56,098 bases of DNA, from NCBI GenBank assembly GCA_051819665.1, contig JBNJDG010000003.1, positions 1-56,098 on the forward strand, in the 5' to 3' direction. The DNA comes from Nanobdellota archaeon. GTDB taxonomy: Archaea; Nanobdellota; Nanobdellia; Woesearchaeales; CAZZGN01. The notes under the pieces were generated by a model. That model was not told where the DNA came from. It saw only the letters and a program-made list of their open reading frames with translations, and searched no databases. The position numbers and the translations under genes are program-made. How positions within the stretch are numbered: position 1 is the stretch's first letter; each line of letters opens with the position of its first letter. Below are positions 1 to 56,098 of this stretch, one piece after another.

Positions 1-1
1 T

Positions 2-361
2 GTGAGAAGGAATGAGTTGATAGCAGATATCTTCCATAGGATCAGTCTTATAGAGAGATGGGGCACTGGGATTGATAAGATAAAGTCGTTAGAGCCAGAG
101 ACATCGTTTGAAGAGTTCGCTGACTTCTTCATGGTCACGTTCAAGAGAAAGGATGTTCCAGATGTAAGTGGCAAGTTAAATGAGGGATTAAAATCCCTGT
201 TTGAGTACTACATAAATAATCCTGGAAATCAGGCAAAAGATGCAGAGAAAGATTTGAAAAGGCCCTTGAAGACAATTGAGAGACAGATTAAGAAATTAAC
301 TGAAAAAGGCCTTATCGGGAGAAGAGGGAGCAGGAAGACAGGAGGGTATTATACTAAATGA
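2..361 (+). CDS. C-terminal fragment of a Schlafen/AlbA_2 + HATPase_c_4-type putative DNA-binding regulator (5' end lies outside the window)
   Basis: The ORF is open to the window edge. It has the ERWGTGI motif typical of this family and a C-terminal wHTH-like segment, KTIERQIKKLTEKGLIGRRG. Confidence 0.5.
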   Translation: MRRNELIADIFHRISLIERWGTGIDKIKSLEPETSFEEFADFFMVTFKRKDVPDVSGKLNEGLKSLFEYYINNPGNQAKDAEKDLKRPLKTIERQIKKLTEKGLIGRRGSRKTGGYYTK

Positions 362-434
362 AAAATCAGGCTAAACACATCTGGGGTTATTCCAATATAG
401 AAACTCCAACAACCAAAAAGCTTATATATTACAA

Positions 435-456
435 TTAGTAATAATATTATTACTAA
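435..456. promoter_or_regulatory. Perfect 22-bp palindrome (TTAGTAATAATATTATTACTAA) between a TATA-like box (CTTATATATT, 421-430) and the ATG at 458. Probable operator of the MNT/HEPN operon.
   Basis: The sequence equals its own reverse complement. It sits between TATA box and start codon, and the downstream protein has an N-terminal wHTH. Confidence 0.5.
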
Positions 457-457
457 A

Positions 458-1018
458 ATGAATAATAGAAATATCTTAATATATATGCTTGAAAACAGGG
501 AAAAAAAGTTCACCATAAACCAGTTATCAAAGGCTTTAGGGATAAATTACAGGATCGCCCATACACAGATAAAGGAACTTGAGAAAGAGAGAATAATCCA
601 GACTGAAAAAGCAGGTAATTCATTGCTCTGTTCATTGACGGATAATTTCAATGAGAAGATATACCTGGCCGAATATGAGAGGAGAAAAAGGTTGCTGAAG
701 GATAAGACAATGAAGCAGATCTATCAGAGGTACAGGCAGGCAAAACAAACATTCATACTGCTTTTGTTCGGTTCATATGCGAAAGGGACACAGAATAAAC
801 ACTCGGATATAGATCTTCTGGCAATAACCGGGAATGGCAAAGAACTGGAGGAGATAACCAGGCTGATACCTAAAAATATACATCTGACAACCGTAAGCCA
901 TGAAGAGTTCCAGGACATGAAAAACTCAAGAGAACTGACTTTCGGCACACAAGCCATGAAAAAGAATATCATACTTATTGGCATAGAAGAATATTACAGG
1001 CTAATGAACAATGGTTGA
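458..1018 (+). CDS. wHTH + minimal nucleotidyltransferase (MNT) domain protein, the antitoxin-like partner of a HEPN/MNT pair
   Basis: Has the LLLFGSYAKGTQNKHSDIDLLAI motif (G-S ... D-x-D of Pol-beta-type NTases) and an N-terminal wHTH (FTINQLSKALGINYRIAHTQIKELEKERII). Overlaps the next ORF by 8 nt. Confidence 0.75.
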   Translation: MNNRNILIYMLENREKKFTINQLSKALGINYRIAHTQIKELEKERIIQTEKAGNSLLCSLTDNFNEKIYLAEYERRKRLLKDKTMKQIYQRYRQAKQTFILLLFGSYAKGTQNKHSDIDLLAITGNGKELEEITRLIPKNIHLTTVSHEEFQDMKNSRELTFGTQAMKKNIILIGIEEYYRLMNNG

Positions 1019-1451
1019 TGAGAAAAGGATAAAGGAAGCTGAGAATAATTTCAGGAGATATATAGAAGAAGGTTTGATCAATAAGACAACAGACAAAGTC
1101 GCCAAAGAGATATTCCTGAAGAATGCGAATGATTCTCTGAGAGCATCGCGGATACTTCTCGATAATGATATACCTCTCTGGACCATTGTCTCATCTTATT
1201 ATTCCATGTTTTACATGGCAAATGCTGTCCTTATGGGATCAGGTTATAAGGTAGGCGATAAAATAGTACATAAAGTCACAGCTGATTCTTTGATCTATAT
1301 GATAAGACCGAAACTGAAAAAGAAAATTTTAGAGGGTTATGAGGATATAAAAGAACAGCAGAAAAGGCTCTGGAGGAAATATCAAAAGAGCTGGGCCGGG
1401 ATTAGCCTATCTCTTCACACCCACTCATTGAATGGATCCTGCTGTTTATAG
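1011..1451 (+). CDS. HEPN-domain protein (toxin-like partner). The 3' end appears degraded, so this is a likely pseudogene.
   Basis: The N-terminal roughly 115 aa are helical and HEPN-like (SSYYSMFYMANAVLMGSGY). I found no R-x4-6-H motif. The last roughly 35 aa are Ser/Leu/Cys-rich junk, and better-looking helical sequence continues in two other frames. Confidence 0.5.
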   Translation: MVDEKRIKEAENNFRRYIEEGLINKTTDKVAKEIFLKNANDSLRASRILLDNDIPLWTIVSSYYSMFYMANAVLMGSGYKVGDKIVHKVTADSLIYMIRPKLKKKILEGYEDIKEQQKRLWRKYQKSWAGISLSLHTHSLNGSCCL

Positions 1452-1549
1452 GTTCTTCATCGCTATTGCAGATGAATTAGTTTATACAAAGTATGAACAA
1501 CGGCTTCCCATCCAAAAACTTTTAAACCACCTCTTACGGAAAAAATCCT

Positions 1550-2380
1550 ATGCTACAAGGATTCGGCGCATTGTTGTTTTCGAGCGCGTACATGCTCTTT
1601 TCAAGATTCATTCTTGCAAAAAAACATTTCGAGCATAAGAGATACATAGCCCTCACCTATATAATAGGCACAGTGATGCTTCTCCTTGGTTTCAGATACT
1701 TCGATCTTACATACATGACCTGGCTCTCAGGAGGACTTATTCTCGTGATTATAGCCACGGCGATATTAGCCGATCTCTTCTTCTATCACGGACTGGAGCA
1801 TACGAAGGTGGAGAAAGTAGAGCCCCTCTTCCTCAGCAACTGGGTATTCACTGTGATCTTAGCTGTGATTGTCTACCCTTCTGAGAGGGATATACTCAAG
1901 GTGGCACTCGCCCTCATCGCCGCTATCACCATACTGGTTGTTAACCTGAGGAAACATCATCTCAGGCTTGACAGATATTCAGTCTATATACTCATCGCGG
2001 CAGTTATCCTCGGGATACATAATAACATACTCAAGACACTTCTTGAACATTATAATCCCTTCACCCTTTACCTTCTGATAATGGTGGGAGGGAGCCTGAT
2101 AATGCCGTTCCTGTTCAAGTTAAAGCTGAAGGAATTCAAGAGGAAGGGCACTCCTCTCGTGGTTCTTGCCACTGTATTCACGATCGCAAGATGGCTGTTC
2201 CTCTATTGGTCCTACCAGGTTATAGGTGTTGTTTCCACGAGCCTTATAATGACCGCCGCCCCGATAGTCGAGGTGTGGGGATCGAGCATCTTCCTCAAAG
2301 AGAGGCTCCATAAGAAGTATGTGATAGGGACGATCATCATAGCATTGTGCATCGCAGCGTCATTTATGCCTAATCTTTAG
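1550..2380 (+). CDS. Integral membrane protein, DMT/EamA-like transporter (about 9-10 TM segments)
   Basis: Hydrophobicity pattern with two similar halves. A TATA-like TTTTAAA lies about 25 nt upstream of the ATG. Confidence 0.5.
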   Translation: MLQGFGALLFSSAYMLFSRFILAKKHFEHKRYIALTYIIGTVMLLLGFRYFDLTYMTWLSGGLILVIIATAILADLFFYHGLEHTKVEKVEPLFLSNWVFTVILAVIVYPSERDILKVALALIAAITILVVNLRKHHLRLDRYSVYILIAAVILGIHNNILKTLLEHYNPFTLYLLIMVGGSLIMPFLFKLKLKEFKRKGTPLVVLATVFTIARWLFLYWSYQVIGVVSTSLIMTAAPIVEVWGSSIFLKERLHKKYVIGTIIIALCIAASFMPNL

Positions 2381-2416
2381 AAACAATTATAAAAACCAAA
2401 TTTTACAATAAAAAAC

Positions 2417-2722
2417 ATGAAAAACGATAAGCTCGTAAGGGATAATATACCAGAGATAATAAAGAACGAAGGAAAAGTCCCAAAGACACATAAAGCCCCG
2501 GATGATGAATATAAACATAAACTGAAAGCAAAGCTTAAAGAAGAAGTGGATGAGTTCCTTGAAGAGCCTAAGGGAGAGGAACTGGCCGATATCCTAGAAG
2601 TTGTCTACGCATTACGTGATTTCTATCAGATCAAAGATCTGGAAAAGCTCCGGAAGGAAAAAGCTGAGGAGAGAGGCAGTTTCAGGGAGAAAATCGTCCT
2701 TGACGGATTGCAGGGAGATTGA
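2417..2722 (+). CDS. MazG-superfamily (PRA-PH-like) house-cleaning nucleoside triphosphate pyrophosphohydrolase
   Basis: N-terminal KLVRDNIPEIIKNEG signature and acidic metal-binding helices (EEVDEFLEE, ELADILEV). Confidence 0.7.
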   Translation: MKNDKLVRDNIPEIIKNEGKVPKTHKAPDDEYKHKLKAKLKEEVDEFLEEPKGEELADILEVVYALRDFYQIKDLEKLRKEKAEERGSFREKIVLDGLQGD

Positions 2723-2792
2723 TACTTTGCCTTTCCTGTATAAGAAACAACCGAAAATAATATATATCCTTTTTCCATAGATAAAGGCCATT

Positions 2793-3179
2793 ATGGCAAA
2801 CGATATTGAAAGCGAATACGAGAAAAAACTGGGAACAATATACGAGGATGCGATTAGAAATGCTCTGAAGGAAATCATAGAAAATTGTAATACCTCAAGT
2901 GACGAATTGAAGAAATCCCTGAAGAGAGTCCCTCTCCCAAAAAGGTATGAGATCAAGGATGCAAGAGAAGAAGTATACAACTCATTCATATCCTACCTAA
3001 AAAAACCCATGGAAGATCTCAGGAAGGAATTCGATATAAGTAACGATCCCCTGAAGAAGGTGGAAGATAAGAAACGCTTCATCAAAAGACATCTGAAGAT
3101 CTATCAGAAGGATACTGATCCTAAAGATTTCGCCAAAGCATTGGTTAAAAAGACTACGCCACTGAAAGTGAAAGTCTGA
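2793..3179 (+). CDS. Hypothetical protein (charged, helical)
   Basis: Clean ORF with a TATA-like box (AATAATATATAT) about 28 nt upstream. No recognisable motif. Confidence 0.45.
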   Translation: MANDIESEYEKKLGTIYEDAIRNALKEIIENCNTSSDELKKSLKRVPLPKRYEIKDAREEVYNSFISYLKKPMEDLRKEFDISNDPLKKVEDKKRFIKRHLKIYQKDTDPKDFAKALVKKTTPLKVKV

Positions 3180-3455
3180 TCAGGAGTCAAGGACCGAATA
3201 GTCACGGTCCGGGTGGTTCACGAAGAACGTTATCTTATCGTTCCTGGAAAGCTGCTTAACCCTGTATTCTATCTTCATAGCATCGATCTTATCGACAGCT
3301 CTTATCGTATGAAGGAGTCTGGAGAAACCTTTCCTGGCTACATACCTGCTCCCTCTGCCTTCCTTATGCATCTTCATCCTTTTAGGGACATCATTGGTGG
3401 CGCCGGTATAGACAGAGCCATTCCTGCATTCCAGTAGATAAACATGCCAGGGCAT
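3180..3455 (-). CDS. GIY-YIG nuclease superfamily protein (UPF0213/Slx1-like small form)
   Basis: WHVYLLECRNGSVYTGATNDVPKRMKMHKEG matches the GIY-YIG core. I chose the start at MPWHVY (3455) because a TTAAATATT box lies about 25-30 nt upstream. The ORF track extends to 3500. Confidence 0.7.
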   Translation of the reverse strand: MPWHVYLLECRNGSVYTGATNDVPKRMKMHKEGRGSRYVARKGFSRLLHTIRAVDKIDAMKIEYRVKQLSRNDKITFFVNHPDRDYSVLDS

Positions 3456-3523
3456 AGAATAAGTCAATGACAAGAAATATTTAACCATTGCCCTCATCAA
3501 TAGACAATGAAAGAACAGGAGAA

Positions 3524-3595
3524 TGGACCCTGCGGGATTTGAACCCGCGGCCTCTGCCTTGCGAGGGCAGCACTCTTCTGCTGAGCTAAGGGCCC
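3524..3595 (-). tRNA. tRNA-Ala (anticodon CGC), 72 nt, no encoded CCA
   Basis: Folds as a cloverleaf by hand: acceptor GGGCCCT/AGGGTCC with the G3:U70 alanine identity pair, anticodon loop CTCGCAA, T arm GCGGG-TTCAAAT-CCCGC. The D loop (AGCAGAA) lacks the usual GG. Confidence 0.9.
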
Positions 3596-3647
3596 TTATG
3601 TGGAAGAAGTCATATCAGATCATACAAAAAAGTTTCTCTAAAGAACG

Positions 3648-3900
3648 AAAAGGCGCCGCGGGAGGGATCACACTATAAGGACTGTGTCCTTATCAACCTA
3701 AGCACTACAATGCTACGCAAGGTAGCATAACAGGTCTCTACAGAAAGAAATCCATCAGAAACAAAAAGGCGCCGCGGGAGGGATCACACTATAAGGACTG
3801 TGTCCTTATCAACCTAAGCACTACAATGCTACGCAAGGTAGCATAACAGGTCTCTACAGAAAGAAATCCATCAGAAACAAAAAGGCGCCGCGGGAGGGAT
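3648..3900 (-). repeat. Tandem direct repeat of 2 identical 116-bp units (3652-3767, 3768-3883) plus a 17-nt third start that is the 3' end of the tRNA(CAU) gene
   Basis: The two units are identical by eye. Each begins (plus strand) with GGCGCCGCGGGAGGGAT, which is the reverse complement of tRNA positions about 59-73 plus CC, and each is preceded by an A4-5 run (T-run on the tRNA strand). Confidence 0.9.
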
Positions 3901-4030
3901 TTGAACCCCCGTGCCCTGAACGGACAGTAGATCTTTGCAGCCATTGCAAGGACAATGCCTTAGCAATCCTACGGACTCAAAAGCCTTGACTTATGAGATT
4001 ACCGCAATGGCCATACTATGCGACCGCGGC
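3886..4030 (-). tRNA. tRNA with anticodon CAU (elongator Met or Ile2), 145-nt gene. It has a canonical 37/38 intron of about 23 nt (about 3968-3990) and a second insertion of about 47 nt (about 3916-3962) between anticodon stem and T stem.
   Basis: Acceptor GCCGCGG/CCGCGGC, D arm GCAT...TTGC with GG in the loop, anticodon stem GTAAT/ATTGC, loop CTCATAA, T arm GGGGG-TTCAAAT-CCCTC. About 70 extra nt need removing to give a 75-nt tRNA. Confidence 0.7.
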
Positions 4031-4124
4031 CTTATATAACAGTCTCAGGTGAACCCCGCCCTATTTAAATGTTTTTTGTTTTTGTATTGAAAAATTTAAA
4101 TACTAAAAAAACAACGATTACAAT

Positions 4125-4916
4125 ATGGCAAGAGAACCAGTCGTAGCAGGAATGTTTTACGAAGATGATCCGGAAAAACTCAGAGAACAGGTAAAGAGAT
4201 ATCTTGATAAGGCGGAAGCAAAGAAAGCAAGAGCAGCCATAACGCCCCACGCGGGCCATCCTTTCTCAGGCGAATGCGCAGCATATTCATACAAGGCAGT
4301 CAAGGATTACAAGAAGATAATCATCCTCGCTCCCAATCATACAGGTATGGGAGATAATTCTGTATTGATGGAAGACATGAAGACTCCTCTCGGGATAGTG
4401 GAAACAGATAAGGAACTGGGGAAGAAGATCATAGAAAGGACAGGCTTCAGTTCCTCAGGTGCAGCACATGCGAGGGAGCATTCTGTCGAGGTACATCTGC
4501 CATTCCTGCAGACTCTCGGAGATTATAAAATAGTCCCCATAGTGATAGGGATGGCCGACCATCATAAGCTGGGTAATACACTGAAGGAAGTGATGGACGA
4601 GGATACTGCTATAATCGCAAGTTCCGATTTCACCCATTACGGGCAGAATTTCGATTACGTACCTTTCACGGAGAACATAAAAGAGAATATAGAGAAGCTC
4701 GATAAAGAGGCTTTTGAGAGCATCAAGAAAGGGCAGGAGGAATTCGCCTCGCTCCTGAAAAAGACAGGAGCAACAATATGCGGTGCCCTTCCCATAATGG
4801 TCACCTTAGAAGCCCTTGGAGAGTATGAAGCTGAACTCATGAAACATTACAGCTCGGCAGACATAACCGGAGATTATAGTCATGTAGTGGACTATATGGC
4901 CATAGCGTTAAGATGA
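4125..4916 (+). CDS. AmmeMemoRadiSam system protein B (MEMO1-family)
   Basis: The MAREPVVAGMFYEDDPEKL start and ITPHAGHPFSG motif are typical of Memo-like proteins. A TATA box (AAATTTAAATAC) lies about 27 nt upstream. Confidence 0.8.
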   Translation: MAREPVVAGMFYEDDPEKLREQVKRYLDKAEAKKARAAITPHAGHPFSGECAAYSYKAVKDYKKIIILAPNHTGMGDNSVLMEDMKTPLGIVETDKELGKKIIERTGFSSSGAAHAREHSVEVHLPFLQTLGDYKIVPIVIGMADHHKLGNTLKEVMDEDTAIIASSDFTHYGQNFDYVPFTENIKENIEKLDKEAFESIKKGQEEFASLLKKTGATICGALPIMVTLEALGEYEAELMKHYSSADITGDYSHVVDYMAIALR

Positions 4917-5221
4917 GAATCGAAGACCCTGAACACTGCAGAAGCCTCGGAAAGAAAGCCCTTGGCCTTATGTTCAGGACAGGACTGAAAAGACCCCTTA
5001 TTTTCCACTTCGATAAGGAACAGATGATCCCTCTGCATATGCTTTTTGTGTTCTTCCCCATAGATGTATTGTTCCTGGATGAGAACAGGAAGATAGTGGA
5101 GATCAAGAAAGACTTCAGGCCTTTCACATTCTATACACCAGAAAAAAGAGCCAAGTATGTGGTCGAGCTGAAGAAAGGCGGAGCGGAAAAAGCAAGAATA
5201 GGAGAGAGAGTGGATTTCTGA
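4913..5221 (+). CDS. DUF192 (COG1430) family protein
   Basis: GLMFR ... PIDVLFLDENRKIVEI ... YVVELKKG pattern. Overlaps the upstream gene by 4 nt. Confidence 0.65.
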   Translation: MRIEDPEHCRSLGKKALGLMFRTGLKRPLIFHFDKEQMIPLHMLFVFFPIDVLFLDENRKIVEIKKDFRPFTFYTPEKRAKYVVELKKGGAEKARIGERVDF

Positions 5222-6123
5222 TGTTCAGCTCAAAGGCCTTTCTGGCTCCTATGGCAGGTATCACCGATCCGGCATTCAGGCTCTTATGCCATAACCTGGG
5301 TGCCGGTCTCACTACAACAGACCTTGTAAGCGTGAACTCGATAGCAGCCAAAGGCACAGAGCTGATAGAATATTCTGAAAAAGAGACACCGAGGGCTATA
5401 CAGCTCTTCGGTAATGACCCCGGGCTTACAGAGGAAGCGGTAAAAAAGGTCTCAAAAAATTTCGACATAATAGACTTCAACATCGGGTGCCCTGCAAAGA
5501 AGATAACACAGGCGGAAGCAGGAGCTGCGCTCCTTGAGAAGCCCGAGAGGCTAAGGGAGATCTTTAAGGCACTGACATCTACGAAAACAACTGCAACGAT
5601 TAAGATGAGGACCGGTGTGAAAGAACACGGGAGGCATATAGAGATAGCCAGGATAGCTGAAGAGGAAGGGATCTCTATGATCACCCTTCATGCGAGGACC
5701 CTGAAACAGGGCTATTCTGGGAAAGCCGACTGGGAGCAGATAAAAAGACTAAAGGAAGCGGTCAATATCCCTGTTATAGGGAACGGGGACATAAGGTCTC
5801 CTGAAGATGCCAAGAGGATGATGGAGGAAACCGGCTGCGACTATGTCATGATCGGGAGAGCTGCGATGGGTAATCCATACATATTCAGGCAGGTAGATGA
5901 TTACCTCAGGAAAGGAGATTATGAAGGATTGAGTGAAAAGAAGAAATTATCATATTTCATGGAATACCTCAGGCTGGCGGAAGATTTCCCGATAAAATTC
6001 GCGGATATAAAAGAACATGCGATGAAATACACCAAAGGGACAGAAGGGGGAGCAGGATTGAGGGATGAGATCACAAGAGCAGAGAGCATAGATGATATAA
6101 AGCGAATTTTAACTACTCCATAA
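5221..6123 (+). CDS. dus: tRNA-dihydrouridine synthase (Dus family, TIM-barrel flavoenzyme)
   Basis: LAPMAGITDPAFRLLC, NIGCPAKK and IGRAAMGNPYIF motifs. Confidence 0.85.
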   Translation: MFSSKAFLAPMAGITDPAFRLLCHNLGAGLTTTDLVSVNSIAAKGTELIEYSEKETPRAIQLFGNDPGLTEEAVKKVSKNFDIIDFNIGCPAKKITQAEAGAALLEKPERLREIFKALTSTKTTATIKMRTGVKEHGRHIEIARIAEEEGISMITLHARTLKQGYSGKADWEQIKRLKEAVNIPVIGNGDIRSPEDAKRMMEETGCDYVMIGRAAMGNPYIFRQVDDYLRKGDYEGLSEKKKLSYFMEYLRLAEDFPIKFADIKEHAMKYTKGTEGGAGLRDEITRAESIDDIKRILTTP

Positions 6124-6162
6124 TGAAAAAGCTTATAAATAGAAGATGAGCCCCATATTCAT

Positions 6163-6642
6163 ATGAAAGCTTCTTACGAGTATACTGTGTTTGGCAGAGG
6201 ACTTAGGATCAATCAGGAGCCCATAAAGAAGGAAGAATATACTGACAAGTACTTCCATGTGTCAGGGGAGGACTCGCTGAAGAAAAGGGACGAGACCTTC
6301 AGATACAAGAAACTAATATTCTCAGAAGATAATATGGATGTTTTCCAGAACATATCCTACCACAAGAGTGAAAAAGCCTTTGATGATTTCCTGAAGATAC
6401 ACGGATTCCGGCTTGATGGGAGCACAGATCTCTATAAGAGAAGGGATCTCTTCAGGATAGAAGGCGTCAATCTACATTCAGGAAAGCTTGAAGTGAATTC
6501 TCAGACAATAGATTACTTTACCATGACTTCTGAAAAAAGTGAATATATAAAGAATCTAAGGAAAAAGATGGGTATAAACGATAAAAATAAAAATTTCATG
6601 GAATTCATGATCGAAGATGTCCTTGAACAGAATACTCGGTAA
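6163..6642 (+). CDS. Hypothetical protein
   Basis: Clean ORF with a TATA-like GCTTATAAATAG about 25 nt upstream. No motif recognised. Confidence 0.45.
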   Translation: MKASYEYTVFGRGLRINQEPIKKEEYTDKYFHVSGEDSLKKRDETFRYKKLIFSEDNMDVFQNISYHKSEKAFDDFLKIHGFRLDGSTDLYKRRDLFRIEGVNLHSGKLEVNSQTIDYFTMTSEKSEYIKNLRKKMGINDKNKNFMEFMIEDVLEQNTR

Positions 6643-7789
6643 GAACAAACAGAAGATCATCAAGCATGTTTCTCAGGATGCTTCCAGGATGATGGAAGAC
6701 CTGTATGAATACTACGATGATTTCCAGAAAAAACTGGATCTCTTCAACAGCCTGAAAGAACAGATGATAGATGCGCGGAGCAATCTCAATAAAGGCAACA
6801 GATTCAGTGCCGACAAACCACTGAAGGACCTTAAGGAAGAGTTGAAGAGGATAAAGAGACTTATAAAAGAAGAGAGATCGATCGAAAGAGAAGAACATAA
6901 ATATTCTTACAGACTGCTGGATTTTATCAGATCCGAATTAAAGAAAGGAAAAGAATACGAGGATAACCCTAACTGGGAAAGATACAGGCAATTTCTTACT
7001 GAAGCGAAAGATTTCCTTGAAGGGAATAATGACGGCATATTCCATCTTCTCGCATGCCAGCTGAACCTGCTGAAAGATATCAGGAAAGCCGAGAAGAAAG
7101 GGCAGAGGGAAAAATTAAGAACACTCGAGATAGAGATAATGAGGTTCGGGAAATACCTCGAGAAAGAGGCTGAGATAATAAAACATCCTATGCAGAACCT
7201 GAAAAGGTTCAAGAATGACATGAGGAGCCTCAGGAAGCTGGGCCTAATGTACTCGGAGAGCACCATAAACAAACATAACCTCGGCCTTATCACCACGAGA
7301 TTGAATAATGAAGGCCATCATGCTTATGGGGCTAAAGGGATCGGAGTGATAAAGAAGGATAATGTTGATTTCAGGTTCGTCAAAGGGGAAAAGGAAAAAC
7401 ATGCTGAAGTCGTACAGATGCTTTATGAGGGGATTGCAGGTGCGAAACTTTCAAATGATGTGGCAATAATTTCATACCTCCGGGCATTGACTAAAGAGAA
7501 GATAGCAAAGATAGCAGGCTTTGAGATGCAGCTGGAATTCGATAAGAATGATGAACTGAAGATAATAAATATAGATTATGAGTCCACGATCCTGAAGATA
7601 CAGATAGACAGAGCATTAAGTGGAGAGAGGGTAAATATAGACAGGAGAGATTTTAACAGATTAAACTATTCATTAATGTTCTCCATAAACAAAGAGCTTC
7701 TTGACAAGGATAAGTTCAGATACAATATAGAAAGACACGGCAGTAAGATAAAAGTGAAAGACAGAAGGATATTGCCCTTCATTTCCTGA
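6617..7789 (+). CDS. Hypothetical protein, with an N-terminal coiled-coil-rich half and a C-terminal globular half
   Basis: A 390-aa ORF overlapping the upstream ORF by 26 nt. No motif recognised. Confidence 0.5.
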   Translation: MSLNRILGKNKQKIIKHVSQDASRMMEDLYEYYDDFQKKLDLFNSLKEQMIDARSNLNKGNRFSADKPLKDLKEELKRIKRLIKEERSIEREEHKYSYRLLDFIRSELKKGKEYEDNPNWERYRQFLTEAKDFLEGNNDGIFHLLACQLNLLKDIRKAEKKGQREKLRTLEIEIMRFGKYLEKEAEIIKHPMQNLKRFKNDMRSLRKLGLMYSESTINKHNLGLITTRLNNEGHHAYGAKGIGVIKKDNVDFRFVKGEKEKHAEVVQMLYEGIAGAKLSNDVAIISYLRALTKEKIAKIAGFEMQLEFDKNDELKIINIDYESTILKIQIDRALSGERVNIDRRDFNRLNYSLMFSINKELLDKDKFRYNIERHGSKIKVKDRRILPFIS

Positions 7790-8279
7790 TCTTCCTGGCA
7801 GGCACGCCTGCACATACTGTGCCTTCAGGGATATCCTTGTTCACATAACTGTTCATTGCCACAACAGAATTCTCTCCGATATCAACACCTGACCTTAAGA
7901 GGGAGAAGGCACCGACAACCGAATCCTTACCAAGCTTCACCCTGCCTATCCTGATATAATCATTGGTCATCTCATGAGTAAGGACCTTCACATCAAGGCC
8001 TATTACAACATTATCATCTATCTCTATAAGATCAGGAAAGAAAGGATCGAAGACAGTTCCGGGGGCAATACCCACGTTCTTCCCTATCCTCATACCGGTA
8101 AGCCTGAGAATAGTGTTCTTGGGCTTAAGAGGTAATATCCTCGCAAGATGTATCAGGAAAGAGTTATACATGACCCTGAAAGGGTTCCTGAGCTTATGCC
8201 AGTCATAAAGGACATTATGTTCCTCCTTCCGGCTGATCCTGACATATTTCTTCCTGCCAAGCTTCCGTAAGATATCCAT
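7779..8279 (-). CDS. Left-handed beta-helix (hexapeptide-repeat) acetyltransferase
   Basis: Hexapeptide repeats IGKNVGIAPGTV / IDDNVVIGLDVKV / LGKDSVVGAFSLL / IGENSVVAMNSYV and a C-terminal GVPARKI. Confidence 0.8.
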   Translation of the reverse strand: MDILRKLGRKKYVRISRKEEHNVLYDWHKLRNPFRVMYNSFLIHLARILPLKPKNTILRLTGMRIGKNVGIAPGTVFDPFFPDLIEIDDNVVIGLDVKVLTHEMTNDYIRIGRVKLGKDSVVGAFSLLRSGVDIGENSVVAMNSYVNKDIPEGTVCAGVPARKIRK

Positions 8280-8352
8280 ATCAAAGACACAAAGGTACGA
8301 TTTTAAAAAGTTTCTGGAAAATTATATAAATGATGCCGGAAATTTCCAGAAC

Positions 8353-9942
8353 ATGAACCTGAAGATAAGAGATCTGGTCAAGCCCCATATAGAGAACCTG
8401 AGTGAGCTTAAGGAGATTCCCGGCTTATGGCACTTCAGGAGAGACATAATAAGAGAGGACAAGAATATACTCAGGAGATTCAGGAAGAGTATAAGGAAGA
8501 TCAAACCGGAGAAGATCCCTAAAGAAAAAAGAGAGGAAGTGGAGAGAGTTCTCAAAGAGATGATTGAGAAGCTCCAGAGCATGCTCAACCAGGAAGCCCA
8601 GAGTCCAGAGCTGTCAAAGGAAGAGGCAGAGGAGATAAACAAGCTGATAAGGATAGCTAACGGTAAGACGAAAGACTTCTCCGCTTTCAGATCAAGGAGA
8701 GATTTCCTGAAGAAGGCAGCCGCGATAAGTGCTGTAGCTGCTGTAGCACCGACAGAGCTGGCAAAAGCATCATCGGAATACAAACTTGATATAAGGGATC
8801 ATTACACAAGTAAGGATACGAAGGTAAGGAGCTCAACAAGCTATATAATCCTGCATACTACGGAAGCAGGGGATAACTCAAGCCTGAATTCGGTGACAAG
8901 GCATGCATCATGCAATTACCTCGTCATGAGTGATGGGCATGTGAAGAGGATCGTCAATATATGGAAACTCGCGAATCATGCCGGAGTGAGCATGTGGAAC
9001 GGGATAACCAACATAAGCGATCATTCTATAGGTATAGAGATAGCCGGGTATCATAATGAACAGCCGTCATGGAGGCAGAAAAGAGCCATCAGGGAACTTC
9101 TCAGACAGCTCCAGAAGAAGTTCAATATAGCTGACAGGGATGTATTGCCACATTCTGCAGTCGCTTATGCACAGAACAAATGGCATCCTTCGCCAGTAAG
9201 GGTGAGAAAGCCCTGTGCCATGCTTTATCATACAGAATCATTGAGGGAGCAGATAGGTCTTAAGGATAAGTACGAACATGATCCCGATATAAACGCAGGT
9301 AGGATTAGCTGGGCAGAGGACAAGACTACGGTAATGGCGAAAGATTACCTTTATGAAACAAATGAAGCAGAAAATAAGGTAGAGGACATAGCGAGGAAAG
9401 GAGGGACTGTCGATAAGGACCACAGCCCTTTCAGGCTTGCAGGGAACGCTTACAACTCGCCTTCAACCATATACATTTTCCCCGACGGAAATAAGAAGAA
9501 AGGAAGCGAGATAAGGGACTGGTCTTCCATGCCAGCAGGGACAAAGATAAAGGTGGACAGTTCCATGCTCGATATCGAGGAGGAGAATGTCGAATTCTAT
9601 AATATCAGCGAAGAGAACCCGACACCTTTCTCAGTAGCAGGGAATGAATACGATAAGAAAACTACAATATACTTCATACCTGTGGATGATGAAGGTACGG
9701 AGAAAGTGATGAGGGGTGACCAGATAGACGAGTTCAACAATATCCCGGCAGGAACAAGAGTTTTAGTCGGATTCACAGACGGAGGCAAAGTAAGCGGGGA
9801 GAGATCAGCTGATGATATCTGCGGTAAGAGATGGGATAACACTGACACTATATACAGGCTTCCCGACGGGGAGATCCTTAACGGCGAACAGATAGAGCAG
9901 AGCAAAATAAAACCCGGCACCTGGGTCTTCTTCAGGAGATAG
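8353..9942 (+). CDS. Secreted N-acetylmuramoyl-L-alanine amidase (Amidase_2/PGRP fold) with three C-terminal SH3-like repeats
   Basis: Twin-arginine-like motif SRRDFLKKAAAISAVAAVA at about aa 113. Amidase_2-like core YIILHTTEAG ... SIGIEIAGYH ... VLPHSAV. Three repeats of about 55 aa (PFRLAGNAY..TIYIFPDG.., PFSVAGNEY..TIYFIPVD.., ..CGKRWDNTDTIYRLPDG..). Confidence 0.7.
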   Translation: MNLKIRDLVKPHIENLSELKEIPGLWHFRRDIIREDKNILRRFRKSIRKIKPEKIPKEKREEVERVLKEMIEKLQSMLNQEAQSPELSKEEAEEINKLIRIANGKTKDFSAFRSRRDFLKKAAAISAVAAVAPTELAKASSEYKLDIRDHYTSKDTKVRSSTSYIILHTTEAGDNSSLNSVTRHASCNYLVMSDGHVKRIVNIWKLANHAGVSMWNGITNISDHSIGIEIAGYHNEQPSWRQKRAIRELLRQLQKKFNIADRDVLPHSAVAYAQNKWHPSPVRVRKPCAMLYHTESLREQIGLKDKYEHDPDINAGRISWAEDKTTVMAKDYLYETNEAENKVEDIARKGGTVDKDHSPFRLAGNAYNSPSTIYIFPDGNKKKGSEIRDWSSMPAGTKIKVDSSMLDIEEENVEFYNISEENPTPFSVAGNEYDKKTTIYFIPVDDEGTEKVMRGDQIDEFNNIPAGTRVLVGFTDGGKVSGERSADDICGKRWDNTDTIYRLPDGEILNGEQIEQSKIKPGTWVFFRR

Positions 9943-9970
9943 TTAATGTTTTAAACCAGTTTCTCTCACT

Positions 9971-10621
9971 ATGGTCAAGATGGATATCGAAAAGATCTAT
10001 AGTAAGATAGGCAAGGAGATAAAGAAATATGATACTCCTGTTGCTGAATTCGTGAAAGCACAGACGAAGGACCCTGAGAAGATCCTCATCGCGACTATGC
10101 TATCTTCCAGGACAAAGGATGGGACAACTGCAAAAATATCTGAAAGATTGTTCTCCGAGATCGACAGCATAAAGGATCTTGATTCTCTTCCTGAGGATAA
10201 GATAGCAGAGCTCATATATCCTGTAGGTTTCTATAAGCAGAAAGCGAAGTACCTGAAAAAGCTGCCCTCTAAGATCGATGAACTCGGCGGGATTCCAAGG
10301 AACATTGAAGGGATGACACAGCTCCCCGGAGTTGGCAGGAAGACCGCTAATCTCGTACTTTCAGTAGCTTTCGGGCTTCCTGCAATATGCGTCGATGTTC
10401 ACGTACAAAGGATTTTGAACAGACTCGGTTATATCAGGACAAAAGACCCGCTGGAGACAGAGATGAGACTGAGGAAGAAACTGCCAAAGAAGCTATGGAT
10501 AAAAACTAATAGGATATTCGTTCCTTTCGGACAGGTGATATGCAGACCGGTCTCGCCTTTCTGCAACAGATGCATTGTTAATGAACACTGCCGGAAGATA
10601 GGCGTAAGGAGAAGCAGATGA
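9971..10621 (+). CDS. nth: Endonuclease III (HhH-GPD DNA glycosylase/AP lyase with a [4Fe-4S] cluster)
   Basis: LPGVGRKTANLVL hairpin-helix motif and the C-terminal cluster CRPVSPFCNRCIVNEHC. The start may be the second Met (9980). Confidence 0.9.
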   Translation: MVKMDIEKIYSKIGKEIKKYDTPVAEFVKAQTKDPEKILIATMLSSRTKDGTTAKISERLFSEIDSIKDLDSLPEDKIAELIYPVGFYKQKAKYLKKLPSKIDELGGIPRNIEGMTQLPGVGRKTANLVLSVAFGLPAICVDVHVQRILNRLGYIRTKDPLETEMRLRKKLPKKLWIKTNRIFVPFGQVICRPVSPFCNRCIVNEHCRKIGVRRSR

Positions 10622-11244
10622 TGATAAACAGGATAAGGAATTTGAGGAAGGACGAGCAGCTTAAGAACAAGATAAAAAGAAGGCTGGAAGAGTTCTCCTC
10701 ATTCAAAGATAAAGAGAATGGAGAATGGTTCTCCGAGCTATGCTTCTGCATACTGACTGCAAATTCGAAAGCTGTGACCGCAATTTCCATACAGGATGAA
10801 TTGGGAGCAGAAGGATTCCTAAATCTTTCAAGGGAGAAGATATCTGAAGCCATAAGGAGGAACAGACATAGGTTCCATAACAACAAATCGAAGTTCATCA
10901 TCGAAGCGAGGCAGTATTCCGATATAAAGGATCAGCTGAGAAAGTTCAATGACAATAAAGAGAAAAGGGAATGGATCGCTGATAACATAAAGGGACTGGG
11001 CTTCAAGGAAGCATCACATTTCCTAAGGAATACAGGACATTTCGACTTAGCAGTTCTTGACAGGCATATACTGAACATACTTTCGGAAGAAGAATATCTC
11101 AGGGAGATCCCGAAGACTCTCAGCAAGAAGACTTATCTTCAGATAGAGAAGAAGCTTGAAAAGATATGCGGAGAACTGAAGATAAGCCAGGCAGAGCTTG
11201 ACCTCTACCTCTGGTTCGAAAAAACAGGAAAAGTCCTAAAATGA
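10618..11244 (+). CDS. ogg: Archaeal-type 8-oxoguanine DNA glycosylase/AP lyase (Ogg2 family)
   Basis: LCFCILTANSKA and KGLGFKEASHFLRNTGHFDLAVLDRHIL motifs. Overlaps nth by 4 nt. Confidence 0.85.
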   Translation: MMINRIRNLRKDEQLKNKIKRRLEEFSSFKDKENGEWFSELCFCILTANSKAVTAISIQDELGAEGFLNLSREKISEAIRRNRHRFHNNKSKFIIEARQYSDIKDQLRKFNDNKEKREWIADNIKGLGFKEASHFLRNTGHFDLAVLDRHILNILSEEEYLREIPKTLSKKTYLQIEKKLEKICGELKISQAELDLYLWFEKTGKVLK

Positions 11245-11775
11245 ACTCCTGGCTTTCTGTGTCCCATAAGCAAGAGCAGAGCCCGAAACTGCTGTTATCA
11301 ACTGTATAACTCCCATCGCTGTAAGGAACATTGCAGGTAATACATCTGCTGAAACCAAAACGAAAGCCGCTGAAAAGATCACAAGGACCTTGAGGAAAAT
11401 TCCCAGCAGGAGCGATAAAGACCTCCTCTTTTTCATCTCCATATTGAATTTCTTTATTATGGATACAAGGGCAAGATTACCGAGCCAGATGAAAGGCATC
11501 ATATAAAGAAGGTAAGGCGTGAAAGGACCGAATATAAGGCCTCTGGAAAGCACGGCTATGCTCGGCAGGATTATCACAGGTAATAATTTGTAAGATTTAA
11601 GATTGAAAGCCGCAAGGACGAGAGACATATTAACTATAGTCCCCACAAGCCATTGTGGTCCGGCGAGGAAAAAAGGCACGAAAAAACAAACTGCTGAATA
11701 GAGTATCATCTCGATGTTCTGCCTGTAACCCTCATGGTTATGATCCGTTATGTTCATATATCTCATTCTTATCAC
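11236..11775 (-). CDS. Integral membrane protein (about 5 TM, ECF S-component-like), function unknown
   Basis: Hydrophobic profile. Overlaps the upstream ACT-like regulator gene by 4 nt. Confidence 0.5.
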   Translation of the reverse strand: MIRMRYMNITDHNHEGYRQNIEMILYSAVCFFVPFFLAGPQWLVGTIVNMSLVLAAFNLKSYKLLPVIILPSIAVLSRGLIFGPFTPYLLYMMPFIWLGNLALVSIIKKFNMEMKKRRSLSLLLGIFLKVLVIFSAAFVLVSADVLPAMFLTAMGVIQLITAVSGSALAYGTQKARSSF

Positions 11776-12017
11776 TCAAACACCATCTTTTTAACGATAA
11801 GGCCGAGGTCTTTCAGTTTCTTCTCGAATTCCTCTATCTCCTTCTCCTCACCTAAAAGCTCAAGGACTATGACACCGTCTTTCGAGCAGTGATCCTGATG
11901 GACATCATGAAGTCCTATCCTTGTCTTTATGAGACAGCCATTCTCCGTCAGAAGCTTCTGCACATCGGATGCCTTGGAATGCCTGTCCTTTACCTGAACG
12001 CCGAATATCGTTTTCAT
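11772..12017 (-). CDS. TM1266-like small ACT/NikR-C-like protein ('putative iron-only hydrogenase system regulator' family)
   Basis: 81 aa. The pattern IFGVQVKDRHSKASDVQKLLTENGCLIKTRIGLH...GVIVLELLGEEKEIEEFEKKLKDLGLIVK matches my recollection of the TM1266 family. A TATA box lies about 25 nt upstream. Confidence 0.55.
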   Translation of the reverse strand: MKTIFGVQVKDRHSKASDVQKLLTENGCLIKTRIGLHDVHQDHCSKDGVIVLELLGEEKEIEEFEKKLKDLGLIVKKMVFE

Positions 12018-12117
12018 ATACCCTTTAAAGGAATTGTAATATATATTTTTAACGGAAATCGTTTAACACTGTGAAAGAGAAGGATTAAAATATATGGGGT
12101 TGCCACCATAGCGGTAT

Positions 12118-12621
12118 ATGGACAACAGGAAACTAGGGATAGTGCTTTTCATAATAGCGCTTCTTACAGGGATAACAGTGACTGTCCTTCAAAACACTAT
12201 CGAAGAACAGAGAGAAGAAAGCTGCACATGCCAGGACGATTTCTGCCCGCATAAAGAGAGGAACAACTGGCCTGCCTACATAGGTTTCACAATAACGAGC
12301 ATAATCGCCGCTCTCGGTCTTTACCTCTTATTCTTCGAGAAAAGCCAGAAAGAGATCATCTCAAGCCTTAAGAAAAGGGAATCCAGGCTCAAAGAGGATG
12401 AAAGGTTCAGGATACTCATGAAAGGCCTCTCCGAAGATGAGAAAGGGATAATGAAAGCAGTGAAGGAACAGGACGGCATAACACAACATACATTATCTCT
12501 GAGGACAGATATACACAAATCTAAGCTGAGCCTCATCCTTAAAGAGATGGAAGAGAAAGAGCTCCTCAAGAGAGTGAACGAAGGAAGGGCAAAGAAAGTT
12601 TACCTAAAAATCGCCCCATAA
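12118..12621 (+). CDS. Membrane-anchored winged-helix (MarR/TrmB-like) regulator with 2 TM helices flanking a Cys/His-rich external loop
   Basis: TM1 (GIVLFIIALLTGITVTVL), loop CTCQDDFCPH, TM2 (AYIGFTITSIIAALGLYLLFF), then a wHTH (ITQHTLSLRTDIHKSKLSLILKEMEEKELLKR). Confidence 0.6.
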   Translation: MDNRKLGIVLFIIALLTGITVTVLQNTIEEQREESCTCQDDFCPHKERNNWPAYIGFTITSIIAALGLYLLFFEKSQKEIISSLKKRESRLKEDERFRILMKGLSEDEKGIMKAVKEQDGITQHTLSLRTDIHKSKLSLILKEMEEKELLKRVNEGRAKKVYLKIAP

Positions 12622-12726
12622 ACAGTCTGGAGGCAAAAATTAATCTCCTCAAAAGTTCTGAGCCCATAGATTTAATGGCTAAATTATATATCAAAGCCCT
12701 CCTGTATAAGAGAGAGGTGATAATGA

Positions 12727-12972
12727 ATGAACAACAAATGGTTTCTATTCGGGATAGCGTTCCTCCTTATCGGAGGGATAGCAGTGTCAGCACATACTTT
12801 CGGCAGTGACAGCCAGGAAGAAGACTTACAGGCCGAAGCTGAAAAAGAGGATGACGGAGCTGGAGCTTGCCCTTATGCAGAGCAGAAAGCTGAGACCGGT
12901 GAGTGTCCATCTGTATGCGGAGGCAATTGTGGCGGAAGCTGTGGAGTCCCTAGCTGCGGCTGCGGAGCATAA
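12727..12972 (+). CDS. Small secreted or membrane-anchored Cys/Gly-rich peptide (81 aa)
   Basis: N-terminal signal/TM (WFLFGIAFLLIGGIAVSA), an acidic linker, and a C-terminal CPSVCGGNCGGSCGVPSCGCGA. A GAGGTGA Shine-Dalgarno sits 7 nt upstream. Confidence 0.55.
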   Translation: MNNKWFLFGIAFLLIGGIAVSAHTFGSDSQEEDLQAEAEKEDDGAGACPYAEQKAETGECPSVCGGNCGGSCGVPSCGCGA

Positions 12973-13007
12973 ATTATTTATATTTTTTATTTTTTGCAGC
13001 CCTTTCT

Positions 13008-13412
13008 ATGAACAGATTTATCGAAGTTAGGGGATCGAAGATCCACAATAAGGGCGTATTCGCAAAGAGAGACATTCCTAAAGGTACATCCATCATCGAA
13101 TACAAGGGTGAACTGATAGATAAGGAAGAGGCCGAGAGGAGAGGCCAGAGGGACAGGGAAAACGGAACAGTCTACCTCTTCACACTGAATGACAGATACG
13201 ATATAGACGGCACAGTAGGTGGTAATGAATCAAGGTTCATTAACCATTCCTGCAACCCCAACTGTGAGTCAGTCAATTATGATGATGAGGAAGTCTGGGT
13301 CGAAGCCATAAGGGACATAAAGAAAGGCGAGGAGATCACCTACGATTACTGCCTGGGTGATGATGAGTTCGAGTGCAGATGCGGCAGTGAGAACTGCAAA
13401 GGAAAGTTCTGA
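13008..13412 (+). CDS. SET-domain protein lysine methyltransferase
   Basis: RFINHSCNPNC, EEITYDY and the post-SET CRCGSENCKG motifs. Confidence 0.9.
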   Translation: MNRFIEVRGSKIHNKGVFAKRDIPKGTSIIEYKGELIDKEEAERRGQRDRENGTVYLFTLNDRYDIDGTVGGNESRFINHSCNPNCESVNYDDEEVWVEAIRDIKKGEEITYDYCLGDDEFECRCGSENCKGKF

Positions 13413-14291
13413 TCAGGAGAAGTATTTCCTGTTCAATGCTATAGAATTGATAACGTGATATATATCAAGTATCTGGTCCTGTATCGAAACCAGGCTTGGC
13501 CTTAAGGCCTCATTACCTTCAGGGTGAGAGAAGGACGGTTTCTTAAGGTTCTTGTCCCATGAATTGGTGAATATGATCAGGTTGAGATAATCCACTACCC
13601 TTTTCAGATAATCAGTCACATCCGGCGTTAAAGTGTTTTTCCTGAAGAAATATACCTGGTCGGCTATACGCTCTATCTTCTTCAGTACATCCTTGTAGAA
13701 GAAGATCTCCTCCTCAGATAGGAAACCGTTCTCTTTCATGGCCAGAGTGTTCCTGATACAGGAAAAGCTTATCCTTGTGGAGAGGTGATAGAGCCTGTCG
13801 ACGGATTTCTCTATATCATCCATATCCGAAAGCTCTTCATTTTCCAGAGAGCTCACCATAAGACCCAGTAAGTGAAGCATCCTCCTCATGACGTTCTTAA
13901 CGGTTATGGAGATATCATTGAACAGGAAGGAGATCTCCAGGTTCTTATCATCCTCTTTCACGATGTCATAACCTTCAAGATAACCCAGGATCCTCTTGGC
14001 CTCTTTTATCTTATTGTAATCCATCCTCTTCCAGAAGAAAGAGAGCTTATCGACATTCCTTACATAGCAGAAGACTATGAAGTCTGAGACATTACCTATA
14101 TCATTCAGGTTCACGGAAATCTCCTTGGTCTCATTAGCAGGCCTGGAGAGGCTCACTATGAGATTATTCCTCCTGTCCTCCCTAAGATAGACAGAATCAT
14201 GGCTCTTTATATTGTTCTTATTGACCCAGCTCTTAAGAAGTGATATAGAGTAGCTTCTCTTGCCGACAGATTGTATCTTTCTGGTCTCCAT
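13413..14291 (-). CDS. AbrB/SpoVT-domain + PhoU-domain regulator (archaeal PhoU-like)
   Basis: N-terminal RKIQSVGKRSYSISLLKSWV (AbrB-like swapped hairpin) followed by helical PhoU-like repeats. I chose the start at METRK. The track's 32-aa extension covers the divergent promoter region. Confidence 0.65.
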   Translation of the reverse strand: METRKIQSVGKRSYSISLLKSWVNKNNIKSHDSVYLREDRRNNLIVSLSRPANETKEISVNLNDIGNVSDFIVFCYVRNVDKLSFFWKRMDYNKIKEAKRILGYLEGYDIVKEDDKNLEISFLFNDISITVKNVMRRMLHLLGLMVSSLENEELSDMDDIEKSVDRLYHLSTRISFSCIRNTLAMKENGFLSEEEIFFYKDVLKKIERIADQVYFFRKNTLTPDVTDYLKRVVDYLNLIIFTNSWDKNLKKPSFSHPEGNEALRPSLVSIQDQILDIYHVINSIALNRKYFS

Positions 14292-14372
14292 ATGAGAAGA
14301 ATAAGAGAATATATATAAAAATATTATGTAAATAGCACTATATATGAAAAAAGCAACTGTATCAATCGCAAT

Positions 14373-14382
14373 ATTTTTATAC
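14373..14382 (+). promoter_or_regulatory. TATA-like box (ATTTTTATAC) of the hydrogenase operon. The 115-bp divergent AT-rich region 14292-14406 also holds the PhoU-like gene's TATA box.
   Basis: Lies about 25-30 nt upstream of the hydC ATG (14407). The same spacing is seen at many other genes in this window. Confidence 0.4.
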
Positions 14383-14406
14383 AACAAATCTCAAAAAAAA
14401 TAAAGA

Positions 14407-14853
14407 ATGAGCAAAAAAGAGGTATTGGACAGACACGAGGGCAGAGAGGACGAGCTCATAAACGTCCTCCAGGAGATCCAGGAAAAGGAAGGTTATCTTT
14501 CTCCAAAAACATTGGCCTATGTAAGCAAACATATGGACATCCCTTATGCGAAAGTCTATGGCGTAGCAACTTTCTATAACTTCTTCAAGCTGAAGCCGGG
14601 AGGAAAATACACCATACAGATGTGCAAAGGCACTGCATGTCATGTGAAAGGCTCCTCAGAGCTGTTCGATCATCTCAAGAAAAAACTGGACGTGGAGGAG
14701 AACGGGACGACAGAAGATGGTATCTTCACACTCTCTCCGGTGAATTGTCTCGGGATGTGCTCTCTGGCACCGTGCATGATGATCAATGGTAAAGTCTACT
14801 CAGAGCTTGACAAGGAAAGACTTGACAGCATAATAGATGATATGAGAAAATGA
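14407..14853 (+). CDS. hydC: [FeFe]-hydrogenase complex subunit HydC (NuoE-like thioredoxin-fold [2Fe-2S] protein)
   Basis: Cys ligand pattern CKGTACHVKG ... VNCLGMCSLAPCMMING. Overlaps the next gene by 4 nt. Confidence 0.85.
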   Translation: MSKKEVLDRHEGREDELINVLQEIQEKEGYLSPKTLAYVSKHMDIPYAKVYGVATFYNFFKLKPGGKYTIQMCKGTACHVKGSSELFDHLKKKLDVEENGTTEDGIFTLSPVNCLGMCSLAPCMMINGKVYSELDKERLDSIIDDMRK

Positions 14854-16553
14854 GACTCGAAAAGATAACAGTAGGGATGGGTACATGCGGCATCGCTTCA
14901 GGGGCAGATAAGGTAAAGAAAGAGCTCAAGAGACAGCTCGACATAGATGTCCCCGTGGACAGGGTAGGATGCATAGGTTCATGCTACCTGGAACCGATTG
15001 TAGAACTGAGGTTCGATAAGAGATCATACTTCTTCAGGAATGTAACGAAGGACAAGATACCTGAGATCATAGAGGGAGCCAAGCAACCGAAGAGGATAAA
15101 GAAGAAAGACCTAATAGACTTTGACGATCCTTTCTTCAGCAAACAGACAAAGCTCGTGACAAAGGATATAGGAAGGATAAACCCCGAATCTTACGATGAG
15201 TATGTACAGCACGGAGGCTTTGAAGGGCTTAAGAAAGCGGTAAAGCTGGAGCCTAAAGAGGCAATAGAGAAGATAGGAGAATCAAAGTTAAGAGGCAGAG
15301 GAGGAGCAGGTTTTCCCACTGCAAAGAAATGGAAATTCATCGTGGATGCCCCTTCACCTAAATACCTCATATGTAACGCTGATGAAGGAGACCCTGGTGC
15401 TTTCATGAACAGGACCATGCTGGAATCTGACCCATACAGGGTCCTTGAGGGAATGCTCATAGCTTCATATGCAACTGGCTGTGAGAACGGCATCATATAC
15501 ATAAGGGCAGAATATCCACTTGCCATAAAGACACTCGAGAAAGCCATAAAGACACTGAAGAAAAAGAAACTCTTGGGTAAGAACATCCTCGGAAAGTTCA
15601 ATTTTGACATCAAGATAAAGAAAGGGGCCGGAGCTTTCGTATGCGGTGAGGAAACAGCTTTGATGAAATCCGTGGAAGGCAAGAGAGGAATGCCTCAGAC
15701 AAGGCCGCCCTTCCCGGCACAGAAAGGTGTCTGGGGCTACCCGACAAACATCAACAATGTCGGTACTTTATCCCATGTGGCAACTATATTCAGGGAAGGT
15801 GTAAAGGAATATACAAAGTACGGCACAGAGAGATCCGGCGGCACGAAGATAATCTGCGTCGCAGGAAAAGTAGAACATTCGGGAGTTGTTGAGATACCTT
15901 TCGGCATCAGGCTCAAGGATATCGTTAACAAGATCGCAGTTGCAAAGGATTTCAAGGCATTACAGGCAGGAGGCCCTTCAGGAGGATGCATACCGAAGAG
16001 CAAGATAGACGTCCCTTATGATTACGAGACCATCCAGGAACTCGGTGCTATAGTCGGGAGCGGAGGAATGGTCTTCATGGATTCCAAGAACAACATGGTG
16101 GATGTCGCCAGGTATTTCCTCGAATTCACGAAAGCCGAGAGCTGCGGGAAATGCACGCCATGCAGGGAAGGCACATACAGGCTCCATGAGATGCTGGACA
16201 AGTTCCTAGGTTACAGGGCAGAGGAAGGTGATATAGAATTCACTGAAAAACTATGCAGGTATATCATGGATTCAGCTGTATGCGGGCTGGGACAGACCGC
16301 CCCAAATCCAGTCCTGACAACCATAAGATATTTCAGGAAAGAGTATGAGGGTTACATAATTGATGAGGACGTGAAGACATATTTCATCACTCCGGCCTGC
16401 GTAGGATGCCATAAATGCGCAGAGGTCTGTCCGCAGGGATGTATCTCAGGCAAGAGAGGAAAGAAACATAAGATAGATCAAAGCAAGTGTATCGAATGCG
16501 GGGCATGCTACAACGCCTGCAAGTTCAACGCTATCATCAAGAAGACGGATTAA
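14850..16553 (+). CDS. hydB: [FeFe]-hydrogenase complex subunit HydB (NuoF-like NAD(H)/FMN-binding, multi-FeS)
   Basis: N-terminal 2Fe-2S-like domain (GTCGIASG ... CIGSCYLEP), GRGGAGFPTAKKW, GAGAFVCGEETAL, ESCGKCTPCREG, and two C-terminal ferredoxin motifs (CVGCHKCAEVCP, CIECGACYNAC). Confidence 0.9.
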   Translation: MRLEKITVGMGTCGIASGADKVKKELKRQLDIDVPVDRVGCIGSCYLEPIVELRFDKRSYFFRNVTKDKIPEIIEGAKQPKRIKKKDLIDFDDPFFSKQTKLVTKDIGRINPESYDEYVQHGGFEGLKKAVKLEPKEAIEKIGESKLRGRGGAGFPTAKKWKFIVDAPSPKYLICNADEGDPGAFMNRTMLESDPYRVLEGMLIASYATGCENGIIYIRAEYPLAIKTLEKAIKTLKKKKLLGKNILGKFNFDIKIKKGAGAFVCGEETALMKSVEGKRGMPQTRPPFPAQKGVWGYPTNINNVGTLSHVATIFREGVKEYTKYGTERSGGTKIICVAGKVEHSGVVEIPFGIRLKDIVNKIAVAKDFKALQAGGPSGGCIPKSKIDVPYDYETIQELGAIVGSGGMVFMDSKNNMVDVARYFLEFTKAESCGKCTPCREGTYRLHEMLDKFLGYRAEEGDIEFTEKLCRYIMDSAVCGLGQTAPNPVLTTIRYFRKEYEGYIIDEDVKTYFITPACVGCHKCAEVCPQGCISGKRGKKHKIDQSKCIECGACYNACKFNAIIKKTD

Positions 16554-16554
16554 A

Positions 16555-18276
16555 ATGGTCAATATAAAGATCAACGGAAGGGAAATCGAAGCCAGGGAAG
16601 AGGATACTGTCCTGGATGTAGCTTTCAGGGAAGGGATAGAGATACCGCACCTCTGTTATGAGGAGAAGGTCTCAAAACCGGCAGGATGCAGGATGTGCCT
16701 TGTGGAGATAGAAGGCGCAAGGAACCTCAAACCCGCCTGTGTGACCAAAGTCAGAGAAGGGATGGATATAAGGACCCATTCACAGAGAGTCCTCGATTCA
16801 AGGAAAACCACCCTAAAGCTTTTGATGGCGAATCATCCTTCATGCCTCAAATGCGAAAGGAATCTGGACTGCAAACTGCAGAAATATGCCAACGAGCTCC
16901 TCATAGACGAGAGCCCATACAAGGGGAACAGGGAAAAAGAGATTGATAAGGGACAGGTCCTGAGGAGGGACAATTCACTGTGCATATTATGCGGCCAGTG
17001 CGTGAGGTACTGCAGTGAGGTCCAGAGCGTCCACGCCATAGATTTTGTGGACAGAGGAGTCAATGCGAAAGTCGGATGTGCTAACGACATGCCCATCGAC
17101 GAGAGTGTCTGTGTCGGTTGCGGACAATGTGTACTCCACTGCCCTACCGGCGCACTTGAAGAGACTTACGAGATAGATGAAGTGAAAGACCTTCTCAATG
17201 AATCCATCAAAGGAGACACATATAAGCATGTGGTAGTGCAGGTAGCCCCTTCACTAAGAGTATCGATAGGAGAACTCTTCGGTTACGAACCAGGAGAGGT
17301 CCTCACAGGGAAACTTGTCACGGCATTAAGGAGACTTGGTTTTAATGCTGTATTCGATACAAATTTCGGTGCTGACCTGACTATCGTCGAGGAAGCGACA
17401 GAACTTGTTGAAAGACTGGAAGAAGGGAAAGAGCTGCCCATGTTCACATCGTGCTGCCCGGGTTGGGTTAAGTTCGCAGAAACATTCTATCCGGATCTTA
17501 CCGAGAACCTTTCCACATGCAAGAGCCCGCAGGAGATGCATGCATCCATAACGAAGACCTATTATGCGGAGAAGAAAGGCATAAAACCGGAGAATGTGAA
17601 AGTTGTTGCGGTTATGCCCTGTACAGCGAAGAAATTCGAGAAGACCAGGCACCCCAATAAGAAAGGGTTCTATGACGTGGATCATGTGCTTACCACGAGA
17701 GAATTCGGGAAGCTTTGCAGGTTGTTCAATATAGACCCTAAAGATCTGGAAGATTCAGACTTTGACCCCGCCCTCGGTGAAAGCACAGGAGCAGGAGCAT
17801 TGTTCGGGAGCACAGGCGGAGTGATGGAAGCAGCCCTGAGAACAGCTTATGAGAAAACCACAGGGAAGAGTCTCGAAAAGGTCGAGTTCGATCAGATAAG
17901 AGGATATAAGGGTATCAAGGAAGGCTCTATAATAATCAACGGCAAAGAGATCCGGTTTGCTGTGGCTCATAGCCTCAAGAACGCCAGGAAGCTCGCGGAC
18001 GAGGTTAAAGCAGGGAAATCGAAATATCACTTCATCGAGGTGATGGCATGCCCCGGCGGATGCATAGGAGGAGGAGGACAACCAAGACCCTCTTCTATAA
18101 AGGTTATCAATAAGAGGATAAAAGGAATACAGAACATAGACTCGATGAAGACAATAAGGAGGAGCCACGAGAATCCTTCTGTCAAGAAACTCTATGAAGA
18201 TTTCCTTAAAAAACCCGGCGGGAAAAAATCACATAAACTACTGCATACAGAATACGTGAAAAGAGGAAAATTCTAG
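16555..18276 (+). CDS. hydA: [FeFe]-hydrogenase catalytic subunit HydA (M3-type: 2Fe-2S + His-ligated 4Fe-4S + 2x4Fe-4S + H-cluster domain)
   Basis: All three H-cluster signatures are present: TSCCPGW (17446-17466), MPCTAKKFE (17614-17640), EVMACPGGCIGGGGQP (18037-18084). Accessory cluster motifs are HPSCLKCERNLDC, CILCGQCVRYC and CVGCGQCVLHC. Confidence 0.92.
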   Translation: MVNIKINGREIEAREEDTVLDVAFREGIEIPHLCYEEKVSKPAGCRMCLVEIEGARNLKPACVTKVREGMDIRTHSQRVLDSRKTTLKLLMANHPSCLKCERNLDCKLQKYANELLIDESPYKGNREKEIDKGQVLRRDNSLCILCGQCVRYCSEVQSVHAIDFVDRGVNAKVGCANDMPIDESVCVGCGQCVLHCPTGALEETYEIDEVKDLLNESIKGDTYKHVVVQVAPSLRVSIGELFGYEPGEVLTGKLVTALRRLGFNAVFDTNFGADLTIVEEATELVERLEEGKELPMFTSCCPGWVKFAETFYPDLTENLSTCKSPQEMHASITKTYYAEKKGIKPENVKVVAVMPCTAKKFEKTRHPNKKGFYDVDHVLTTREFGKLCRLFNIDPKDLEDSDFDPALGESTGAGALFGSTGGVMEAALRTAYEKTTGKSLEKVEFDQIRGYKGIKEGSIIINGKEIRFAVAHSLKNARKLADEVKAGKSKYHFIEVMACPGGCIGGGGQPRPSSIKVINKRIKGIQNIDSMKTIRRSHENPSVKKLYEDFLKKPGGKKSHKLLHTEYVKRGKF

Positions 18277-18467
18277 ACCAGGTTAAAACCGTATCTCAAC
18301 ACCAGATAGAAGAGGATAATAGCAACCAACAACATCAGGAAAGTGTTGATTATCCTGCTCCTGTCATCTCCCCCCATCATATCATTCCAGGCATCCCTTG
18401 ATTCCTTGAAGATGACTTCGTCCTTTGTCATCCTGGGATTGCCTCTGGACCTTCTTGAACGTGCCAT
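18273..18467 (-). CDS. Small (64 aa) basic protein with one C-terminal TM helix, hypothetical
   Basis: Internal Met of the 162-aa track ORF. The upstream part of that ORF is antisense to acpS and its promoter. A TTTAAATATT box lies about 30 nt upstream of 18467. Confidence 0.35.
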   Translation of the reverse strand: MARSRRSRGNPRMTKDEVIFKESRDAWNDMMGGDDRSRIINTFLMLLVAIILFYLVLRYGFNLV

Positions 18468-18543
18468 TAATTTTTCTAAAGTGAAAATAATATTTAAATG
18501 TATTGTCGAAAGCTTTTTATATCCTTCATAATGCTTTCTCAGG

Positions 18544-18852
18544 ATGGAAACAGGCATAGATCTTGTCAATGTTGACAGGATGAAGAGCATCATTGAAGAT
18601 GAAGAGAAGATGAATAAGATCTTCAACCCGTCCGAGATGAGCGATGATCCAGAGAGGCTTGCAGGTATATTCGCTGCTAAAGAGGCCTTCTTCAAGGCCA
18701 AAGGGATGGATGAGTGGCTAAAGGCGGAAGTGCTAAAGGATGAAGAAGGGAAACCTTCCATCAGATATGAAGGAAAAGACTATAAAGCGAGCATAAGCCA
18801 CGAGGACAAATATGCTATAGCCATGGTGGTTATTCTTGAATACAATAAATGA
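18544..18852 (+). CDS. acpS: Holo-[acyl-carrier-protein] synthase (AcpS-type 4'-phosphopantetheinyl transferase)
   Basis: GIDLVNVDRM start, AAKEAFFKA and ISHEDKYAIAMVVI motifs at 102 aa, typical AcpS length. Overlaps the next gene by 17 nt. Confidence 0.8.
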   Translation: METGIDLVNVDRMKSIIEDEEKMNKIFNPSEMSDDPERLAGIFAAKEAFFKAKGMDEWLKAEVLKDEEGKPSIRYEGKDYKASISHEDKYAIAMVVILEYNK

Positions 18853-21283
18853 TGTAATAAGATCATTCCGTAAGACAGAAAAAGAGGCATGTGTGTATAA
18901 GGACGGCTTCAGGGATTATAGATGGAGTTATAAAGAGTTATACGAAAGGATCCTCAAGACTATACATCTCCTGGATAAGAAAGGTGTGAGGAAAGGGGAC
19001 AAGGTCATGATATGGGCCCCAAACTCACCTGAATGGGTCATCTGTCATCTTGCCATAATCGGGAGAGGTGCAATCTCAGTTCCAGTAGATCTAATGTCCA
19101 ATAATATAGAGAGCCTTGCGGAACATTGCAAGCCCAAGCTCATAATTAAGACTATCTTCAAGAGGAAAGTCGAATACGATGCAGAGACCATCCTTATAGA
19201 GAAGATGGACAAGACCCTCGATAAGAAAGGAAGGATAAGAGAAGCCAGTGAAGAAGATCTAGTGAACATTGTATACACCTCCGGGACTACGGGTGATCCC
19301 AAAGGGGTGAAACTAACGCATAAGAACATCATGTCCAACATAACGAGCGTGACCACCCATATCCATTTCGGCAGGAAGGACAAATTCCTCTCTCTTCTTC
19401 CATTAAGCCATATGTTCGAACAGACCTGCGGTATGATGGGCCCTTTGTATGCCGGATCCTCCATTGTCTATCTCCATTCCCTCAAACCAAGTGCTATATT
19501 CAAGGGCCTTGAGGAAGAGGATATCACAATCATGCCCACGGTACCCAGGATACTACAGGCGCTGAGGAAAGGGATACTCACGAAAGTTAGGAGCACATGG
19601 CTCGGTTATGCTTATTCTCTTCTCTTCCGCGCGAACATACCCATGAAAAGATGGATACATGCAAGGATACACCACAAGATAGGGAATAAGTTCAGGTTCT
19701 TCGTCAGCGGAGGTTCTGCTCTTGATCCGCTTACAGAAAGGTTCTGGAACAATCTCGGTTTCAAAGTGATCCAGGGCTATGGACTTACGGAATGCTCACC
19801 CATCCTCACAGCGAACCTTGAGGAAGACTACAGGTTCCAGAGTGCAGGAAAGCCCATACCAGGCGTAAAGATGAAGACAGAGAACGGGGAAGTGATGGCC
19901 AAAGGAGAGAATATATTCCCCGGTTATTATAAGGACAAGAAACTCACGAACAGTTCATTCTCGAATGGATGGTACAGGACCGGAGATGTGGGGCATTTCA
20001 AAGACGGTTACCTCTATATAAAGAGCAGGAAAAAAGACGTAATCGTGACAAAAGCAGGTGTGAATGTCTACCCCGAGGATATAGAGCCGGTGATAAACTC
20101 TTACGAAGGCATAAAAGAGGCATCGATCATAGGCATGGGAGACAATACAGGGGAGAATGTCCATGCTGTCATAGTTCCTGAAGAGGGATACAATATAGAT
20201 GAGATAGTGGAAGAGGTGAATGAGGAGCTGAACCCGTCACAGAAGATCAGAGATTTTACCATCTGGCCCGAGGATGATCTGCCGAAGACATCCACACTCA
20301 AGGTGAAGAAAGGCCTGCTAAAAGAGAAGATCAAGAAGAAGGATGTCAGGAAAAGGAGAGGTGGGAAATTTTCTAAGATCGTGAAGATGCTGGCTGAGAT
20401 CTCTCCGCTCACCATAGAACAGATAAGACAGGATCATAAGATCTACTCTGACCTGAAGATCGATTCCATAGGAAGGGTAGAGCTTGTATCGAGGATCGAG
20501 AGAGAGTTTAATTTCGATTTCGAGGAAGAGATGATCACTGAGAAGACCACTGTAAATGACCTTGAAGAGATGGTAAAGGAGAAGAAGAAAGGTAAACAGA
20601 AAGTGAAGTATCCCAAATGGACAGAGAAAAGATGGGTCAGGAAACTCAGAAAATGTTTCCTAAAGCATGTGAACCTAAAACTACCACTTAAGTATATGGA
20701 CATCACCGTCAAAGGGAAAGATAACCTGAAGGGTGTCAGAGGGCCTGTGATATTCGTCTCGAACCATCAGAGTTTCTTCGATCATCCTGCTATACTTTCC
20801 TCCCTGCCTGAAAGGTTCAGGTACAACACAAGTGCACCGGCCAAGTGGGAAGTGTTCTTCGAAAGGCCTACGGGAATACTCAATAAGCTCAAGATGAGGT
20901 TCTGGTACATCTATGTGATATCCACAATGGGGCTTTACGTGATGCCCGAACACCACAGCTATAAGAAAAGCCTTGAGTATACAGGAAGGAGGATCAACCA
21001 GGGAGAGAACATACTCATCTTCCCGGAAGGCGCAAGGACCACCACCGATAAGCTCCTTCCTTTCAGGAAAGGTTCTTCTGTGATAATACAGAAACTGAAC
21101 ATCCCCGTAGTTCCGATTGGTATAGACGGACTCGTCGAGATCTTTCCCAGGACCGTAAAGAAACCTATAAAGAAAGGACCTGTGAAGGTGAACATAGGTA
21201 AACCGATAAGGTTCAGGGATGAAAGCCTCAACGAGATAATGAAGACGATAAGGAAAGAGATCGACAGGCTGAGGAAACAGTGA
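18836..21283 (+). CDS. Tri-domain fusion: AMP-dependent acyl ligase (acyl-ACP/CoA synthetase-like) + phosphopantetheine carrier domain + PlsC-type lysophospholipid/glycerol-3-phosphate acyltransferase
   Basis: Adenylation motifs YTSGTTGDPKGV, GYGLTE, YRTGD, KSRKKDVIV. Carrier motif DLKIDSIGRVEL (Ser544, codon 20465-20467). Acyltransferase motifs VSNHQSFFD (HX4D) and IFPEGARTT. Confidence 0.85.
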   Translation: MNTINDVIRSFRKTEKEACVYKDGFRDYRWSYKELYERILKTIHLLDKKGVRKGDKVMIWAPNSPEWVICHLAIIGRGAISVPVDLMSNNIESLAEHCKPKLIIKTIFKRKVEYDAETILIEKMDKTLDKKGRIREASEEDLVNIVYTSGTTGDPKGVKLTHKNIMSNITSVTTHIHFGRKDKFLSLLPLSHMFEQTCGMMGPLYAGSSIVYLHSLKPSAIFKGLEEEDITIMPTVPRILQALRKGILTKVRSTWLGYAYSLLFRANIPMKRWIHARIHHKIGNKFRFFVSGGSALDPLTERFWNNLGFKVIQGYGLTECSPILTANLEEDYRFQSAGKPIPGVKMKTENGEVMAKGENIFPGYYKDKKLTNSSFSNGWYRTGDVGHFKDGYLYIKSRKKDVIVTKAGVNVYPEDIEPVINSYEGIKEASIIGMGDNTGENVHAVIVPEEGYNIDEIVEEVNEELNPSQKIRDFTIWPEDDLPKTSTLKVKKGLLKEKIKKKDVRKRRGGKFSKIVKMLAEISPLTIEQIRQDHKIYSDLKIDSIGRVELVSRIEREFNFDFEEEMITEKTTVNDLEEMVKEKKKGKQKVKYPKWTEKRWVRKLRKCFLKHVNLKLPLKYMDITVKGKDNLKGVRGPVIFVSNHQSFFDHPAILSSLPERFRYNTSAPAKWEVFFERPTGILNKLKMRFWYIYVISTMGLYVMPEHHSYKKSLEYTGRRINQGENILIFPEGARTTTDKLLPFRKGSSVIIQKLNIPVVPIGIDGLVEIFPRTVKKPIKKGPVKVNIGKPIRFRDESLNEIMKTIRKEIDRLRKQ

Positions 21284-21343
21284 TCACTGGCCACTGGACA
21301 AAGGCACGCAGGATATTTAAACTCCAGAAAGAATTCTTATGAT

Positions 21344-22363
21344 ATGAACATCATGCAGAAAGCCAGGATCCTAGGAGAGGCAGGAAGATACGACAGCTGC
21401 GGACCAAAGGAATGCGAGGTGAAGGTCAAGAATTCTTTAGGCGGCCTCTACCATGCGGAATCGGAGAACCCCAACTGTATCATGCTCAAGACACTCATGA
21501 GCAATTCATGTGTACATGACTGCAGATATTGTGCGAATTCGGGATGCAGCCAGAGGAAAACATCCTATAAGCCTGAAGAGCTCGACAGGATATTCTATCA
21601 CCTGAAAAAGAAAAGAAAGGTTAACGGCCTCTTCTTAAGCTCGGGTGTAGGCAGTGATCCTGACAGGACAATGGAAGAGATGATCGATGCGGTCAGGAGG
21701 ATAAGGAGATGGTTCAAAGGTTACGTCCATCTCAAGGTATTGCCGGGCACAGACAGGGATCTCATAAAACGTGCATCAGCTCTTGCAGACAGGATGAGCA
21801 TCAATATAGAAGCTCCTGATAAACTGAAGATGCATGAGCTCTCTTCCACCAAGGATTTTAAGACAGACATCCTGAGGAGACAGTCATGGATAAAGAGAAC
21901 AGGGGTCTCGCAGACAAGCCAGATGATAATAAACAATGATTCTTCAGACAAGGACATCATGAAGATGGCCAGATGGCAGTACAATAAGATGAACCTGAGC
22001 AGATTATACTATTCTTCCTTCGTACCGGTGAAAGGGACACCCATGGAGAAAGAACGAGCAGTCAGCAGGACAAGACAGAACAGGCTATACAATATAGATT
22101 TCATGACGAGGAAATATGGTTATGATTTCAGGGAGTTCAACAGTATCATGGACAACGGCATGCTGCCGAGGGAAGACCCTAAGATGGCTCTTGCAAAAAA
22201 AAGGCCGAAAGCAAGCCTTGATTCAGGTTATGAAGAACTGTTGAGAGTTCCGGGGATAGGCCCGAAAACAGCTAAGAGGATAGTGGAGGAGAGGCCAGCA
22301 AGAATATACGGGAAAGCCTCTGCCTTCATCAGGGGACAGCAGAGTAACCTGAACGAATTCTGA
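21344..22363 (+). CDS. Radical SAM protein with a C-terminal helix-hairpin-helix (the 'putative DNA modification/repair radical SAM' family)
   Basis: N-terminal AGRYDSCGP, the CRYCANSGC region, and a C-terminal LLRVPGIGPKTAKRIV HhH. Confidence 0.65.
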   Translation: MNIMQKARILGEAGRYDSCGPKECEVKVKNSLGGLYHAESENPNCIMLKTLMSNSCVHDCRYCANSGCSQRKTSYKPEELDRIFYHLKKKRKVNGLFLSSGVGSDPDRTMEEMIDAVRRIRRWFKGYVHLKVLPGTDRDLIKRASALADRMSINIEAPDKLKMHELSSTKDFKTDILRRQSWIKRTGVSQTSQMIINNDSSDKDIMKMARWQYNKMNLSRLYYSSFVPVKGTPMEKERAVSRTRQNRLYNIDFMTRKYGYDFREFNSIMDNGMLPREDPKMALAKKRPKASLDSGYEELLRVPGIGPKTAKRIVEERPARIYGKASAFIRGQQSNLNEF

Positions 22364-22409
22364 GAGAGCCTTCACAAGAATTAAATACCCCTGATGATCC
22401 TAAGCTTTC

Positions 22410-23729
22410 ATGATAATACATATCTTCAGGAGAGACTTGAGGATTTACGATAACACAAGCCTCAGGAAAGCTCTGGAAAAGGATTCTGTTATCCCTTGTT
22501 TCATACTCGATCCGGGGCAGAGGGATCATGACTTCTTCTCTGATAATGCTTTCAGTTTCATGATCGACTCATTGGAAGGTCTTGACAACTCGCTTAAGAG
22601 AAAGAAGAGCAGGCTACATCTCTTCAGCGGCAGAGCCGATGAGGTGGTTGAAGATATAATTAAGAAGACAGGCGCAGAAGCTGTATATGTAAATAAGGAT
22701 TATACCCCCTTCTCCATAAAGAGAGACAAAGAGATAAAGGAAAAATGTAGGGAAGCAGGTGTTGAATTTAAAGTGCATGATGATTGCCTTCTCAATAAAC
22801 CGGAAGACACACTGAAGAAAGACGGTAGCCCTTATACCGTATTCACTCCATTCTACAAGAAAGCCAAGGATATCGAAGTAAGGGAGCCAGCAGATGTTAG
22901 AGGAAATCTGTCTTATATGAAAGGTCTTGGTAATTCTAAGTTCCCGAAGATAAAGAAGAACAAATTTTCTGCAGAAGGGGGGAGAGAAAAAGGCCTTGAG
23001 CTGCTTAAGAATATCGAAGGATACAAGAATTACCGTTACATCAGAGATATTCCTGCAAGGGATCATACCACAAGATTAGCACCCCATCTGAAATTCGGTA
23101 CTGTCTCAGCGAGGGAGGTCTATCATTTCCTCAGGGATAATCTTGATGAGGAAAGCCTGATAAGGCAGCTTTACTGGAGGGATTTCTATACACAGATCGC
23201 TTATTTCTTCCCACATGTATTCGGGGATCCTTTCAGGAAAAAATACAGGAACGTCAGATGGGATTATGACAAGAAAAAATTCAGGCAGTGGTGCGAAGGG
23301 AAGACAGGCTTCCCTATAGTTGATGCAGGGATGAGACAGCTTAACAGGACAGGTTATATGCATAACAGGGTGAGGATGATCGTCGCTTCTTTCCTCACTA
23401 AACATCTGCATATAGACTGGAGATGGGGCGAGAAGTATTTCGCGCAGAAACTCACAGATTATGACCCTGCTGTGAACAACGGGAGCTGGCAGTGGGCCGC
23501 ATCTACAGGATGTGACGCGCAGCCTTTCTTCAGAGTATTCAATCCATGGAGACAGCAGTTAAGGTTCGATAAGGATTGTGAGTACATTAAGAGATGGGTT
23601 CCCGAACTTTCTGATAAGAATAAGACTGAGATCAACAATCCGGAAAGTTCTTTCGATGATTATCCAAGACCTATAGTGGATCATAAGACCGAGAGGGAAG
23701 AGGCCATAGCAAGGTTTAAGGAGATCTAG
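22410..23729 (+). CDS. phr: Deoxyribodipyrimidine photolyase / cryptochrome family flavoprotein
   Basis: LYWRDFY, TGFPIVDAGMRQLNRTGYMHNRVRMIVASFL and NNGSWQWAASTG motifs. Confidence 0.9.
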   Translation: MIIHIFRRDLRIYDNTSLRKALEKDSVIPCFILDPGQRDHDFFSDNAFSFMIDSLEGLDNSLKRKKSRLHLFSGRADEVVEDIIKKTGAEAVYVNKDYTPFSIKRDKEIKEKCREAGVEFKVHDDCLLNKPEDTLKKDGSPYTVFTPFYKKAKDIEVREPADVRGNLSYMKGLGNSKFPKIKKNKFSAEGGREKGLELLKNIEGYKNYRYIRDIPARDHTTRLAPHLKFGTVSAREVYHFLRDNLDEESLIRQLYWRDFYTQIAYFFPHVFGDPFRKKYRNVRWDYDKKKFRQWCEGKTGFPIVDAGMRQLNRTGYMHNRVRMIVASFLTKHLHIDWRWGEKYFAQKLTDYDPAVNNGSWQWAASTGCDAQPFFRVFNPWRQQLRFDKDCEYIKRWVPELSDKNKTEINNPESSFDDYPRPIVDHKTEREEAIARFKEI

Positions 23730-23764
23730 AACAGATTCAATATCAAAAGGGCAACGGTTACAAA

Positions 23765-24003
23765 GAAAGTGGGGACACTGACACAAATTATTACGCAAAT
23801 TTGGAATGCAAGGTGGGTTTCCTTCACTTCGTTCAGTCAAGCCCACTCAAGACAAGTTGTGCTTTATGCACCACCAAAGTGTCAACTGATTTTCAGTTGC
23901 GCTGATTTGGAATGCGCTCCTGGGGAGTGCCCCATAGGGGCAAGGTGGGTTTCCTTCACTTCGTTCAGTCAAGCCCACAGTCATGAAGAAACTGGGGACA
24001 CTG
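23765..24003 (-). repeat. Non-coding module of about 225 bp immediately 3' of tRNA-Trp. It is bounded by direct copies of the tRNA 3' end (TGGGGACACTG at 23770-23780 and 23993-24003, plus strand) and contains two 39-bp repeats (23808-23846, 23940-23978) and two copies of ATTTGGAATGC.
   Basis: Exact repeats read directly from the sequence. The region holds only spurious repeat-derived ORFs. Confidence 0.85.
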
Positions 24004-24113
24004 GGATTCGAACCCAGATCCGCTGGTATCTCCAAGGCTAGATGTCATCGGCTTACGCCTCTTCGCTCCAATTACTGGAGCCAGCTATACTAGCCGGATT
24101 ATACTATGTCCCC
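23993..24113 (-). tRNA. tRNA-Trp (anticodon CCA), 121-nt gene with a 47-nt intron at the canonical 37/38 position (about 24028-24074)
   Basis: Acceptor GGGGACA/TGTCCCC, D stem GTAT/GTAT (wobble) with GG in the loop, anticodon stem GCTGG/CCAGC, loop CTCCAG^intron^A, T arm CTGGG-TTCGAAT-CCCAG. The exon CTCCA pairs with intron TGGAG, giving a bulge-helix-bulge geometry. Confidence 0.85.
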
Positions 24114-24136
24114 GGAACTCTAGGAAGGTTCGAGAA

Positions 24137-26572
24137 TTACTTTTTAAGCTTTTTGGTGTCCATGCTCATGATGAGGATCAATATTATCAGTATCACTACA
24201 CCAAAGACTATGTAGATGAGATAGACCTTGAAATAGGAATTTACCTTATCCCAGAGCCCTTCAAGCATGCCTGTCTCCTTGTCCCTCACCAGAAGCGTCA
24301 TCTCTGGTGTCGTCACACTTGCTCCGGCTTCATCCTCTGCCCTGAACTTGACGAAATCCACACCGTGCCATCCTTCTTTAGGCTCCAGATATGCTGTACC
24401 TTCACTTATGGTCACATTGACATTCTCCGGCTCGGTCGAAGAGAAAGTGAGCTCATCACCATCAGGATCCTTAAACATGGAATCAAGATCAACTTCATGC
24501 ACTTTATTCTTATCCCATATCTGATATTGAGGAGATCCTGTTAGGTTATTCTCCTTCACATGCTCATAAAGCCTCTCTTCCTCAGGCACGGTCTGGTTGA
24601 CCTTTTCGACAACTTTATCCTCTGTCTCATTCTCGACTGTCTCATTTACCTTACCGGCCGCAGGCGCATAGCTCTGATAGAAGAGATATCCTCCAACAAG
24701 GAACAATAATATTATGAGAAAGACCAGGATCCATGTCTTTGACCCTTTCCTCTTCTTTCTCTTTTTCCTCTTTGGTGCTTTCCCCTTCACAGACTTTGTC
24801 ATGTCCTTCTTATGCCTTTTCGGCTTTCTCGGTCTTGAAGCTATCCAGTATACCAGGCCGAATAGAATCAAGATAAGGACAACGACAAGAACCTTATTAT
24901 ACTTAAAGAAAAGTTCCGCCTTATCAACCCAGGTCTTATCCTTCAGCTCAAAGGGAAGATCCTTAGAGAAGACATAACCATTATCAGCCTCTATATCGAG
25001 AGTTATATTATATACTCCTGCTGGGGTTGAATTATCATGGCTGCTCTCGAACCAGACAGTCGTAGTCATACCAGGCTCAAGAGAAGTCTCTCCCTTGTAA
25101 TATTCCATCCATGAAGGAGTTTCCGCATCAATATCATAGTCTGATGCTCTAAGGCCTGTATTCTTTATCTTCAGGACCATGCCTTCCTTATCATAGAAGA
25201 GCTTATCATGCTCAAGCTCAATATCAAGCTCATGGCATTCTTCCCTGCTCACAAAATCTGCAGTCATTGAAGCGCTTTCAGTATGATTAGCAGGAGCCCT
25301 TGTCTCTACAGATACCTCTTCTGAACTTATATTCCCACAATCCTTGTCCACATTTACAGATATACTCTTCGAGTCTGAAGGCGCAAGGGTGACCTGTTCT
25401 TCCGATAACCCATGTTCAGATGAGAGGGTGATCGTATTATTCCTTGAAGCGGTATTTGTCAGTGTAGCTTCATAAACATTCTCGCCGCAGCATGACTTTG
25501 CTTTTTCGGGCATGCTTATCTCATGTGAGTAGCAATCTTCCACCTTCACCGTAAGGTTCTTCTCTGAAACAAGGTCTCCCCTCACAGAGGTTATCCTCAC
25601 CGGGAAAGTGTATGTACTCCTGTCGCCATCATCCGGCCTGAAAACAATATTGCTCATGCCTGACTCATTCCCGTGTACAGAGACAGAGGAATTCTCCGGG
25701 AAGATCCAGTCTTCATTATCAAGGGTCTCAATCTTATAAGTGTTAGAGAGATAAACCTCATTATTCACCCTCAGAGGTATTGCGGATACATCATTCTCAC
25801 AGAAAGCGTATTCTCCGTCAGAGGAATAATCCGCTCCATCCTGATCATATTTCCCGAAATCCGCCGAGTAATTATACTTCCTGTTTATATCAACGAAAAA
25901 TGGATACTCTTCCTTTATATTAGCATCCTTGGATTCCACAGTGAACTTGGCCTCCTGTAGGCCGTATACATCACAGGGATAGGATACATAAGCTGATACT
26001 GTCTCTGACTCCCCTGGTTGAAGGAAAAAGTCGTCCTGAGTGAATTCGACATAGTCAGAGGGTATATCCCTTGTCCCCATCATATAAACTTCATTATGTT
26101 TCCCGGTATTGGTAACTTCCATATCGAATTTAGTGGCTATACAGGGATCATTGGAGAAACTGTTCCCGAGAAGGAATTCCGTCTCGATATTATCACATTT
26201 ATTGGAATCAACGGATTTTGTATATACTTTCCTGAGCCCGCTATCCGTCTCTATGATTATCTCATATGAGAATTCTCTCTCCTCGCCACATGGAGGATCG
26301 ACCATAGCCATTATTGAGTCACTTTCACCAGGCTTAAGGACAACAAGATCCCTGGAGAGGCTTACATGGTCAGTTCCCTTGATACCAATCTCATAAGCTA
26401 CCTCGAAATCCCCTGTATTCTTCAACTCAAGACTGTCCTCGTAAGGAACACAGGAGCAGGTATCCAGATCCTTGAATGTCGTGCTTAACTCAACATCATC
26501 TTCAAGAGCGGACACGCTCAAAGGAAGAAGTAACAATAACATTGTGATTATGAAAATATTCTTTTTTACCAT
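24137..26572 (-). CDS. Large cell-surface protein with a signal peptide, about 6 Cys-containing beta-sandwich (CARDB-like) repeats, two TM helices flanking a poly-Lys loop, a further Ig/cadherin-like domain, and a C-terminal TM anchor
   Basis: Signal peptide MVKKNIFIITMLLLLLPLSVSALE, repeated domain pattern with many N-x-S/T sequons, RPRKPKRHKK...KRKKRKKRKGSK between two hydrophobic helices, and DPDGDELTF in the distal domain. Confidence 0.7.
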   Translation of the reverse strand: MVKKNIFIITMLLLLLPLSVSALEDDVELSTTFKDLDTCSCVPYEDSLELKNTGDFEVAYEIGIKGTDHVSLSRDLVVLKPGESDSIMAMVDPPCGEEREFSYEIIIETDSGLRKVYTKSVDSNKCDNIETEFLLGNSFSNDPCIATKFDMEVTNTGKHNEVYMMGTRDIPSDYVEFTQDDFFLQPGESETVSAYVSYPCDVYGLQEAKFTVESKDANIKEEYPFFVDINRKYNYSADFGKYDQDGADYSSDGEYAFCENDVSAIPLRVNNEVYLSNTYKIETLDNEDWIFPENSSVSVHGNESGMSNIVFRPDDGDRSTYTFPVRITSVRGDLVSEKNLTVKVEDCYSHEISMPEKAKSCCGENVYEATLTNTASRNNTITLSSEHGLSEEQVTLAPSDSKSISVNVDKDCGNISSEEVSVETRAPANHTESASMTADFVSREECHELDIELEHDKLFYDKEGMVLKIKNTGLRASDYDIDAETPSWMEYYKGETSLEPGMTTTVWFESSHDNSTPAGVYNITLDIEADNGYVFSKDLPFELKDKTWVDKAELFFKYNKVLVVVLILILFGLVYWIASRPRKPKRHKKDMTKSVKGKAPKRKKRKKRKGSKTWILVFLIILLFLVGGYLFYQSYAPAAGKVNETVENETEDKVVEKVNQTVPEEERLYEHVKENNLTGSPQYQIWDKNKVHEVDLDSMFKDPDGDELTFSSTEPENVNVTISEGTAYLEPKEGWHGVDFVKFRAEDEAGASVTTPEMTLLVRDKETGMLEGLWDKVNSYFKVYLIYIVFGVVILIILILIMSMDTKKLKK

Positions 26573-26724
26573 GGTTTCCCCCTATAATGTTACCATTTAG
26601 GAATGAAAACTAATATATAAAGCTTTTGGAAACAAGAATATCCATTATCCTTCCGGAGACCCATTGATAGGGCAATAGAACCTACAGAACCATAAAAAGT
26701 ATAATAAAGAAATATTAAATCAGA

Positions 26725-26738
26725 CTGAAAAAAATCAG
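26725..26738 (-). terminator. T7 tract (minus strand) flanked by the short inverted repeat CTGA/TCAG, about 40 nt downstream of the ferritin stop. Probable archaeal oligo-T terminator of the oxidative-stress operon.
   Basis: An A7 run at 26728-26734 on the plus strand. Archaeal termination commonly uses oligo-T. Confidence 0.4.
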
Positions 26739-26771
26739 GCCGGAAAACACCAGCCATTAATAAGAAGAGGT

Positions 26772-27260
26772 TTAACGTGCAGATAATTCCTTATCAACCA
26801 TCAAGAGACCATTGGAAGAATCCTTGACCCTCTTCAGCTTCTTGACGATCTCATCAACACTCGATTCCTCCTCTACCTGCTCATCTATGAACCAGTTAAG
26901 GAAAGACCTTGTCGCAAACTCTTCCTCTTCCTCTGCAAGTTTGGCGAGATCATTGATCATCTTAGTCACTTTCTGCTCATGCGCATAAGCTTCCTCGAAT
27001 GCTTCCAGAGCCGAAGACCAGGAGGACTTGGGATTCTCTATCGCTTCAAGATTCACCCTTCCTCCTCTCTCTACGATATGATCAAATAGCTTCATCGCAT
27101 GCTCTTTCTCTTCCTCTGCCTGTTTCCTCATCCAGCTTGCAGCTCCGGGGAGGTCTATATCCTCCATGTAAGCCGACATAGCCAGATAAAGATAGCCGGA
27201 GTAAAGTTCCTTGTTTATCTGTCCGTTCAATGCTTTCTGCATCTTCTCTTTTATCTCCAT
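26772..27260 (-). CDS. ftn: Ferritin (non-haem, ferroxidase di-iron centre)
   Basis: LNGQINKELYSGYLYLAMSAY, EEEKEHAMKL and YAHEQKVT motifs. Confidence 0.88.
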   Translation of the reverse strand: MEIKEKMQKALNGQINKELYSGYLYLAMSAYMEDIDLPGAASWMRKQAEEEKEHAMKLFDHIVERGGRVNLEAIENPKSSWSSALEAFEEAYAHEQKVTKMINDLAKLAEEEEEFATRSFLNWFIDEQVEEESSVDEIVKKLKRVKDSSNGLLMVDKELSAR

Positions 27261-27270
27261 TCATATCACC

Positions 27271-27882
27271 TTATCTGTTCGTGTAAAGATAGTTTACCTG
27301 ATCCCAGTTGATCACATTAAAAAATGCTTCGATGTAGTCAGGCCTTTTATTCCTGTATTTCAGGTAGTAAGCATGCTCCCAGACATCAATCGTCAGGAGA
27401 GGCTTGAAACCATGGGAGATAGGTGTCTCCTGATTTGAGGTGGACATTATCTTAAGGTTTCCCTCCTTGTCTTTCACAAGCCATGCCCAGCCGCTCCCGA
27501 ACTGTCCTTTGGCAGCCTCGGAGAACTTCTGCCTGAAAGCATCATAGCCCCCAAATTCTTTCTTTATAGCTTCCGCTATCGGCCCTTCAAATGCAGTATC
27601 CTTCTTCAATACCTTCCAGAAGAGCTTATGATTCACGAAGCCGCCCCCGTGATCCCTGATCTTTTTCCTGAGCTCTTCAGGAGCATCTTCAACCCCGGCC
27701 ACTATCTCCTCGGCAGATTGTCCTTCGAACTCTTCCCTGCCCTTTATCGCCACGTTGAATTTATCAAGATAAGCCTGGTGATGCTTATCATGATGGAGCT
27801 TCATCGTCTCCTCATCGATATATGGCTCTAAAGCGTCATAATCGTATCCTAAATCCGGCAATTCAAATTGTACCATCTTCAT
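27271..27882 (-). CDS. sod: Fe/Mn superoxide dismutase
   Basis: LPDLGYDYDALEPYID, HHDKHHQAY and DVWEHAYYLKY motifs. Confidence 0.93.
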   Translation of the reverse strand: MKMVQFELPDLGYDYDALEPYIDEETMKLHHDKHHQAYLDKFNVAIKGREEFEGQSAEEIVAGVEDAPEELRKKIRDHGGGFVNHKLFWKVLKKDTAFEGPIAEAIKKEFGGYDAFRQKFSEAAKGQFGSGWAWLVKDKEGNLKIMSTSNQETPISHGFKPLLTIDVWEHAYYLKYRNKRPDYIEAFFNVINWDQVNYLYTNR

Positions 27883-27887
27883 TCACC

Positions 27888-28457
27888 TCATATTTTTCCT
27901 ACCAGGTCTGTGCCCGGCTTAAGTGTCTCACCACCTGGTTTCCAGTTCATCGGACAGGCCTCTCCGCCATGCTCTCTGACGTACTTGGCCGCCTGTATCT
28001 TCCTGATCAGCTCATCGACATTCCTTCCTATATCGTTATGGTGAAACTCGAAAGCCTTCACATTACCATCCGGGTCTATCAGGTATGTTGCCCTGAGAGA
28101 GACTCCCTCGTTCTCTATCAGAGTCCCGTACTCCTTGGTGACTCTCCGGGCCGGGTCCGAAAGCATCGGGAAATTGACCTTCTTGATCGTCTCTGAATTA
28201 TCATGCCATGCCTTATGGACATAAGCAGTATCCCCGCTCACGGATATAACTTCTGCACCCAATTCCTTGAACTTCTCGTAGTTGTCTGCAAGCTCTCCAA
28301 GCTCTGTAGGGCATACAAAGGTAAAATCGGCAGGGTAGAAAAAAAGCACTACCCATTTCCCCTTATAATCACCAAGGCTGATTTTCTTTATATCCCCATC
28401 CACAAAAGCTTCCTCTGTAAATTCGGGAGCCTTCTCATCTATATTCAACATTTTCAT
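27888..28457 (-). CDS. ahpC: Typical 2-Cys peroxiredoxin (AhpC/Prx1 type)
   Basis: FYPADFTFVCPTE (peroxidatic Cys) and a C-terminal GEACPMNWKPG (resolving Cys). Confidence 0.9.
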   Translation of the reverse strand: MKMLNIDEKAPEFTEEAFVDGDIKKISLGDYKGKWVVLFFYPADFTFVCPTELGELADNYEKFKELGAEVISVSGDTAYVHKAWHDNSETIKKVNFPMLSDPARRVTKEYGTLIENEGVSLRATYLIDPDGNVKAFEFHHNDIGRNVDELIRKIQAAKYVREHGGEACPMNWKPGGETLKPGTDLVGKI

Positions 28458-28462
28458 TCACC

Positions 28463-29125
28463 TCATTTATAACAGAACCACCAGTCCTTGCATTCGTACC
28501 CGTCCTGTTCTTTCCTCTTATTGACCTCTGTCACATTGCTTGCAGGAGGAAGTATAACCTTATCACCTATAAGCCCATTATTTGGCCAGTCTGCCGGCAT
28601 GGCTACCTTCTCCTCATCAGACTTCCTGAAAGCCCTGACCATACGTAAGATCTCGTCTATGTTCCTGCCGAGCTCCTGCGGATAATAGAGCATCGCCCTT
28701 AAGACCCCCTGAGGATCGACTATGAACACAGCTCTCACTGTATTGGAGCCCTTATCAGGATGGATCATGCCGAGCTTCTTTGCCACATTCCCATGATCGG
28801 CTATTATCGGGAACTCTATATTGACATCAAGATTATCCTTTATCCATTCGGTCCATTTCATATGGGAGAAGACCTGATCTATGGAAAGACCTATGAGTTC
28901 AGCTCCCTCTTTCCTGAAATCCTCGTACCTCTCCTGGAAAGCAGCAAATTCTGTCGTACATACCGGCGTGAAATCAGCCGGGTGGCTGAAGAGCACGAAC
29001 CATTTCCCCTTATAATCAGTCGGGAGTATAAGGTCTCCGTGTGTTGTATGTGTCGAAAGATCCGGAAACTTGGATCCTATCTGTGGCATCATATTATCAT
29101 TCTCCATTGCTAACACCTCACTCAT
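28463..29125 (-). CDS. Peroxiredoxin (Prx6-like/archaeal 1-Cys-type)
   Basis: [15 protein letters not shown] and PADWP motifs. Confidence 0.88.
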
Positions 29126-29210
29126 TCTTCTGACCTCTTTTCTATCACGAGATCAACATATAATTCTTCCATGAATATCACCCCTTTAACAGGAAAATCA
29201 CCAGAGAGAA

Positions 29211-29603
29211 TCACCCTGATGCATTGCACCTCCCTCTCAAGATTATCTTTGCAGAATCTATGCTGTAATCATTCCCCAGTCTCTTCTTTATCATATCAAA
29301 AACATGCTCATCCTTTATGTCATAGATCTCCCCTGTCTCTTTGCAAAGGAAATGTATATGATTCTCTGTATCAGCATCAAAACGGAATTCGTTATCTATC
29401 TTGAACCTTAATGCCCTGCCTTCCTCTACAAGCACGTTGAGATTCCTGTATACTGTAGCCAGGGTTATAGCAGGAAGCTCTTTCTTCACTTCCTCATAAA
29501 CCTGCTCAGCCGTAGGATGGCACCTGACACTCCTAAGATATTCAAGGATCTTCATCCTCTGATTCGTCATCCTTCTTTTCTTATTATTGATAACCATTAT
29601 CAA
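29211..29603 (-). CDS. fur: Fur-family (Fur/PerR-like) metal-dependent transcriptional repressor
   Basis: MTNQRMKILEYL ... HPTAEQVYEEV ... ATVYRNLNVL DNA-binding domain. An alternative start is at Met12 (29570). Confidence 0.85.
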   Translation of the reverse strand: MIMVINNKKRRMTNQRMKILEYLRSVRCHPTAEQVYEEVKKELPAITLATVYRNLNVLVEEGRALRFKIDNEFRFDADTENHIHFLCKETGEIYDIKDEHVFDMIKKRLGNDYSIDSAKIILRGRCNASG

Positions 29604-29615
29604 TTGATAATCATT
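29588..29615. promoter_or_regulatory. Overlapping Fur-box-like palindromes: TGATAACCATTATCA (29588-29602), the perfect 16-bp ATTATCAATTGATAAT (29596-29611), and TGATAATCATT (29605-29615)
   Basis: Close to the classical GATAATGATAATCATTATC Fur consensus. Located at the 5' end of the fur gene, just downstream of a TATTTAAAT box (29621-29630). Confidence 0.6.
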
Positions 29616-29716
29616 TCTGATATTTAAATGTTATGAAAGTTTCCCTTCTTTACACCAGAGAGTAATAAAATATTCTTAAATAATATGAATAAAAGCGGAA
29701 AGAACAAGGTGATTAT

Positions 29717-30913
29717 ATGGACCCGATTATCATGAAATCAATAGTAATAGCAATAGTAGTAATTACCGTATGTTTCCTTGTCTATCTAAAGTTCAGGAAC
29801 AGCATGGTCACTAAAGCAGTCATAATATCAGGTTATACAGCAATTATAGTCGGAATCATAGGTGTCATAATGGGAGCCAATAAGCTATCGGCCCTTCAGG
29901 CATTCGGTGTATTCAATATAAGTGCCGTACTGGTAGTACCTTTCATAATACTCTATGGCCTGAAATATCTTATAAAACCGGCTGAAGAGATAAAGAAGAA
30001 GATGAAGAGCCTCTCCGAGAACAATCTTTCCGAAAGGATAGAACATAAAGCGAAAGATGAATTCGGAGATATCGGAAGAAGTTATAACTCGGCAATGGAT
30101 AATCTTTCAGAGCTCCTCAATAACATCAAGGAATCAGTTGAAAACACCTCTTCCATGACAGAAAAACTGAGTTCCACATCCGAAGAGGTCAACGCATCGA
30201 TGCAGCAGGTCAGTTCTACAGTACAGGAAGTATCTAAAGGAGCCCAGAACACCTCTAAAAGTGCCGGCGAAGCCCAGAACGCTTCCAAGAAAACATCCAA
30301 TTCTGCAAAGAAAGGAAGTGATGCCGCTAACAAAGTGAAGGAAAAGATGGATACAATCTCCTCTACTACTAAAGAAGGGACCGAAAAGGTCAAGGCTTTG
30401 GGAGATAAATCCAAGCAGATAAACGAGATCGTCGATACTATCAACGATATCTCCGAACAGACAAACCTGCTTGCGCTCAATGCAGCTATCGAGGCAGCAA
30501 GAGCAGGAGAAGCCGGAAGAGGCTTCGCTGTCGTAGCTGACGAGGTAAGGAAACTTGCAGAACAGTCAGGAAAAGCCACAGGAAAGATCTCTGACCTGAT
30601 AAACAAGATACAGGAAGAGATCAACACTTCCGTAGAAAGCATGGATAAAAACACTAAACAGGTTGAGGAAGGAACTTCGGCTGTACAGGAAGCTCTCGTG
30701 GCTTTCGAGGAGATACCTGCTCTTGTCCAGAACGTAGACAAACAGCTTTCGGACATGTCCTCTGTAGCCGAGGAGAACGCCGCCGGTAGTGAAGAGGTGA
30801 GCAGTTCCGTTGAAGAAGTGACCAGCTCGATGCAGCAGGTCAGCGACTCTGCTCAGGAATTATCCAAGAGCTCGGAAAAACTAAAAGAGATGGTCTCCAA
30901 ATTCCAGACCTGA
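29717..30913 (+). CDS. Methyl-accepting chemotaxis protein (2 TM + HAMP + MCP signalling domain)
   Basis: Highly conserved hairpin tip [45 protein letters not shown] Shine-Dalgarno upstream. Confidence 0.9.
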
Positions 30914-30958
30914 TTTTTCCCCAATTTATTTAAAACATCTCTTTCTCCTTCTTTCTTC

Positions 30959-32302
30959 ATGATAGAGATAAGGACCATAGGAGGATATGGAGAAGTAGGT
31001 AAGAACTGTACCGCCATAAGGATAGATGATGATGTGATCCTGATGGATATGGGCGTTCATCTGGAGAATTATATAAACCATACAGAAGACGAGGATATAA
31101 GAAACATCTCTGCCGATGAGCTCATAGACAGCAAAGCCATACCTGATATAGACAGATTGGGTGACTGGACAGGGAAAGTCAAGGCCATTGTCCCGACCCA
31201 TGCTCATCTTGACCACATAGGGGCTGTCCCTTTCCTAAGTAATGAATTCGAGGCTGATATACTCTGCACACCTTTCACCAAGGAGGTGCTTGAAGAGATC
31301 CTGAGGAATGAGAGCATCGGGCTCAAGAATGATATCAAATCCGTAAATGTAAACTCGAGCCAAAGGATAAACAAGAACCTCGGCATTGAGTTCATCAATA
31401 TAACCCATTCCACACCGCAGACAGCCATAGCTGTCCTCCACACACCTTACGGAGCTGTTGTATATGCCAATGATTTCAAGATAGACAATTTCCCCACTCA
31501 CGGACAGAGACCGAATCTCGAGAGACTCAAAGAGATAAGGGAAAAAGAGGGAGTCAAAGCACTGATCGTAGATTCATTGTATGCGGACAGCCCGAGGAAA
31601 ACACCTTCCGAAGAGGTAGCCAGGACCATGCTCAAGGATGTTCTGCTCTCTGTAGAGTCTGAAGAGAAAGGCATCATCATAACTACCTTCTCATCCCATA
31701 TAGCAAGACTGAGGTCGATAGTCCAGCTCGCGAAAGAAGTGAACAGGAAGGTCTTTTTTATCGGAAGGAGTCTCTCAAAGTATATAAATGCTGCAAAGGA
31801 AGCAGGCATAGCTGAGTTCACTGAAAATACAGAGATGGTCAAGTACGGGAAACAGATCAGGAAGAAACTGAAGAATATAGACAAGAAGAACAGCATCATC
31901 GTATGCACCGGCCATCAGGGAGAGAAGAAAGCTGTCCTGAACCGGATAGCCCAGGAGGAACTGGAATTCAACTTCGAGAAAGACGATATAGTTATATTCT
32001 CATGCAATGTGATTCCTACATTGATGAACCAGGAGAACAGGGAGGAACTCGAAAACTCATTGAGGGACAGGGGTGCGAGGATCTTCAGGGATATCCATGT
32101 GAGCGGTCACGGCTCGAGGGAAGACCTTAGGGATATGTTGAACCTTCTCAGACCGGATAATATAATCCCCGCCCACAGCAATCTTGAGAAGGCAGGGTTT
32201 ATGGCAGACCTTGCAGATGAGATGGGTTTTAAGAATACTATCCTCCTGAAGAACGACCAGAGTGTCAGTCTTGATCCTGAACAAAATCAAGACCTTTCCT
32301 GA
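30959..32302 (+). CDS. rnj: Archaeal RNase J (metallo-beta-lactamase/beta-CASP ribonuclease)
   Basis: VPTHAHLDHIGAVP (HxHxDH), DSLYAD, and a C-terminal HVSGHGSREDL. Confidence 0.88.
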   Translation: MIEIRTIGGYGEVGKNCTAIRIDDDVILMDMGVHLENYINHTEDEDIRNISADELIDSKAIPDIDRLGDWTGKVKAIVPTHAHLDHIGAVPFLSNEFEADILCTPFTKEVLEEILRNESIGLKNDIKSVNVNSSQRINKNLGIEFINITHSTPQTAIAVLHTPYGAVVYANDFKIDNFPTHGQRPNLERLKEIREKEGVKALIVDSLYADSPRKTPSEEVARTMLKDVLLSVESEEKGIIITTFSSHIARLRSIVQLAKEVNRKVFFIGRSLSKYINAAKEAGIAEFTENTEMVKYGKQIRKKLKNIDKKNSIIVCTGHQGEKKAVLNRIAQEELEFNFEKDDIVIFSCNVIPTLMNQENREELENSLRDRGARIFRDIHVSGHGSREDLRDMLNLLRPDNIIPAHSNLEKAGFMADLADEMGFKNTILLKNDQSVSLDPEQNQDLS

Positions 32303-33674
32303 GAGCTTCCTCGGCTTTCCTCAACTCCCTGCCGAGGTATAGAGCGTGGGAGGGATCAGAGACCATGTTATTCTCTATGATTTGCCTGTTCGCCTCCTTC
32401 GCATTGTTAGCTGTGAATTCCTGAAGCCTCTCGCCTTCGGGAGACTGACGTATCAGTTTTATCTTCCCTTCTTCTGTCCTGATGATTATATTCCCTCTCT
32501 TATCAAAGCCTGCCTTCTTAGGAGAGAAAGATTCCCTTATCGCTTTCACCTTCTTCCATGAGCTCTTGTATATATGGGCGCTGTTAGAGATCATGATGAG
32601 ACTACCGAGGTTTATACCGAGATCGGAAGCTATCTTCCCCTGTAGCTTCCTCAAAGCGAAGGCGTTCCTGGGCCAGGCAGAATACATATCATTGCTCCTG
32701 AAATAAGCGGTAAGGTATAACTTCTCATCCTGTACAAGGACATTTATCATATTGAGGCACGGGCATTGCTCATTGTCATGATCCTTCTCAACGTCCCATG
32801 TGAAAGCTACAGCCCTTCTCGTATAGGTTGACTTCCTGAGCTTTTCCGTCAGCTCCGAGATCTGGTCGATGCCTTTATTGGACCTCAGTCTCTGGCCGTA
32901 AGTATATTCAATGCCATCTATACTCTTAGCAGTAAGGACCTGGGGATAATAATTCTCGAGATCCTCCTCCGTGAACTCGAACGAATGTGCCATCAGGGGA
33001 TTCTCGGGGTCCTCCTTCTCAATGACTGCCTTAAGGGATATAAGTTCTTTCTGATCCTCTGAATAATCACTGGCCTTCACCGTGCCGAAATCCATGACAT
33101 GCTCGAGAATCTTCAGCCAGACATCGTTGATATAATCTCCTCTGACCAGGAAACCGGCATTCTCGCTCGGGAAAGTCTTAGGGGGTTCGACCTTCTTCTT
33201 GGGAAAGATCTCCGTATCACCATAGCTTCCCTTTTCAGGGAGAGAAGAAATGAGAGAGTTTATGTCTTCCGCAGAACAGTTCCTATAATCAAAGACCTCT
33301 ATATTATTCCTCAGTTCATCTATGGTGCTTACGGGAATCTCATTATCAAGCCTTATATTGCCTATCCTCTTCTCTTCATCAACCCCTTCATTGAAGAATT
33401 TCAAAAGGATATCACCGCTTCCGCTCAGGTCCTTCCCTGCTATCACCAGATACCTTATGTTCTTATTGGCAAGCAAGTTCCGGAGAAGCGAGTTTATGCC
33501 TTCATCCACAGAATACAGCTGGCCCAGCACAGCATAATCATCTATACTATCCTTGAAAGCTTCCTTCTTGCTCCATAAGGTTATCACCGCTACATTCGAA
33601 GCCTTATCATTCACGATGAGCTGATCCGAAAATTCTATGGGCCATTCCATCATATCCTGGACATGGAAGTTCAT
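32265..33674 (-). CDS. thyA: Thymidylate synthase (archaeal ThyA type) fused to an N-terminal MtrA-like domain and a C-terminal DUF4346-like domain
   Basis: ThyA core RRAVAFTWDV...QCPCLNMINVLV...YFRSNDMYSAWPRNAFAL...SNSAHIY. The C-terminal HALYLGRELRKAEEAL resembles DUF4346. I chose the start at MNFHVQ (33674), which has a TATA box about 28 nt upstream. The track ORF extends to 33776. Confidence 0.75.
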   Translation of the reverse strand: MNFHVQDMMEWPIEFSDQLIVNDKASNVAVITLWSKKEAFKDSIDDYAVLGQLYSVDEGINSLLRNLLANKNIRYLVIAGKDLSGSGDILLKFFNEGVDEEKRIGNIRLDNEIPVSTIDELRNNIEVFDYRNCSAEDINSLISSLPEKGSYGDTEIFPKKKVEPPKTFPSENAGFLVRGDYINDVWLKILEHVMDFGTVKASDYSEDQKELISLKAVIEKEDPENPLMAHSFEFTEEDLENYYPQVLTAKSIDGIEYTYGQRLRSNKGIDQISELTEKLRKSTYTRRAVAFTWDVEKDHDNEQCPCLNMINVLVQDEKLYLTAYFRSNDMYSAWPRNAFALRKLQGKIASDLGINLGSLIMISNSAHIYKSSWKKVKAIRESFSPKKAGFDKRGNIIIRTEEGKIKLIRQSPEGERLQEFTANNAKEANRQIIENNMVSDPSHALYLGRELRKAEEALRKGLDFVQDQD

Positions 33675-33775
33675 ATTTAAATATGTCGGGTATGCCCTAT
33701 AAAATATATTCTTTAAGTTGTTTACCGAAATAGTTATAAGACAGAATTCTTTACCAGAGCTGATAAGGGACAACA

Positions 33776-34113
33776 TGGTAAAATCACCACAAAGCAGTTA
33801 TTTCGAGAGTTCAGGCAGAAAGGGGTTCTATATCGGCGAACCAAACGGTTTTGACAATTCTAAATACAGGATTTCCCTGGAAGACAAAAAGAGAAACGGA
33901 ACGAACGGTCTCATCAAGGCAGTGGCATGTACAGCATTGGCCTTCAGTCTTGCTTTTTTTGCCAACAAATGTTCAGCAAAAGCTTATTCTTCAGAGCCGA
34001 GTATAGATAATAAGATCGTAAAATACGATAAGAATTTCCCCGAAAAAGAACGAAGTATGCATGAATACCACAAAATATATAAATATGAGCAGACACTTCC
34101 TTATCATAAATAA
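33776..34113 (+). CDS. Hypothetical small membrane protein (one TM)
   Basis: First ATG of the track ORF 33718..34113. One hydrophobic helix, LIKAVACTALAFSLAFFA. Weak support. Confidence 0.3.
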
Positions 34114-34125
34114 CGGGGGTTAAAA

Positions 34126-34875
34126 ATGAAATTAAGTCTTGCTGAACCTAAATATCTAAAAGAGAGTATTTCAATCATCTCAGAGCTTGTCACCGAGGCA
34201 AGATTCAAGATCACAAAAGATGCTATGGAGCTAGTTGCCATGGACCCTGCCAATGTGGCCATGATCGTCTTCAAGCTTATGAGCAGTTCTTTCGTCGAGT
34301 ATGATGTGGAGAAAGAATCGAGCGTTGCCATCAACCTCGGTAATCTCAAGCAGGTACTGAAGAGGGCCAAAGGCTCAGATACATTGAACCTTAAGCTGGA
34401 TGACGGGCAGAACAAGCTGGTCATTGAGCTCATCGGAAGCAGTACGAGGACTTTCTCACTGCCCATAATCGAGCTGGAGGAGAAAGAGCAGAAAGTACCA
34501 CAACTCTCTTTCCCTGTAACCATTAACACAACCTCTTCCTCAATAACAGAGGCAGTAGAGGATGTCGATATCGTGGCCGAGAGCGTCTCTTTCAGTGCAG
34601 ACCAGAACTCTTTCACCATAGAGGGAGAAGGAGATCTGAGCAAAGCCAATATAGAGATGAAGCCCGATGAGGAGACCAAGATAGTGGCTGAGAACGAGAG
34701 CAAGGTCAAAGCTAAGTATTCCATCGAATACCTGAAGAAGATGATCGCCGCATCTAAGCTGAGCGATAATGTGAAGATACAGTTCAGCAATGATTATCCT
34801 CTGAAAATGGAGTTCGTTGATGTGGACAAGGTCATGTTAAGCTTCATCCTTGCCCCGAGAGTGGACAACGACTGA
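34126..34875 (+). CDS. pcn: DNA polymerase sliding clamp PCNA
   Basis: 249 aa, with ARFKITKDAMELVAMDPANVAMIVFKL and the C-terminal LSFILAPRV typical of archaeal PCNA. Confidence 0.92.
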   Translation: MKLSLAEPKYLKESISIISELVTEARFKITKDAMELVAMDPANVAMIVFKLMSSSFVEYDVEKESSVAINLGNLKQVLKRAKGSDTLNLKLDDGQNKLVIELIGSSTRTFSLPIIELEEKEQKVPQLSFPVTINTTSSSITEAVEDVDIVAESVSFSADQNSFTIEGEGDLSKANIEMKPDEETKIVAENESKVKAKYSIEYLKKMIAASKLSDNVKIQFSNDYPLKMEFVDVDKVMLSFILAPRVDND

Positions 34876-34880
34876 AGGGA

Positions 34881-36296
34881 TCAGCGGACTTCCTCTAATT
34901 TGTTCTTTCTTGTTTCATATTTCTTTATCTTTTCTTCATCTTCTTCCAGTTTAAGCGCTTTCTGGAGAGAGGATATGGCCTTTGCTGTGTCCCCCCTCAC
35001 CTCATGAACAAAGCTTTTGCAGTAATGAGGGAATGAATAAGTGCTGTCTATATCTATAGCCTCATCATAGATCTCCATAGCTTTCTCATTGTCGCCGTTC
35101 CATCTATGTCCGACACCTATATTGACATATTCCTCCAGATAACCCTGATCCAGTGAAGCCGCCTGTTCAAGATATTTTCTTTTATCTTCCTCTTCAGGGT
35201 TCTCCAATGCTTTCTTTATATAGGATAACGCTTCTGCCGTGTCTCCCTTGTTTGCCTCAACAAAGCTTTTACAGTAAAAGGAATATGAATAAGAACTATC
35301 CTTCTTTATCGCCTCATCATAGAACCCTATGGCTTTCTCATCCTCATCATCCCACCTATGTAAAATTCCAAGATTGACATACGCACCCAGATAATCCGGA
35401 TCCAGGGAAAGTGTTTTTTCAAGATAGTGCTTTTTTTCATCATCATCTTCAGTGACAGTGGATGCCAGATTAGTATTCACAGGATTATCAGGCGCACATT
35501 CAACCGCCTTATCATATTCATCAAGATATTGATAGATTATGCTCTTCACTTCTCTCCGGGCAAGGGGTTCAAGGTATACTCCTCTCTCAACACTTTCCCG
35601 ATTAAGATCCCATATCCCGATAAGTTTTTCTTTCTCCCTCTCCTTACCGTCATAATCGGAAGTGGCCGCCCAATAAATTGTATCATCCTCTGTAGTGTAA
35701 ACAGGGAGGATATGATTGCCGGCAAAAGCTGCAGTTATCGGCAACCCAAGGTTCTCGCCGATTGCATGATACATAAGCGCATAATGGCCGCACATAAATT
35801 CCCTGTCCTCGAAGGCCTTAGATAAGGAGTATTTGTCCCTGTTTTCATCACCGCCAATAGCTGCCCAATAAACAGTATCATCCTCAGTGATAGAAACAGG
35901 GATTATCTTATCATTGGTAAAAGCAACAGGCAGAGGAAGATCAAAGTTCTTACCGACTATCTTATTCTTCAAGTCATGATGATCGCTAACAAGTTCCCTG
36001 CCCTCAAGCGCATCAGATAAAGAAGATCCTTTATCCCTATATTCAAAGCCGTAATCATCAAGGGTCTCTGCAATAGCCTCAAGGTTCTCTAAAGGTTTAT
36101 CCCTGTCTATCTTATCTGAAACATCACTGATGATACTGTCCTTCAGACTGTAATTCGTATAAGTTATACCCTGTTCCTCTTCCTTGGTCTTGAAAATATC
36201 GAGAAGATCATAATCTTGTACATCAGTTTTCAGCAATGAAAGAAGGAACACTGAAGTGTAAGCAAAAGTCTTGAGAGCGACCCTTCTGATGTCCAT
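34881..36296 (-). CDS. Transglutaminase-like (Cys-His) duplicated domain + C-terminal TPR-repeat protein
   Basis: Internal duplication (IIPVSITEDDTVYWAA / ILPVYTTEDDTIYWAA), FMCGHYALMYHAIGENLGLP resembling a transglutaminase-like core, and two TPR-like modules (YLGAYVNLGILHRW / YLEEYVNIGVGHRW). Confidence 0.5.
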   Translation of the reverse strand: MDIRRVALKTFAYTSVFLLSLLKTDVQDYDLLDIFKTKEEEQGITYTNYSLKDSIISDVSDKIDRDKPLENLEAIAETLDDYGFEYRDKGSSLSDALEGRELVSDHHDLKNKIVGKNFDLPLPVAFTNDKIIPVSITEDDTVYWAAIGGDENRDKYSLSKAFEDREFMCGHYALMYHAIGENLGLPITAAFAGNHILPVYTTEDDTIYWAATSDYDGKEREKEKLIGIWDLNRESVERGVYLEPLARREVKSIIYQYLDEYDKAVECAPDNPVNTNLASTVTEDDDEKKHYLEKTLSLDPDYLGAYVNLGILHRWDDEDEKAIGFYDEAIKKDSSYSYSFYCKSFVEANKGDTAEALSYIKKALENPEEEDKRKYLEQAASLDQGYLEEYVNIGVGHRWNGDNEKAMEIYDEAIDIDSTYSFPHYCKSFVHEVRGDTAKAISSLQKALKLEEDEEKIKKYETRKNKLEEVR

Positions 36297-36376
36297 ACTC
36301 TATGGTAGTATTTTCTCATTAATAAATCCTGCTGAATATCGATAGTTTTATGAAACCCTCCAAACCCACATAATCT

Positions 36377-37771
36377 ATGGACAATTACAACAGATTACTG
36401 GAACATGTAAAGAAAGCGAATATCCTGGGTGATGTGCAGAGTTTCCTCATGTGGGACCATCAGGTGATGATGCCGGCCGGTGCAGCGAATAAGAGGACAC
36501 AGCAGTTCGGCGTCGTTTCTTCCCTTGCACATGAGCTTTGCACAAAGAAAGAGATAGGGGAGCTCCTTGATAATCTAAGTGGTCTGAACGAAGAGCAGCA
36601 GGCAGTAGTGAGAGAGATAAGGTTCGACTATGACAGGGCCGGGAAAGTACCTGAAAAATTAACCAAAGAGATCACAGAGAATGCCTCAGAAACCATGAAT
36701 GTGTGGAAGAATGCTGAGAATTTCAGTGAGTTGAAACCATATCTGGAGAAGAATTTCGAGCTGGCAAGGGAATACGCAAAGGCTATAGATAAGGAGAGAG
36801 ATCCATACTCTGTACTCGTAGAAGATTATTCCGGCGATATAGGAGTCGAAGAGATAGAAGAACATTTCTCAAAACTGAAAGAAGAGCTTAAGGGGCTTGT
36901 GAGGAAAGATGAACAGATAGACCTGAACACAGAACTCCCGAAAGAGAAACAGAAGGCAATAATAAGAGGAATAGCTGAGAAGATAGGATATGATTTCAGC
37001 AAAGGAAGGCTGGACGAGTCAAAGCATCCTTTCACCTCTGCAAACGGAAGGATAACCACAAACTTCAGGGACTGGGTGTTCGCACTGACAAGCACGATCC
37101 ACGAGTCAGGGCATGCGATGTATGAACATGACCTGCCTGAAGAGCATTACGGAACGCCTCTAGGGGAATCGAGGAACCTGGCTGTCCATGAATCACAATC
37201 GAGGTTCTGGGAGAACCATATTGCAAGGACAAGGGAATTCTGCGAATTCTTCAGGAAAGAACTGGAAGATCTTGGAGTCACACCGGAAAATCTAGTCAAG
37301 AGACTGAACCTTGTCAGGCCGGGCAAGATAAGGACTGAGGCGGATGAGGTCACTTACAGCCTTCATATAATCCTGAGATTTGAACTCGAGAAAGAGATAA
37401 TAAGAGGGAATATAGAAGTGAAGGACCTCCCTGAACTTTGGAACAAGAAGATGAAAGAATACCTGGGTGTTGTTCCGCAGAATGACAGGGAAGGTGTTCT
37501 TCAGGACATGCACTGGTTCACCGGCATGATAGGATATTTCCCCTCTTACACACTCGGTACGATGCTTTCTGCTCAGCTTTATGATAAGATGGAAGAAGAC
37601 ATAAACGTGAAAGGTGTGATAAGGGAAGGACGCTTTGACATAATAAGACAATGGCTATATGACAAAGTCCATAAGCACGGCAAGAGATACACTACGAAAG
37701 AGCTGATCAGGGAAGCTACCGGGAAAGACCTGGACACAGAGAGCTACATTAGACATCTCAGGAATAAGTGA
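36377..37771 (+). CDS. M32 family carboxypeptidase (carboxypeptidase Taq-like)
   Basis: HESGHAMYE (HExxH) and HESQSRFWEN motifs. Confidence 0.9.
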   Translation: MDNYNRLLEHVKKANILGDVQSFLMWDHQVMMPAGAANKRTQQFGVVSSLAHELCTKKEIGELLDNLSGLNEEQQAVVREIRFDYDRAGKVPEKLTKEITENASETMNVWKNAENFSELKPYLEKNFELAREYAKAIDKERDPYSVLVEDYSGDIGVEEIEEHFSKLKEELKGLVRKDEQIDLNTELPKEKQKAIIRGIAEKIGYDFSKGRLDESKHPFTSANGRITTNFRDWVFALTSTIHESGHAMYEHDLPEEHYGTPLGESRNLAVHESQSRFWENHIARTREFCEFFRKELEDLGVTPENLVKRLNLVRPGKIRTEADEVTYSLHIILRFELEKEIIRGNIEVKDLPELWNKKMKEYLGVVPQNDREGVLQDMHWFTGMIGYFPSYTLGTMLSAQLYDKMEEDINVKGVIREGRFDIIRQWLYDKVHKHGKRYTTKELIREATGKDLDTESYIRHLRNK

Positions 37772-38147
37772 TGAACAATTTCCTCTCCCTCGGGCCGTCA
37801 AACTCGCAGAAGAATATGCCCTGCCATGTGCCGAGCATGAGCTTAGAATCCCTGATAATCACATTCTCAGACGGGCCGATGATAGAAGCCTTTATATGCG
37901 AGTCTGAATTGCCCTCTGCGTGGGAGAAGCCTTTATCTTCAGGAACTAGTTCAGAAAGGTGCTCCAGCATATCCTTCTTGACATCAGGATCAGCACTCTC
38001 GTTTATGGTGACAGCAGATGTAGTGTGAGGAGAATATATCATAGCTGTCCCTTCTTCGATATCTATGAGCTCTTCCACGCGGGAAGTGATATCGATCATC
38101 TCGTTCCTCTTACTGCTCCTGATCTTCAGTTCTTTCAACATATTCAT
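37758..38147 (-). CDS. YjbQ/UPF0047 family protein (secondary thiamine-phosphate synthase-like)
   Basis: SPHTTSAVTINESADPDV, EGNSDSHIKASIIG and LGTWQGIFFCEFDGPR motifs. Confidence 0.85.
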   Translation of the reverse strand: MNMLKELKIRSSKRNEMIDITSRVEELIDIEEGTAMIYSPHTTSAVTINESADPDVKKDMLEHLSELVPEDKGFSHAEGNSDSHIKASIIGPSENVIIRDSKLMLGTWQGIFFCEFDGPRERKLFITYS

Positions 38148-38734
38148 CTTTTCCAGTCGCCGTTATTGAACCTGTTATTCCCGTTCAGATGCCAATCATG
38201 AGGATTAGAATCCTGGATATCTTTCCACAGTTTCTTTGCTGTATCCGTAAATAAGGTCTCATAGACCCTGTCCCTGATATCCTGAAAACATTCCTTGGCC
38301 TTTATCCCATTGACATACTGTTCCTGGAGCTCAAGATCAACATCAAGGTTATCGGCATCCTTGACTACCTTAGCTTCGATCGAATCCCTTTTTTCATATT
38401 CTAAAAAAAGTGACAGGAATTCCTGTTCGACAGAAGTATCTTTGAGGATATCCCTGATTGCAGTCTCCTCATCACTGTCATTATACATCCTTGCCAGATA
38501 ATGATCGTCAGAAGTCCTTGACTCCTCCAGATCATGTATGAGAGCCATCCTGATTGCCTTGTCGATGTCTGCTTTCTCTTCCTTAGCGATGATTATAGAA
38601 GTCCAGATGACCCTTAATATATGCTCTGAAAGATTAGCAAAATCCTTATTCAGAAACTGCCTCCACATCCTCGGTATGAACCTCAATGTACCTATCTCAT
38701 AAAGGAATTCCAGATTACGATTATCGTTACCCAT
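38144..38734 (-). CDS. HD-domain phosphohydrolase (YfbR-like 5'-nucleotidase family)
   Basis: H...HD pattern (EHILRV ... ALIHDLEESRTSD ... DADNLD). Confidence 0.75.
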   Translation of the reverse strand: MGNDNRNLEFLYEIGTLRFIPRMWRQFLNKDFANLSEHILRVIWTSIIIAKEEKADIDKAIRMALIHDLEESRTSDDHYLARMYNDSDEETAIRDILKDTSVEQEFLSLFLEYEKRDSIEAKVVKDADNLDVDLELQEQYVNGIKAKECFQDIRDRVYETLFTDTAKKLWKDIQDSNPHDWHLNGNNRFNNGDWKR

Positions 38735-38770
38735 GCTAACCAGAGCAATATCAAAACTTTAAATATTTAA

Positions 38771-40006
38771 TCATTCAGTTCTTTCAACATACTTATACAG
38801 CTTATCGTTCCTCCTTATCTTCTCATCAACGGGGAAAGTGATTATCTCTCCTTTCTCCGCCTTCTTGACCGAACCTTCATCAGTATGCAAGGATCTGACT
38901 TCACCTTTCACTATGCCTGTTGTTGGGCCGGTGATTATGAATTCCTCACCTACAGAAATATCATGAGACTGCAACAGGAACTCACCTATCGAATTCTTAG
39001 CATAATGATTAACAGCTTTGCCTATGTATTCCTTTCTCTTCTCAGCCTTAGAGCCATAAGTGCCTGCCCATTCACCGAGCTTGTTACCGAGATAATAACC
39101 GCCTTCCCAGAAACCTCTATTGAATACCTGCTTCAGCCTTTTCTTCAACTCTTCTGCCTTCTCTTTCGTATATTCGTTGCTCATACAAAGATCCGCAGCT
39201 TCCCTGTAAGCCTTTGTCACTTCATAAACATACTCAGGAGATCTTGCCCTCCCCTCTATCTTAAAGACTGAAGCACCGGAATTCATGATCTCCCCCATAT
39301 GCTCGATCGTGGAAAGGTCTTTTGGAGACATAACATATTTATTATCTATGTTCAGCTCCGTACCAGTCTCATCATCTATGACCCTGTACTTCCTCCTGCA
39401 TGTCTGGAGGCATTCTCCACGATTAGCAGATCTGTTATAGGTTGCCAGGCTCATATAACACTTGCCAGAGATGGAGACGCATAAAGCGCCATGAACAAAT
39501 ATCTCTATCTTCACCAGCTCCCCTTTAGGACCCCTTATATCCTCCTCCCTTATCCTTTCAGCTATATGTCTTATCTTATCAAGATCGAGCTCTCTCGCGA
39601 GGACAACCGTATCAGCGAATTGTGAATAGAACCTCACTGCCTCCGTATTGGATATATTAAGCTGTGTAGAGGTATGAACCTCCAGACCTATGCTGTTGCA
39701 GTACTTCACGGCCGCCATATCCATGCAGATAACCGCCGTAACGCCGGCTTCCTTCGCCCTGTCCGCAATATCTTTCATCCTCTCCATATCATCATCGTAG
39801 ATGACAGTATTCAGGGTAAGATAACTCTCAACATTGTTCTCCCTGCAGATCCTTACAATCTCAGGCAGGTCTTCCTCCGAGAAATTCTTCGCACCGAGAG
39901 AACGCATGTTAAGGCCCTTTATACCGAAGTAGACAGAGTCAGCGCCAGCCTTTATCGCTGACCTCAATCCCTCATAGGAGCCGGCAGGAGACATTATATT
40001 TACCAT
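38771..40006 (-). CDS. Peptidase U32 family protein (RlhA/TrhP-like)
   Basis: AGADSVYFG, ELVKIEIFVHGALCVSISGKCYMS and ANRGECLQTCRRKY signatures. Confidence 0.85.
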   Translation of the reverse strand: MVNIMSPAGSYEGLRSAIKAGADSVYFGIKGLNMRSLGAKNFSEEDLPEIVRICRENNVESYLTLNTVIYDDDMERMKDIADRAKEAGVTAVICMDMAAVKYCNSIGLEVHTSTQLNISNTEAVRFYSQFADTVVLARELDLDKIRHIAERIREEDIRGPKGELVKIEIFVHGALCVSISGKCYMSLATYNRSANRGECLQTCRRKYRVIDDETGTELNIDNKYVMSPKDLSTIEHMGEIMNSGASVFKIEGRARSPEYVYEVTKAYREAADLCMSNEYTKEKAEELKKRLKQVFNRGFWEGGYYLGNKLGEWAGTYGSKAEKRKEYIGKAVNHYAKNSIGEFLLQSHDISVGEEFIITGPTTGIVKGEVRSLHTDEGSVKKAEKGEIITFPVDEKIRRNDKLYKYVERTE

Positions 40007-40053
40007 AGAAGAGAGGAATGTTAAAATTTATATAAATCTAATGAATCCTAGTC

Positions 40054-40689
40054 ATGATGAGACAGGAGATAAGAGAATTTCTGATATTGCTTAGTAAGAT
40101 AGTGGTTACTGTTTCCGTAGCCAATCTTATTATCCTCGGGTCCCTGTACTTTCTCTCTTTCAATGAAGATTTCTATGAGAAAGAGTTCGATAAGCTTGAT
40201 ATTGATTTAGAGGGAGACTATAAGCATGAGTTCTACAATGCCCTTGATTATGTCAAAGGGAAGGATGTATCTTTAGGAGATTTTTTCAACGAGAAAGAGA
40301 TAAAACATTTCAAGGATGTGAGAGAGATATTCTCCTTCATAAAGAATATGCTCATAGTCTCGGGCATCTTACTCTTGTTAGGCCTCTATCTTGGTTATGA
40401 GGGCATTGCGAACGGTGCTATCCTCGGTTTCCTGTTCACTTTCATAACAGGTCTCGCCTCTTTGATAGATTTCAGCTGGGTCTTCCAAAAGATGCATGAG
40501 CTGATATTCACTAATGATCTCTGGAAGATGGATTATTTCTCTGACAAGATAATAAGGATCATGCCTCAGGAATTATTCATAGACCTGGGTATGAGATGGT
40601 TCTTCTATGCAGGCATGCTGAGCATATTCATATTCCTTGCATTCCTCATTTCTTATAGCTACTATCTATCAACTCGCGGATCTTCCTAG
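40054..40689 (+). CDS. TIGR01906/DUF1461 (Lit-like) integral membrane protein
   Basis: 4 TM. Motifs EKEIKHFKDVREIF and IFTNDLWKMDY...IMPQELF resemble the family as I recall it. Its 3' end overlaps hef convergently by 44 nt. Confidence 0.45.
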   Translation: MMRQEIREFLILLSKIVVTVSVANLIILGSLYFLSFNEDFYEKEFDKLDIDLEGDYKHEFYNALDYVKGKDVSLGDFFNEKEIKHFKDVREIFSFIKNMLIVSGILLLLGLYLGYEGIANGAILGFLFTFITGLASLIDFSWVFQKMHELIFTNDLWKMDYFSDKIIRIMPQELFIDLGMRWFFYAGMLSIFIFLAFLISYSYYLSTRGSS

Positions 40690-42832
40690 CTTTCTTCTCG
40701 CCCATCATATCGAGGTTCTTCAGCTCCTCTTCGGAAGCTTCAAAGACCCTCTTGACAGAACCGAAACTGCCTAGCAGGTCAGGCGCGAGAGAGGGACCTA
40801 TATCAGGCAGGCTCGAGACAATATATTCCTGCTGTTCCTTCTTCGTCATACCCCTTTTCTCCCTGTGAGGGGAGAAGCTCTTATCAGTGCCTTCCTGTTC
40901 TCTCCCTGCTATGGTGGAGATGAGCATCGCCGTTTCCCTGCTGGTCCTCGTATAGAGGATAGGTATCCCATAACTTACCGTGATGGTTGCGAGCATGCCC
41001 TGGATAGCATGAGGATGTACATTCCTCACGGAATAGATGTTCTCTGTACCTTCTACTATCACCAATGGTCTCTGGAAAAACCGGCTCAGCTCCCTTATCT
41101 GGTCAAGGAGCCTTCCGTCAATTATCGACTGGACGAAATCCTGCACAGTCTTATACTCAACCCCCACTCTTTTCGAAAGAACATAATCAGCCACATCGAG
41201 CCTTTCCAGATTGAGGTCTGTCTCCTGGTCTATGAGCTCCTTGATCACCGGAGAGCTCTTCTCCCTGTCATCCGCGAATATCTTAGGCTTATCGGGAGCG
41301 AAAGACTGCACTTTCTTCTGCGGCCTTTCCTTATATGGCAGGGTGCTCTTGAGGCTCTCGAGGTTCCTGAACATCCTCTTCTCCTTGTGATGGGCGCTCC
41401 ACCTGTAAGCTTCATCCCTGGTGCCTTTGGCCACGAGGACTATCATCCTTCCCTTCTCTGTCCTGCCGGTCCTTCCCCTCCTCTGTATGGTCCTTATAGC
41501 ACTGGGGACAGGTTCATAGAACAGGACGAGATCAACCTGGGGTATATCAAGGCCTTCCTCACCGACAGCAGTGGAGACGAGGACATCGAATTTGCCCTGC
41601 CTGAACTCCTCCACCATTGAGATCTGTTCCTTCTGGGACATACCTTTACCGTTCTTCTTCTGCTGGCCGACGAAGAGCCTCGCACTATGGCCCTCCATAG
41701 AGTTTATCTCCTCGACTATCTTGTCAGCAGAATCACGGAACTGGGTGAAGATGATCATCTTACCTTTCTCGCCTTCCACTATCTCCCTGACCTGGGCCAT
41801 CTTGGGATGCTCTACACCCTGCTGGGAGAGGGATCTTGCGAGAACAAGTGCCGAGCGGAAATTTATGTCCATGACCAGGTTCTTTACGGCCTTCACCTTA
41901 GTCGTCCTGGACTGCTCATTAATCTTCATCAGGTAACTGAACAAAGCGGCAACGCCCTGACTCTCTATTAGTTCAAGAGCGTGCTGGATCTTCATCGCCT
42001 CAGCCACTTTGGAGACTGCTTTCATGACATCAAAATCCCTGCCTTCGGAAAGGAGACTTGAAAGATAACCCTGGAGCTTTAGCAGCTCGGTCCTTGACAT
42101 ATCCTTCACCTGGGAAGAATTGAGATAGCCGAGTTCCTTGAGCTTTTCCAGACGAGCCCTGAAACAGTCCTCGATATACTTCTTCAGCTGGTTGAATTTC
42201 TCCGGGAGCTTAACCTCGATCCAGTCTAAATCAACATCCTGGATATAGGGCTTCACATCCGGATCAGTGTCCCTCCTAACCTCGATCTTCTCTATGCCGA
42301 GATTGTCTATGACCTCCTCGATCTTCTCCTTAGTCGAGCCGGGAGAGGCTGTGAGAGCAAGCATCCTCGGATGTTTCCCCTTCTTCAGGTACTGTTTCGC
42401 TATGAACACATAAGCATAATCCCCCACTGCCCTGTGGCTCTCGTCAAAGACAAGGAGGGAGACATCCTTCAGGTCTATCCTGTTCGAGATCACATCGTTC
42501 TGAAGGCCTTGCGGGGTCGAGGCTATCACCTGTGCTTCGTTGAACTTCTTCTGTCTCTTCTCAGGGCTTACCGAGCCAGTGAACATGGTGATCTTCTCTT
42601 TATCCATATCAAGATGTTTCCTGAAAACCTGCATTATCTGCTCAACCAAGGGTTTGGTTGGTGCGAGGATGAGGATCTTCGAATCGGGATAAGTACTCAG
42701 CCTCTGGGCGGCAGTCATCAGAGCTACACCTGTCTTCCCCATGCCTGTCGGGAGAACTACCAGAGTGTTGTGGTTCACAGCAGTGTTAAGAATGCTTTCC
42801 TGATACAGCCTTGGCTTGAAATCCTTTAACAT
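40646..42832 (-). CDS. hef: Hef (FANCM/XPF-family): SF2 helicase + ERCC4 nuclease + (HhH)2
   Basis: LPTGMGKTGVA (Walker A), DESH, TASPG, QRRGRTGR, the nuclease region DDREKSS...LDVADYVL...VEYKT, and a C-terminal HhH pair. Confidence 0.9.
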   Translation of the reverse strand: MLKDFKPRLYQESILNTAVNHNTLVVLPTGMGKTGVALMTAAQRLSTYPDSKILILAPTKPLVEQIMQVFRKHLDMDKEKITMFTGSVSPEKRQKKFNEAQVIASTPQGLQNDVISNRIDLKDVSLLVFDESHRAVGDYAYVFIAKQYLKKGKHPRMLALTASPGSTKEKIEEVIDNLGIEKIEVRRDTDPDVKPYIQDVDLDWIEVKLPEKFNQLKKYIEDCFRARLEKLKELGYLNSSQVKDMSRTELLKLQGYLSSLLSEGRDFDVMKAVSKVAEAMKIQHALELIESQGVAALFSYLMKINEQSRTTKVKAVKNLVMDINFRSALVLARSLSQQGVEHPKMAQVREIVEGEKGKMIIFTQFRDSADKIVEEINSMEGHSARLFVGQQKKNGKGMSQKEQISMVEEFRQGKFDVLVSTAVGEEGLDIPQVDLVLFYEPVPSAIRTIQRRGRTGRTEKGRMIVLVAKGTRDEAYRWSAHHKEKRMFRNLESLKSTLPYKERPQKKVQSFAPDKPKIFADDREKSSPVIKELIDQETDLNLERLDVADYVLSKRVGVEYKTVQDFVQSIIDGRLLDQIRELSRFFQRPLVIVEGTENIYSVRNVHPHAIQGMLATITVSYGIPILYTRTSRETAMLISTIAGREQEGTDKSFSPHREKRGMTKKEQQEYIVSSLPDIGPSLAPDLLGSFGSVKRVFEASEEELKNLDMMGEKKARKIRELIDSSYKK

Positions 42833-42962
42833 CGCTAAAAAGGTACAGTTTTTGTTTTAAATACTTTGTGCGAAAATGTCCAGTGGGGAGTGGGTAAGGA
42901 GAGGGTTTCATTTATAAATAAAACAACAATATTTAAATATATGTATACATTGCATACACAGT

Positions 42963-43733
42963 ATGCAGGAAAAAAAGAAAGATGATTATGTAAAAGAAGT
43001 CATGGAAAACCTGTCTAGGAAGATAAAAGAATCCCGGACAGAATACCGCGAGGAATCTAAAGATACAGGTGATAAATGGTCCTCTACGATAAGGTTATCC
43101 CTTAATATGAAGAATAGGCTAAAGCAGATGACAAGGAGAGGAGAGAGCTATGAGGATGTCATCGAGAGACTTATAAGGAATGAAGAGAAAAAAGAAAGGC
43201 AACTCAAGAGATTAAAGGAATTAGTAAAGCAGAATGAGGATCTTATAAAATATTCAACTGAGATAAAGAAAAGAGAGAGAAAAATATTCACGACAAATTC
43301 GGGCGTTAAGATAAGGTTCTCTTACAATAAACCCGATACGCTTGATGAGGATTCTTATGACATAAGATTTGAAGGATTCTATTACAAAGGCAAGGAGATC
43401 ACTGAAGAAGAAGCCTATAAGATACTCGCGATGGATTATGTTTTCAGGCTTCTTCAGAAAGGGCATCTGTCAAAGAAAGAAGCTAATAATATAATTTCCC
43501 AGGAAAGAAATCTGAAAGGCACCATAAATCAGATCAGGATAAGATATCTCGTTTACTTTAAGATATTCTTTGATCTCATATCAGATGGGCAGAAGGCTAA
43601 TGAGAGGAATTTCTTTGATATAAATTTCTGGAAACTGATAGCTGAGAGATACGACCTGTCTGATGAATCCTTCAGAAGAGATATCAAGGATCAGCTCACA
43701 AGATATGAATCGGAGAAGGGAAGTGAAAGATGA
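42963..43733 (+). CDS. Hypothetical protein with an N-terminal ribbon-helix-helix-like segment
   Basis: STIRLSLNMKNRLKQMTRRGESYEDVIERLI resembles a CopG/RHH motif. The rest is unassigned. Confidence 0.45.
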   Translation: MQEKKKDDYVKEVMENLSRKIKESRTEYREESKDTGDKWSSTIRLSLNMKNRLKQMTRRGESYEDVIERLIRNEEKKERQLKRLKELVKQNEDLIKYSTEIKKRERKIFTTNSGVKIRFSYNKPDTLDEDSYDIRFEGFYYKGKEITEEEAYKILAMDYVFRLLQKGHLSKKEANNIISQERNLKGTINQIRIRYLVYFKIFFDLISDGQKANERNFFDINFWKLIAERYDLSDESFRRDIKDQLTRYESEKGSER

Positions 43734-43750
43734 TTCTATTTATATAAAGA

Positions 43751-44068
43751 TTAATTCCCATACTTATTCTGTATGTATTTACCCAGATCCTTGAAGGGCT
43801 TTACTATATCGTTAGCAAACCTCTTCATCTTGTCAGAATAGGTTGGTTTTGGGACATAAGATCCAGGTTTATTACCGTTCAAAGGACCGAATTTTATCTT
43901 GCTTAACTTATACCAGTCAACATTTTTTCTTTCCCTAGCCTTCTTCTGATACTCTGAGACCACAGCAATCCTTTCACTAAGTTCTTTGGGATTAATATCT
44001 TCCCTAACTAAAGGTTCTCCTTCCTCAAGTCCTAATATATCTCTTATATCTGGTCTTCCCATAAACAT
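43751..44068 (-). CDS. Hypothetical protein
   Basis: 105-aa ORF with no motif recognised. Confidence 0.4.
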   Translation of the reverse strand: MFMGRPDIRDILGLEEGEPLVREDINPKELSERIAVVSEYQKKARERKNVDWYKLSKIKFGPLNGNKPGSYVPKPTYSDKMKRFANDIVKPFKDLGKYIQNKYGN

Positions 44069-44084
44069 AGTCTCCTTTTACTGT

Positions 44085-44585
44085 TTAATAAATGTTTCTG
44101 GTGATCTTTTCAAATACCTTCTCATTCAACTTATACATAAGCTCGAAATTATCCTTACAAAGTATGCCTTTCTCTTTGTACCATTCTCCGAAATTTGGTT
44201 TCCTGTCAGATATAAGGCTTACCGCTGTCAATACATCATATTTACCCATAGCAGTCTCTGCCGTATCTTTCACACACTCAGTCGCATACAGGCCCATCGG
44301 GATTATCGTGTTGATTTCCTTCAGTTTATCTGATAAGCCCGTATTGTAAAAAGAATCAGTTTCAGGTTTTCTTATGTTCTCATGACCGAAATGAAGAAGT
44401 TCGTTTATTGTACTCTCCCCCTCCTGATTCTCTATCAGATAAACAGGCAGATCATAATTTTCCGAATAGCTGAGGAACTCGATCTGGTTCTTTATGAGAG
44501 AATCAGCCTTCTGCCTGTCAAGGGATCTGAGAAAATTCTCCTGCATGTCAATAACAAGGACAGCTATATCGGTTTCCATTGACAA
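44085..44585 (-). CDS. Isochorismatase-family cysteine hydrolase
   Basis: IAVLVIDMQENF (catalytic Asp region) and GLYATECVKDTAETAM (catalytic Cys). Confidence 0.7.
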   Translation of the reverse strand: MSMETDIAVLVIDMQENFLRSLDRQKADSLIKNQIEFLSYSENYDLPVYLIENQEGESTINELLHFGHENIRKPETDSFYNTGLSDKLKEINTIIPMGLYATECVKDTAETAMGKYDVLTAVSLISDRKPNFGEWYKEKGILCKDNFELMYKLNEKVFEKITRNIY

Positions 44586-44695
44586 AAGGGGATTAACAGC
44601 TGTTTATATAGTTTATTATTATCCTTTGCAAAGGAGTGTTATATTTAAAAGCCAATCCGCAAACTATAAAAAACATCTTTCCCGACGATAGGCCC

Positions 44696-46213
44696 ATGAG
44701 CCAAGTAAAAGAACTTATCACCAAACTTCACCCATTAGAGAGGAAGGTAGCTCCCAGTCTCAAAGATGGTCTTACAGCGAAAGATCTCGAGGAGAAGACC
44801 GGCCTGAAGGATGTGGAGGTCATGAGAGCCCTCCAGTGGCTTGAGAACAAGGACGTCCTGAAGATAAACACAGAGACGAGAGAGACAGTGGAGCTCGGCG
44901 AGAACGGGAAGAGATACCTCGAAGAAGGCCTGCCAGAGATAAGATACCTGAACATAATCAAGGACAGCCCGAAATCGATGAAGGATATCATAAAAGAAGG
45001 TCTTGATGGGCAGGAAGCCGGTGCATGCACAGGGATCCTCAAGAAGAAAGCGGCCATAGAGATGAAAGACAAGGAAGTGCAGATCACCGATAACGGAAAG
45101 AAACTCCTCGAAAAAGAACCGATAGAGCTCATGTTCATGAAGAAGCTCCCGATGGAGCTGAAAAGCATCAAGGATGAGGACAAGCTCGCTTTCGATAACC
45201 TGAAGAAAAGGAAAGATGTTATAAGCACTGAGAAAAGGAAGATAAAGAGGATCACTCTCACTGAGAAAGGGAAGGAACTGGCCAAAGCAGACCTTTCAGA
45301 GATCAAGGTTGCGGACAGCCTCAGCCATGAGATGCTCAAAGAAGGGACCTGGAAAGATAAGGAATTCAGGAAATACGATATAAGGATCAATGTCCCGAGC
45401 ATCAACGGAGGGAAGAAGCATTTCGTGAACCAGGCTGTCGATTACATCAAGAAAGTATGGCTAGAACTCGGTTTTGAAGAGATGGAAGGGAACCTTGTCC
45501 AGACAAGCTTCTGGGACCTCGATTGCCTCTTCGTCCCGCAGGATCATCCGGCAAGGCAGATGCAGGACACTTTCTATATAAAGAACCCTGAGAAAGGGAA
45601 ATTACCCGAATGGTATGAGAAGATCAAAGAAGTCCACGAGACGGGAGGAGATACAGGATCTACTGGCTGGAAAGGGAAATGGTCTCCCGAGAAAGCGAAA
45701 GAGAACATGCTGAGGACGCACACTACAGTCCTTAGTGCCAAAGAGATCTCACAGCTGAAGAAAGAGGACCTGCCTAAGAAATATTTCTCTGTAGGTAAAG
45801 TGTTCAGGAACGAAGAGCTTGACTGGAAGCACCTCTTCGAGTTCTATCAGGTAGAAGGGATTGTTGTTGATCCTGACGCCAACATGAGCCACCTCAAGGG
45901 CTACCTCAAGGATTTTTACAAGAAGATGGGTTATTCTGATGTGAGGATGAGGCCTGCCCATTTCCCCTATACAGAACCCTCTGTGGAAGTAGAAGTCTAC
46001 CACCCTAAGAAGGAGCAGTGGGTCGAGCTCGGAGGAGCAGGAATCTTCAGGCCTGAAGTGGTCAAGCCCCTCCTCGGATTCGAATGCCCCGTGCTTGCAT
46101 GGGGACAGGGCATGGGGAGGATAATAGCCGAATACTGGAACATCACCGATATAAGGGATCTTTACAAGAACGACCTTAAGCAGTTAAGAGAAATAAGATA
46201 CTGGATGAGATAA
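44696..46213 (+). CDS. pheS: Phenylalanine--tRNA ligase alpha subunit (archaeal type)
   Basis: Class II motifs FVPQDHPARQMQDTFY, LRTHTT, FRNEELDWKHLFEFYQVEG and GAGIFRPEV. I chose the ATG at 44696 because the upstream GTG extension contains the TATA box. Confidence 0.92.
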   Translation: MSQVKELITKLHPLERKVAPSLKDGLTAKDLEEKTGLKDVEVMRALQWLENKDVLKINTETRETVELGENGKRYLEEGLPEIRYLNIIKDSPKSMKDIIKEGLDGQEAGACTGILKKKAAIEMKDKEVQITDNGKKLLEKEPIELMFMKKLPMELKSIKDEDKLAFDNLKKRKDVISTEKRKIKRITLTEKGKELAKADLSEIKVADSLSHEMLKEGTWKDKEFRKYDIRINVPSINGGKKHFVNQAVDYIKKVWLELGFEEMEGNLVQTSFWDLDCLFVPQDHPARQMQDTFYIKNPEKGKLPEWYEKIKEVHETGGDTGSTGWKGKWSPEKAKENMLRTHTTVLSAKEISQLKKEDLPKKYFSVGKVFRNEELDWKHLFEFYQVEGIVVDPDANMSHLKGYLKDFYKKMGYSDVRMRPAHFPYTEPSVEVEVYHPKKEQWVELGGAGIFRPEVVKPLLGFECPVLAWGQGMGRIIAEYWNITDIRDLYKNDLKQLREIRYWMR

Positions 46214-46214
46214 A

Positions 46215-47840
46215 ATGCCCACGATAAAGCTTAACAGGAAAGTGTTCGAGGAACTGGTAGGGAAGGAACTCCCGGAAGAGAAGCTCAGGGAAAGGATCAG
46301 CATGCTGGGGACTGACCTTGAGTCTATGGACAAGGATGAGATCCATGTAGAGGTGTTCCCGAACAGACCGGATATGCTCTCCGAACAGGGTTTCGCAAGG
46401 GCATTCTCATCGTTCATAGGAGTGAAGAAAGGCCTGAGGAAGTATGAAGTGAAGGACTCCGGAGAGGAAGTGAAGATAGACAGCTCCGTCAAAGAAGTAA
46501 GGCCATATACAGCCTGTGCCATAATAAAAAACCTGAAGCTGGATGATGAGAAGATAAGGGAGATCATTCAGATCCAGGAAAAGCTTCATGTAACATACGG
46601 AAGGCACAGGAAAAAAGCTGCTATAGGCATATATCCATTCGAGAAGATAAAACCGCCTATCCACTACAAGGCCCTTAAACCAGAGGAAGTGAAGTTCCGG
46701 CCCTTAGAGGCAGAGAAAGAGATGACAGCTAAGGAGATATTAGAAGAGCATCCTACCGGGAAAGAATACGCTCATCTGCTTGAAGGGAAGGAGAAGTATC
46801 CAGTTTTTACAGATTCTGAAGGGAAAATACTCTCGATGCCGCCAGTGATAAATTCAGAAGCAGTGGGAAGAGTTGATGAGAACACCCACGAGATTTTCAT
46901 AGAATGCTCCGGGCATGAATACGGAGTGCTCTCAAGATGCCTCAATATCATAGTCACTGCTATGGCAGACATGGGAGGCAAAATCTACTCGATGAAGCTC
47001 GGTTACGGTAAAGAGACTATAACGCCCGGACTTGAACCGGAGAAGATGGATGCTGATGTCAGCTATATCAATAAGATCCTCGGTACAGAGCTTGATGAGA
47101 AAGAATTCAAGGAGAACCTCGAGAGGATGGGCATCGGCTATGAGAACGGGAAAGCCCTTATCCCCGCTTACAGGGCAGATATCCTTCACCAGGTGGATCT
47201 TGCCGAGGATATAGCCATATCACATGGTTATGAGAACATCAGGGAAGAGATCCCTGCAGTAGCCACGATAGCTGAAGAGAGCCCTATAAGTAAGAAGAAG
47301 AACAGGATCAGGGAGATCCTCACAGGACTTTCCCTTATAGAATGCAAGACTTACCATATAGCCAATAAAGACTCTCAAACGAAGATGATGGAACAGGAAA
47401 AAGAGCCCGTAGAGCTCAAGAACGCCCTCAACGAGGAATACAGTATCCTGGCCTCATGGAACCTGCCTTCGCTGATGGAAGTCTTCAAGAGCAACAGGCA
47501 GAGGGAATACCCGCAGGAGATCTTCTCTCTGGGAAAGGTGTTCTCTAAAGACGAAAATGAAGAGACAGGGATTAAAGAAGAAGAGCATCTCACCTGCGCT
47601 TTATGCGGAGATAAGGTCGATTTCACGAGGATCAAGCAGGTCCTGGATTTCGTCATGAGGATGACAGGAGATGAATACAGGATAGAGGAAACAGAGCATA
47701 ACTCTTTCATCAAAGGCAGAATTGGCAAAATATTTATAAATGGTGAAGAGAAAGGGATTATCGGAGAGGTTCATCCGAAGGTTCTTAGCAACTGGGAACT
47801 TGAGTATCCCGTCTCCGCATTAGAGGTGAAATTATGGTAA
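46215..47840 (+). CDS. pheT: Phenylalanine--tRNA ligase beta subunit (archaeal type)
   Basis: B3/4 and B5 domain patterns (FPNRPDMLSEQGFARA, IPAYRADILHQVDLAEDIAISHGYENI). Starts immediately after the pheS stop. Confidence 0.9.
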   Translation: MPTIKLNRKVFEELVGKELPEEKLRERISMLGTDLESMDKDEIHVEVFPNRPDMLSEQGFARAFSSFIGVKKGLRKYEVKDSGEEVKIDSSVKEVRPYTACAIIKNLKLDDEKIREIIQIQEKLHVTYGRHRKKAAIGIYPFEKIKPPIHYKALKPEEVKFRPLEAEKEMTAKEILEEHPTGKEYAHLLEGKEKYPVFTDSEGKILSMPPVINSEAVGRVDENTHEIFIECSGHEYGVLSRCLNIIVTAMADMGGKIYSMKLGYGKETITPGLEPEKMDADVSYINKILGTELDEKEFKENLERMGIGYENGKALIPAYRADILHQVDLAEDIAISHGYENIREEIPAVATIAEESPISKKKNRIREILTGLSLIECKTYHIANKDSQTKMMEQEKEPVELKNALNEEYSILASWNLPSLMEVFKSNRQREYPQEIFSLGKVFSKDENEETGIKEEEHLTCALCGDKVDFTRIKQVLDFVMRMTGDEYRIEETEHNSFIKGRIGKIFINGEEKGIIGEVHPKVLSNWELEYPVSALEVKLW

Positions 47841-48106
47841 CTCTTGAGAAATATAAGGAAGCTTACAGGAAGATCGTCGTTGAAGACGAAAGGAGGAGCT
47901 TCATGGTTCATGTATCTGTCTATATATTCGTTAACCTGCTCCTGCTGATAATCAATCTTACATACACGCCGCAGCAACTGTGGTTCTTCTTCCCGCTCCT
48001 CGGATGGGGCATAGGCCTTGCCGGCCATTATATGGACGCTTACAAATGGGCGGAAAAGAACCAGATGAAGAAAGAGGCTGAGGCGATGTACAGGGCTAAT
48101 AAATAG
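47834..48106 (+). CDS. 2TM-domain small membrane protein
   Basis: Two hydrophobic helices (FMVHVSVYIFVNLLLLIINL, WFFFPLLGWGIGLAGHY). Confidence 0.6.
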   Translation: MVTLEKYKEAYRKIVVEDERRSFMVHVSVYIFVNLLLLIINLTYTPQQLWFFFPLLGWGIGLAGHYMDAYKWAEKNQMKKEAEAMYRANK

Positions 48107-48136
48107 CCCTCTCATCAATCCTTTGCATATTATTGT

Positions 48137-49126
48137 TCACAAGAATTCCTTTTCTATTTCAAACTCATCCCTGGTAGGATACTGCTCGACTATAGCCAGC
48201 TGTCCTTTTTTCTTAAGCTCTTCTTTAAAGTCCTCAGCATCCTCAGGGGCCATTATTATCTTATCCTTCTCCCTCTCTGACTCTATGCCCAAAGATCTTA
48301 CGAACTCCAGGGTCTCATCCTTGTCATCATAAAGACAGCCCCTTATGAGCATACCCTCATCTGTGACTATCTCGAAGGGCCTTGCTACCTTATTAGCCCT
48401 TCTCTTTATCCTGTTAGCCATCTGGAGACTGTCCTTCAAAGAGGCAGAACAGACATGCACAGGGAAGGAAGCATATTTCTCTATCTCCTCACCGGCACTG
48501 AAAGAACCCTCTGCAGCATAACTGTCCCTGTCCTTAGTACTGTAACCGGACATATCATAATGTGCCACTGAAGTGTCGGAGAATTCAAGCTCATTGAGAT
48601 TCATGAAGCTTATCTTGCCCTTAAGTTCATCTGCAAGCGATTTCATCCAGTCGATCTTATCCGGAAGGGAAGGGATCTCAACACCTACATCCCAGGAGAA
48701 GCCTTTAGCGAGGTCTATCCTCTCTATATCATCACCTGGTTTCAGATGGAACCTTATCTCATCAAGACCGGCATCGTGAAGCTTCTCCAGCTTTTCTTTC
48801 TCGACCAATTTAAGGGGTGTGTAAAGATGGATATGGAAATCACTGCCGAATTTCTCCTTCAGTCCTTTGATGTAAGAACAGGTCTTGTCAAGCTTGACAA
48901 GAGGATCTCCTCCTGTAATCCCGGCGCCTTTTGCGTCGGTAAGCTCCGCTTCCTTCACGACATCCTTAAAGTTTTTAGCTTCCCATTCGTTGGCAAAGAG
49001 GCAGTCCCTGCCGAACTTCTTCTCGGATACGGGACAGAAGAAGCATCTTTCCGTACAAAGGCCAGTGATGAAGAGGACAAGCTTCTCGCCCTTCACGCAT
49101 CTCTTGCATCCTTCTGCATATATCAT
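48137..49126 (-). CDS. Radical SAM protein (COG2108-like, PflA-related), function unknown
   Basis: CTERCFFC (CX3CX2C) and GITGGDP motifs. Confidence 0.7.
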   Translation of the reverse strand: MIYAEGCKRCVKGEKLVLFITGLCTERCFFCPVSEKKFGRDCLFANEWEAKNFKDVVKEAELTDAKGAGITGGDPLVKLDKTCSYIKGLKEKFGSDFHIHLYTPLKLVEKEKLEKLHDAGLDEIRFHLKPGDDIERIDLAKGFSWDVGVEIPSLPDKIDWMKSLADELKGKISFMNLNELEFSDTSVAHYDMSGYSTKDRDSYAAEGSFSAGEEIEKYASFPVHVCSASLKDSLQMANRIKRRANKVARPFEIVTDEGMLIRGCLYDDKDETLEFVRSLGIESEREKDKIIMAPEDAEDFKEELKKKGQLAIVEQYPTRDEFEIEKEFL

Positions 49127-49152
49127 CAGGAACGGGAAACCAGAAGAAGAAT

Positions 49153-49872
49153 TTAAACCTTTTTATAGCATCTGTATATGAACACGTTGAGATACACCCA
49201 CAAAGCTACGAAAGCCAGTATCCCTATAACTGTAACAAGGTATTGCATGAAAGGGAAGATGTTAATCCTGTTAAGGATTGTATTAAGAGCAAATATCGAA
49301 AGAGAGACGATCGCGAATGAGGCTGCGGTATGACCCGGATCATCCCTGAGCATCCTGAAGGAATCCGCTATAGACTGCACAAATCCGTTCTCAACAAGAA
49401 GAGGGTTTACGAAGAAAAGGGCCAGTGAGAAGAAAAATGAATAGAGGATGAAGAGGATTATCGTTATAACGAATGTCTTCAATGTAGCGAGTATATTAAA
49501 GGCCAGGAAAGGGAGTCCGTATAACAATGAGATAAGGACTATGAATCCCAGGTATCTCTTCCAGAGGCTCCTGCCGAAAGACCAGAGTTCCTCTTTACCC
49601 GGATTTTTTCCGGCCAACACTTCCGAGATGACGCCGTACTGCATGGCCTGTATATAAGCCATGATCCCCATCATCATAAGCGAACCTATGCCTATCAGGA
49701 CAGGGTAGATAATATCATTACCGAGACCAGCCATGGAGAATACTCCATAGAGAATCCCCAGAAAAATCAACAACAGAACAAAAAGCCCTACTGCGATTAT
49801 TATAGGTGTGAAAAGGATATAATGCTCCTTCAGATCCTCATAACTGTCCTTGAGGGCTTTAACATAATCCAT
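49153..49872 (-). CDS. Integral membrane protein (about 6 TM), hypothetical
   Basis: Hydrophobic profile only. Confidence 0.5.
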   Translation of the reverse strand: MDYVKALKDSYEDLKEHYILFTPIIIAVGLFVLLLIFLGILYGVFSMAGLGNDIIYPVLIGIGSLMMMGIMAYIQAMQYGVISEVLAGKNPGKEELWSFGRSLWKRYLGFIVLISLLYGLPFLAFNILATLKTFVITIILFILYSFFFSLALFFVNPLLVENGFVQSIADSFRMLRDDPGHTAASFAIVSLSIFALNTILNRINIFPFMQYLVTVIGILAFVALWVYLNVFIYRCYKKV

Positions 49873-49904
49873 AAAAACAGAATAAAAAAAGGTTTCTTAT
49901 AAAC

Positions 49905-50372
49905 CTATTCCTTCTTTGATGCTGCCTGATCAGAATTACCGGATCCCGAAGCTGAGCTATCCTGCGATTTCTTCTCAGAAGCAGCTTCTTTCTTATCAGA
50001 AGCTTCCTTATCAGAAGATCCCTCAGCCTTCTTCTCCGATTTCTTACCGGATTTCTTCTTCGCAGCTTTCTTCTTAACAGGCTTCTCCTTCTTTACCTTG
50101 GTCCTTTTAGGTCTCTCTGAAGCCTTCTTCGGAGTAGTCTCCCTGACCTCTATGCCCTTGTCCTTGAAAGCTTCGGCAACAGCCTTCGTATCAGCACCTT
50201 TCTCTATATCGAAAGTCTCTTTGGTCGGCTCAAGATGCCTTATATTAACCTTCTTCCTTCTCGTCTGGCCGTCCACCATCACGAAGTTGTCATCTATCTT
50301 ATCAACGATGACACAGTATTTATTGGCATCCCTGCCGGCTATCTTAAAACAGATTCTTCCTACTTCAAACAT
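49905..50372 (-). CDS. rpl14e: Ribosomal protein eL14 (L14e) with a C-terminal Lys/Ser/Glu-rich extension of about 70 aa
   Basis: MFEVGRICFKIAGRDANKYCVIVDKIDDNFVMVDG...NIRHLEPT. AGGAGGT Shine-Dalgarno upstream. Confidence 0.88.
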   Translation of the reverse strand: MFEVGRICFKIAGRDANKYCVIVDKIDDNFVMVDGQTRRKKVNIRHLEPTKETFDIEKGADTKAVAEAFKDKGIEVRETTPKKASERPKRTKVKKEKPVKKKAAKKKSGKKSEKKAEGSSDKEASDKKEAASEKKSQDSSASGSGNSDQAASKKE

Positions 50373-50437
50373 TTTGATTACCTCCTAAGATATCGGAACA
50401 TCCGTCGCCGGAATGTTATGGAGATATCTATCGTCTA

Positions 50438-50698
50438 TTATTGTCTGGCCTTCTTCTTAAGTATGCTCCTCGAAGCCTTCGAGCTCAAAACTCCGCCGAA
50501 CGGCCTCTCAGGTCTCCTCTGGGACTTGGTCGTGCCCTTATTAGACCTGGGTACACCCTTAAGCTTCTCTCCTGTTGCCGGGCAAAGACCCTGCTTATGC
50601 TTCTTCCTCACATAATTGACAACATTCCTATGTCCAGGTGTCACGTTCTTCACTTTCCTGAACGAATTTGATCTTTTGTTTCTGTTTGGCATGGCCAT
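50438..50698 (-). CDS. rpl34e: Ribosomal protein eL34 (L34e)
   Basis: RSNSFRKVKNVTPGHRNVVNYVRKK...GEKLKGVPR pattern. Confidence 0.85.
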   Translation of the reverse strand: MAMPNRNKRSNSFRKVKNVTPGHRNVVNYVRKKHKQGLCPATGEKLKGVPRSNKGTTKSQRRPERPFGGVLSSKASRSILKKKARQ

Positions 50699-50736
50699 GA
50701 GGGAATAACTTTCCCTTTATAAATGTTATGGGTGGC

Positions 50737-52353
50737 TCACTTATTGTAAAGGAACTTATCAGATGATTCCGGAACCGCTTTGAGAAATTTCTCCAATTTT
50801 TCTTCACGCACCTCATCTGCCAAACCTTCATCAGAAACCTCATATCTGGCAACATACTTCACTTTAGCGACTGCCGGCCTATCTACCACAGCACCGCCAA
50901 GGTAATTTACAGGCCACTCTCTCATCAAAACATCATTTATCTTATTCTCTATCTGATCAGCTTTCTCTAATTCACCCTCTTTACGATAAAATTTCCTTAC
51001 ATCCTGAAGACTGTCAAGTCTCTCTCCATTAAAATACTCATTTATAGCCGAGTAGAGTACCTTCCTTGAATGAATCCTTATATCGCTGTCAGGATCCCTT
51101 GTCCTAATCTCTCCGGTGACCCATATCTCTTTCCTTTTCTCCGGTTCAGGAGATTTCTCATCAACCACGTCCTCAATTCCTACCTTTTCCGGGAGAACAC
51201 CCATGGATTTAGCCAGTTCAAAAGCTAATGTATCATTACTATAAGTCTGTATCTTCTCACCGTATGGATTAGTCTCAGTCCTGAATTCCCTGAACTTCCT
51301 CTTGAAATCCTTATTCTTTCCTTCTATAAGCTTTTCCTGAAGTTCTTCTCTTGTAAGACCGGCAGAGAGACTCCCAGTATAATATCCCTGAGCTTCCTCC
51401 CTCAGCTCTTTCGTCTCCTTCTTCCCTCTCTCAAGAGCTTTCCTTAAGCCGGAGATAGTGTTGACATCGGGAGGATTGATATAATACTTCTCAAGTTTCT
51501 CCTTAAGAACTTCTTTCTTTTCCTCCTTTCCATTCTCGATCACAGAAAGGTAATGCCTCTTATCCTTCCCCTGCTTTACATCCTCATCATACTTCCTGGC
51601 TTTCCTGTAAAGATTATCAAGCTCTTCCCTGAATTCCTCCTCATAATCAGAATCGAATATTAACTTTATCCTGTCCCCGAGAGTCATCTTCTTCCTGAGT
51701 TTCTTCCTCTGCTCAGCCCTTCCTTTAGCAATCCTGTAGGGTAACCCATAACTCCATGCCCCTACATCCAAATCATTCGCTAAATCTACAAGTTCTGAAT
51801 CAGGTTTTTCAGAGAGCTTGTTTATCTCCTTCTTATGGAATAAACGGAATATCTTCTCTCCGAGATCAAGATCCAAAGAGAAACCCTTTTTCCTCTCAGA
51901 AAGACCAAGATTGATCCTGTATATCTCAGAAGGGAGACCAGGTATAAGGCTGGGATTCTCTTTCTTTGCAAGTGCATAAAGGCTGTCCCTTACATCTTCA
52001 GATTCAGTATACCTAAAATTGTTCTCCTTTATAATCTCTTCTATCCAATCAGGCAAATCTTTCGGTCTTTTCCCTCTCCATGTCTGTTTTTTGACAGAGT
52101 CTTCATGGATATTCTCGCCAAGTTCAATCTCATCCAGAGGAAGGTCAGGCCCAAGCCCTTCAATCACCCTGGTCGTATCAACGAAGAAATTCTGATCATC
52201 ATCTCTGGAGACATGATTTGAATCGCCAGCAAAGAAATGTTCCTTCTCCGGTCTTAACGAATCACCAGGCACAGACGAATCCGATCTTGCTGAAAGAGAG
52301 ACCGCAGAATAGATTACGAAAAATGCAAGTGGCAAGACATATTTTATTTTCAT
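50737..52353 (-). CDS. Hypothetical secreted protein (538 aa, signal peptide, highly charged)
   Basis: Signal peptide MKIKYVLPLAFFVIYSAVSLSA. No recognisable catalytic motif. Confidence 0.55.
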   Translation of the reverse strand: MKIKYVLPLAFFVIYSAVSLSARSDSSVPGDSLRPEKEHFFAGDSNHVSRDDDQNFFVDTTRVIEGLGPDLPLDEIELGENIHEDSVKKQTWRGKRPKDLPDWIEEIIKENNFRYTESEDVRDSLYALAKKENPSLIPGLPSEIYRINLGLSERKKGFSLDLDLGEKIFRLFHKKEINKLSEKPDSELVDLANDLDVGAWSYGLPYRIAKGRAEQRKKLRKKMTLGDRIKLIFDSDYEEEFREELDNLYRKARKYDEDVKQGKDKRHYLSVIENGKEEKKEVLKEKLEKYYINPPDVNTISGLRKALERGKKETKELREEAQGYYTGSLSAGLTREELQEKLIEGKNKDFKRKFREFRTETNPYGEKIQTYSNDTLAFELAKSMGVLPEKVGIEDVVDEKSPEPEKRKEIWVTGEIRTRDPDSDIRIHSRKVLYSAINEYFNGERLDSLQDVRKFYRKEGELEKADQIENKINDVLMREWPVNYLGGAVVDRPAVAKVKYVARYEVSDEGLADEVREEKLEKFLKAVPESSDKFLYNK

Positions 52354-52395
52354 GACTAAAGGGTAAAAACAGAAGAATATAAATGTTATGGAACC

Positions 52396-53154
52396 CTACT
52401 GGATCCCCATAAGTTTTCTCAGGGATATAGAGAATATCATCGAGAATATGATGTATGTCCATAACCAGTTAGGCTGCCATCCGAAGATGGAAAACTCTCC
52501 CATCGGCCTGACCACTTCATGGACAACCTCGACAGTTGCATCCTCAAACCCTTTCACTGGTTCAGCATAGTCTCCCTGCTTATCTGAGACGATGACCTCA
52601 TGGGTAAGGTTCCTGCCCTTATGATTCACATTGATTGTGTAGGTGCCTTTGTCAACAGCCTTGACTTCCCACATAACCTTTCCATCCTCAATGGTCTTGT
52701 TATTCTCACCCTGGAGAGCAAGCCCCTCCGGTACCTGAAGAAGCGCATTGCCGGTCGTGTCGAACTCGGCCTCTACATCAAAGTCCTCACCAGGACCTAT
52801 TGGCTCATAAGCAAGATTGCCCTGTATCCAGCCGAGGATGATAATCACCGGTATGAAAGTCACCAGCGTGGGTCTCATGCTCTTAGTCATATATTTGCTG
52901 TTAACCTTCATGGCTTCCTGCTGGACCTTCTTCATCTTCTCGGGGTCCTCTTTCATGAGCTTCTTCATCTTCTTCTGGTATTCCTTCGTCTGCTTCTTGA
53001 GCTCCTTCATCTCTTCCTGATCAGTCATCCATTTATAGATGAAAGTTATCAGCAGAGCAAGGAAAAAAGAACTTATTATTATTACCAGAAAAGGATCCAG
53101 AGATAATAAAGGCTCAAATACAGGATCCATAAAACTGCCTACGCTTAATACCAT
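52396..53154 (-). CDS. DUF106/EMC3-like archaeal YidC/Oxa1-family membrane insertase homologue, with an inserted extracytoplasmic beta-rich domain
   Basis: MDPVFEPLL start, the charged coiled region EMKELKKQTKEYQKKMKKL...KKVQQEAMK, then MRPTLVTFIPVIIILGWI. Sits in the conserved position after secY. Confidence 0.7.
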   Translation of the reverse strand: MVLSVGSFMDPVFEPLLSLDPFLVIIISSFFLALLITFIYKWMTDQEEMKELKKQTKEYQKKMKKLMKEDPEKMKKVQQEAMKVNSKYMTKSMRPTLVTFIPVIIILGWIQGNLAYEPIGPGEDFDVEAEFDTTGNALLQVPEGLALQGENNKTIEDGKVMWEVKAVDKGTYTINVNHKGRNLTHEVIVSDKQGDYAEPVKGFEDATVEVVHEVVRPMGEFSIFGWQPNWLWTYIIFSMIFSISLRKLMGIQ

Positions 53155-53200
53155 TACAACACCTTAACATTAATTTGGGTTTTAGAGAAATACCCATAAA

Positions 53201-54574
53201 CTATTCCATGAATTTTCTCATCATAGGATTCATATCCATCATATGATGTTTAGCAATCTCCTCATAGAGGTTGTATATGATCATCACTGTCAGCAGGATA
53301 CCTGTTCCATTAGCGAGAGCTCCCGCAAGATCAGCTATAGCCGCAAGAACACCAACTGTTATACCACCCATTATCGTAAGAGGGCCGATGTACCTTCCAA
53401 GGATCCTCTCAAGCACCCTCGGATCTTTCCTGAATCCCGGCACCTGAAGACCTGAAGACATGATCTTCTTCGCCTGGCTCTTCGGGTCCATGCCCGCAGT
53501 CTGCATCCAGAACCATGCAAATACGACACAACCTACCATCATCAGCAGGAAATAGCCTGTAGCCTGTCCTGCATGGGTCCAGGTGCTCGTCCCTTTGATG
53601 AACTCACCTACGAGACCCTGTCTTCCGCCCGGCACAGTGATCCACTTCACGAGGTTCTGTGCATCGAAAAGCTGGGACCACATCTTCATGTTCGCCATGA
53701 GAGCAGCCACCAGGATAACAGGGATGTTGCTCGTATACATGAACTTGAGAGGCCATCTTATACCATGTCCTCTCACCCTCCCGAATGATAAGGGTATCTC
53801 AACCTTCATAGCCTGAGAATATACCGACATCACGATGACCACGATCGTTGCTATGATCGCCGCTATCTTTAGCGTCGCTGTAGTCGGGTCCCCCTGGCCG
53901 AGGGCCTGGAACAGGGCAGGGAAAGCACCCGTCGCATAAGAATATCCTGTTCCTGTAGCGTTAGGGCCGGGCATCCAGCTGAACGCCCTGACGAAGATAG
54001 TCTTCGAAACTCCTGCTGCAATGAATAAACTGATTCCTGAACCGAAACCCCATTTACTAATAACCTCATCCATGAACATGATCAATATACCTCCAAGGAT
54101 AAGCTGGAACACAAGCAGAAGCTCCAGATTGAAAAACAAAGGTGTCCCCTTGAGCGACTGGGCAGGCGCCAGTCCACCCATGAATACGTATATAGCAGCT
54201 TCAAAGATTATGAATCCAAGCGCCAGAAGCTTCTGAATTCCCTGGAATCTCTTCTTGCCTTCAGCCGATTCAAGATCAAATTTGACCAAACCCGAACCAT
54301 TCAACAACTGTAATACAATGGAAGCGGTTACAATGGGACCTATACCGAGAGATATTATGCTCCCGAACTGCGCTCCCAAAACGACTGAAAGAAATTCGAA
54401 CTGTTGAAGAGCGTTCTGTCCAAGACCGAAAAGCGGGATCAGCCCGAGAATGAAGAAAAGAACAAGGACGATCAGAGTCCATTTAACCTTCTCCTTGAAA
54501 CCCAGCTTCTTCTGGGTTGGCGATACTACTTCCGGCAGATTGTTCAATATACTATCAAACATTGACATTTTCAT
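53201..54574 (-). CDS. secY: Preprotein translocase subunit SecY
   Basis: 10-TM profile with typical archaeal SecY blocks (GIGPIVTASIVLQLL, YTSNIPVILV). Overlaps uL15 by 4 nt. Confidence 0.93.
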   Translation of the reverse strand: MKMSMFDSILNNLPEVVSPTQKKLGFKEKVKWTLIVLVLFFILGLIPLFGLGQNALQQFEFLSVVLGAQFGSIISLGIGPIVTASIVLQLLNGSGLVKFDLESAEGKKRFQGIQKLLALGFIIFEAAIYVFMGGLAPAQSLKGTPLFFNLELLLVFQLILGGILIMFMDEVISKWGFGSGISLFIAAGVSKTIFVRAFSWMPGPNATGTGYSYATGAFPALFQALGQGDPTTATLKIAAIIATIVVIVMSVYSQAMKVEIPLSFGRVRGHGIRWPLKFMYTSNIPVILVAALMANMKMWSQLFDAQNLVKWITVPGGRQGLVGEFIKGTSTWTHAGQATGYFLLMMVGCVVFAWFWMQTAGMDPKSQAKKIMSSGLQVPGFRKDPRVLERILGRYIGPLTIMGGITVGVLAAIADLAGALANGTGILLTVMIIYNLYEEIAKHHMMDMNPMMRKFME

Positions 54575-55023
54575 TCAGGTAGGTTAACTTTTCCTCCGGC
54601 CTCTTCAACTTTCTTTACTGCTTTATCAGATGCACTATTAACTGTTATCTCATATTTAAAATTAATCTTTCCTGAACCCAGGAGCTTATTAAAACCGAGC
54701 TTACCAAGGTCGATCTTATACACCTCTCCTTTCTTTTCAGCAGACTTCTTCTCAAGATAATTGTCTATCTTCTGCTCTACGAAAGAAAGGTTCACCGCAT
54801 TAACCTCATTACTCGCATGAGACTTGAAACCCACTTTGCCTTTATGCTTGAACCCCCTTTTCCAGAGGAGAGATGGTTTCTTAGCGTCAGCTCTCTTGCC
54901 ACTTCCGGCGTTACCTCTACCAGCCCTGTGGCCTGCACCCCTGTTCTTCTTCATTGAACCATAGCTGTGAGTGGTTCTCCCTCTCTGCCTTGAATTCTTC
55001 TTTCTATCGACCATATTAATCAC
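54571..55023 (-). CDS. rpl15: Ribosomal protein uL15
   Basis: RGRTTHSYGSMKKNRGAGHRAGRGNAGSGK Gly/Arg-rich N-terminus, and operon position. Confidence 0.9.
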   Translation of the reverse strand: MINMVDRKKNSRQRGRTTHSYGSMKKNRGAGHRAGRGNAGSGKRADAKKPSLLWKRGFKHKGKVGFKSHASNEVNAVNLSFVEQKIDNYLEKKSAEKKGEVYKIDLGKLGFNKLLGSGKINFKYEITVNSASDKAVKKVEEAGGKVNLPE

Positions 55024-55400
55024 AACATTCTCTTTATGAGGGTATTTATCTCTTTACCCCTGTTACCAAGGTCCCCGCCGATCGAATAGGGCTTCTTTAA
55101 GCTCTTCATGCCTCCCTTCGGAGGGTTAAGCCTGAAAAATCCCTTGGATTCGTCCGGGTTAGCAGGGTTAGGTTCTGACTTCTTGTCAGTAAGTTCCTTG
55201 CGTGTCTCTTCGTCAATCTCTCCCCAGGTAATGAAATCCTTGCATTTCTGGAGCATGCCCCTCACTGAAGCATTATCCTCATAGACACCACAATAATTCT
55301 TCTTGTAAAGTTTGAGCATCCCGAGGGTGTCCTTGACTTCACTACCTGCGTTTATCGAACCTCTTATCCTTACTGCTGCTAGCTTACTCATCTGATCCAC
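55020..55400 (-). CDS. rpl30: Ribosomal protein uL30
   Basis: AAVRIRGSINAGSEVKDTLGMLKL. The start may be MSKL (55391). Confidence 0.88.
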   Translation of the reverse strand: MDQMSKLAAVRIRGSINAGSEVKDTLGMLKLYKKNYCGVYEDNASVRGMLQKCKDFITWGEIDEETRKELTDKKSEPNPANPDESKGFFRLNPPKGGMKSLKKPYSIGGDLGNRGKEINTLIKRML

Positions 55401-56098
55401 CTTCTACTATAGCTAATGAATCCTTGTGCTCCGGTAGCGTCTTCATTGAAGACAAGTTCCTAAGCGCCTTCACACAGGCTTTTATAAGATTTATCTTTGT
55501 CTTCGTCTGACCGTGAGTCTTGGACCATGCGTCCTTAACTCCTGCCAGGTCGAGTATCTTCGCACATTCACTCTCAACACAGAGACCTGTACCTTTTGGA
55601 GCAGGAAGGATCTCTATCTTCGATGAACCGCTCTTTCCCTTCACTGAGAAAGGTATTGAGTTAGGCTCAGATGCATCCGATTCCCATGCTCCTGAACCCC
55701 TTCTAATCTTGATCATATTAAGCTTGGCTTTCCTGATGGCTTTCTCTCTGGCAGGAACCGTCTCCCGGCTCTTGCCATATCCTACACCTACATGACCTCT
55801 ACGATCGCCTACTACAGCCACAGTCGCAAATTGAGGCTTATTCCCTTCTCTCGTCTTTTTCTGGGTCTGTCTGAATACCCTTCTCTGACCGCCGCCGAAC
55901 TTACCCTTCGACTGGCCGATGAGGAGAAGATCAGTATCTACATTAGGCAGAAGGAAATCAACAATCTCAGGCTCAAGTATCCTGTTACCGTTATCCAGAA
56001 TCTCGTCTATATCAGTTATCTCTCCCGTCTTGACCTTCTGGCCTATACCTGTCTTAGCCTTCCAGGCAGCTTTGGCCTCTTTGAGCCTCTCAGATGAC
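55384..56098 (-). CDS. rps5: Ribosomal protein uS5 (5' end runs off the window)
   Basis: VAVVGDRRGHVGVGYGKSRETVPAREKAIRKAK core. My own translation shows the frame stays open upstream of the track's GTG (55821) to the window end (..AKAAWKAKTGIGQKVKTGEITDIDEIL..FGGGQRRVFRQTQKKTREGNKPQFATV..). Confidence 0.88.
   Translation of the reverse strand, partial: SSERLKEAKAAWKAKTGIGQKVKTGEITDIDEILDNGNRILEPEIVDFLLPNVDTDLLLIGQSKGKFGGGQRRVFRQTQKKTREGNKPQFATVAVVGDRRGHVGVGYGKSRETVPAREKAIRKAKLNMIKIRRGSGAWESDASEPNSIPFSVKGKSGSSKIEILPAPKGTGLCVESECAKILDLAGVKDAWSKTHGQTKTKINLIKACVKALRNLSSMKTLPEHKDSLAIVEGGSDE

Follow-up and report, generated by a model that had tools for sequence, protein, structure and literature searches.

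Is the complete [FeFe]-hydrogenase operon hydCBA, located on a contig of a Nanobdellota archaeon, a genuine part of an archaeal genome, and what kind of enzyme does it encode? The window (the whole stretch of 56,098 nt that was analysed) was read for open reading frames, and the three genes were found to be intact, closely packed and all on the forward strand (Table 1), encoding proteins of 148 aa (HydC), 567 aa (HydB) and 573 aa (HydA). The 4-nt overlap (ATGA) between hydC and hydB and the 1-nt gap between hydB and hydA are exactly those described in the initial annotation. The reading that we prefer, with a probability of roughly 0.6, is that hydCBA has long been held in the Woesearchaeota lineage as a functional operon for a trimeric, confurcating [FeFe] hydrogenase of the group A3 Bfu type.

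Table 1. Features of the 56,098-nt window referred to in the text.
Feature	Position	Strand	Basis
tRNA match, intron-containing	3886-4030		145 nt
Divergent gene upstream of hydC	13413-14291	-	
TATA-box-like promoter element TTTTTATA	14374-14381	+	sequence read directly
hydC, NuoE-like thioredoxin-fold [2Fe-2S] subunit with C1 cluster	14407-14853	+	PF01257 E = 8e-53
hydB, NuoF-like flavoprotein	14850-16553	+	PF01512, PF10589 and Fer4 matches
HydB N-terminal thioredoxin-like domain, B5 site of the 3-Cys type	14850-15149	+	C13, C41, C45 and invariant E48
HydB hinge, residues 499-516 (YEGYIIDEDVKTYFITPA), shortened, lacking B2 zinc ligands	16344-16397	+	alignment
HydB C-terminal ferredoxin-like domain, B3 and B4 [4Fe-4S]	16398-16550	+	CxxCxxCxxxC motifs
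hydA	16555-18276	+	open reading frame
HydA F-domain, residues 1-223	16555-17223	+	PF13510, PF10588 and Fer4 matches; aligns to CpI and T. kivui HydA1
HydA H-domain, residues 224-573	17224-18276	+	PF02906 E = 6e-98; PF02256 E = 1e-23
tRNA match, intron-containing	23993-24113		121 nt; 47-nt insertion in anticodon loop
PCNA	34126-34875		
Hef	40646-42832	-	
PheRS alpha/beta	44636-47840		

The TTTTTATA element ends 25 nt ahead of the hydC ATG, within a 115-nt AT-rich intergenic region common to hydC and the divergent gene, and this spacing is compatible with a leaderless or near-leaderless archaeal transcript. The archaeal-style TATA box that had been assigned to the operon is thus present, and its position is conserved: TTTTTATA, TATTTAAA or TATATATA lies 22-25 nt upstream of hydC in the relatives L161, L162, L163 and L164, while L165, L168 and L169 have similar, comparably placed elements. 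An archaeal TATA promoter would drive the operon, and its mRNA would probably be leaderless.

The archaeal identity of the contig was borne out by PCNA, Hef, PheRS, a SecY with a Sec61 plug and EMC3/DUF106, with the best SecY matches (62-70% identity) coming from Woesearchaeota and Nanoarchaeota MAGs. An assembly artefact, with a piece of bacterial DNA bearing hydCBA wrongly joined to an archaeal contig, could be suspected from the metagenomic origin of the sequence and from the immediate flanking genes, which yielded no informative relatives. However, intron-containing tRNAs stand on both sides of the operon, and a codon-usage comparison, of the kind that had been proposed as a check, also disfavours chimerism, with hydCBA indistinguishable from the other 45 genes in codon usage and GC3 and its pooled codon distance at 0.57, against 0.42-0.85 for neighbouring triples of equal size. 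The closest HydA relatives (57-71% identity) group in one clade (bootstrap 100%). Six of them, on independent contigs, have an unchanged gene order, and some of the contigs bear archaeal genes (archaellin on L163, an archaeal Hel308 domain on L161 and Cdc6/Orc1 beside hydA on L166), while L165 is a named Woesearchaeota MAG. With the TATA position common to most of these relatives and the nearest bacterial HydA only ~54% identical, contig chimerism is very unlikely.

In the HydA trees, which are neighbour-joining trees only, the clade of the window is sister to other Woesearchaeota HydA, and the nearest protein found is 71% identical. Acquisition from Bacteria followed by expression from an archaeal promoter, as suggested in the initial annotation, is consistent with this topology and with Greening et al. 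2024 (PMC11216029), who inferred that group A enzymes were acquired laterally several times. Such a transfer would be old, because the genes show complete amelioration of codon usage and the closest HydA from Bacteria is so distant.

HydA carries all three of the H-cluster signatures attributed to it, TSCCPGW (298-304), MPCTAKKFE (354-362) and EVMACPGGCIGGGGQP (495-510), and scores 799.5 bits against NF040763 ('NADH-dependent [FeFe] hydrogenase, group A6'), above the NCBIfam cut-off of 765. Its H-domain comprises the H-cluster site and a fused small-subunit segment. The full M3 accessory set was also located in the F-domain: FS2 [2Fe-2S] with ligands C34/C45/C48/C62, His-ligated FS4C with H94/C97/C100/C106, and the FS4A/FS4B [4Fe-4S] clusters, for which CILCGQCVRYC (143-153) and CVGCGQCVLHC (186-196) complete the architecture. 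Loss of an H-cluster cysteine or of proton-transfer residues had been named as a sign of a degenerate paralogue, and none was found; C300/E280/E283/R287/S320 align with C299/E279/E282/R286/S319 of CpI, and the L1, L2 and L3 motifs are identical across the clade. Among solved structures, its closest relative is T. kivui HydA1, from an electron-bifurcating enzyme (E = 4e-179).

None of the maturases HydE, HydF and HydG was detected in the 56 kb when every ORF of at least 300 aa was scanned, and two radical-SAM proteins in the window matched neither the HydE nor the HydG model. This weighs against the preferred reading, and the remark that H-cluster maturation is left open was correct, yet the puzzle was already in print, since Greening et al. 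2024 (PMC11216029) found a full HydEFG set in only 5 of the 130 archaeal genomes that encode [FeFe] hydrogenases. The missing genes, here and in most such genomes, might mean that the protein is an inactive apo-protein, a sensor or otherwise repurposed. We see only a slim chance of this, as the H-cluster ligands and proton-transfer residues are all conserved in a clade diverged to 57% identity, the match is to group A and not group C, PAS and other sensory domains are absent, the view covers only 56 kb of the genome, and [FeFe] hydrogenases of archaea whose genomes lack maturases proved active once matured (PMC11216029). An active enzyme here may be matured without HydEFG.

The other two subunits are equally complete in their conserved cofactor ligands. 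HydC scores 151.8 bits against TIGR01958 (cut-off 142.4), has the expected NuoE [2Fe-2S] ligands (C73, C78, C114 and C118), and finds its best solved relatives in the C subunits of bifurcating enzymes (7t2r_C, 9bov_C, 7p5h_C and 8a6t_C). HydB has a thioredoxin-like domain at its N-terminus and a 2x[4Fe-4S] domain at its C-terminus, along with the FMN/NAD(H) site and the B1 [4Fe-4S] cluster, and the FMN/NADH, N3-cluster and two ferredoxin motifs claimed for it were all located: GRGGAGFPT (149-157), CNADEGDPG (175-183) and GAGAFVCGEETAL (259-271), the N3/B1 ligands C432, C435, C438 and C478, and the B3/B4 motifs CVGCHKCAEVC (517-527) and CIECGACYNAC (547-557), whose cysteines do not vary in alignment A1. 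HydB also has the Bfu motifs AFM (184-186) and GGPSG (374-378), the latter conserved across a 61-sequence HydB alignment. Full-length matches were highest to Csac NfnB (636 bits) and T. sibiricus NfnB (632 bits), with Tm HydB (549 bits) and Tk HydB (528 bits) below them. The AlphaFold2 model (pLDDT 89.9, pTM 0.85) superimposes on bifurcating B-subunit structures with Foldseek TMq of 0.84-0.87, about 0.86, and the block of the ferredoxin-like domain, the presumed ferredoxin-interaction module, has pLDDT of 73-93. The three-subunit A3 architecture put forward in the initial annotation (HydA with NuoF-like and NuoE-like partners) is supported, and the operon is of the group A3 Bfu type.

The B2 zinc site of HydB is the exception. 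No Cys or His occurs in residues 479-516 and 381-431, and the A. mobile ligands C438/C476/H525/C531/C536 align with N415, L453, Y502 and two deleted positions, in columns at least 90% conserved as C, H, C and C in the 61-sequence alignment. The HydB therefore lacks the site, and its ferredoxin domain would be tethered by a short metal-free linker; model confidence falls to pLDDT 66 at residues 501-510. Every B2 ligand position is substituted or deleted in the HydB of the whole clade, and among 58 representative clusters with the ferredoxin domain only three miss B2, while the archaeal HydBs checked outside the clade (Altiarchaeales P0123, Nanoarchaeota P0124 and Woesearchaeota L168) keep it in canonical form. 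Neither Huang et al. 2021 (PMC8421398) nor Greening et al. 2024 (PMC11216029) mentions a HydB zinc or B2 site, the words 'zinc' and 'hinge' having zero occurrences in the latter, and the clade-wide loss appears to be undescribed. The B5 cysteine pattern is the one common to Csac and T. sibiricus NfnB, in which B5 holds Zn (3 Cys + 1 Glu) and not [2Fe-2S] (PMC11829005, PMC12018979); judged by its residues, the B5 of the window HydB is probably not a [2Fe-2S] cluster.

These losses bear directly on whether electrons are confurcated. The B2 His is present in 1550 of 1558 BfuB sequences, missing in only eight, and absent from non-bifurcating homologues (Schut et al., PMC9304861), so that losing it together with all Cys ligands could mark a loss of bifurcation; T. 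kivui HydABC no longer bifurcated once its B5 [2Fe-2S] domain had been removed, as cited in PMC12018979. The enzyme might then be a simple NADH- or ferredoxin-dependent hydrogenase, functionally like S. wolfei Hyd1ABC although it keeps the ferredoxin domain; lacking the zinc hinge and with a B5 site that would hold no cluster, it would need a low H2 partial pressure to form H2. Many DPANN archaea live alongside consumers of H2, and a clearly non-bifurcating type also exists in Woesearchaeota, namely L169, our internal control, with a truncated 368-aa HydB and a complex-I-type PGTFK pocket. Against this, known non-bifurcating homologues lack B3/B4 and have the PGTFK-type pocket, whereas the window enzyme and seven of the seven inspected clade members retain the B1, C1 and B3/B4 motifs, the PG[A/S]FM pocket and the H-cluster motifs; the clade HydBs keep FMN without B2, and this enzyme also retains AFM and GGPSG, the latter verified in the window. 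Retention despite 57-71% HydA identity points to purifying selection. In the clade members L165 and L167, hydCBA is immediately preceded by genes for pyruvate:ferredoxin oxidoreductase (POR) and for a ferredoxin, which suggests an enzyme tied to reduced ferredoxin. B2 has been described as a redox-inactive Zn that is 'not required for BF', with B1-FMN-C1 as the minimal bifurcation site (PMC11829005; PMC12018979), and since Nfn enzymes bifurcate even though B2 and B5 both hold Zn, redox activity is required at neither site. We regard a hydrogenase without confurcation as somewhat unlikely, but as a possibility to be taken seriously.

The most likely function, as far as the conserved residues indicate, is NADH- and ferredoxin-dependent H2 evolution with a simplified hinge. 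NADH would be oxidised at the HydB FMN, and reduced ferredoxin would feed electrons in via the C-terminal B3/B4 clusters. The B1-FMN-C1 'flavobicluster' (HydB B1, FMN and HydC C1) would join both streams, and electrons would pass via HydA FS2, FS4C, FS4B and FS4A to the H-cluster, where protons would be reduced to H2 in a confurcation that is in principle reversible. HydABC enzymes are indeed reversible in the Moorella and Acetobacterium literature cited in PMC11216029, and nothing in the window fixes the direction. The window holds no glycolytic or POR genes to anchor the physiology, a point against the preferred reading. The operon might thus serve mainly bifurcating H2 uptake, giving a host-dependent archaeon NADH and reduced ferredoxin from the H2 of its neighbours. 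This is unlikely, because published reconstructions place the A3 enzymes of Woesearchaeota with carbohydrate fermentation pathways (PMC8421398, PMC11216029), POR adjoins the operon in L165 and L167, and H2-dependent energy metabolism is not evident within the window.

Among known systems, the nearest are the Woesearchaeota/DPANN A3 hydrogenases of Huang et al. 2021 and Greening et al. 2024, from the same phylum and with the same HydA/NuoF-like/NuoE-like organisation, conserved H-cluster motifs and predicted confurcating fermentative role (PMC8421398; PMC11216029), usually without HydEFG. The novelty of an archaeal [FeFe] hydrogenase was accordingly overrated at first, since the trimeric A3 enzyme of Woesearchaeota has been known since 2021 (PMC8421398) and the missing-maturase puzzle since 2024 (PMC11216029). 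The likeness to Thermotoga and Acetobacterium holds for the architecture but is incomplete in HydB. The electron-bifurcating HydABC of T. kivui, A. woodii and T. maritima (PDB 8a6t, 7q4v/8a5e, 7p5h) share the HydB/HydC domain order, FMN, B1, B3/B4 and C1, and the window HydA aligns full length with T. kivui HydA1, which it resembles in size and in its M3 domains; the additional domain at the C-terminus of T. maritima HydA is absent. Their HydBs (43-46% identity) bind the B2 Zn via 3 Cys + 1 His and have a [2Fe-2S] B5, whereas the window HydB has neither ligand set. Its best matches are the NfnABC B subunits of Caldicellulosiruptor saccharolyticus and Thermococcus sibiricus (PDB 9bov/9bp5, 9n5u; 49-52% identity, TMq 0.86), with the same 3-Cys N-terminal pattern, AFM and GGPSG, although their A subunit is the NADPH-oxidising NfnA and not a hydrogenase. 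They too keep the B2 zinc (3 Cys + 1 His), and the window enzyme, with no B2 site and an Nfn-like 3-Cys (+Glu) B5, is unlike every structurally characterised relative. The non-bifurcating, NADH-dependent S. wolfei Hyd1ABC, treated in PMC9304861 and PMC11406978, is likewise trimeric with a NuoF-like subunit devoid of B2 ligands, but it lacks the B3/B4 ferredoxin domain and other accessory sites, whereas the window enzyme has both B3/B4 and the Bfu pocket motifs; within Woesearchaeota, it is L169 that truly corresponds to the S. wolfei type.

The hydrogenase genes of the window lie in the order hydC, hydB and hydA, with a 4-nt overlap between hydC and hydB and a gap of 1 nt between hydB and hydA, which is the tight packing described in the initial annotation. 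As HydDB defines group A3 through gene organisation, the NuoF-like and NuoE-like genes that adjoin hydA, all contiguous, place the enzyme in this group. HydA scored 799.5 bits against NF040763 ('NADH-dependent [FeFe] hydrogenase, group A6'; cut-off 765) and 500.4 bits against TIGR02512 (cut-off 405.95). A search for the H-cluster signatures L1 (TSCCPxW), L2 (MPCxxKxxE) and L3 (ExMACxxGCxxGGGQP) revealed TSCCPGW at residues 298-304, MPCTAKKFE at 354-362 and EVMACPGGCIGGGGQP at 495-510, with C301, C356, C499 and C503 as the H-cluster ligands. The full M3 accessory-cluster set is also present, and every HydA motif quoted earlier was found at its place. In a gapless alignment with the reference [FeFe] hydrogenase CpI, C300, E280, S320, E283 and R287 correspond to the proton-transfer residues C299, E279, S319, E282 and R286, and neither an H-cluster cysteine nor a proton-transfer residue has been lost. 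No PAS domain was detected in HydA with Pfam and C300 is present, so the protein does not fall into sensory group C. Turnover of H2 by the window HydA is predicted.

Coordinates of the hydCBA operon and of other features in the window
Feature	Position	Strand	Description
Nucleotidyltransferase/HEPN gene pair	458-1451	+	looks like a toxin-antitoxin pair
Amidase-domain protein	8353-9942	+	529 aa; N-acetylmuramoyl-L-alanine amidase domain (PF01510), a bacterial cell-wall hydrolase domain
SET-domain protein	13008-13412	+	134 aa
Protein divergent from the hydC promoter region	13413-14291	-	292 aa
TATA-like element	14374-14381		TTTTTATA
hydC	14407-14853	+	ORF; NuoE-like [2Fe-2S] protein by Pfam/NCBIfam
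hydB	14850-16553	+	ORF; NuoF-like flavoprotein, two C-terminal ferredoxin motifs, by Pfam/NCBIfam
hydA	16555-18276	+	ORF; group A [FeFe] hydrogenase by Pfam/NCBIfam
Possible ORF convergent to hydA	18273-18467	-	64 aa; C-terminal transmembrane helix; overlaps the hydA stop codon by 4 nt
Holo-ACP synthase and fusion protein	18544-21283	+	PF01648; 815-aa fusion of acyl-AMP ligase, phosphopantetheine-binding (ACP) domain and PlsC-type acyltransferase
Radical-SAM gene	21344-22363
DNA photolyase	22410-23729
Intron-containing tRNA gene	23993-24113		47-nt insertion in the anticodon loop
Oxidative-stress cluster	26772-29125	-	ferritin, Fe/Mn superoxide dismutase, two peroxiredoxins
Methyl-accepting chemotaxis protein	29717-30913	+	HAMP and MCP signalling domain
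Fusion protein	32265-33776	-	503 aa; MtrA-like domain, archaeal-type thymidylate synthase, pterin-binding DUF4346
Radical-SAM gene	48137-49126

The host is an archaeon of the Woesearchaeota (DPANN), and the archaeal chromosome claimed earlier is well supported. The window encodes PCNA, Hef, an archaeal-type PheRS, SecY with a Sec61 plug domain, an EMC3/DUF106 protein and a uS5-uL30-uL15-SecY cluster, and the best matches of SecY (62-70% identical) come nearly all from Woesearchaeota or Nanoarchaeota MAGs. Two over-long tRNA genes were detected with Rfam, and ARAGORN missed both of these intron-containing tRNAs. A chimeric assembly, the doubt that had been attached to the operon borders, is very unlikely in view of codon usage, tRNA flanks, clade support and an operon order conserved on independent contigs. 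The GC, GC3 and codon usage of hydCBA are within the spread of the other 45 genes, with a pooled codon-usage distance of 0.57, where neighbouring sets of three genes of like size range from 0.42 to 0.85, and the two intron-containing tRNAs flank the operon on either side. The nearest HydA relatives (P0002-P0014) are 57-71% identical and form a clade with 100/100 neighbour-joining bootstrap, whose sister group comprises other Woesearchaeota HydAs, with the bacterial sequences outside. The contigs of seven relatives of this clade (L161-L167) were fetched from seven different samples or assemblies, and on six of them hydC-hydB-hydA is arranged as in the window, while L166 begins at hydA; the order recurs in the more distant Woesearchaeota locus L168. 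Archaeal neighbours were found on these contigs, namely an archaellin gene (L163), an archaeal Hel308-type helicase domain (L161) and Cdc6/Orc1 (L166), and L165 comes from a MAG that is itself named as Woesearchaeota. When GTDB was scanned with HydA peptides, the matches were all bacterial loci about 50% identical, but the exact peptide patterns missed real relatives, so the scan is uninformative on taxonomic spread.

The cassette is conserved and its neighbourhood is not: 25 proteins from the flanks in the window had no tblastn match in L161-L169. Scans with the left and right neighbours gave no matches or bacterial ones only, at ≤30%, and so did not place the flanks taxonomically. In the window and in L161-L164 the hydC ATG is preceded by a TATA-like element at a distance of 22-25 nt, and L165, L168 and L169 have one at about the same place. 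This positional conservation across relatives supports the archaeal-style TATA box reported for the operon and suggests that the hydCBA transcript may be leaderless.

Directly downstream of hydA, the holo-ACP synthase gene is accompanied by the gene of the 815-aa fusion, which resembles bacterial Aas (acyl-ACP--phospholipid O-acyltransferase), below curated cut-offs, and would serve fatty-acyl lipid remodelling of a bacterial style in a DPANN archaeon. On the other side of the operon, the 292-aa protein matched neither Pfam nor NCBIfam; the GTDB scan gave it no relatives, and nothing corresponding to it adjoins the operon in the related contigs. The possible 64-aa ORF at the hydA end has no family match. 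The oxidative-stress cluster and the photolyase near it are worth noting beside an O2-sensitive [FeFe] hydrogenase. This DPANN genome also encodes a chemotaxis protein. The amidase domain might point to interaction with bacteria. The 503-aa fusion reached 170.4 bits against TIGR03283, just below the cut-off of 174.55.

An [FeFe]-hydrogenase operon in an archaeon has been known since 2021, and the missing-maturase puzzle is already published. Huang et al. 2021 (PMC8421398) found that in Woesearchaeota subgroups B, E, G, H and J most [FeFe] hydrogenases have three subunits (catalytic, nuoF-like and nuoE-like). They placed these enzymes, whose P1-P3 motifs are conserved, in group A3 and suggested that they serve a fermentation releasing H2. 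Greening et al. 2024 (PMC11216029) documented the class across nine archaeal phyla, with A3 as the archaeal [FeFe] hydrogenase of widest distribution, occurring in at least six DPANN phyla. They concluded that archaea had taken up group A enzymes laterally from bacteria several times, and they found full HydEFG in only five of 130 archaeal genomes with [FeFe] hydrogenases, proposing an alternative maturation route. The fermentative role, bacterial origin and open maturation put forward in the initial annotation are therefore reasonable, while their novelty does not hold (PMC8421398, PMC11216029). The transfer was not recent, given that the nearest bacterial HydAs (Atribacterota) are only about 53-54% identical to the window HydA and that codon usage is ameliorated. 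The reported lack of HydE, HydF and HydG in the 56 kb was reproduced when all ORFs ≥300 aa were scanned. The two radical-SAM genes were considered as cryptic HydE/HydG and rejected, since the protein they resemble most is a radical SAM linked to DNA repair and they gave no match to the HydE or HydG models. The headline is thus unsurprising, one more diverged member of a documented class, and the part that could matter for flavin-based electron bifurcation is the HydB subunit.

[quoted passage not shown] This site, B2, binds Zn; the first model, made for the A. mobile enzyme, had put a [2Fe-2S] cluster there. In A. mobile its ligands are C438, C476 (Thr in FeFe enzymes), H525, C531 and C536; its His is missing in only eight of 1558 sequences of BfuB, the HydB-type subunit, and is absent from non-bifurcating homologues (Schut et al. 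2022, PMC9304861). The pattern tested for was accordingly Cys, Thr or Cys, His, and Cys-x4-Cys. HMMER alignment mapping placed N415, L453 and Y502 at the B2 positions of the window HydB, and an 8-residue deletion takes out the Cys-x4-Cys segment. Read without any alignment, the sequence has neither Cys nor His in residues 479-516 and 381-431, whereas in a 61-sequence family alignment the residues C, H, C and C are each conserved to ≥90% at the four B2 positions. Judged by its residues, the window HydB is without the B2 metal site, a departure from the Bfu pattern. The comparison with Thermotoga and Acetobacterium made in the initial annotation consequently stands for the three-subunit A3 organisation and fails at B2, where all ligand positions are substituted or deleted.

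Loss of B2 is general within the clade and rare outside it. The site is missing from each of the seven HydB proteins that accompany the 57-71% HydA clade. Five of them, those of the window and L161-L164, have a short hinge, and those of L165 and L167 have in its place a long acidic low-complexity linker without Cys or His; canonical B2 is kept in the more distant L168 enzyme. Canonical B2 was found in 117 of the 120 best HydB homologues, Altiarchaeales and Nanoarchaeota proteins included, the three exceptions being the window itself, the 71% relative P0122 and the outlier P0130. When 1.84 billion representative proteins were searched exhaustively, the B3/B4 domain was present in 58 of the best 150 representatives, and 55 of these 58 have full B2 and three lack it. 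HydB-like proteins from outside the window with B3/B4 and without any B2 ligand, seen as proteins only, are P0130, P0243, P0247 and P0345, of which P0243 probably stands for the L162/L163/L165 type. A degenerate DNA pattern for the B2-less hinge was unspecific, returning ferredoxin-like motifs, and no HydB or HydA above 50% identity was found by tblastn among the loci listed. The combination of absent B2 and an otherwise retained enzyme is not mentioned in Greening et al. 2024 (PMC11216029) or in the 2024 Hydrogenedentota BfuB-subtype survey (PMC11406978), and we could not find a description of the HydB variant of this lineage.

The remaining sites have been kept. The window HydB carries the B1 ligands C432, C435, C438 and C478, the FMN motif GRGGAGFPT, an NADH motif, and two CxxCxxCxxxC motifs (B3/B4, residues 517-527 and 547-557) whose cysteines are invariant in the family alignment A1, and the C1 [2Fe-2S] ligands of HydC are C73, C78, C114 and C118, which makes the B1-FMN-C1 flavobicluster complete by sequence; the HydB motifs and the four HydC cysteines described earlier were all recovered. 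Bfu pocket motifs are also present, with AFM as A184-F185-M186 (A202/M204 in A. mobile; PMC9304861) and the GGPSG loop, reported to be conserved throughout the bifurcating enzymes (PMC12018979), as G374-G375-P376-S377-G378. Of the BfuB/BfuC domains, PF01512, PF10589, Fer4 and PF01257 were found; SLBB (PF10531) had no match at E ≤ 0.001 in the window HydB, whose AlphaFold2 model nonetheless superposes full-length on BfuB structures. The model has a pLDDT of 89.9 and a pTM of 0.85, the sole dip (66) being at the hinge, residues 501-510, and B subunits of bifurcating enzymes make up all its top structural matches (TMq 0.84-0.87). All seven clade members inspected retain B1, C1, both B3/B4 motifs, the PG[A/S]FM pocket and identical H-cluster motifs.

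At the N-terminal site B5, the window HydB has three cysteines (13, 41 and 45) and the Glu E48, invariant in the family alignment; E25, tried as the fourth ligand, was dropped for this reason. The same pattern of three Cys and one Glu is found in NfnB of C. saccharolyticus and T. sibiricus, where B5 holds Zn and not [2Fe-2S] (PMC11829005; PMC12018979). The clade members L162, L163, L165 and L167 have a 4-Cys N-terminal type instead. In the main rival reading, the missing hinge metal and a B5 site without a cluster might jointly have abolished the coupling of NADH and ferredoxin, as the absence of the B2 His from non-bifurcating homologues (PMC9304861) and the T. kivui HydABC, cited in PMC12018979 as losing bifurcation once its B5 domain is removed, would suggest. 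We consider this rather unlikely. Current structural work locates bifurcation at the B1-FMN-C1 flavobicluster, with B3/B4 serving ferredoxin and B2 redox-inactive (PMC11829005; PMC12018979). On this flavobicluster model the window enzyme holds everything required, and the B3/B4 ferredoxin domain would otherwise lack a reason for its retention. Genes for a four-subunit pyruvate:ferredoxin oxidoreductase (POR) and a small ferredoxin are located directly upstream of hydCBA in L165 (2947-6279) and L167 (23-2345). The model, the retained domain and these neighbours favour confurcation of NADH and reduced ferredoxin to H2 by the window HydABC, which we regard as rather probable.

For the lineage as a whole, our boldest reading, with a probability slightly below one half (about 0.45), is that this lineage of Woesearchaeota HydABC enzymes would be a natural knockout of the Bfu zinc hinge, probably also without a redox-active B5 cluster, yet still confurcating NADH and ferredoxin electrons to H2. 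B2, at first considered diagnostic of bifurcation, is nowadays given a structural role, and the clade removes it fully while keeping all else, so it offers a natural test of whether the zinc hinge or a redox-active B5 is needed for hydrogenase confurcation. If the reading is true, a minimal B1-FMN-C1 plus B3/B4 core suffices in a hydrogenase and not only in Nfn enzymes, and the ferredoxin domain needs only a flexible tether, which clade members provide in two different ways, short here and as a long acidic linker in L165 and L167.

A second Woesearchaeota type is represented by L169 (GCA_019323195.1), whose HydB (6887-7993, 368 aa) has neither the N-terminal nor the ferredoxin domain and carries a complex-I-type PGTFK pocket, so that it is probably a non-bifurcating, NADH-dependent, S. 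wolfei-like HydABC; A-type ATP synthase genes adjoin its operon. The non-bifurcating HydB of the S. wolfei type lacks the B3/B4 domain and the Bfu pocket motifs, whereas the window HydB has both, and the NfnB subunits of C. saccharolyticus and T. sibiricus head both its structural and its sequence matches.

Follow-up and report, generated by a model that had tools for sequence, protein, structure and literature searches.

The locus comprises two overlapping genes on the forward strand (Table 1), encoding an AcpS-type protein and an adenylation-carrier-acyltransferase fusion protein, within the 56,098-nucleotide stretch of DNA analysed here (hereafter, the window). The initial annotation had described ORFs of 102 and 815 residues sharing 17 nt, and both are present where it placed them. 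The overlap suggests translational coupling of the two genes, with a Shine-Dalgarno-like element in the 3' end of the AcpS gene possibly serving the fusion gene. The gene preceding AcpS stops at position 18276, and the resulting 267-nt intergenic gap contains an A/T-rich, TATA-box-like element (TTTTTATAT) that may act as the archaeal promoter of a two-gene operon. Given the short distance between this putative promoter and the AcpS start codon, the transcript would be leaderless or carry a short leader. It had been considered that the fusion could reflect a missed stop codon or a frameshift. The region contains no N bases, 118 homologues are full-length, and the closest homologue (locus L001, with AcpS at 5700-6017 and the fusion at 6001-8475) presents the same 17-nt overlap; the fusion is therefore genuine and not a frameshift or assembly artefact.

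Table 1. Positions of the genes, putative expression signals and protein domains at the locus.
Feature	Coordinates	Strand	Basis
AcpS gene	18544-18852	+	102-aa ORF, ATG start (ORF list)
Fusion gene (adenylation-carrier-acyltransferase)	18836-21283	+	815-aa ORF, TTG start
AcpS/fusion gene overlap	18836..18852	+	17 nt; AcpS stop region and fusion start
TATA-box-like A/T-rich element (putative promoter)	18514..18522	+	~26 nt 5' of AcpS ATG; read from sequence
Shine-Dalgarno-like GGTGG	18825..18829	+	6 nt 5' of fusion TTG, within AcpS 3' end; read from sequence
ANL (adenylation) domain, residues 1-500	18836..20335	+	PF00501, PF13193
Carrier (ACP-like) domain, residues 514-580	20375..20575	+	PF00550, E 1.1e-9
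Basic helical linker, residues 590-620	20603..20695	+	11 K/R vs 1 D/E (composition)
LPLAT/AGPAT-fold acyltransferase, residues 623-815	20702..21280	+	PF01553 at residues 623-763, E 4.8e-20

The contig harbouring these genes is archaeal and belongs to the Woesearchaeota (DPANN). It also encodes PCNA, a Hef helicase/ERCC4 nuclease, the alpha and beta subunits of an archaeal PheRS, a Sec61-type SecY and an EMC3/TMCO1-like insertase, as well as a tRNA with a 51-nt intron, and its SecY is 62-70% identical to those of Woesearchaeota/Nanoarchaeia MAGs. The premise that the host is an archaeon is hence upheld by the archaeal genes, the intron-bearing tRNA and the SecY identity, and the SecY comparison places it, as had been assumed, in a lineage of archaea with reduced genomes.

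The 102-aa protein is predicted to be an AcpS-type (group I, single-domain) 4'-phosphopantetheinyl transferase, which would convert an apo-carrier to its holo form with CoA as the donor. It matches the ACPS family (PF01648, E 5.7e-12, 46.1 bits against a cutoff of 25) and TIGR00556 (49.8 bits, cutoff 45.35), and its nearest solved structures are those of Staphylococcus aureus AcpS (5cxd/4dxe, E 7e-10). Alignment with the latter revealed that the G-I-D (Asp6), A-K-E-A-F-F-K-A (Glu47, Lys51) and S-I-S-H (His86) motifs are kept, and these four residues are invariant among nine AcpS sequences linked to a fusion gene.

The fusion protein aligns end to end, including the residue encoded by the TTG start, with 118 homologues of 810-862 aa (97-100% of its length), and its P-loop, E319, D384, K489, S544, H644, D649 and E731 are invariant among them. 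AlphaFold2 yielded a model with a mean pLDDT of 91.3 and a pTM of 0.90. The N-terminal part matches AMP-binding (PF00501; residues 13-365, E 3.3e-73) and AMP-binding_C (PF13193; residues 416-487) and presents the ANL motifs YTSGTTGDPKGV (P-loop, T148-G157), GYGLTE (E319) and YRTGD (D384), together with R398/K400, likewise invariant, and the A10 lysine K489 (codon 20300-20302). By sequence, the solved structures closest to this domain are FadD13, MenE and MatB, with Vibrio harveyi AasS at 4e-25. It thus resembles acyl-CoA synthetases such as FadD13, and the comparison does not establish the CoA-independent FAAL type. The top fold match is the A-PCP didomain of McyG, with the lowest rmsd obtained against ATP/AMP-bound states.

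The predicted phosphopantetheine attachment site of the carrier domain is Ser544 (DSIGRVEL, codon 20465-20467), and the surrounding D-x-x-x-S-I/L-x-R-x-E-L helix is invariant or nearly so in the 118 sequences. When analysed in isolation, the carrier domain matches the AcpP-type ACP models TIGR00517 and NF002148, and its predicted structure superposes on AcpP-type ACPs at ~2 A. AcpP-type carriers are the natural substrate class of AcpS-type transferases.

The acyltransferase domain contains motif I (NHQSFFD; N643-H644-x4-D649, codons 20762-20782), motif III (FPEGARTT; F729-P730-E731-G732-x-R734, codons 21020-21037) and the motif IV prolines P757/P760. H644, D649, F729 and E731 are invariant in the 118 homologues and R734 is nearly invariant in a sample of 12 sequences; the equivalent arginine contacts phosphate in AGPATs. 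Thermotoga maritima PlsC (5kym) is both the best PDB match of the domain profile and its top fold match (E 1.5e-9, 215 columns, 25% identity), followed in the latter search by GPAT1 and PatA. The domain is preceded by predicted helices (residues 594-618) with an almost invariant W595 and R605. This strongly basic linker is a candidate interfacial membrane-binding element. No transmembrane helix is predicted in the 815-aa protein, which is expected to be a peripheral enzyme active at the membrane interface. These results bear out the domain assignments and catalytic competence proposed in the initial annotation. All the motifs it quoted were verified in the sequence; PF01648, PF00501, PF00550 and PF01553 were all matched, as it had anticipated; the carrier serine and the acyltransferase His/Asp pair, the absence of which would have spoken against its interpretation, are present and invariant, and the predicted folds correspond to A-PCP didomains, AcpP and PlsC.

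The proposal that the transferase is dedicated to the fusion was addressed through gene linkage in both directions. A linked AcpS accompanies the fusion in 12 of 12 archaeal loci that hold it and in 11 of 12 CPR loci. With the fusion as the starting point, AcpS was its immediate neighbour in 11 of 13 loci outside the Geobacterales and Acidobacteriota, and a twelfth has it at a distance of 1.4 kb. None of ~43 informative Geobacterales and Acidobacteriota loci showed this linkage, and these bacteria possess their own FAS II and encode AcpS elsewhere in the genome. With AcpS as the starting point, the fusion was found at most 2.1 kb away in eight of ten archaeal loci (a ninth is cut by the contig end) and at most 0.9 kb away in all nine CPR loci, but in none of 57 other bacterial AcpS loci; one archaeal locus (L246) presents AcpS with no fusion nearby. 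Linkage thus ties AcpS functionally to the fusion, and close pairing of the two is characteristic of those ultra-small archaea and bacteria that are unable to make their own lipids.

The neighbourhood of the module in relatives is also informative. Patatin-like phospholipases adjoin it in eight loci and are found in CPR modules, a bona fide cyclopropane-fatty-acyl-phospholipid synthase (541 bits, cutoff 400) lies downstream in Kaiserbacteria, an orthologous MFS transporter is present within six or seven archaeal modules, and an alpha/beta hydrolase occurs in one Pacearchaeota module. No patatin, MFS or other lipid gene was detected in the two-gene operon itself or elsewhere in the 56 kb. The patatins, the cyclopropane synthase and the conserved transporter of the relatives strengthen the salvage or remodelling role suggested earlier for the module.

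Taken together, we propose that the two genes form a self-contained acyl activation and transfer unit for the salvage or remodelling of fatty-acyl ester glycerolipids, a reading to which we assign a probability of about 0.6. AcpS would transfer 4'-phosphopantetheine from CoA to Ser544, and the ANL domain would use ATP to convert a free fatty acid, probably medium- or long-chain, into acyl-AMP and place the acyl group as a thioester onto its own holo-carrier. The carrier would then bring the chain to the PlsC-fold acyltransferase, whose H644/D649 dyad would form an ester between the chain and a hydroxyl group of a glycerolipid that bears phosphate; a lysophospholipid or lysophosphatidic acid is the likeliest acceptor, and G3P a less likely one. 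Such a unit could operate without free ACP, acyl-CoA pools or type II fatty-acid synthesis, and its role, both in the DPANN archaeon and among CPR bacteria, may be to salvage or remodel fatty-acyl ester lipids from other cells. A symbiotic, tiny archaeon would thus probably use a bacterial-style two-gene unit to attach scavenged fatty acids to glycerolipids. CPR bacteria have been reported to lack ACP-dependent lipid synthesis and yet to contain acyl-ester lipids with abundant lysolipids (PMC7242380). For the homologous domains of ElbD, ACS and ACP activities have been demonstrated in vitro, as relayed in PMC9131029 from Lorenzen 2014; the acyltransferase activity of ElbD was undetectable in vitro (PMC9131029), which counts against our reading. 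So do the absence of other lipid genes from the 56 kb, the MFS partner of relatives not being recognisable as LplT, the resemblance of the ANL domain to acyl-CoA synthetases and the divergence of the motif II region described below. The chemistry put forward in the initial annotation, from acyl-AMP through acyl-S-carrier to O-acylation, fits all the tests performed, whereas its view of the domain order as unusual does not stand.

The region corresponding to AGPAT motif II (GxxFIxR, with its phosphate-binding Arg) fails to align with PlsC and is replaced by a family-specific helix and an F-P-L-P-Q-like segment (YVMPEHH in the 815-aa protein), so that LPA and G3P may both be the wrong acceptor. 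With the same chemistry up to the acyl-S-carrier, the chain could instead be passed to a lyso-ornithine or amino-acid lipid or a glycolipid, or else to a protein or small metabolite. Besides the divergent motif II region, the weak matches of the isolated acyltransferase domain to lyso-ornithine-lipid O-acyltransferase (OlsA) models (E 7e-6 and 3e-4) and the presence of PatA, a phosphatidylinositol-mannoside acyltransferase, among the fold matches are consistent with such an acceptor. We nonetheless consider it unlikely: PlsC, Aas-type acyltransferases and GPAT1 are the top sequence and fold matches, with the isolated domain scoring equally against Aas-type NF006386 (1e-13) and PlsC-type TIGR00530 (4.6e-13); the phosphate-contacting R734 is nearly invariant; the patatin phospholipases and Cfa synthase neighbouring the relatives act on phospholipids; and no OlsB or glycosyltransferase partner was observed in any locus seen.

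Survey of the family revealed 808 clusters at 50% identity (E<=1e-30) with the same domain order, spanning the Geobacterales, the Acidobacteriota, many CPR phyla and DPANN archaea. The best 120 matches are uniform in length, and 110 contain all three core Pfam domains. The order, which the initial annotation had deemed unusual, is also annotated in Geobacter sulfurreducens, and both reductase-less ElbD-like proteins and ElbD hits in Woesearchaeia are already described (PMC9131029, PMC11868695). The enzyme type is hence widespread and already annotated in bacteria, and what is new is its operon context. This distribution bears on the possibility that the chain is passed to a lipid of archaeal type (G1P-based, or a lyso/monoalkyl form), yielding a hybrid acyl/isoprenoid lipid. 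The archaeal host and the divergent motif II region would be compatible with this, and bacterial PlsY and PlsC are reported to be able to use both glycerol-phosphate stereoisomers (PMC13400652). We regard it as improbable, however, for the same family, with 39-45% identity and the same conserved residues, is found in Geobacter and in CPR bacteria, which lack archaeal lipids, and the archaeal sequences are not monophyletic and show no archaeal-specific motif set.

The conservation of the carrier bears in turn on whether the ANL domain might be an ordinary acyl-CoA synthetase supplying free acyl-CoA to the acyltransferase, with a vestigial or regulatory carrier and an AcpS serving some other carrier protein encoded elsewhere in the genome. 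The nearest solved and curated ANL relatives are indeed acyl-CoA synthetases, the archaeal AcpS at L246 has no fusion nearby, and FabG, FabI and FabZ have been reported in other Woesearchaeota (PMC10936187), so that other ACP-dependent enzymes may exist. A vestigial carrier would not be expected to maintain an invariant Ser544 within a near-invariant helix across 118 sequences, and in the genomes of DPANN archaea and CPR bacteria AcpS and the fusion are physically coupled, here through the overlap. Furthermore, no free-standing carrier protein of this type was detected in the 56-kb window and, according to PMC9131029, the ACP of ElbD is loaded in vitro by the ACS domain of the same protein, making this explanation quite improbable.

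Functional equivalence to ElbD, with formation of alkyl/alkenyl ether lipids as proposed for the Myxococcus elb genes and for the ElbD hits of Woesearchaeia MAGs, which were interpreted as bacterial ether lipid potential (PMC11868695), draws on the shared ACS-ACP-AGPAT core (PMC9131029) but is very improbable, because the reductase (FAR/NAD-binding) domain is absent from a chain that begins with the ANL domain and has no Pfam match beyond those given above, leaving no route from thioester to aldehyde or alcohol, and no ElbB-, ElbC- or ElbE-like neighbours (HAD hydrolase, NAD-dependent epimerase) were identified in the window or in any of ~30 related DPANN/CPR loci.

Among the closest known systems is the G. 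sulfurreducens protein AAR35055.1/WP_010942320.1, which presents the identical three-domain order at the same length (824 versus 815 aa), aligns over 100% of that length with 40% identity and keeps all the catalytic residues. Its family is named acyl-(ACP) ligase / acyl carrier / [acyl-]glycerolphosphate acyltransferase fusion protein, an uncharacterised protein with its function assigned by annotation only. By contrast, neither AcpS nor a patatin or MFS gene adjoins the Geobacter fusion genes, and their bacterial host is free-living and possesses FAS II of its own. In Myxococcus xanthus ElbD (FAR-ACS-ACP-AGPAT), the ACS-ACP-AGPAT core is arranged as in the 815-aa protein; ElbD is likewise soluble, with an ACS that, in the account of PMC9131029, loads its own ACP in vitro. 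Only ElbD has an additional N-terminal fatty-acyl reductase domain and an elbA-E operon, and it has been implicated in alkyl-ether lipid formation, for which reduction is required.

A similar logic, in which ATP-driven activation of a free fatty acid onto a phosphopantetheine thiol is followed by lysophospholipid reacylation, operates in Escherichia coli Aas (2-acyl-GPE acyltransferase/acyl-ACP synthetase), which was compared together with LplT and with the MFS-AT-AAS triple fusions (NF006386, NF005291). The acyltransferase domain of the 815-aa protein obtains its best score against an Aas-type model (E 1e-13), and the DPANN loci resemble the MFS-AT-AAS systems in having an MFS transporter in the operon, although this transporter is ATG22-like and not recognisably LplT. 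The opposite order noted in the initial annotation is confirmed by the Aas-type NCBIfam models, in which the acyltransferase occupies N-terminal or middle positions and the ligase is C-terminal, whereas the 815-aa protein has the reverse order. Aas uses free ACP in trans; the carrier of the 815-aa protein is in cis. These models score 23-50 bits with the acyltransferase alone and 159-160 bits with the full-length protein, far below cutoffs of 886-1349. T. maritima PlsC, which matches the C-terminal domain best both by structure and by profile, has in common with it the HX4D and FPEGxR motifs as well as the motif IV prolines, but the stretch between motifs I and III, including the motif II arginine, cannot be aligned, and a basic linker helix takes the place of the N-terminal two-helix membrane anchor of PlsC. 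The proposed donor is a covalently tethered acyl-carrier, as opposed to the free acyl-ACP or acyl-CoA used by PlsC. Lastly, V. harveyi AasS (fold match 8i35) scores below FadD13, MenE and MatB and stands alone, with free AcpP as its substrate, but it too belongs to the ANL enzymes and attaches exogenous fatty acids to the thiol of an ACP.

The two genes of the locus lie on the same strand and overlap by 17 nt, together occupying positions 18544-21283 of the window. Pfam searches returned the domains proposed in the initial annotation, namely ACPS for the phosphopantetheinyl transferase (PPTase), hereafter AcpS, and AMP-binding, PP-binding and PF01553 for the downstream protein, hereafter the fusion, which joins adenylation (ANL), carrier and acyltransferase (AT) domains in that order; every motif quoted in that annotation was found at the expected residues of the fusion. 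The TTG start of the fusion gene is credible, since alignment with homologues begins at residue 1 of the protein (MNTINDVI, facing MKTIIDII and the like) and a Shine-Dalgarno-like GGTGG lies 6 nt upstream. An origin of the fusion in a missed stop codon, a frameshift or a mis-assembly is excluded by a continuous reading frame free of ambiguous (N) bases and by collinearity with 118 homologues of 810-862 aa. A TATA-like element, TTTTTATAT, is located some 26 nt upstream of the AcpS ATG, following a 267-nt intergenic gap; with this putative promoter, the pair apparently forms a short operon of its own, flanked by an [FeFe]-hydrogenase upstream and by a radical-SAM/HhH protein and a photolyase downstream. 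A Ser-rich, low-complexity antisense ORF overlapping the intergenic gap and the initial two-thirds of the AcpS gene is probably spurious.

Features of the window and of related loci. Locus numbers (L) denote relatives recovered by searches with the fusion, with AcpS or with SecY; the module is the AcpS and fusion gene pair with any added partner genes.
Feature	Position	Strand	Assignment
AcpS ORF, 102 aa, ATG start	18544-18852	+	Pfam ACPS (4'-phosphopantetheinyl transferase family), E 5.7e-12
Fusion ORF, 815 aa, TTG start	18836-21283	+	four Pfam domains
AMP-binding	fusion residues 13-365		Pfam E 3.3e-73
AMP-binding_C	fusion residues 416-487		Pfam E 7.4e-7
PP-binding	fusion residues 514-580		Pfam E 1.1e-9
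Acyltransferase PF01553	fusion residues 623-763		Pfam E 4.8e-20
Antisense ORF, 162 aa	18273-18761	-	probably spurious
Second over-long tRNA match, 145 nt	3886-4030	-	
Amidase-domain protein, 529 aa	8353-9942	+	Amidase_2, E 4e-19
Flavoprotein and [FeFe]-hydrogenase	14850-18276	+	
Damage-defence genes	21344-23729	+	
Damage-defence genes	26772-29125	-	
tRNA 3' end region and its copy	23754-23780 and 23977-24003		81% identity
Direct repeat, 39 nt	23808-23846 and 23940-23978		exact
tRNA with 51-nt intron	23993-24113	-	
Methyl-accepting chemotaxis protein	29717-30913	+	HAMP and MCP signalling domains, E 5e-50
Three-domain fusion, 503 aa	32265-33776	-	MtrA-like, thymidylate-synthase-like and pterin-binding DUF4346 domains
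Lit-like membrane protein, 211 aa	40054-40689	+	Pfam PF07314, E 2e-27
L001, FabH/HMG-CoA-synthase-like protein and archaeal histone	3894-4976 and 5178-5396		ACP_syn_III domains in the former
L246, AcpS locus with Pta-AckA	1314-3809		
L227, module MFS	369-1589		
L230, module MFS	3781-5031		
L231, module MFS	4756-5946		
L233, module MFS	6262-7317		
L236, module MFS	3781-5013		
L002, module MFS	3030-4226		
L234, module MFS	3808-4029		

The initial premise, a host archaeon of a reduced-genome lineage, is upheld. Genes on the contig specify PCNA, a Hef-type helicase/ERCC4 nuclease, PheRS alpha and beta subunits of archaeal type, a Sec61-type SecY with plug domain and an EMC3/TMCO1-like insertase, one of its tRNA genes is interrupted by a 51-nt intron, and the SecY protein is 62-70% identical to those of MAGs labelled Woesearchaeota, Nanoarchaeia or Nanobdellota. 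Since archaeal informational genes share the contig with the locus, its derivation from a bacterial contaminant was rejected. Many TPA MAGs labelled 'uncultured Methanosarcinales archaeon' encode SecY proteins 63-70% identical to that of the window and grouping with those of Woesearchaeota MAGs. This label, which affects several of the related loci (L088, L093, L095-L098 and others, as well as L007, L167, L225, L227, L233 and L246), is probably a taxonomic mis-assignment of assemblies from the same clade as the window, and the 'Saccharibacteria' and 'Gammaproteobacteria' TPA labels on L169, L186, L188 and L216 may be equally loose.

Directly upstream of the operon, a NuoF-like flavoprotein (HydB-like, 567 aa) and an [FeFe]-hydrogenase large subunit with a fused small-subunit domain (573 aa) suggest a fermentative, H2-evolving metabolism. 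Clustered damage-defence genes, encoding a radical-SAM protein with a C-terminal helix-hairpin-helix, a class I photolyase, ferritin, Fe/Mn superoxide dismutase and two peroxiredoxins, are notable in a presumed anaerobic fermenter and suggest exposure to light and oxygen. The window also harbours an N-acetylmuramoyl-L-alanine amidase domain protein, a peptidoglycan hydrolase in an archaeon, in keeping with published proposals that some DPANN archaea target bacterial cell walls for attack or attachment, together with a methyl-accepting chemotaxis protein, unusual in a reduced-genome DPANN archaeon, and a three-domain fusion with an MtrA-like region. The repeats around the intron-bearing tRNA, within 23754-24113, may represent a duplication or integration scar, and a second over-long tRNA match is present elsewhere in the window. 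A membrane protein assigned by Pfam to 'Lit' (lipoprotein intramolecular transacylase), a family of bacterial type and unexpected in an archaeon, was considered as further support for ester lipids and dropped, as its score against the Lit equivalog of NCBIfam is 35 bits where the cutoff is 400; its score against TIGR01906, 67.6 bits, falls just under the cutoff of 74.8.

The ANL domain was assessed for the A3 (T/S)SG(T/S)TGxPKG, A5 GYGxTE, A7 (Y/F)xTGD and A8 GRxKD motifs and the A10 catalytic lysine of families PF00501/PF13193. All the core motifs are present (YTSGTTGDPKGV, GYGLTE, YRTGD, SRKKD and PKTSTLKVKK), and the 118 full-length homologues are invariant at P-loop residues T148, S149, G150, T152, P155, K156 and G157, at E319 of GYGLTE and D384 of TGD, at R398 and K400, and at the A10 lysine, K489. 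The AlphaFold2 model of the full-length fusion (mean pLDDT 91.3, pTM 0.90) has the McyG adenylation-carrier didomain as its best PDB match (660 columns), and Foldseek superposes its two-subdomain ANL fold on MatB, MenE and feruloyl-CoA synthetase in ATP/AMP-bound adenylate-forming states, with target-normalised TM of 0.82-0.86 and rmsd of 3.4-4.2 Å. Compared with solved ANL structures, the domain contains some 40 inserted residues (helices 237-282), apparent from split alignments and from a segment of lower pLDDT. Enzymes of the FAAL subclass are CoA-independent and load carrier proteins only, their specific insertion blocking the conformation for CoA-dependent thioesterification; FAALs were absent among the top sequence and fold matches of the ANL domain.

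All 118 sequences keep the carrier serine proposed in the initial annotation, Ser544 in DSIGRVEL, whose counterpart in the alignment is the DSL serine of E. coli-type AcpP. When scanned by itself, the carrier domain is closer to FAS-type AcpP than to NRPS carriers, and Foldseek matched its four-helix-bundle ACP fold to many AcpP-type ACPs, with rmsd of 1.7-2.2 Å over 65-74 residues; proteins of the AcpP class are the natural substrates of AcpS-type transferases. The latter are single-domain proteins of about 120 aa, as distinct from the two-domain Sfp type of about 230 aa, and the window AcpS likewise consists of a single PF01648 domain, its shorter length reflecting loop deletions seen as gaps in the alignment with S. 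aureus AcpS (5cxd, E 7e-10). It scores 46.1 bits against PF01648 (cutoff 25) and 49.8 bits against the TIGR00556 domain model (cutoff 45.35), and 42.7 bits against the stricter acpS equivalog TIGR00516, under its cutoff of 59.8. Asp6, Glu47, Lys51 and His86 are kept in the S. aureus alignment and are invariant across nine fusion-linked AcpS proteins; they correspond to the N-terminal Asp, the Glu and Lys of KEAxxKA and the His of SxSH, the established Mg2+/CoA-binding and catalytic residues of AcpS enzymes.

The AT domain retains motif I (NHQSFFD, with the catalytic H-x4-D dyad), motif III (FPEGART) and motif IV (IPVVPIGI). Among the 118 homologues, N643, H644, D649, F729, E731 and P760 are invariant and P730, G732 and P757 nearly so, and in a sample of 12 sequences at least 90% retain R734. 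In a separate AlphaFold2 model of the carrier and AT half (pLDDT 82.9), the best Foldseek match was T. maritima PlsC 5KYM (E 1.5e-9, target-normalised TM 0.60-0.61, 215-217 columns), with GPAT1 and PatA as the next fold matches of the AT domain. The C-terminal His and Asp, expected to be catalytic from the outset, are thus backed by both their invariance and a predicted PlsC-like fold. Motif II of AGPAT enzymes, G-x-x-F-I-x-R, lies between motifs I and III, and its arginine binds glycerol-phosphate. The profile alignment of the fusion to PlsC breaks in this same stretch, which holds a family-specific conserved R662 (LPxxxRY) and an F-P-L-P-Q-like segment. Taken alone, the AT domain matches an Aas-type phospholipid O-acyltransferase model (1e-13) and a PlsC-type model (4.6e-13) equally well, and sequence does not reveal its acceptor class. 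The fusion has no predicted transmembrane helix, and residues 590-620, just ahead of the AT core, form a very basic helix (11 K/R against 1 D/E); both features would fit a peripheral, interfacial enzyme.

A genome-wide survey based on full-length alignment and generic adenylation motif patterns returned mostly ordinary acyl-CoA ligases, and the linkage counts reported here rest on repeat surveys with the carrier and AT half and with AcpS as queries. The contig index contained no exact match to the window's own protein. Starting from the fusion, AcpS was found adjoining it in the window and three other archaeal loci (L001, L002, L007), in four CPR loci (L005, L168, L188, L198) and in three further loci outside the Geobacterales (L216, L221, L222), and 1.4 kb downstream of it in L186; among the non-Geobacterales fusion loci, AcpS is missing only in L169. 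None of the approximately 43 informative Geobacterales, Desulfuromonadales or Acidobacteriota fusion loci carries AcpS within its flanks. The converse survey took the best 80 AcpS matches among 185,579 GTDB species representatives. A same-strand fusion accompanies AcpS in eight of the ten archaeal-labelled loci (at up to 2.1 kb), in all nine CPR-labelled loci (at up to 0.9 kb) and in none of 57 other bacterial loci; four further AcpS loci with a fusion comprise two labelled Chloroflexi, one labelled 'bacterium', and L255, on the same contig as L216. In the ninth archaeal locus (L234) the contig ends right after AcpS, with the start of a module-type MFS gene, and in the tenth (L246) AcpS directly follows phosphate acetyltransferase and acetate kinase genes (Pta-AckA) on the same strand and there is no fusion.

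AcpS and the fusion are therefore a conserved pair in DPANN and CPR genomes, and this linkage, observed from both directions, supports the earlier suggestion of a dedicated PPTase. The variable gene order (AcpS-fusion, fusion-AcpS and AcpS-MFS-fusion) speaks for selection on linkage and against one frozen transfer. A rough neighbour-joining tree, indicative only, placed the window fusion with those of L001 and L222 and the proteins labelled P0003 and P0009, beside a Kaiserbacteria group, and placed the Woesearchaeota protein of L002 and a Geobacter clade elsewhere, so that the archaeal sequences are not monophyletic in it. In L001, the contig of the closest homologue, the pair is preceded at short distance by genes for a FabH/HMG-CoA-synthase-like protein and an archaeal histone.

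The module acquires additional partners in several relatives. Patatin-like phospholipases flank it in eight loci (L005, with two copies, L229, L169, L186, L198, L216, L188, as a fragment, and L007, which is archaeal-labelled). In Kaiserbacteria, two patatin genes are followed by AcpS, the fusion and Cfa, the Cfa product being a bona fide cyclopropane-fatty-acyl-phospholipid synthase (541 bits, cutoff 400), and a Pacearchaeota locus adds an alpha/beta hydrolase. An orthologous transporter, with copies 46-71% identical, lies inside the archaeal modules of L002, L227, L230, L231, L233, L236 and probably L234. As a module gene it is confined to DPANN archaea, and it is absent from the CPR loci, the Geobacter loci and the window; it is not recognisable as LplT, NCBIfam returning generic MFS matches only, and it is described here as an ATG22-like MFS. 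The window itself holds the minimal, two-gene version of the module: no patatin, further carrier, further acyltransferase or DPANN-type MFS was found in its 56 kb.

Under the scheme that we favour, to which we assign a probability of roughly 0.6 as a whole, AcpS would prime Ser544 with phosphopantetheine from CoA, and the ANL domain would convert a free fatty acid to acyl-AMP and thioesterify the acyl group onto the carrier in cis. The loaded carrier would then swing to the PlsC-fold domain, where H644 and D649 would O-acylate a lysophospholipid or LPA at the membrane interface. The steps up to acyl-S-carrier are more likely than the complete scheme, of which the acceptor is the weak point. 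The best available evidence for an acceptor of phospholipid type comes from the partner genes, which point to phospholipid deacylation, modification and possibly uptake; an acceptor other than a glycerophospholipid is improbable, and one of archaeal type more improbable still. It is also unlikely that the fusion is a plain acyl-CoA synthetase joined to an acyl-CoA-dependent acyltransferase, with a vestigial carrier, because the carrier serine is invariant and AcpS is coupled to the fusion.

The activation-to-acylation scheme preserves the chemistry and the salvage idea of the initial annotation, both of which appear reasonable and gain support from the comparative context. Fatty-acid or isoprenoid lipid synthesis is missing from most CPR bacteria and DPANN archaea, and lysolipids are abundant in CPR cells (PMC7242380); the source of their membranes is an open question to which the module speaks. 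Rebuilding or retailoring of scavenged lipids by such cells, without pools of ACP or acyl-CoA, would be explained by a compact unit whose only requirements are ATP, free fatty acid, a lyso-lipid acceptor and, for priming, trace CoA. With MFS in DPANN and patatin and Cfa in CPR, the AcpS-coupled module marks ultra-small, lipid-auxotrophic lineages of both domains and is a candidate for membrane-lipid salvage in them, this lineage-specific linkage turning a vague 'ElbD-like hit' into a concrete candidate. Much more tentative, and in our view doubtful, is the broader proposition that the module is a core membrane-lipid salvage machine common to ultra-small symbionts of both domains. If true, some Woesearchaeota would build at least part of their membrane from ester-linked fatty-acyl lipids of bacterial hosts, as archaea crossing the lipid divide by salvage and not by synthesis. 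Activity on ester lipids in Woesearchaeota would in itself imply archaea with bacterial-type acyl lipids gained by salvage, and would bear on that divide.

The part of the initial interpretation that did not stand is that of an unusual architecture. A large-database search with the fusion returned more than 4,455 matches at E<=1e-10, with named members in Geobacter, Desulfuromonadales, Desulfobulbaceae, CPR (Kaiser-, Sung- and Kerfeldbacteria) and Woesearchaeota. The best 120 of these all span 810-862 aa, with 97-100% query coverage and 38-52% identity, and 110 of them carry annotations for all three core Pfam domains, only the weak PP-binding match being absent from the other ten. A profile of the carrier and AT half, searched against 1.84 billion 50%-identity representatives, recovered 808 clusters at E<=1e-30, most of whose full-length members measure 800-860 aa and match at residues ~520-830. 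AAR35055.1, the orthologue from G. sulfurreducens, already carries the name 'Acyl-(acyl carrier protein) ligase, acyl carrier, [acyl-]glycerolphosphate acyltransferase fusion protein'. The M. xanthus ether-lipid protein ElbD is described as FAR-ACS-ACP-AGPAT, with ACS and ACP activity in vitro and AT activity undetected, and ElbD-like homologues without the FAR domain are reported in other phyla (PMC9131029). ElbD matches in Woesearchaeia MAGs have been noted in passing (PMC11868695), and DPANN or Woesearchaeota bins are reported to contain bacterial-origin PlsC and PlsY (PMC6431249) as well as Fab genes and Cfa synthase (PMC10936187). Given this existing family, annotation and literature, the domain order is not unusual, and the fusion is one ordinary member of a sizeable, already annotated, though uncharacterised family. 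In the open-access literature searched, neither functional work on the FAR-less fusion nor an account of its coupling to AcpS was found, and it is this AcpS-coupled operon context that seems new.

Two known systems serve for comparison. ElbD begins with an N-terminal FAR1-like, NAD-binding reductase, whereas the window fusion starts with its ANL domain at residue 1-13. Pfam detects no reductase or NAD-binding domain in the fusion, its homologues also align from residue 1, and none of the elb neighbours (the HAD hydrolase ElbB, ElbC and the NAD-dependent epimerase ElbE) was found around the window pair or in related loci; despite the shared ACS-ACP-AGPAT core, an ElbD-like role in ether-lipid formation is hence unlikely. 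In E. coli Aas-type proteins (NF005959) and MFS-AT-AAS fusions (NF006386, NF005291) the acyltransferase precedes the ligase, occupying profile positions 85-140 of 719 or 408-600 of ~1140, with the ligase at 775-1089 of ~1140, whereas in the window fusion the order is ligase, carrier, acyltransferase. The full-length fusion scores 160 and 159 bits against Aas-type models with cutoffs of 1349 and 1221, and the AT domain alone 23.3 bits against NF005959 (cutoff 886). Aas-type enzymes contain no internal carrier and use free ACP in trans, while the fusion has a carrier in cis and a PPTase of its own. The proposed scheme would consequently amount to the reaction logic of Aas repackaged, with a cis carrier, reversed domain order and a dedicated PPTase, and would need neither free ACP nor acyl-CoA.
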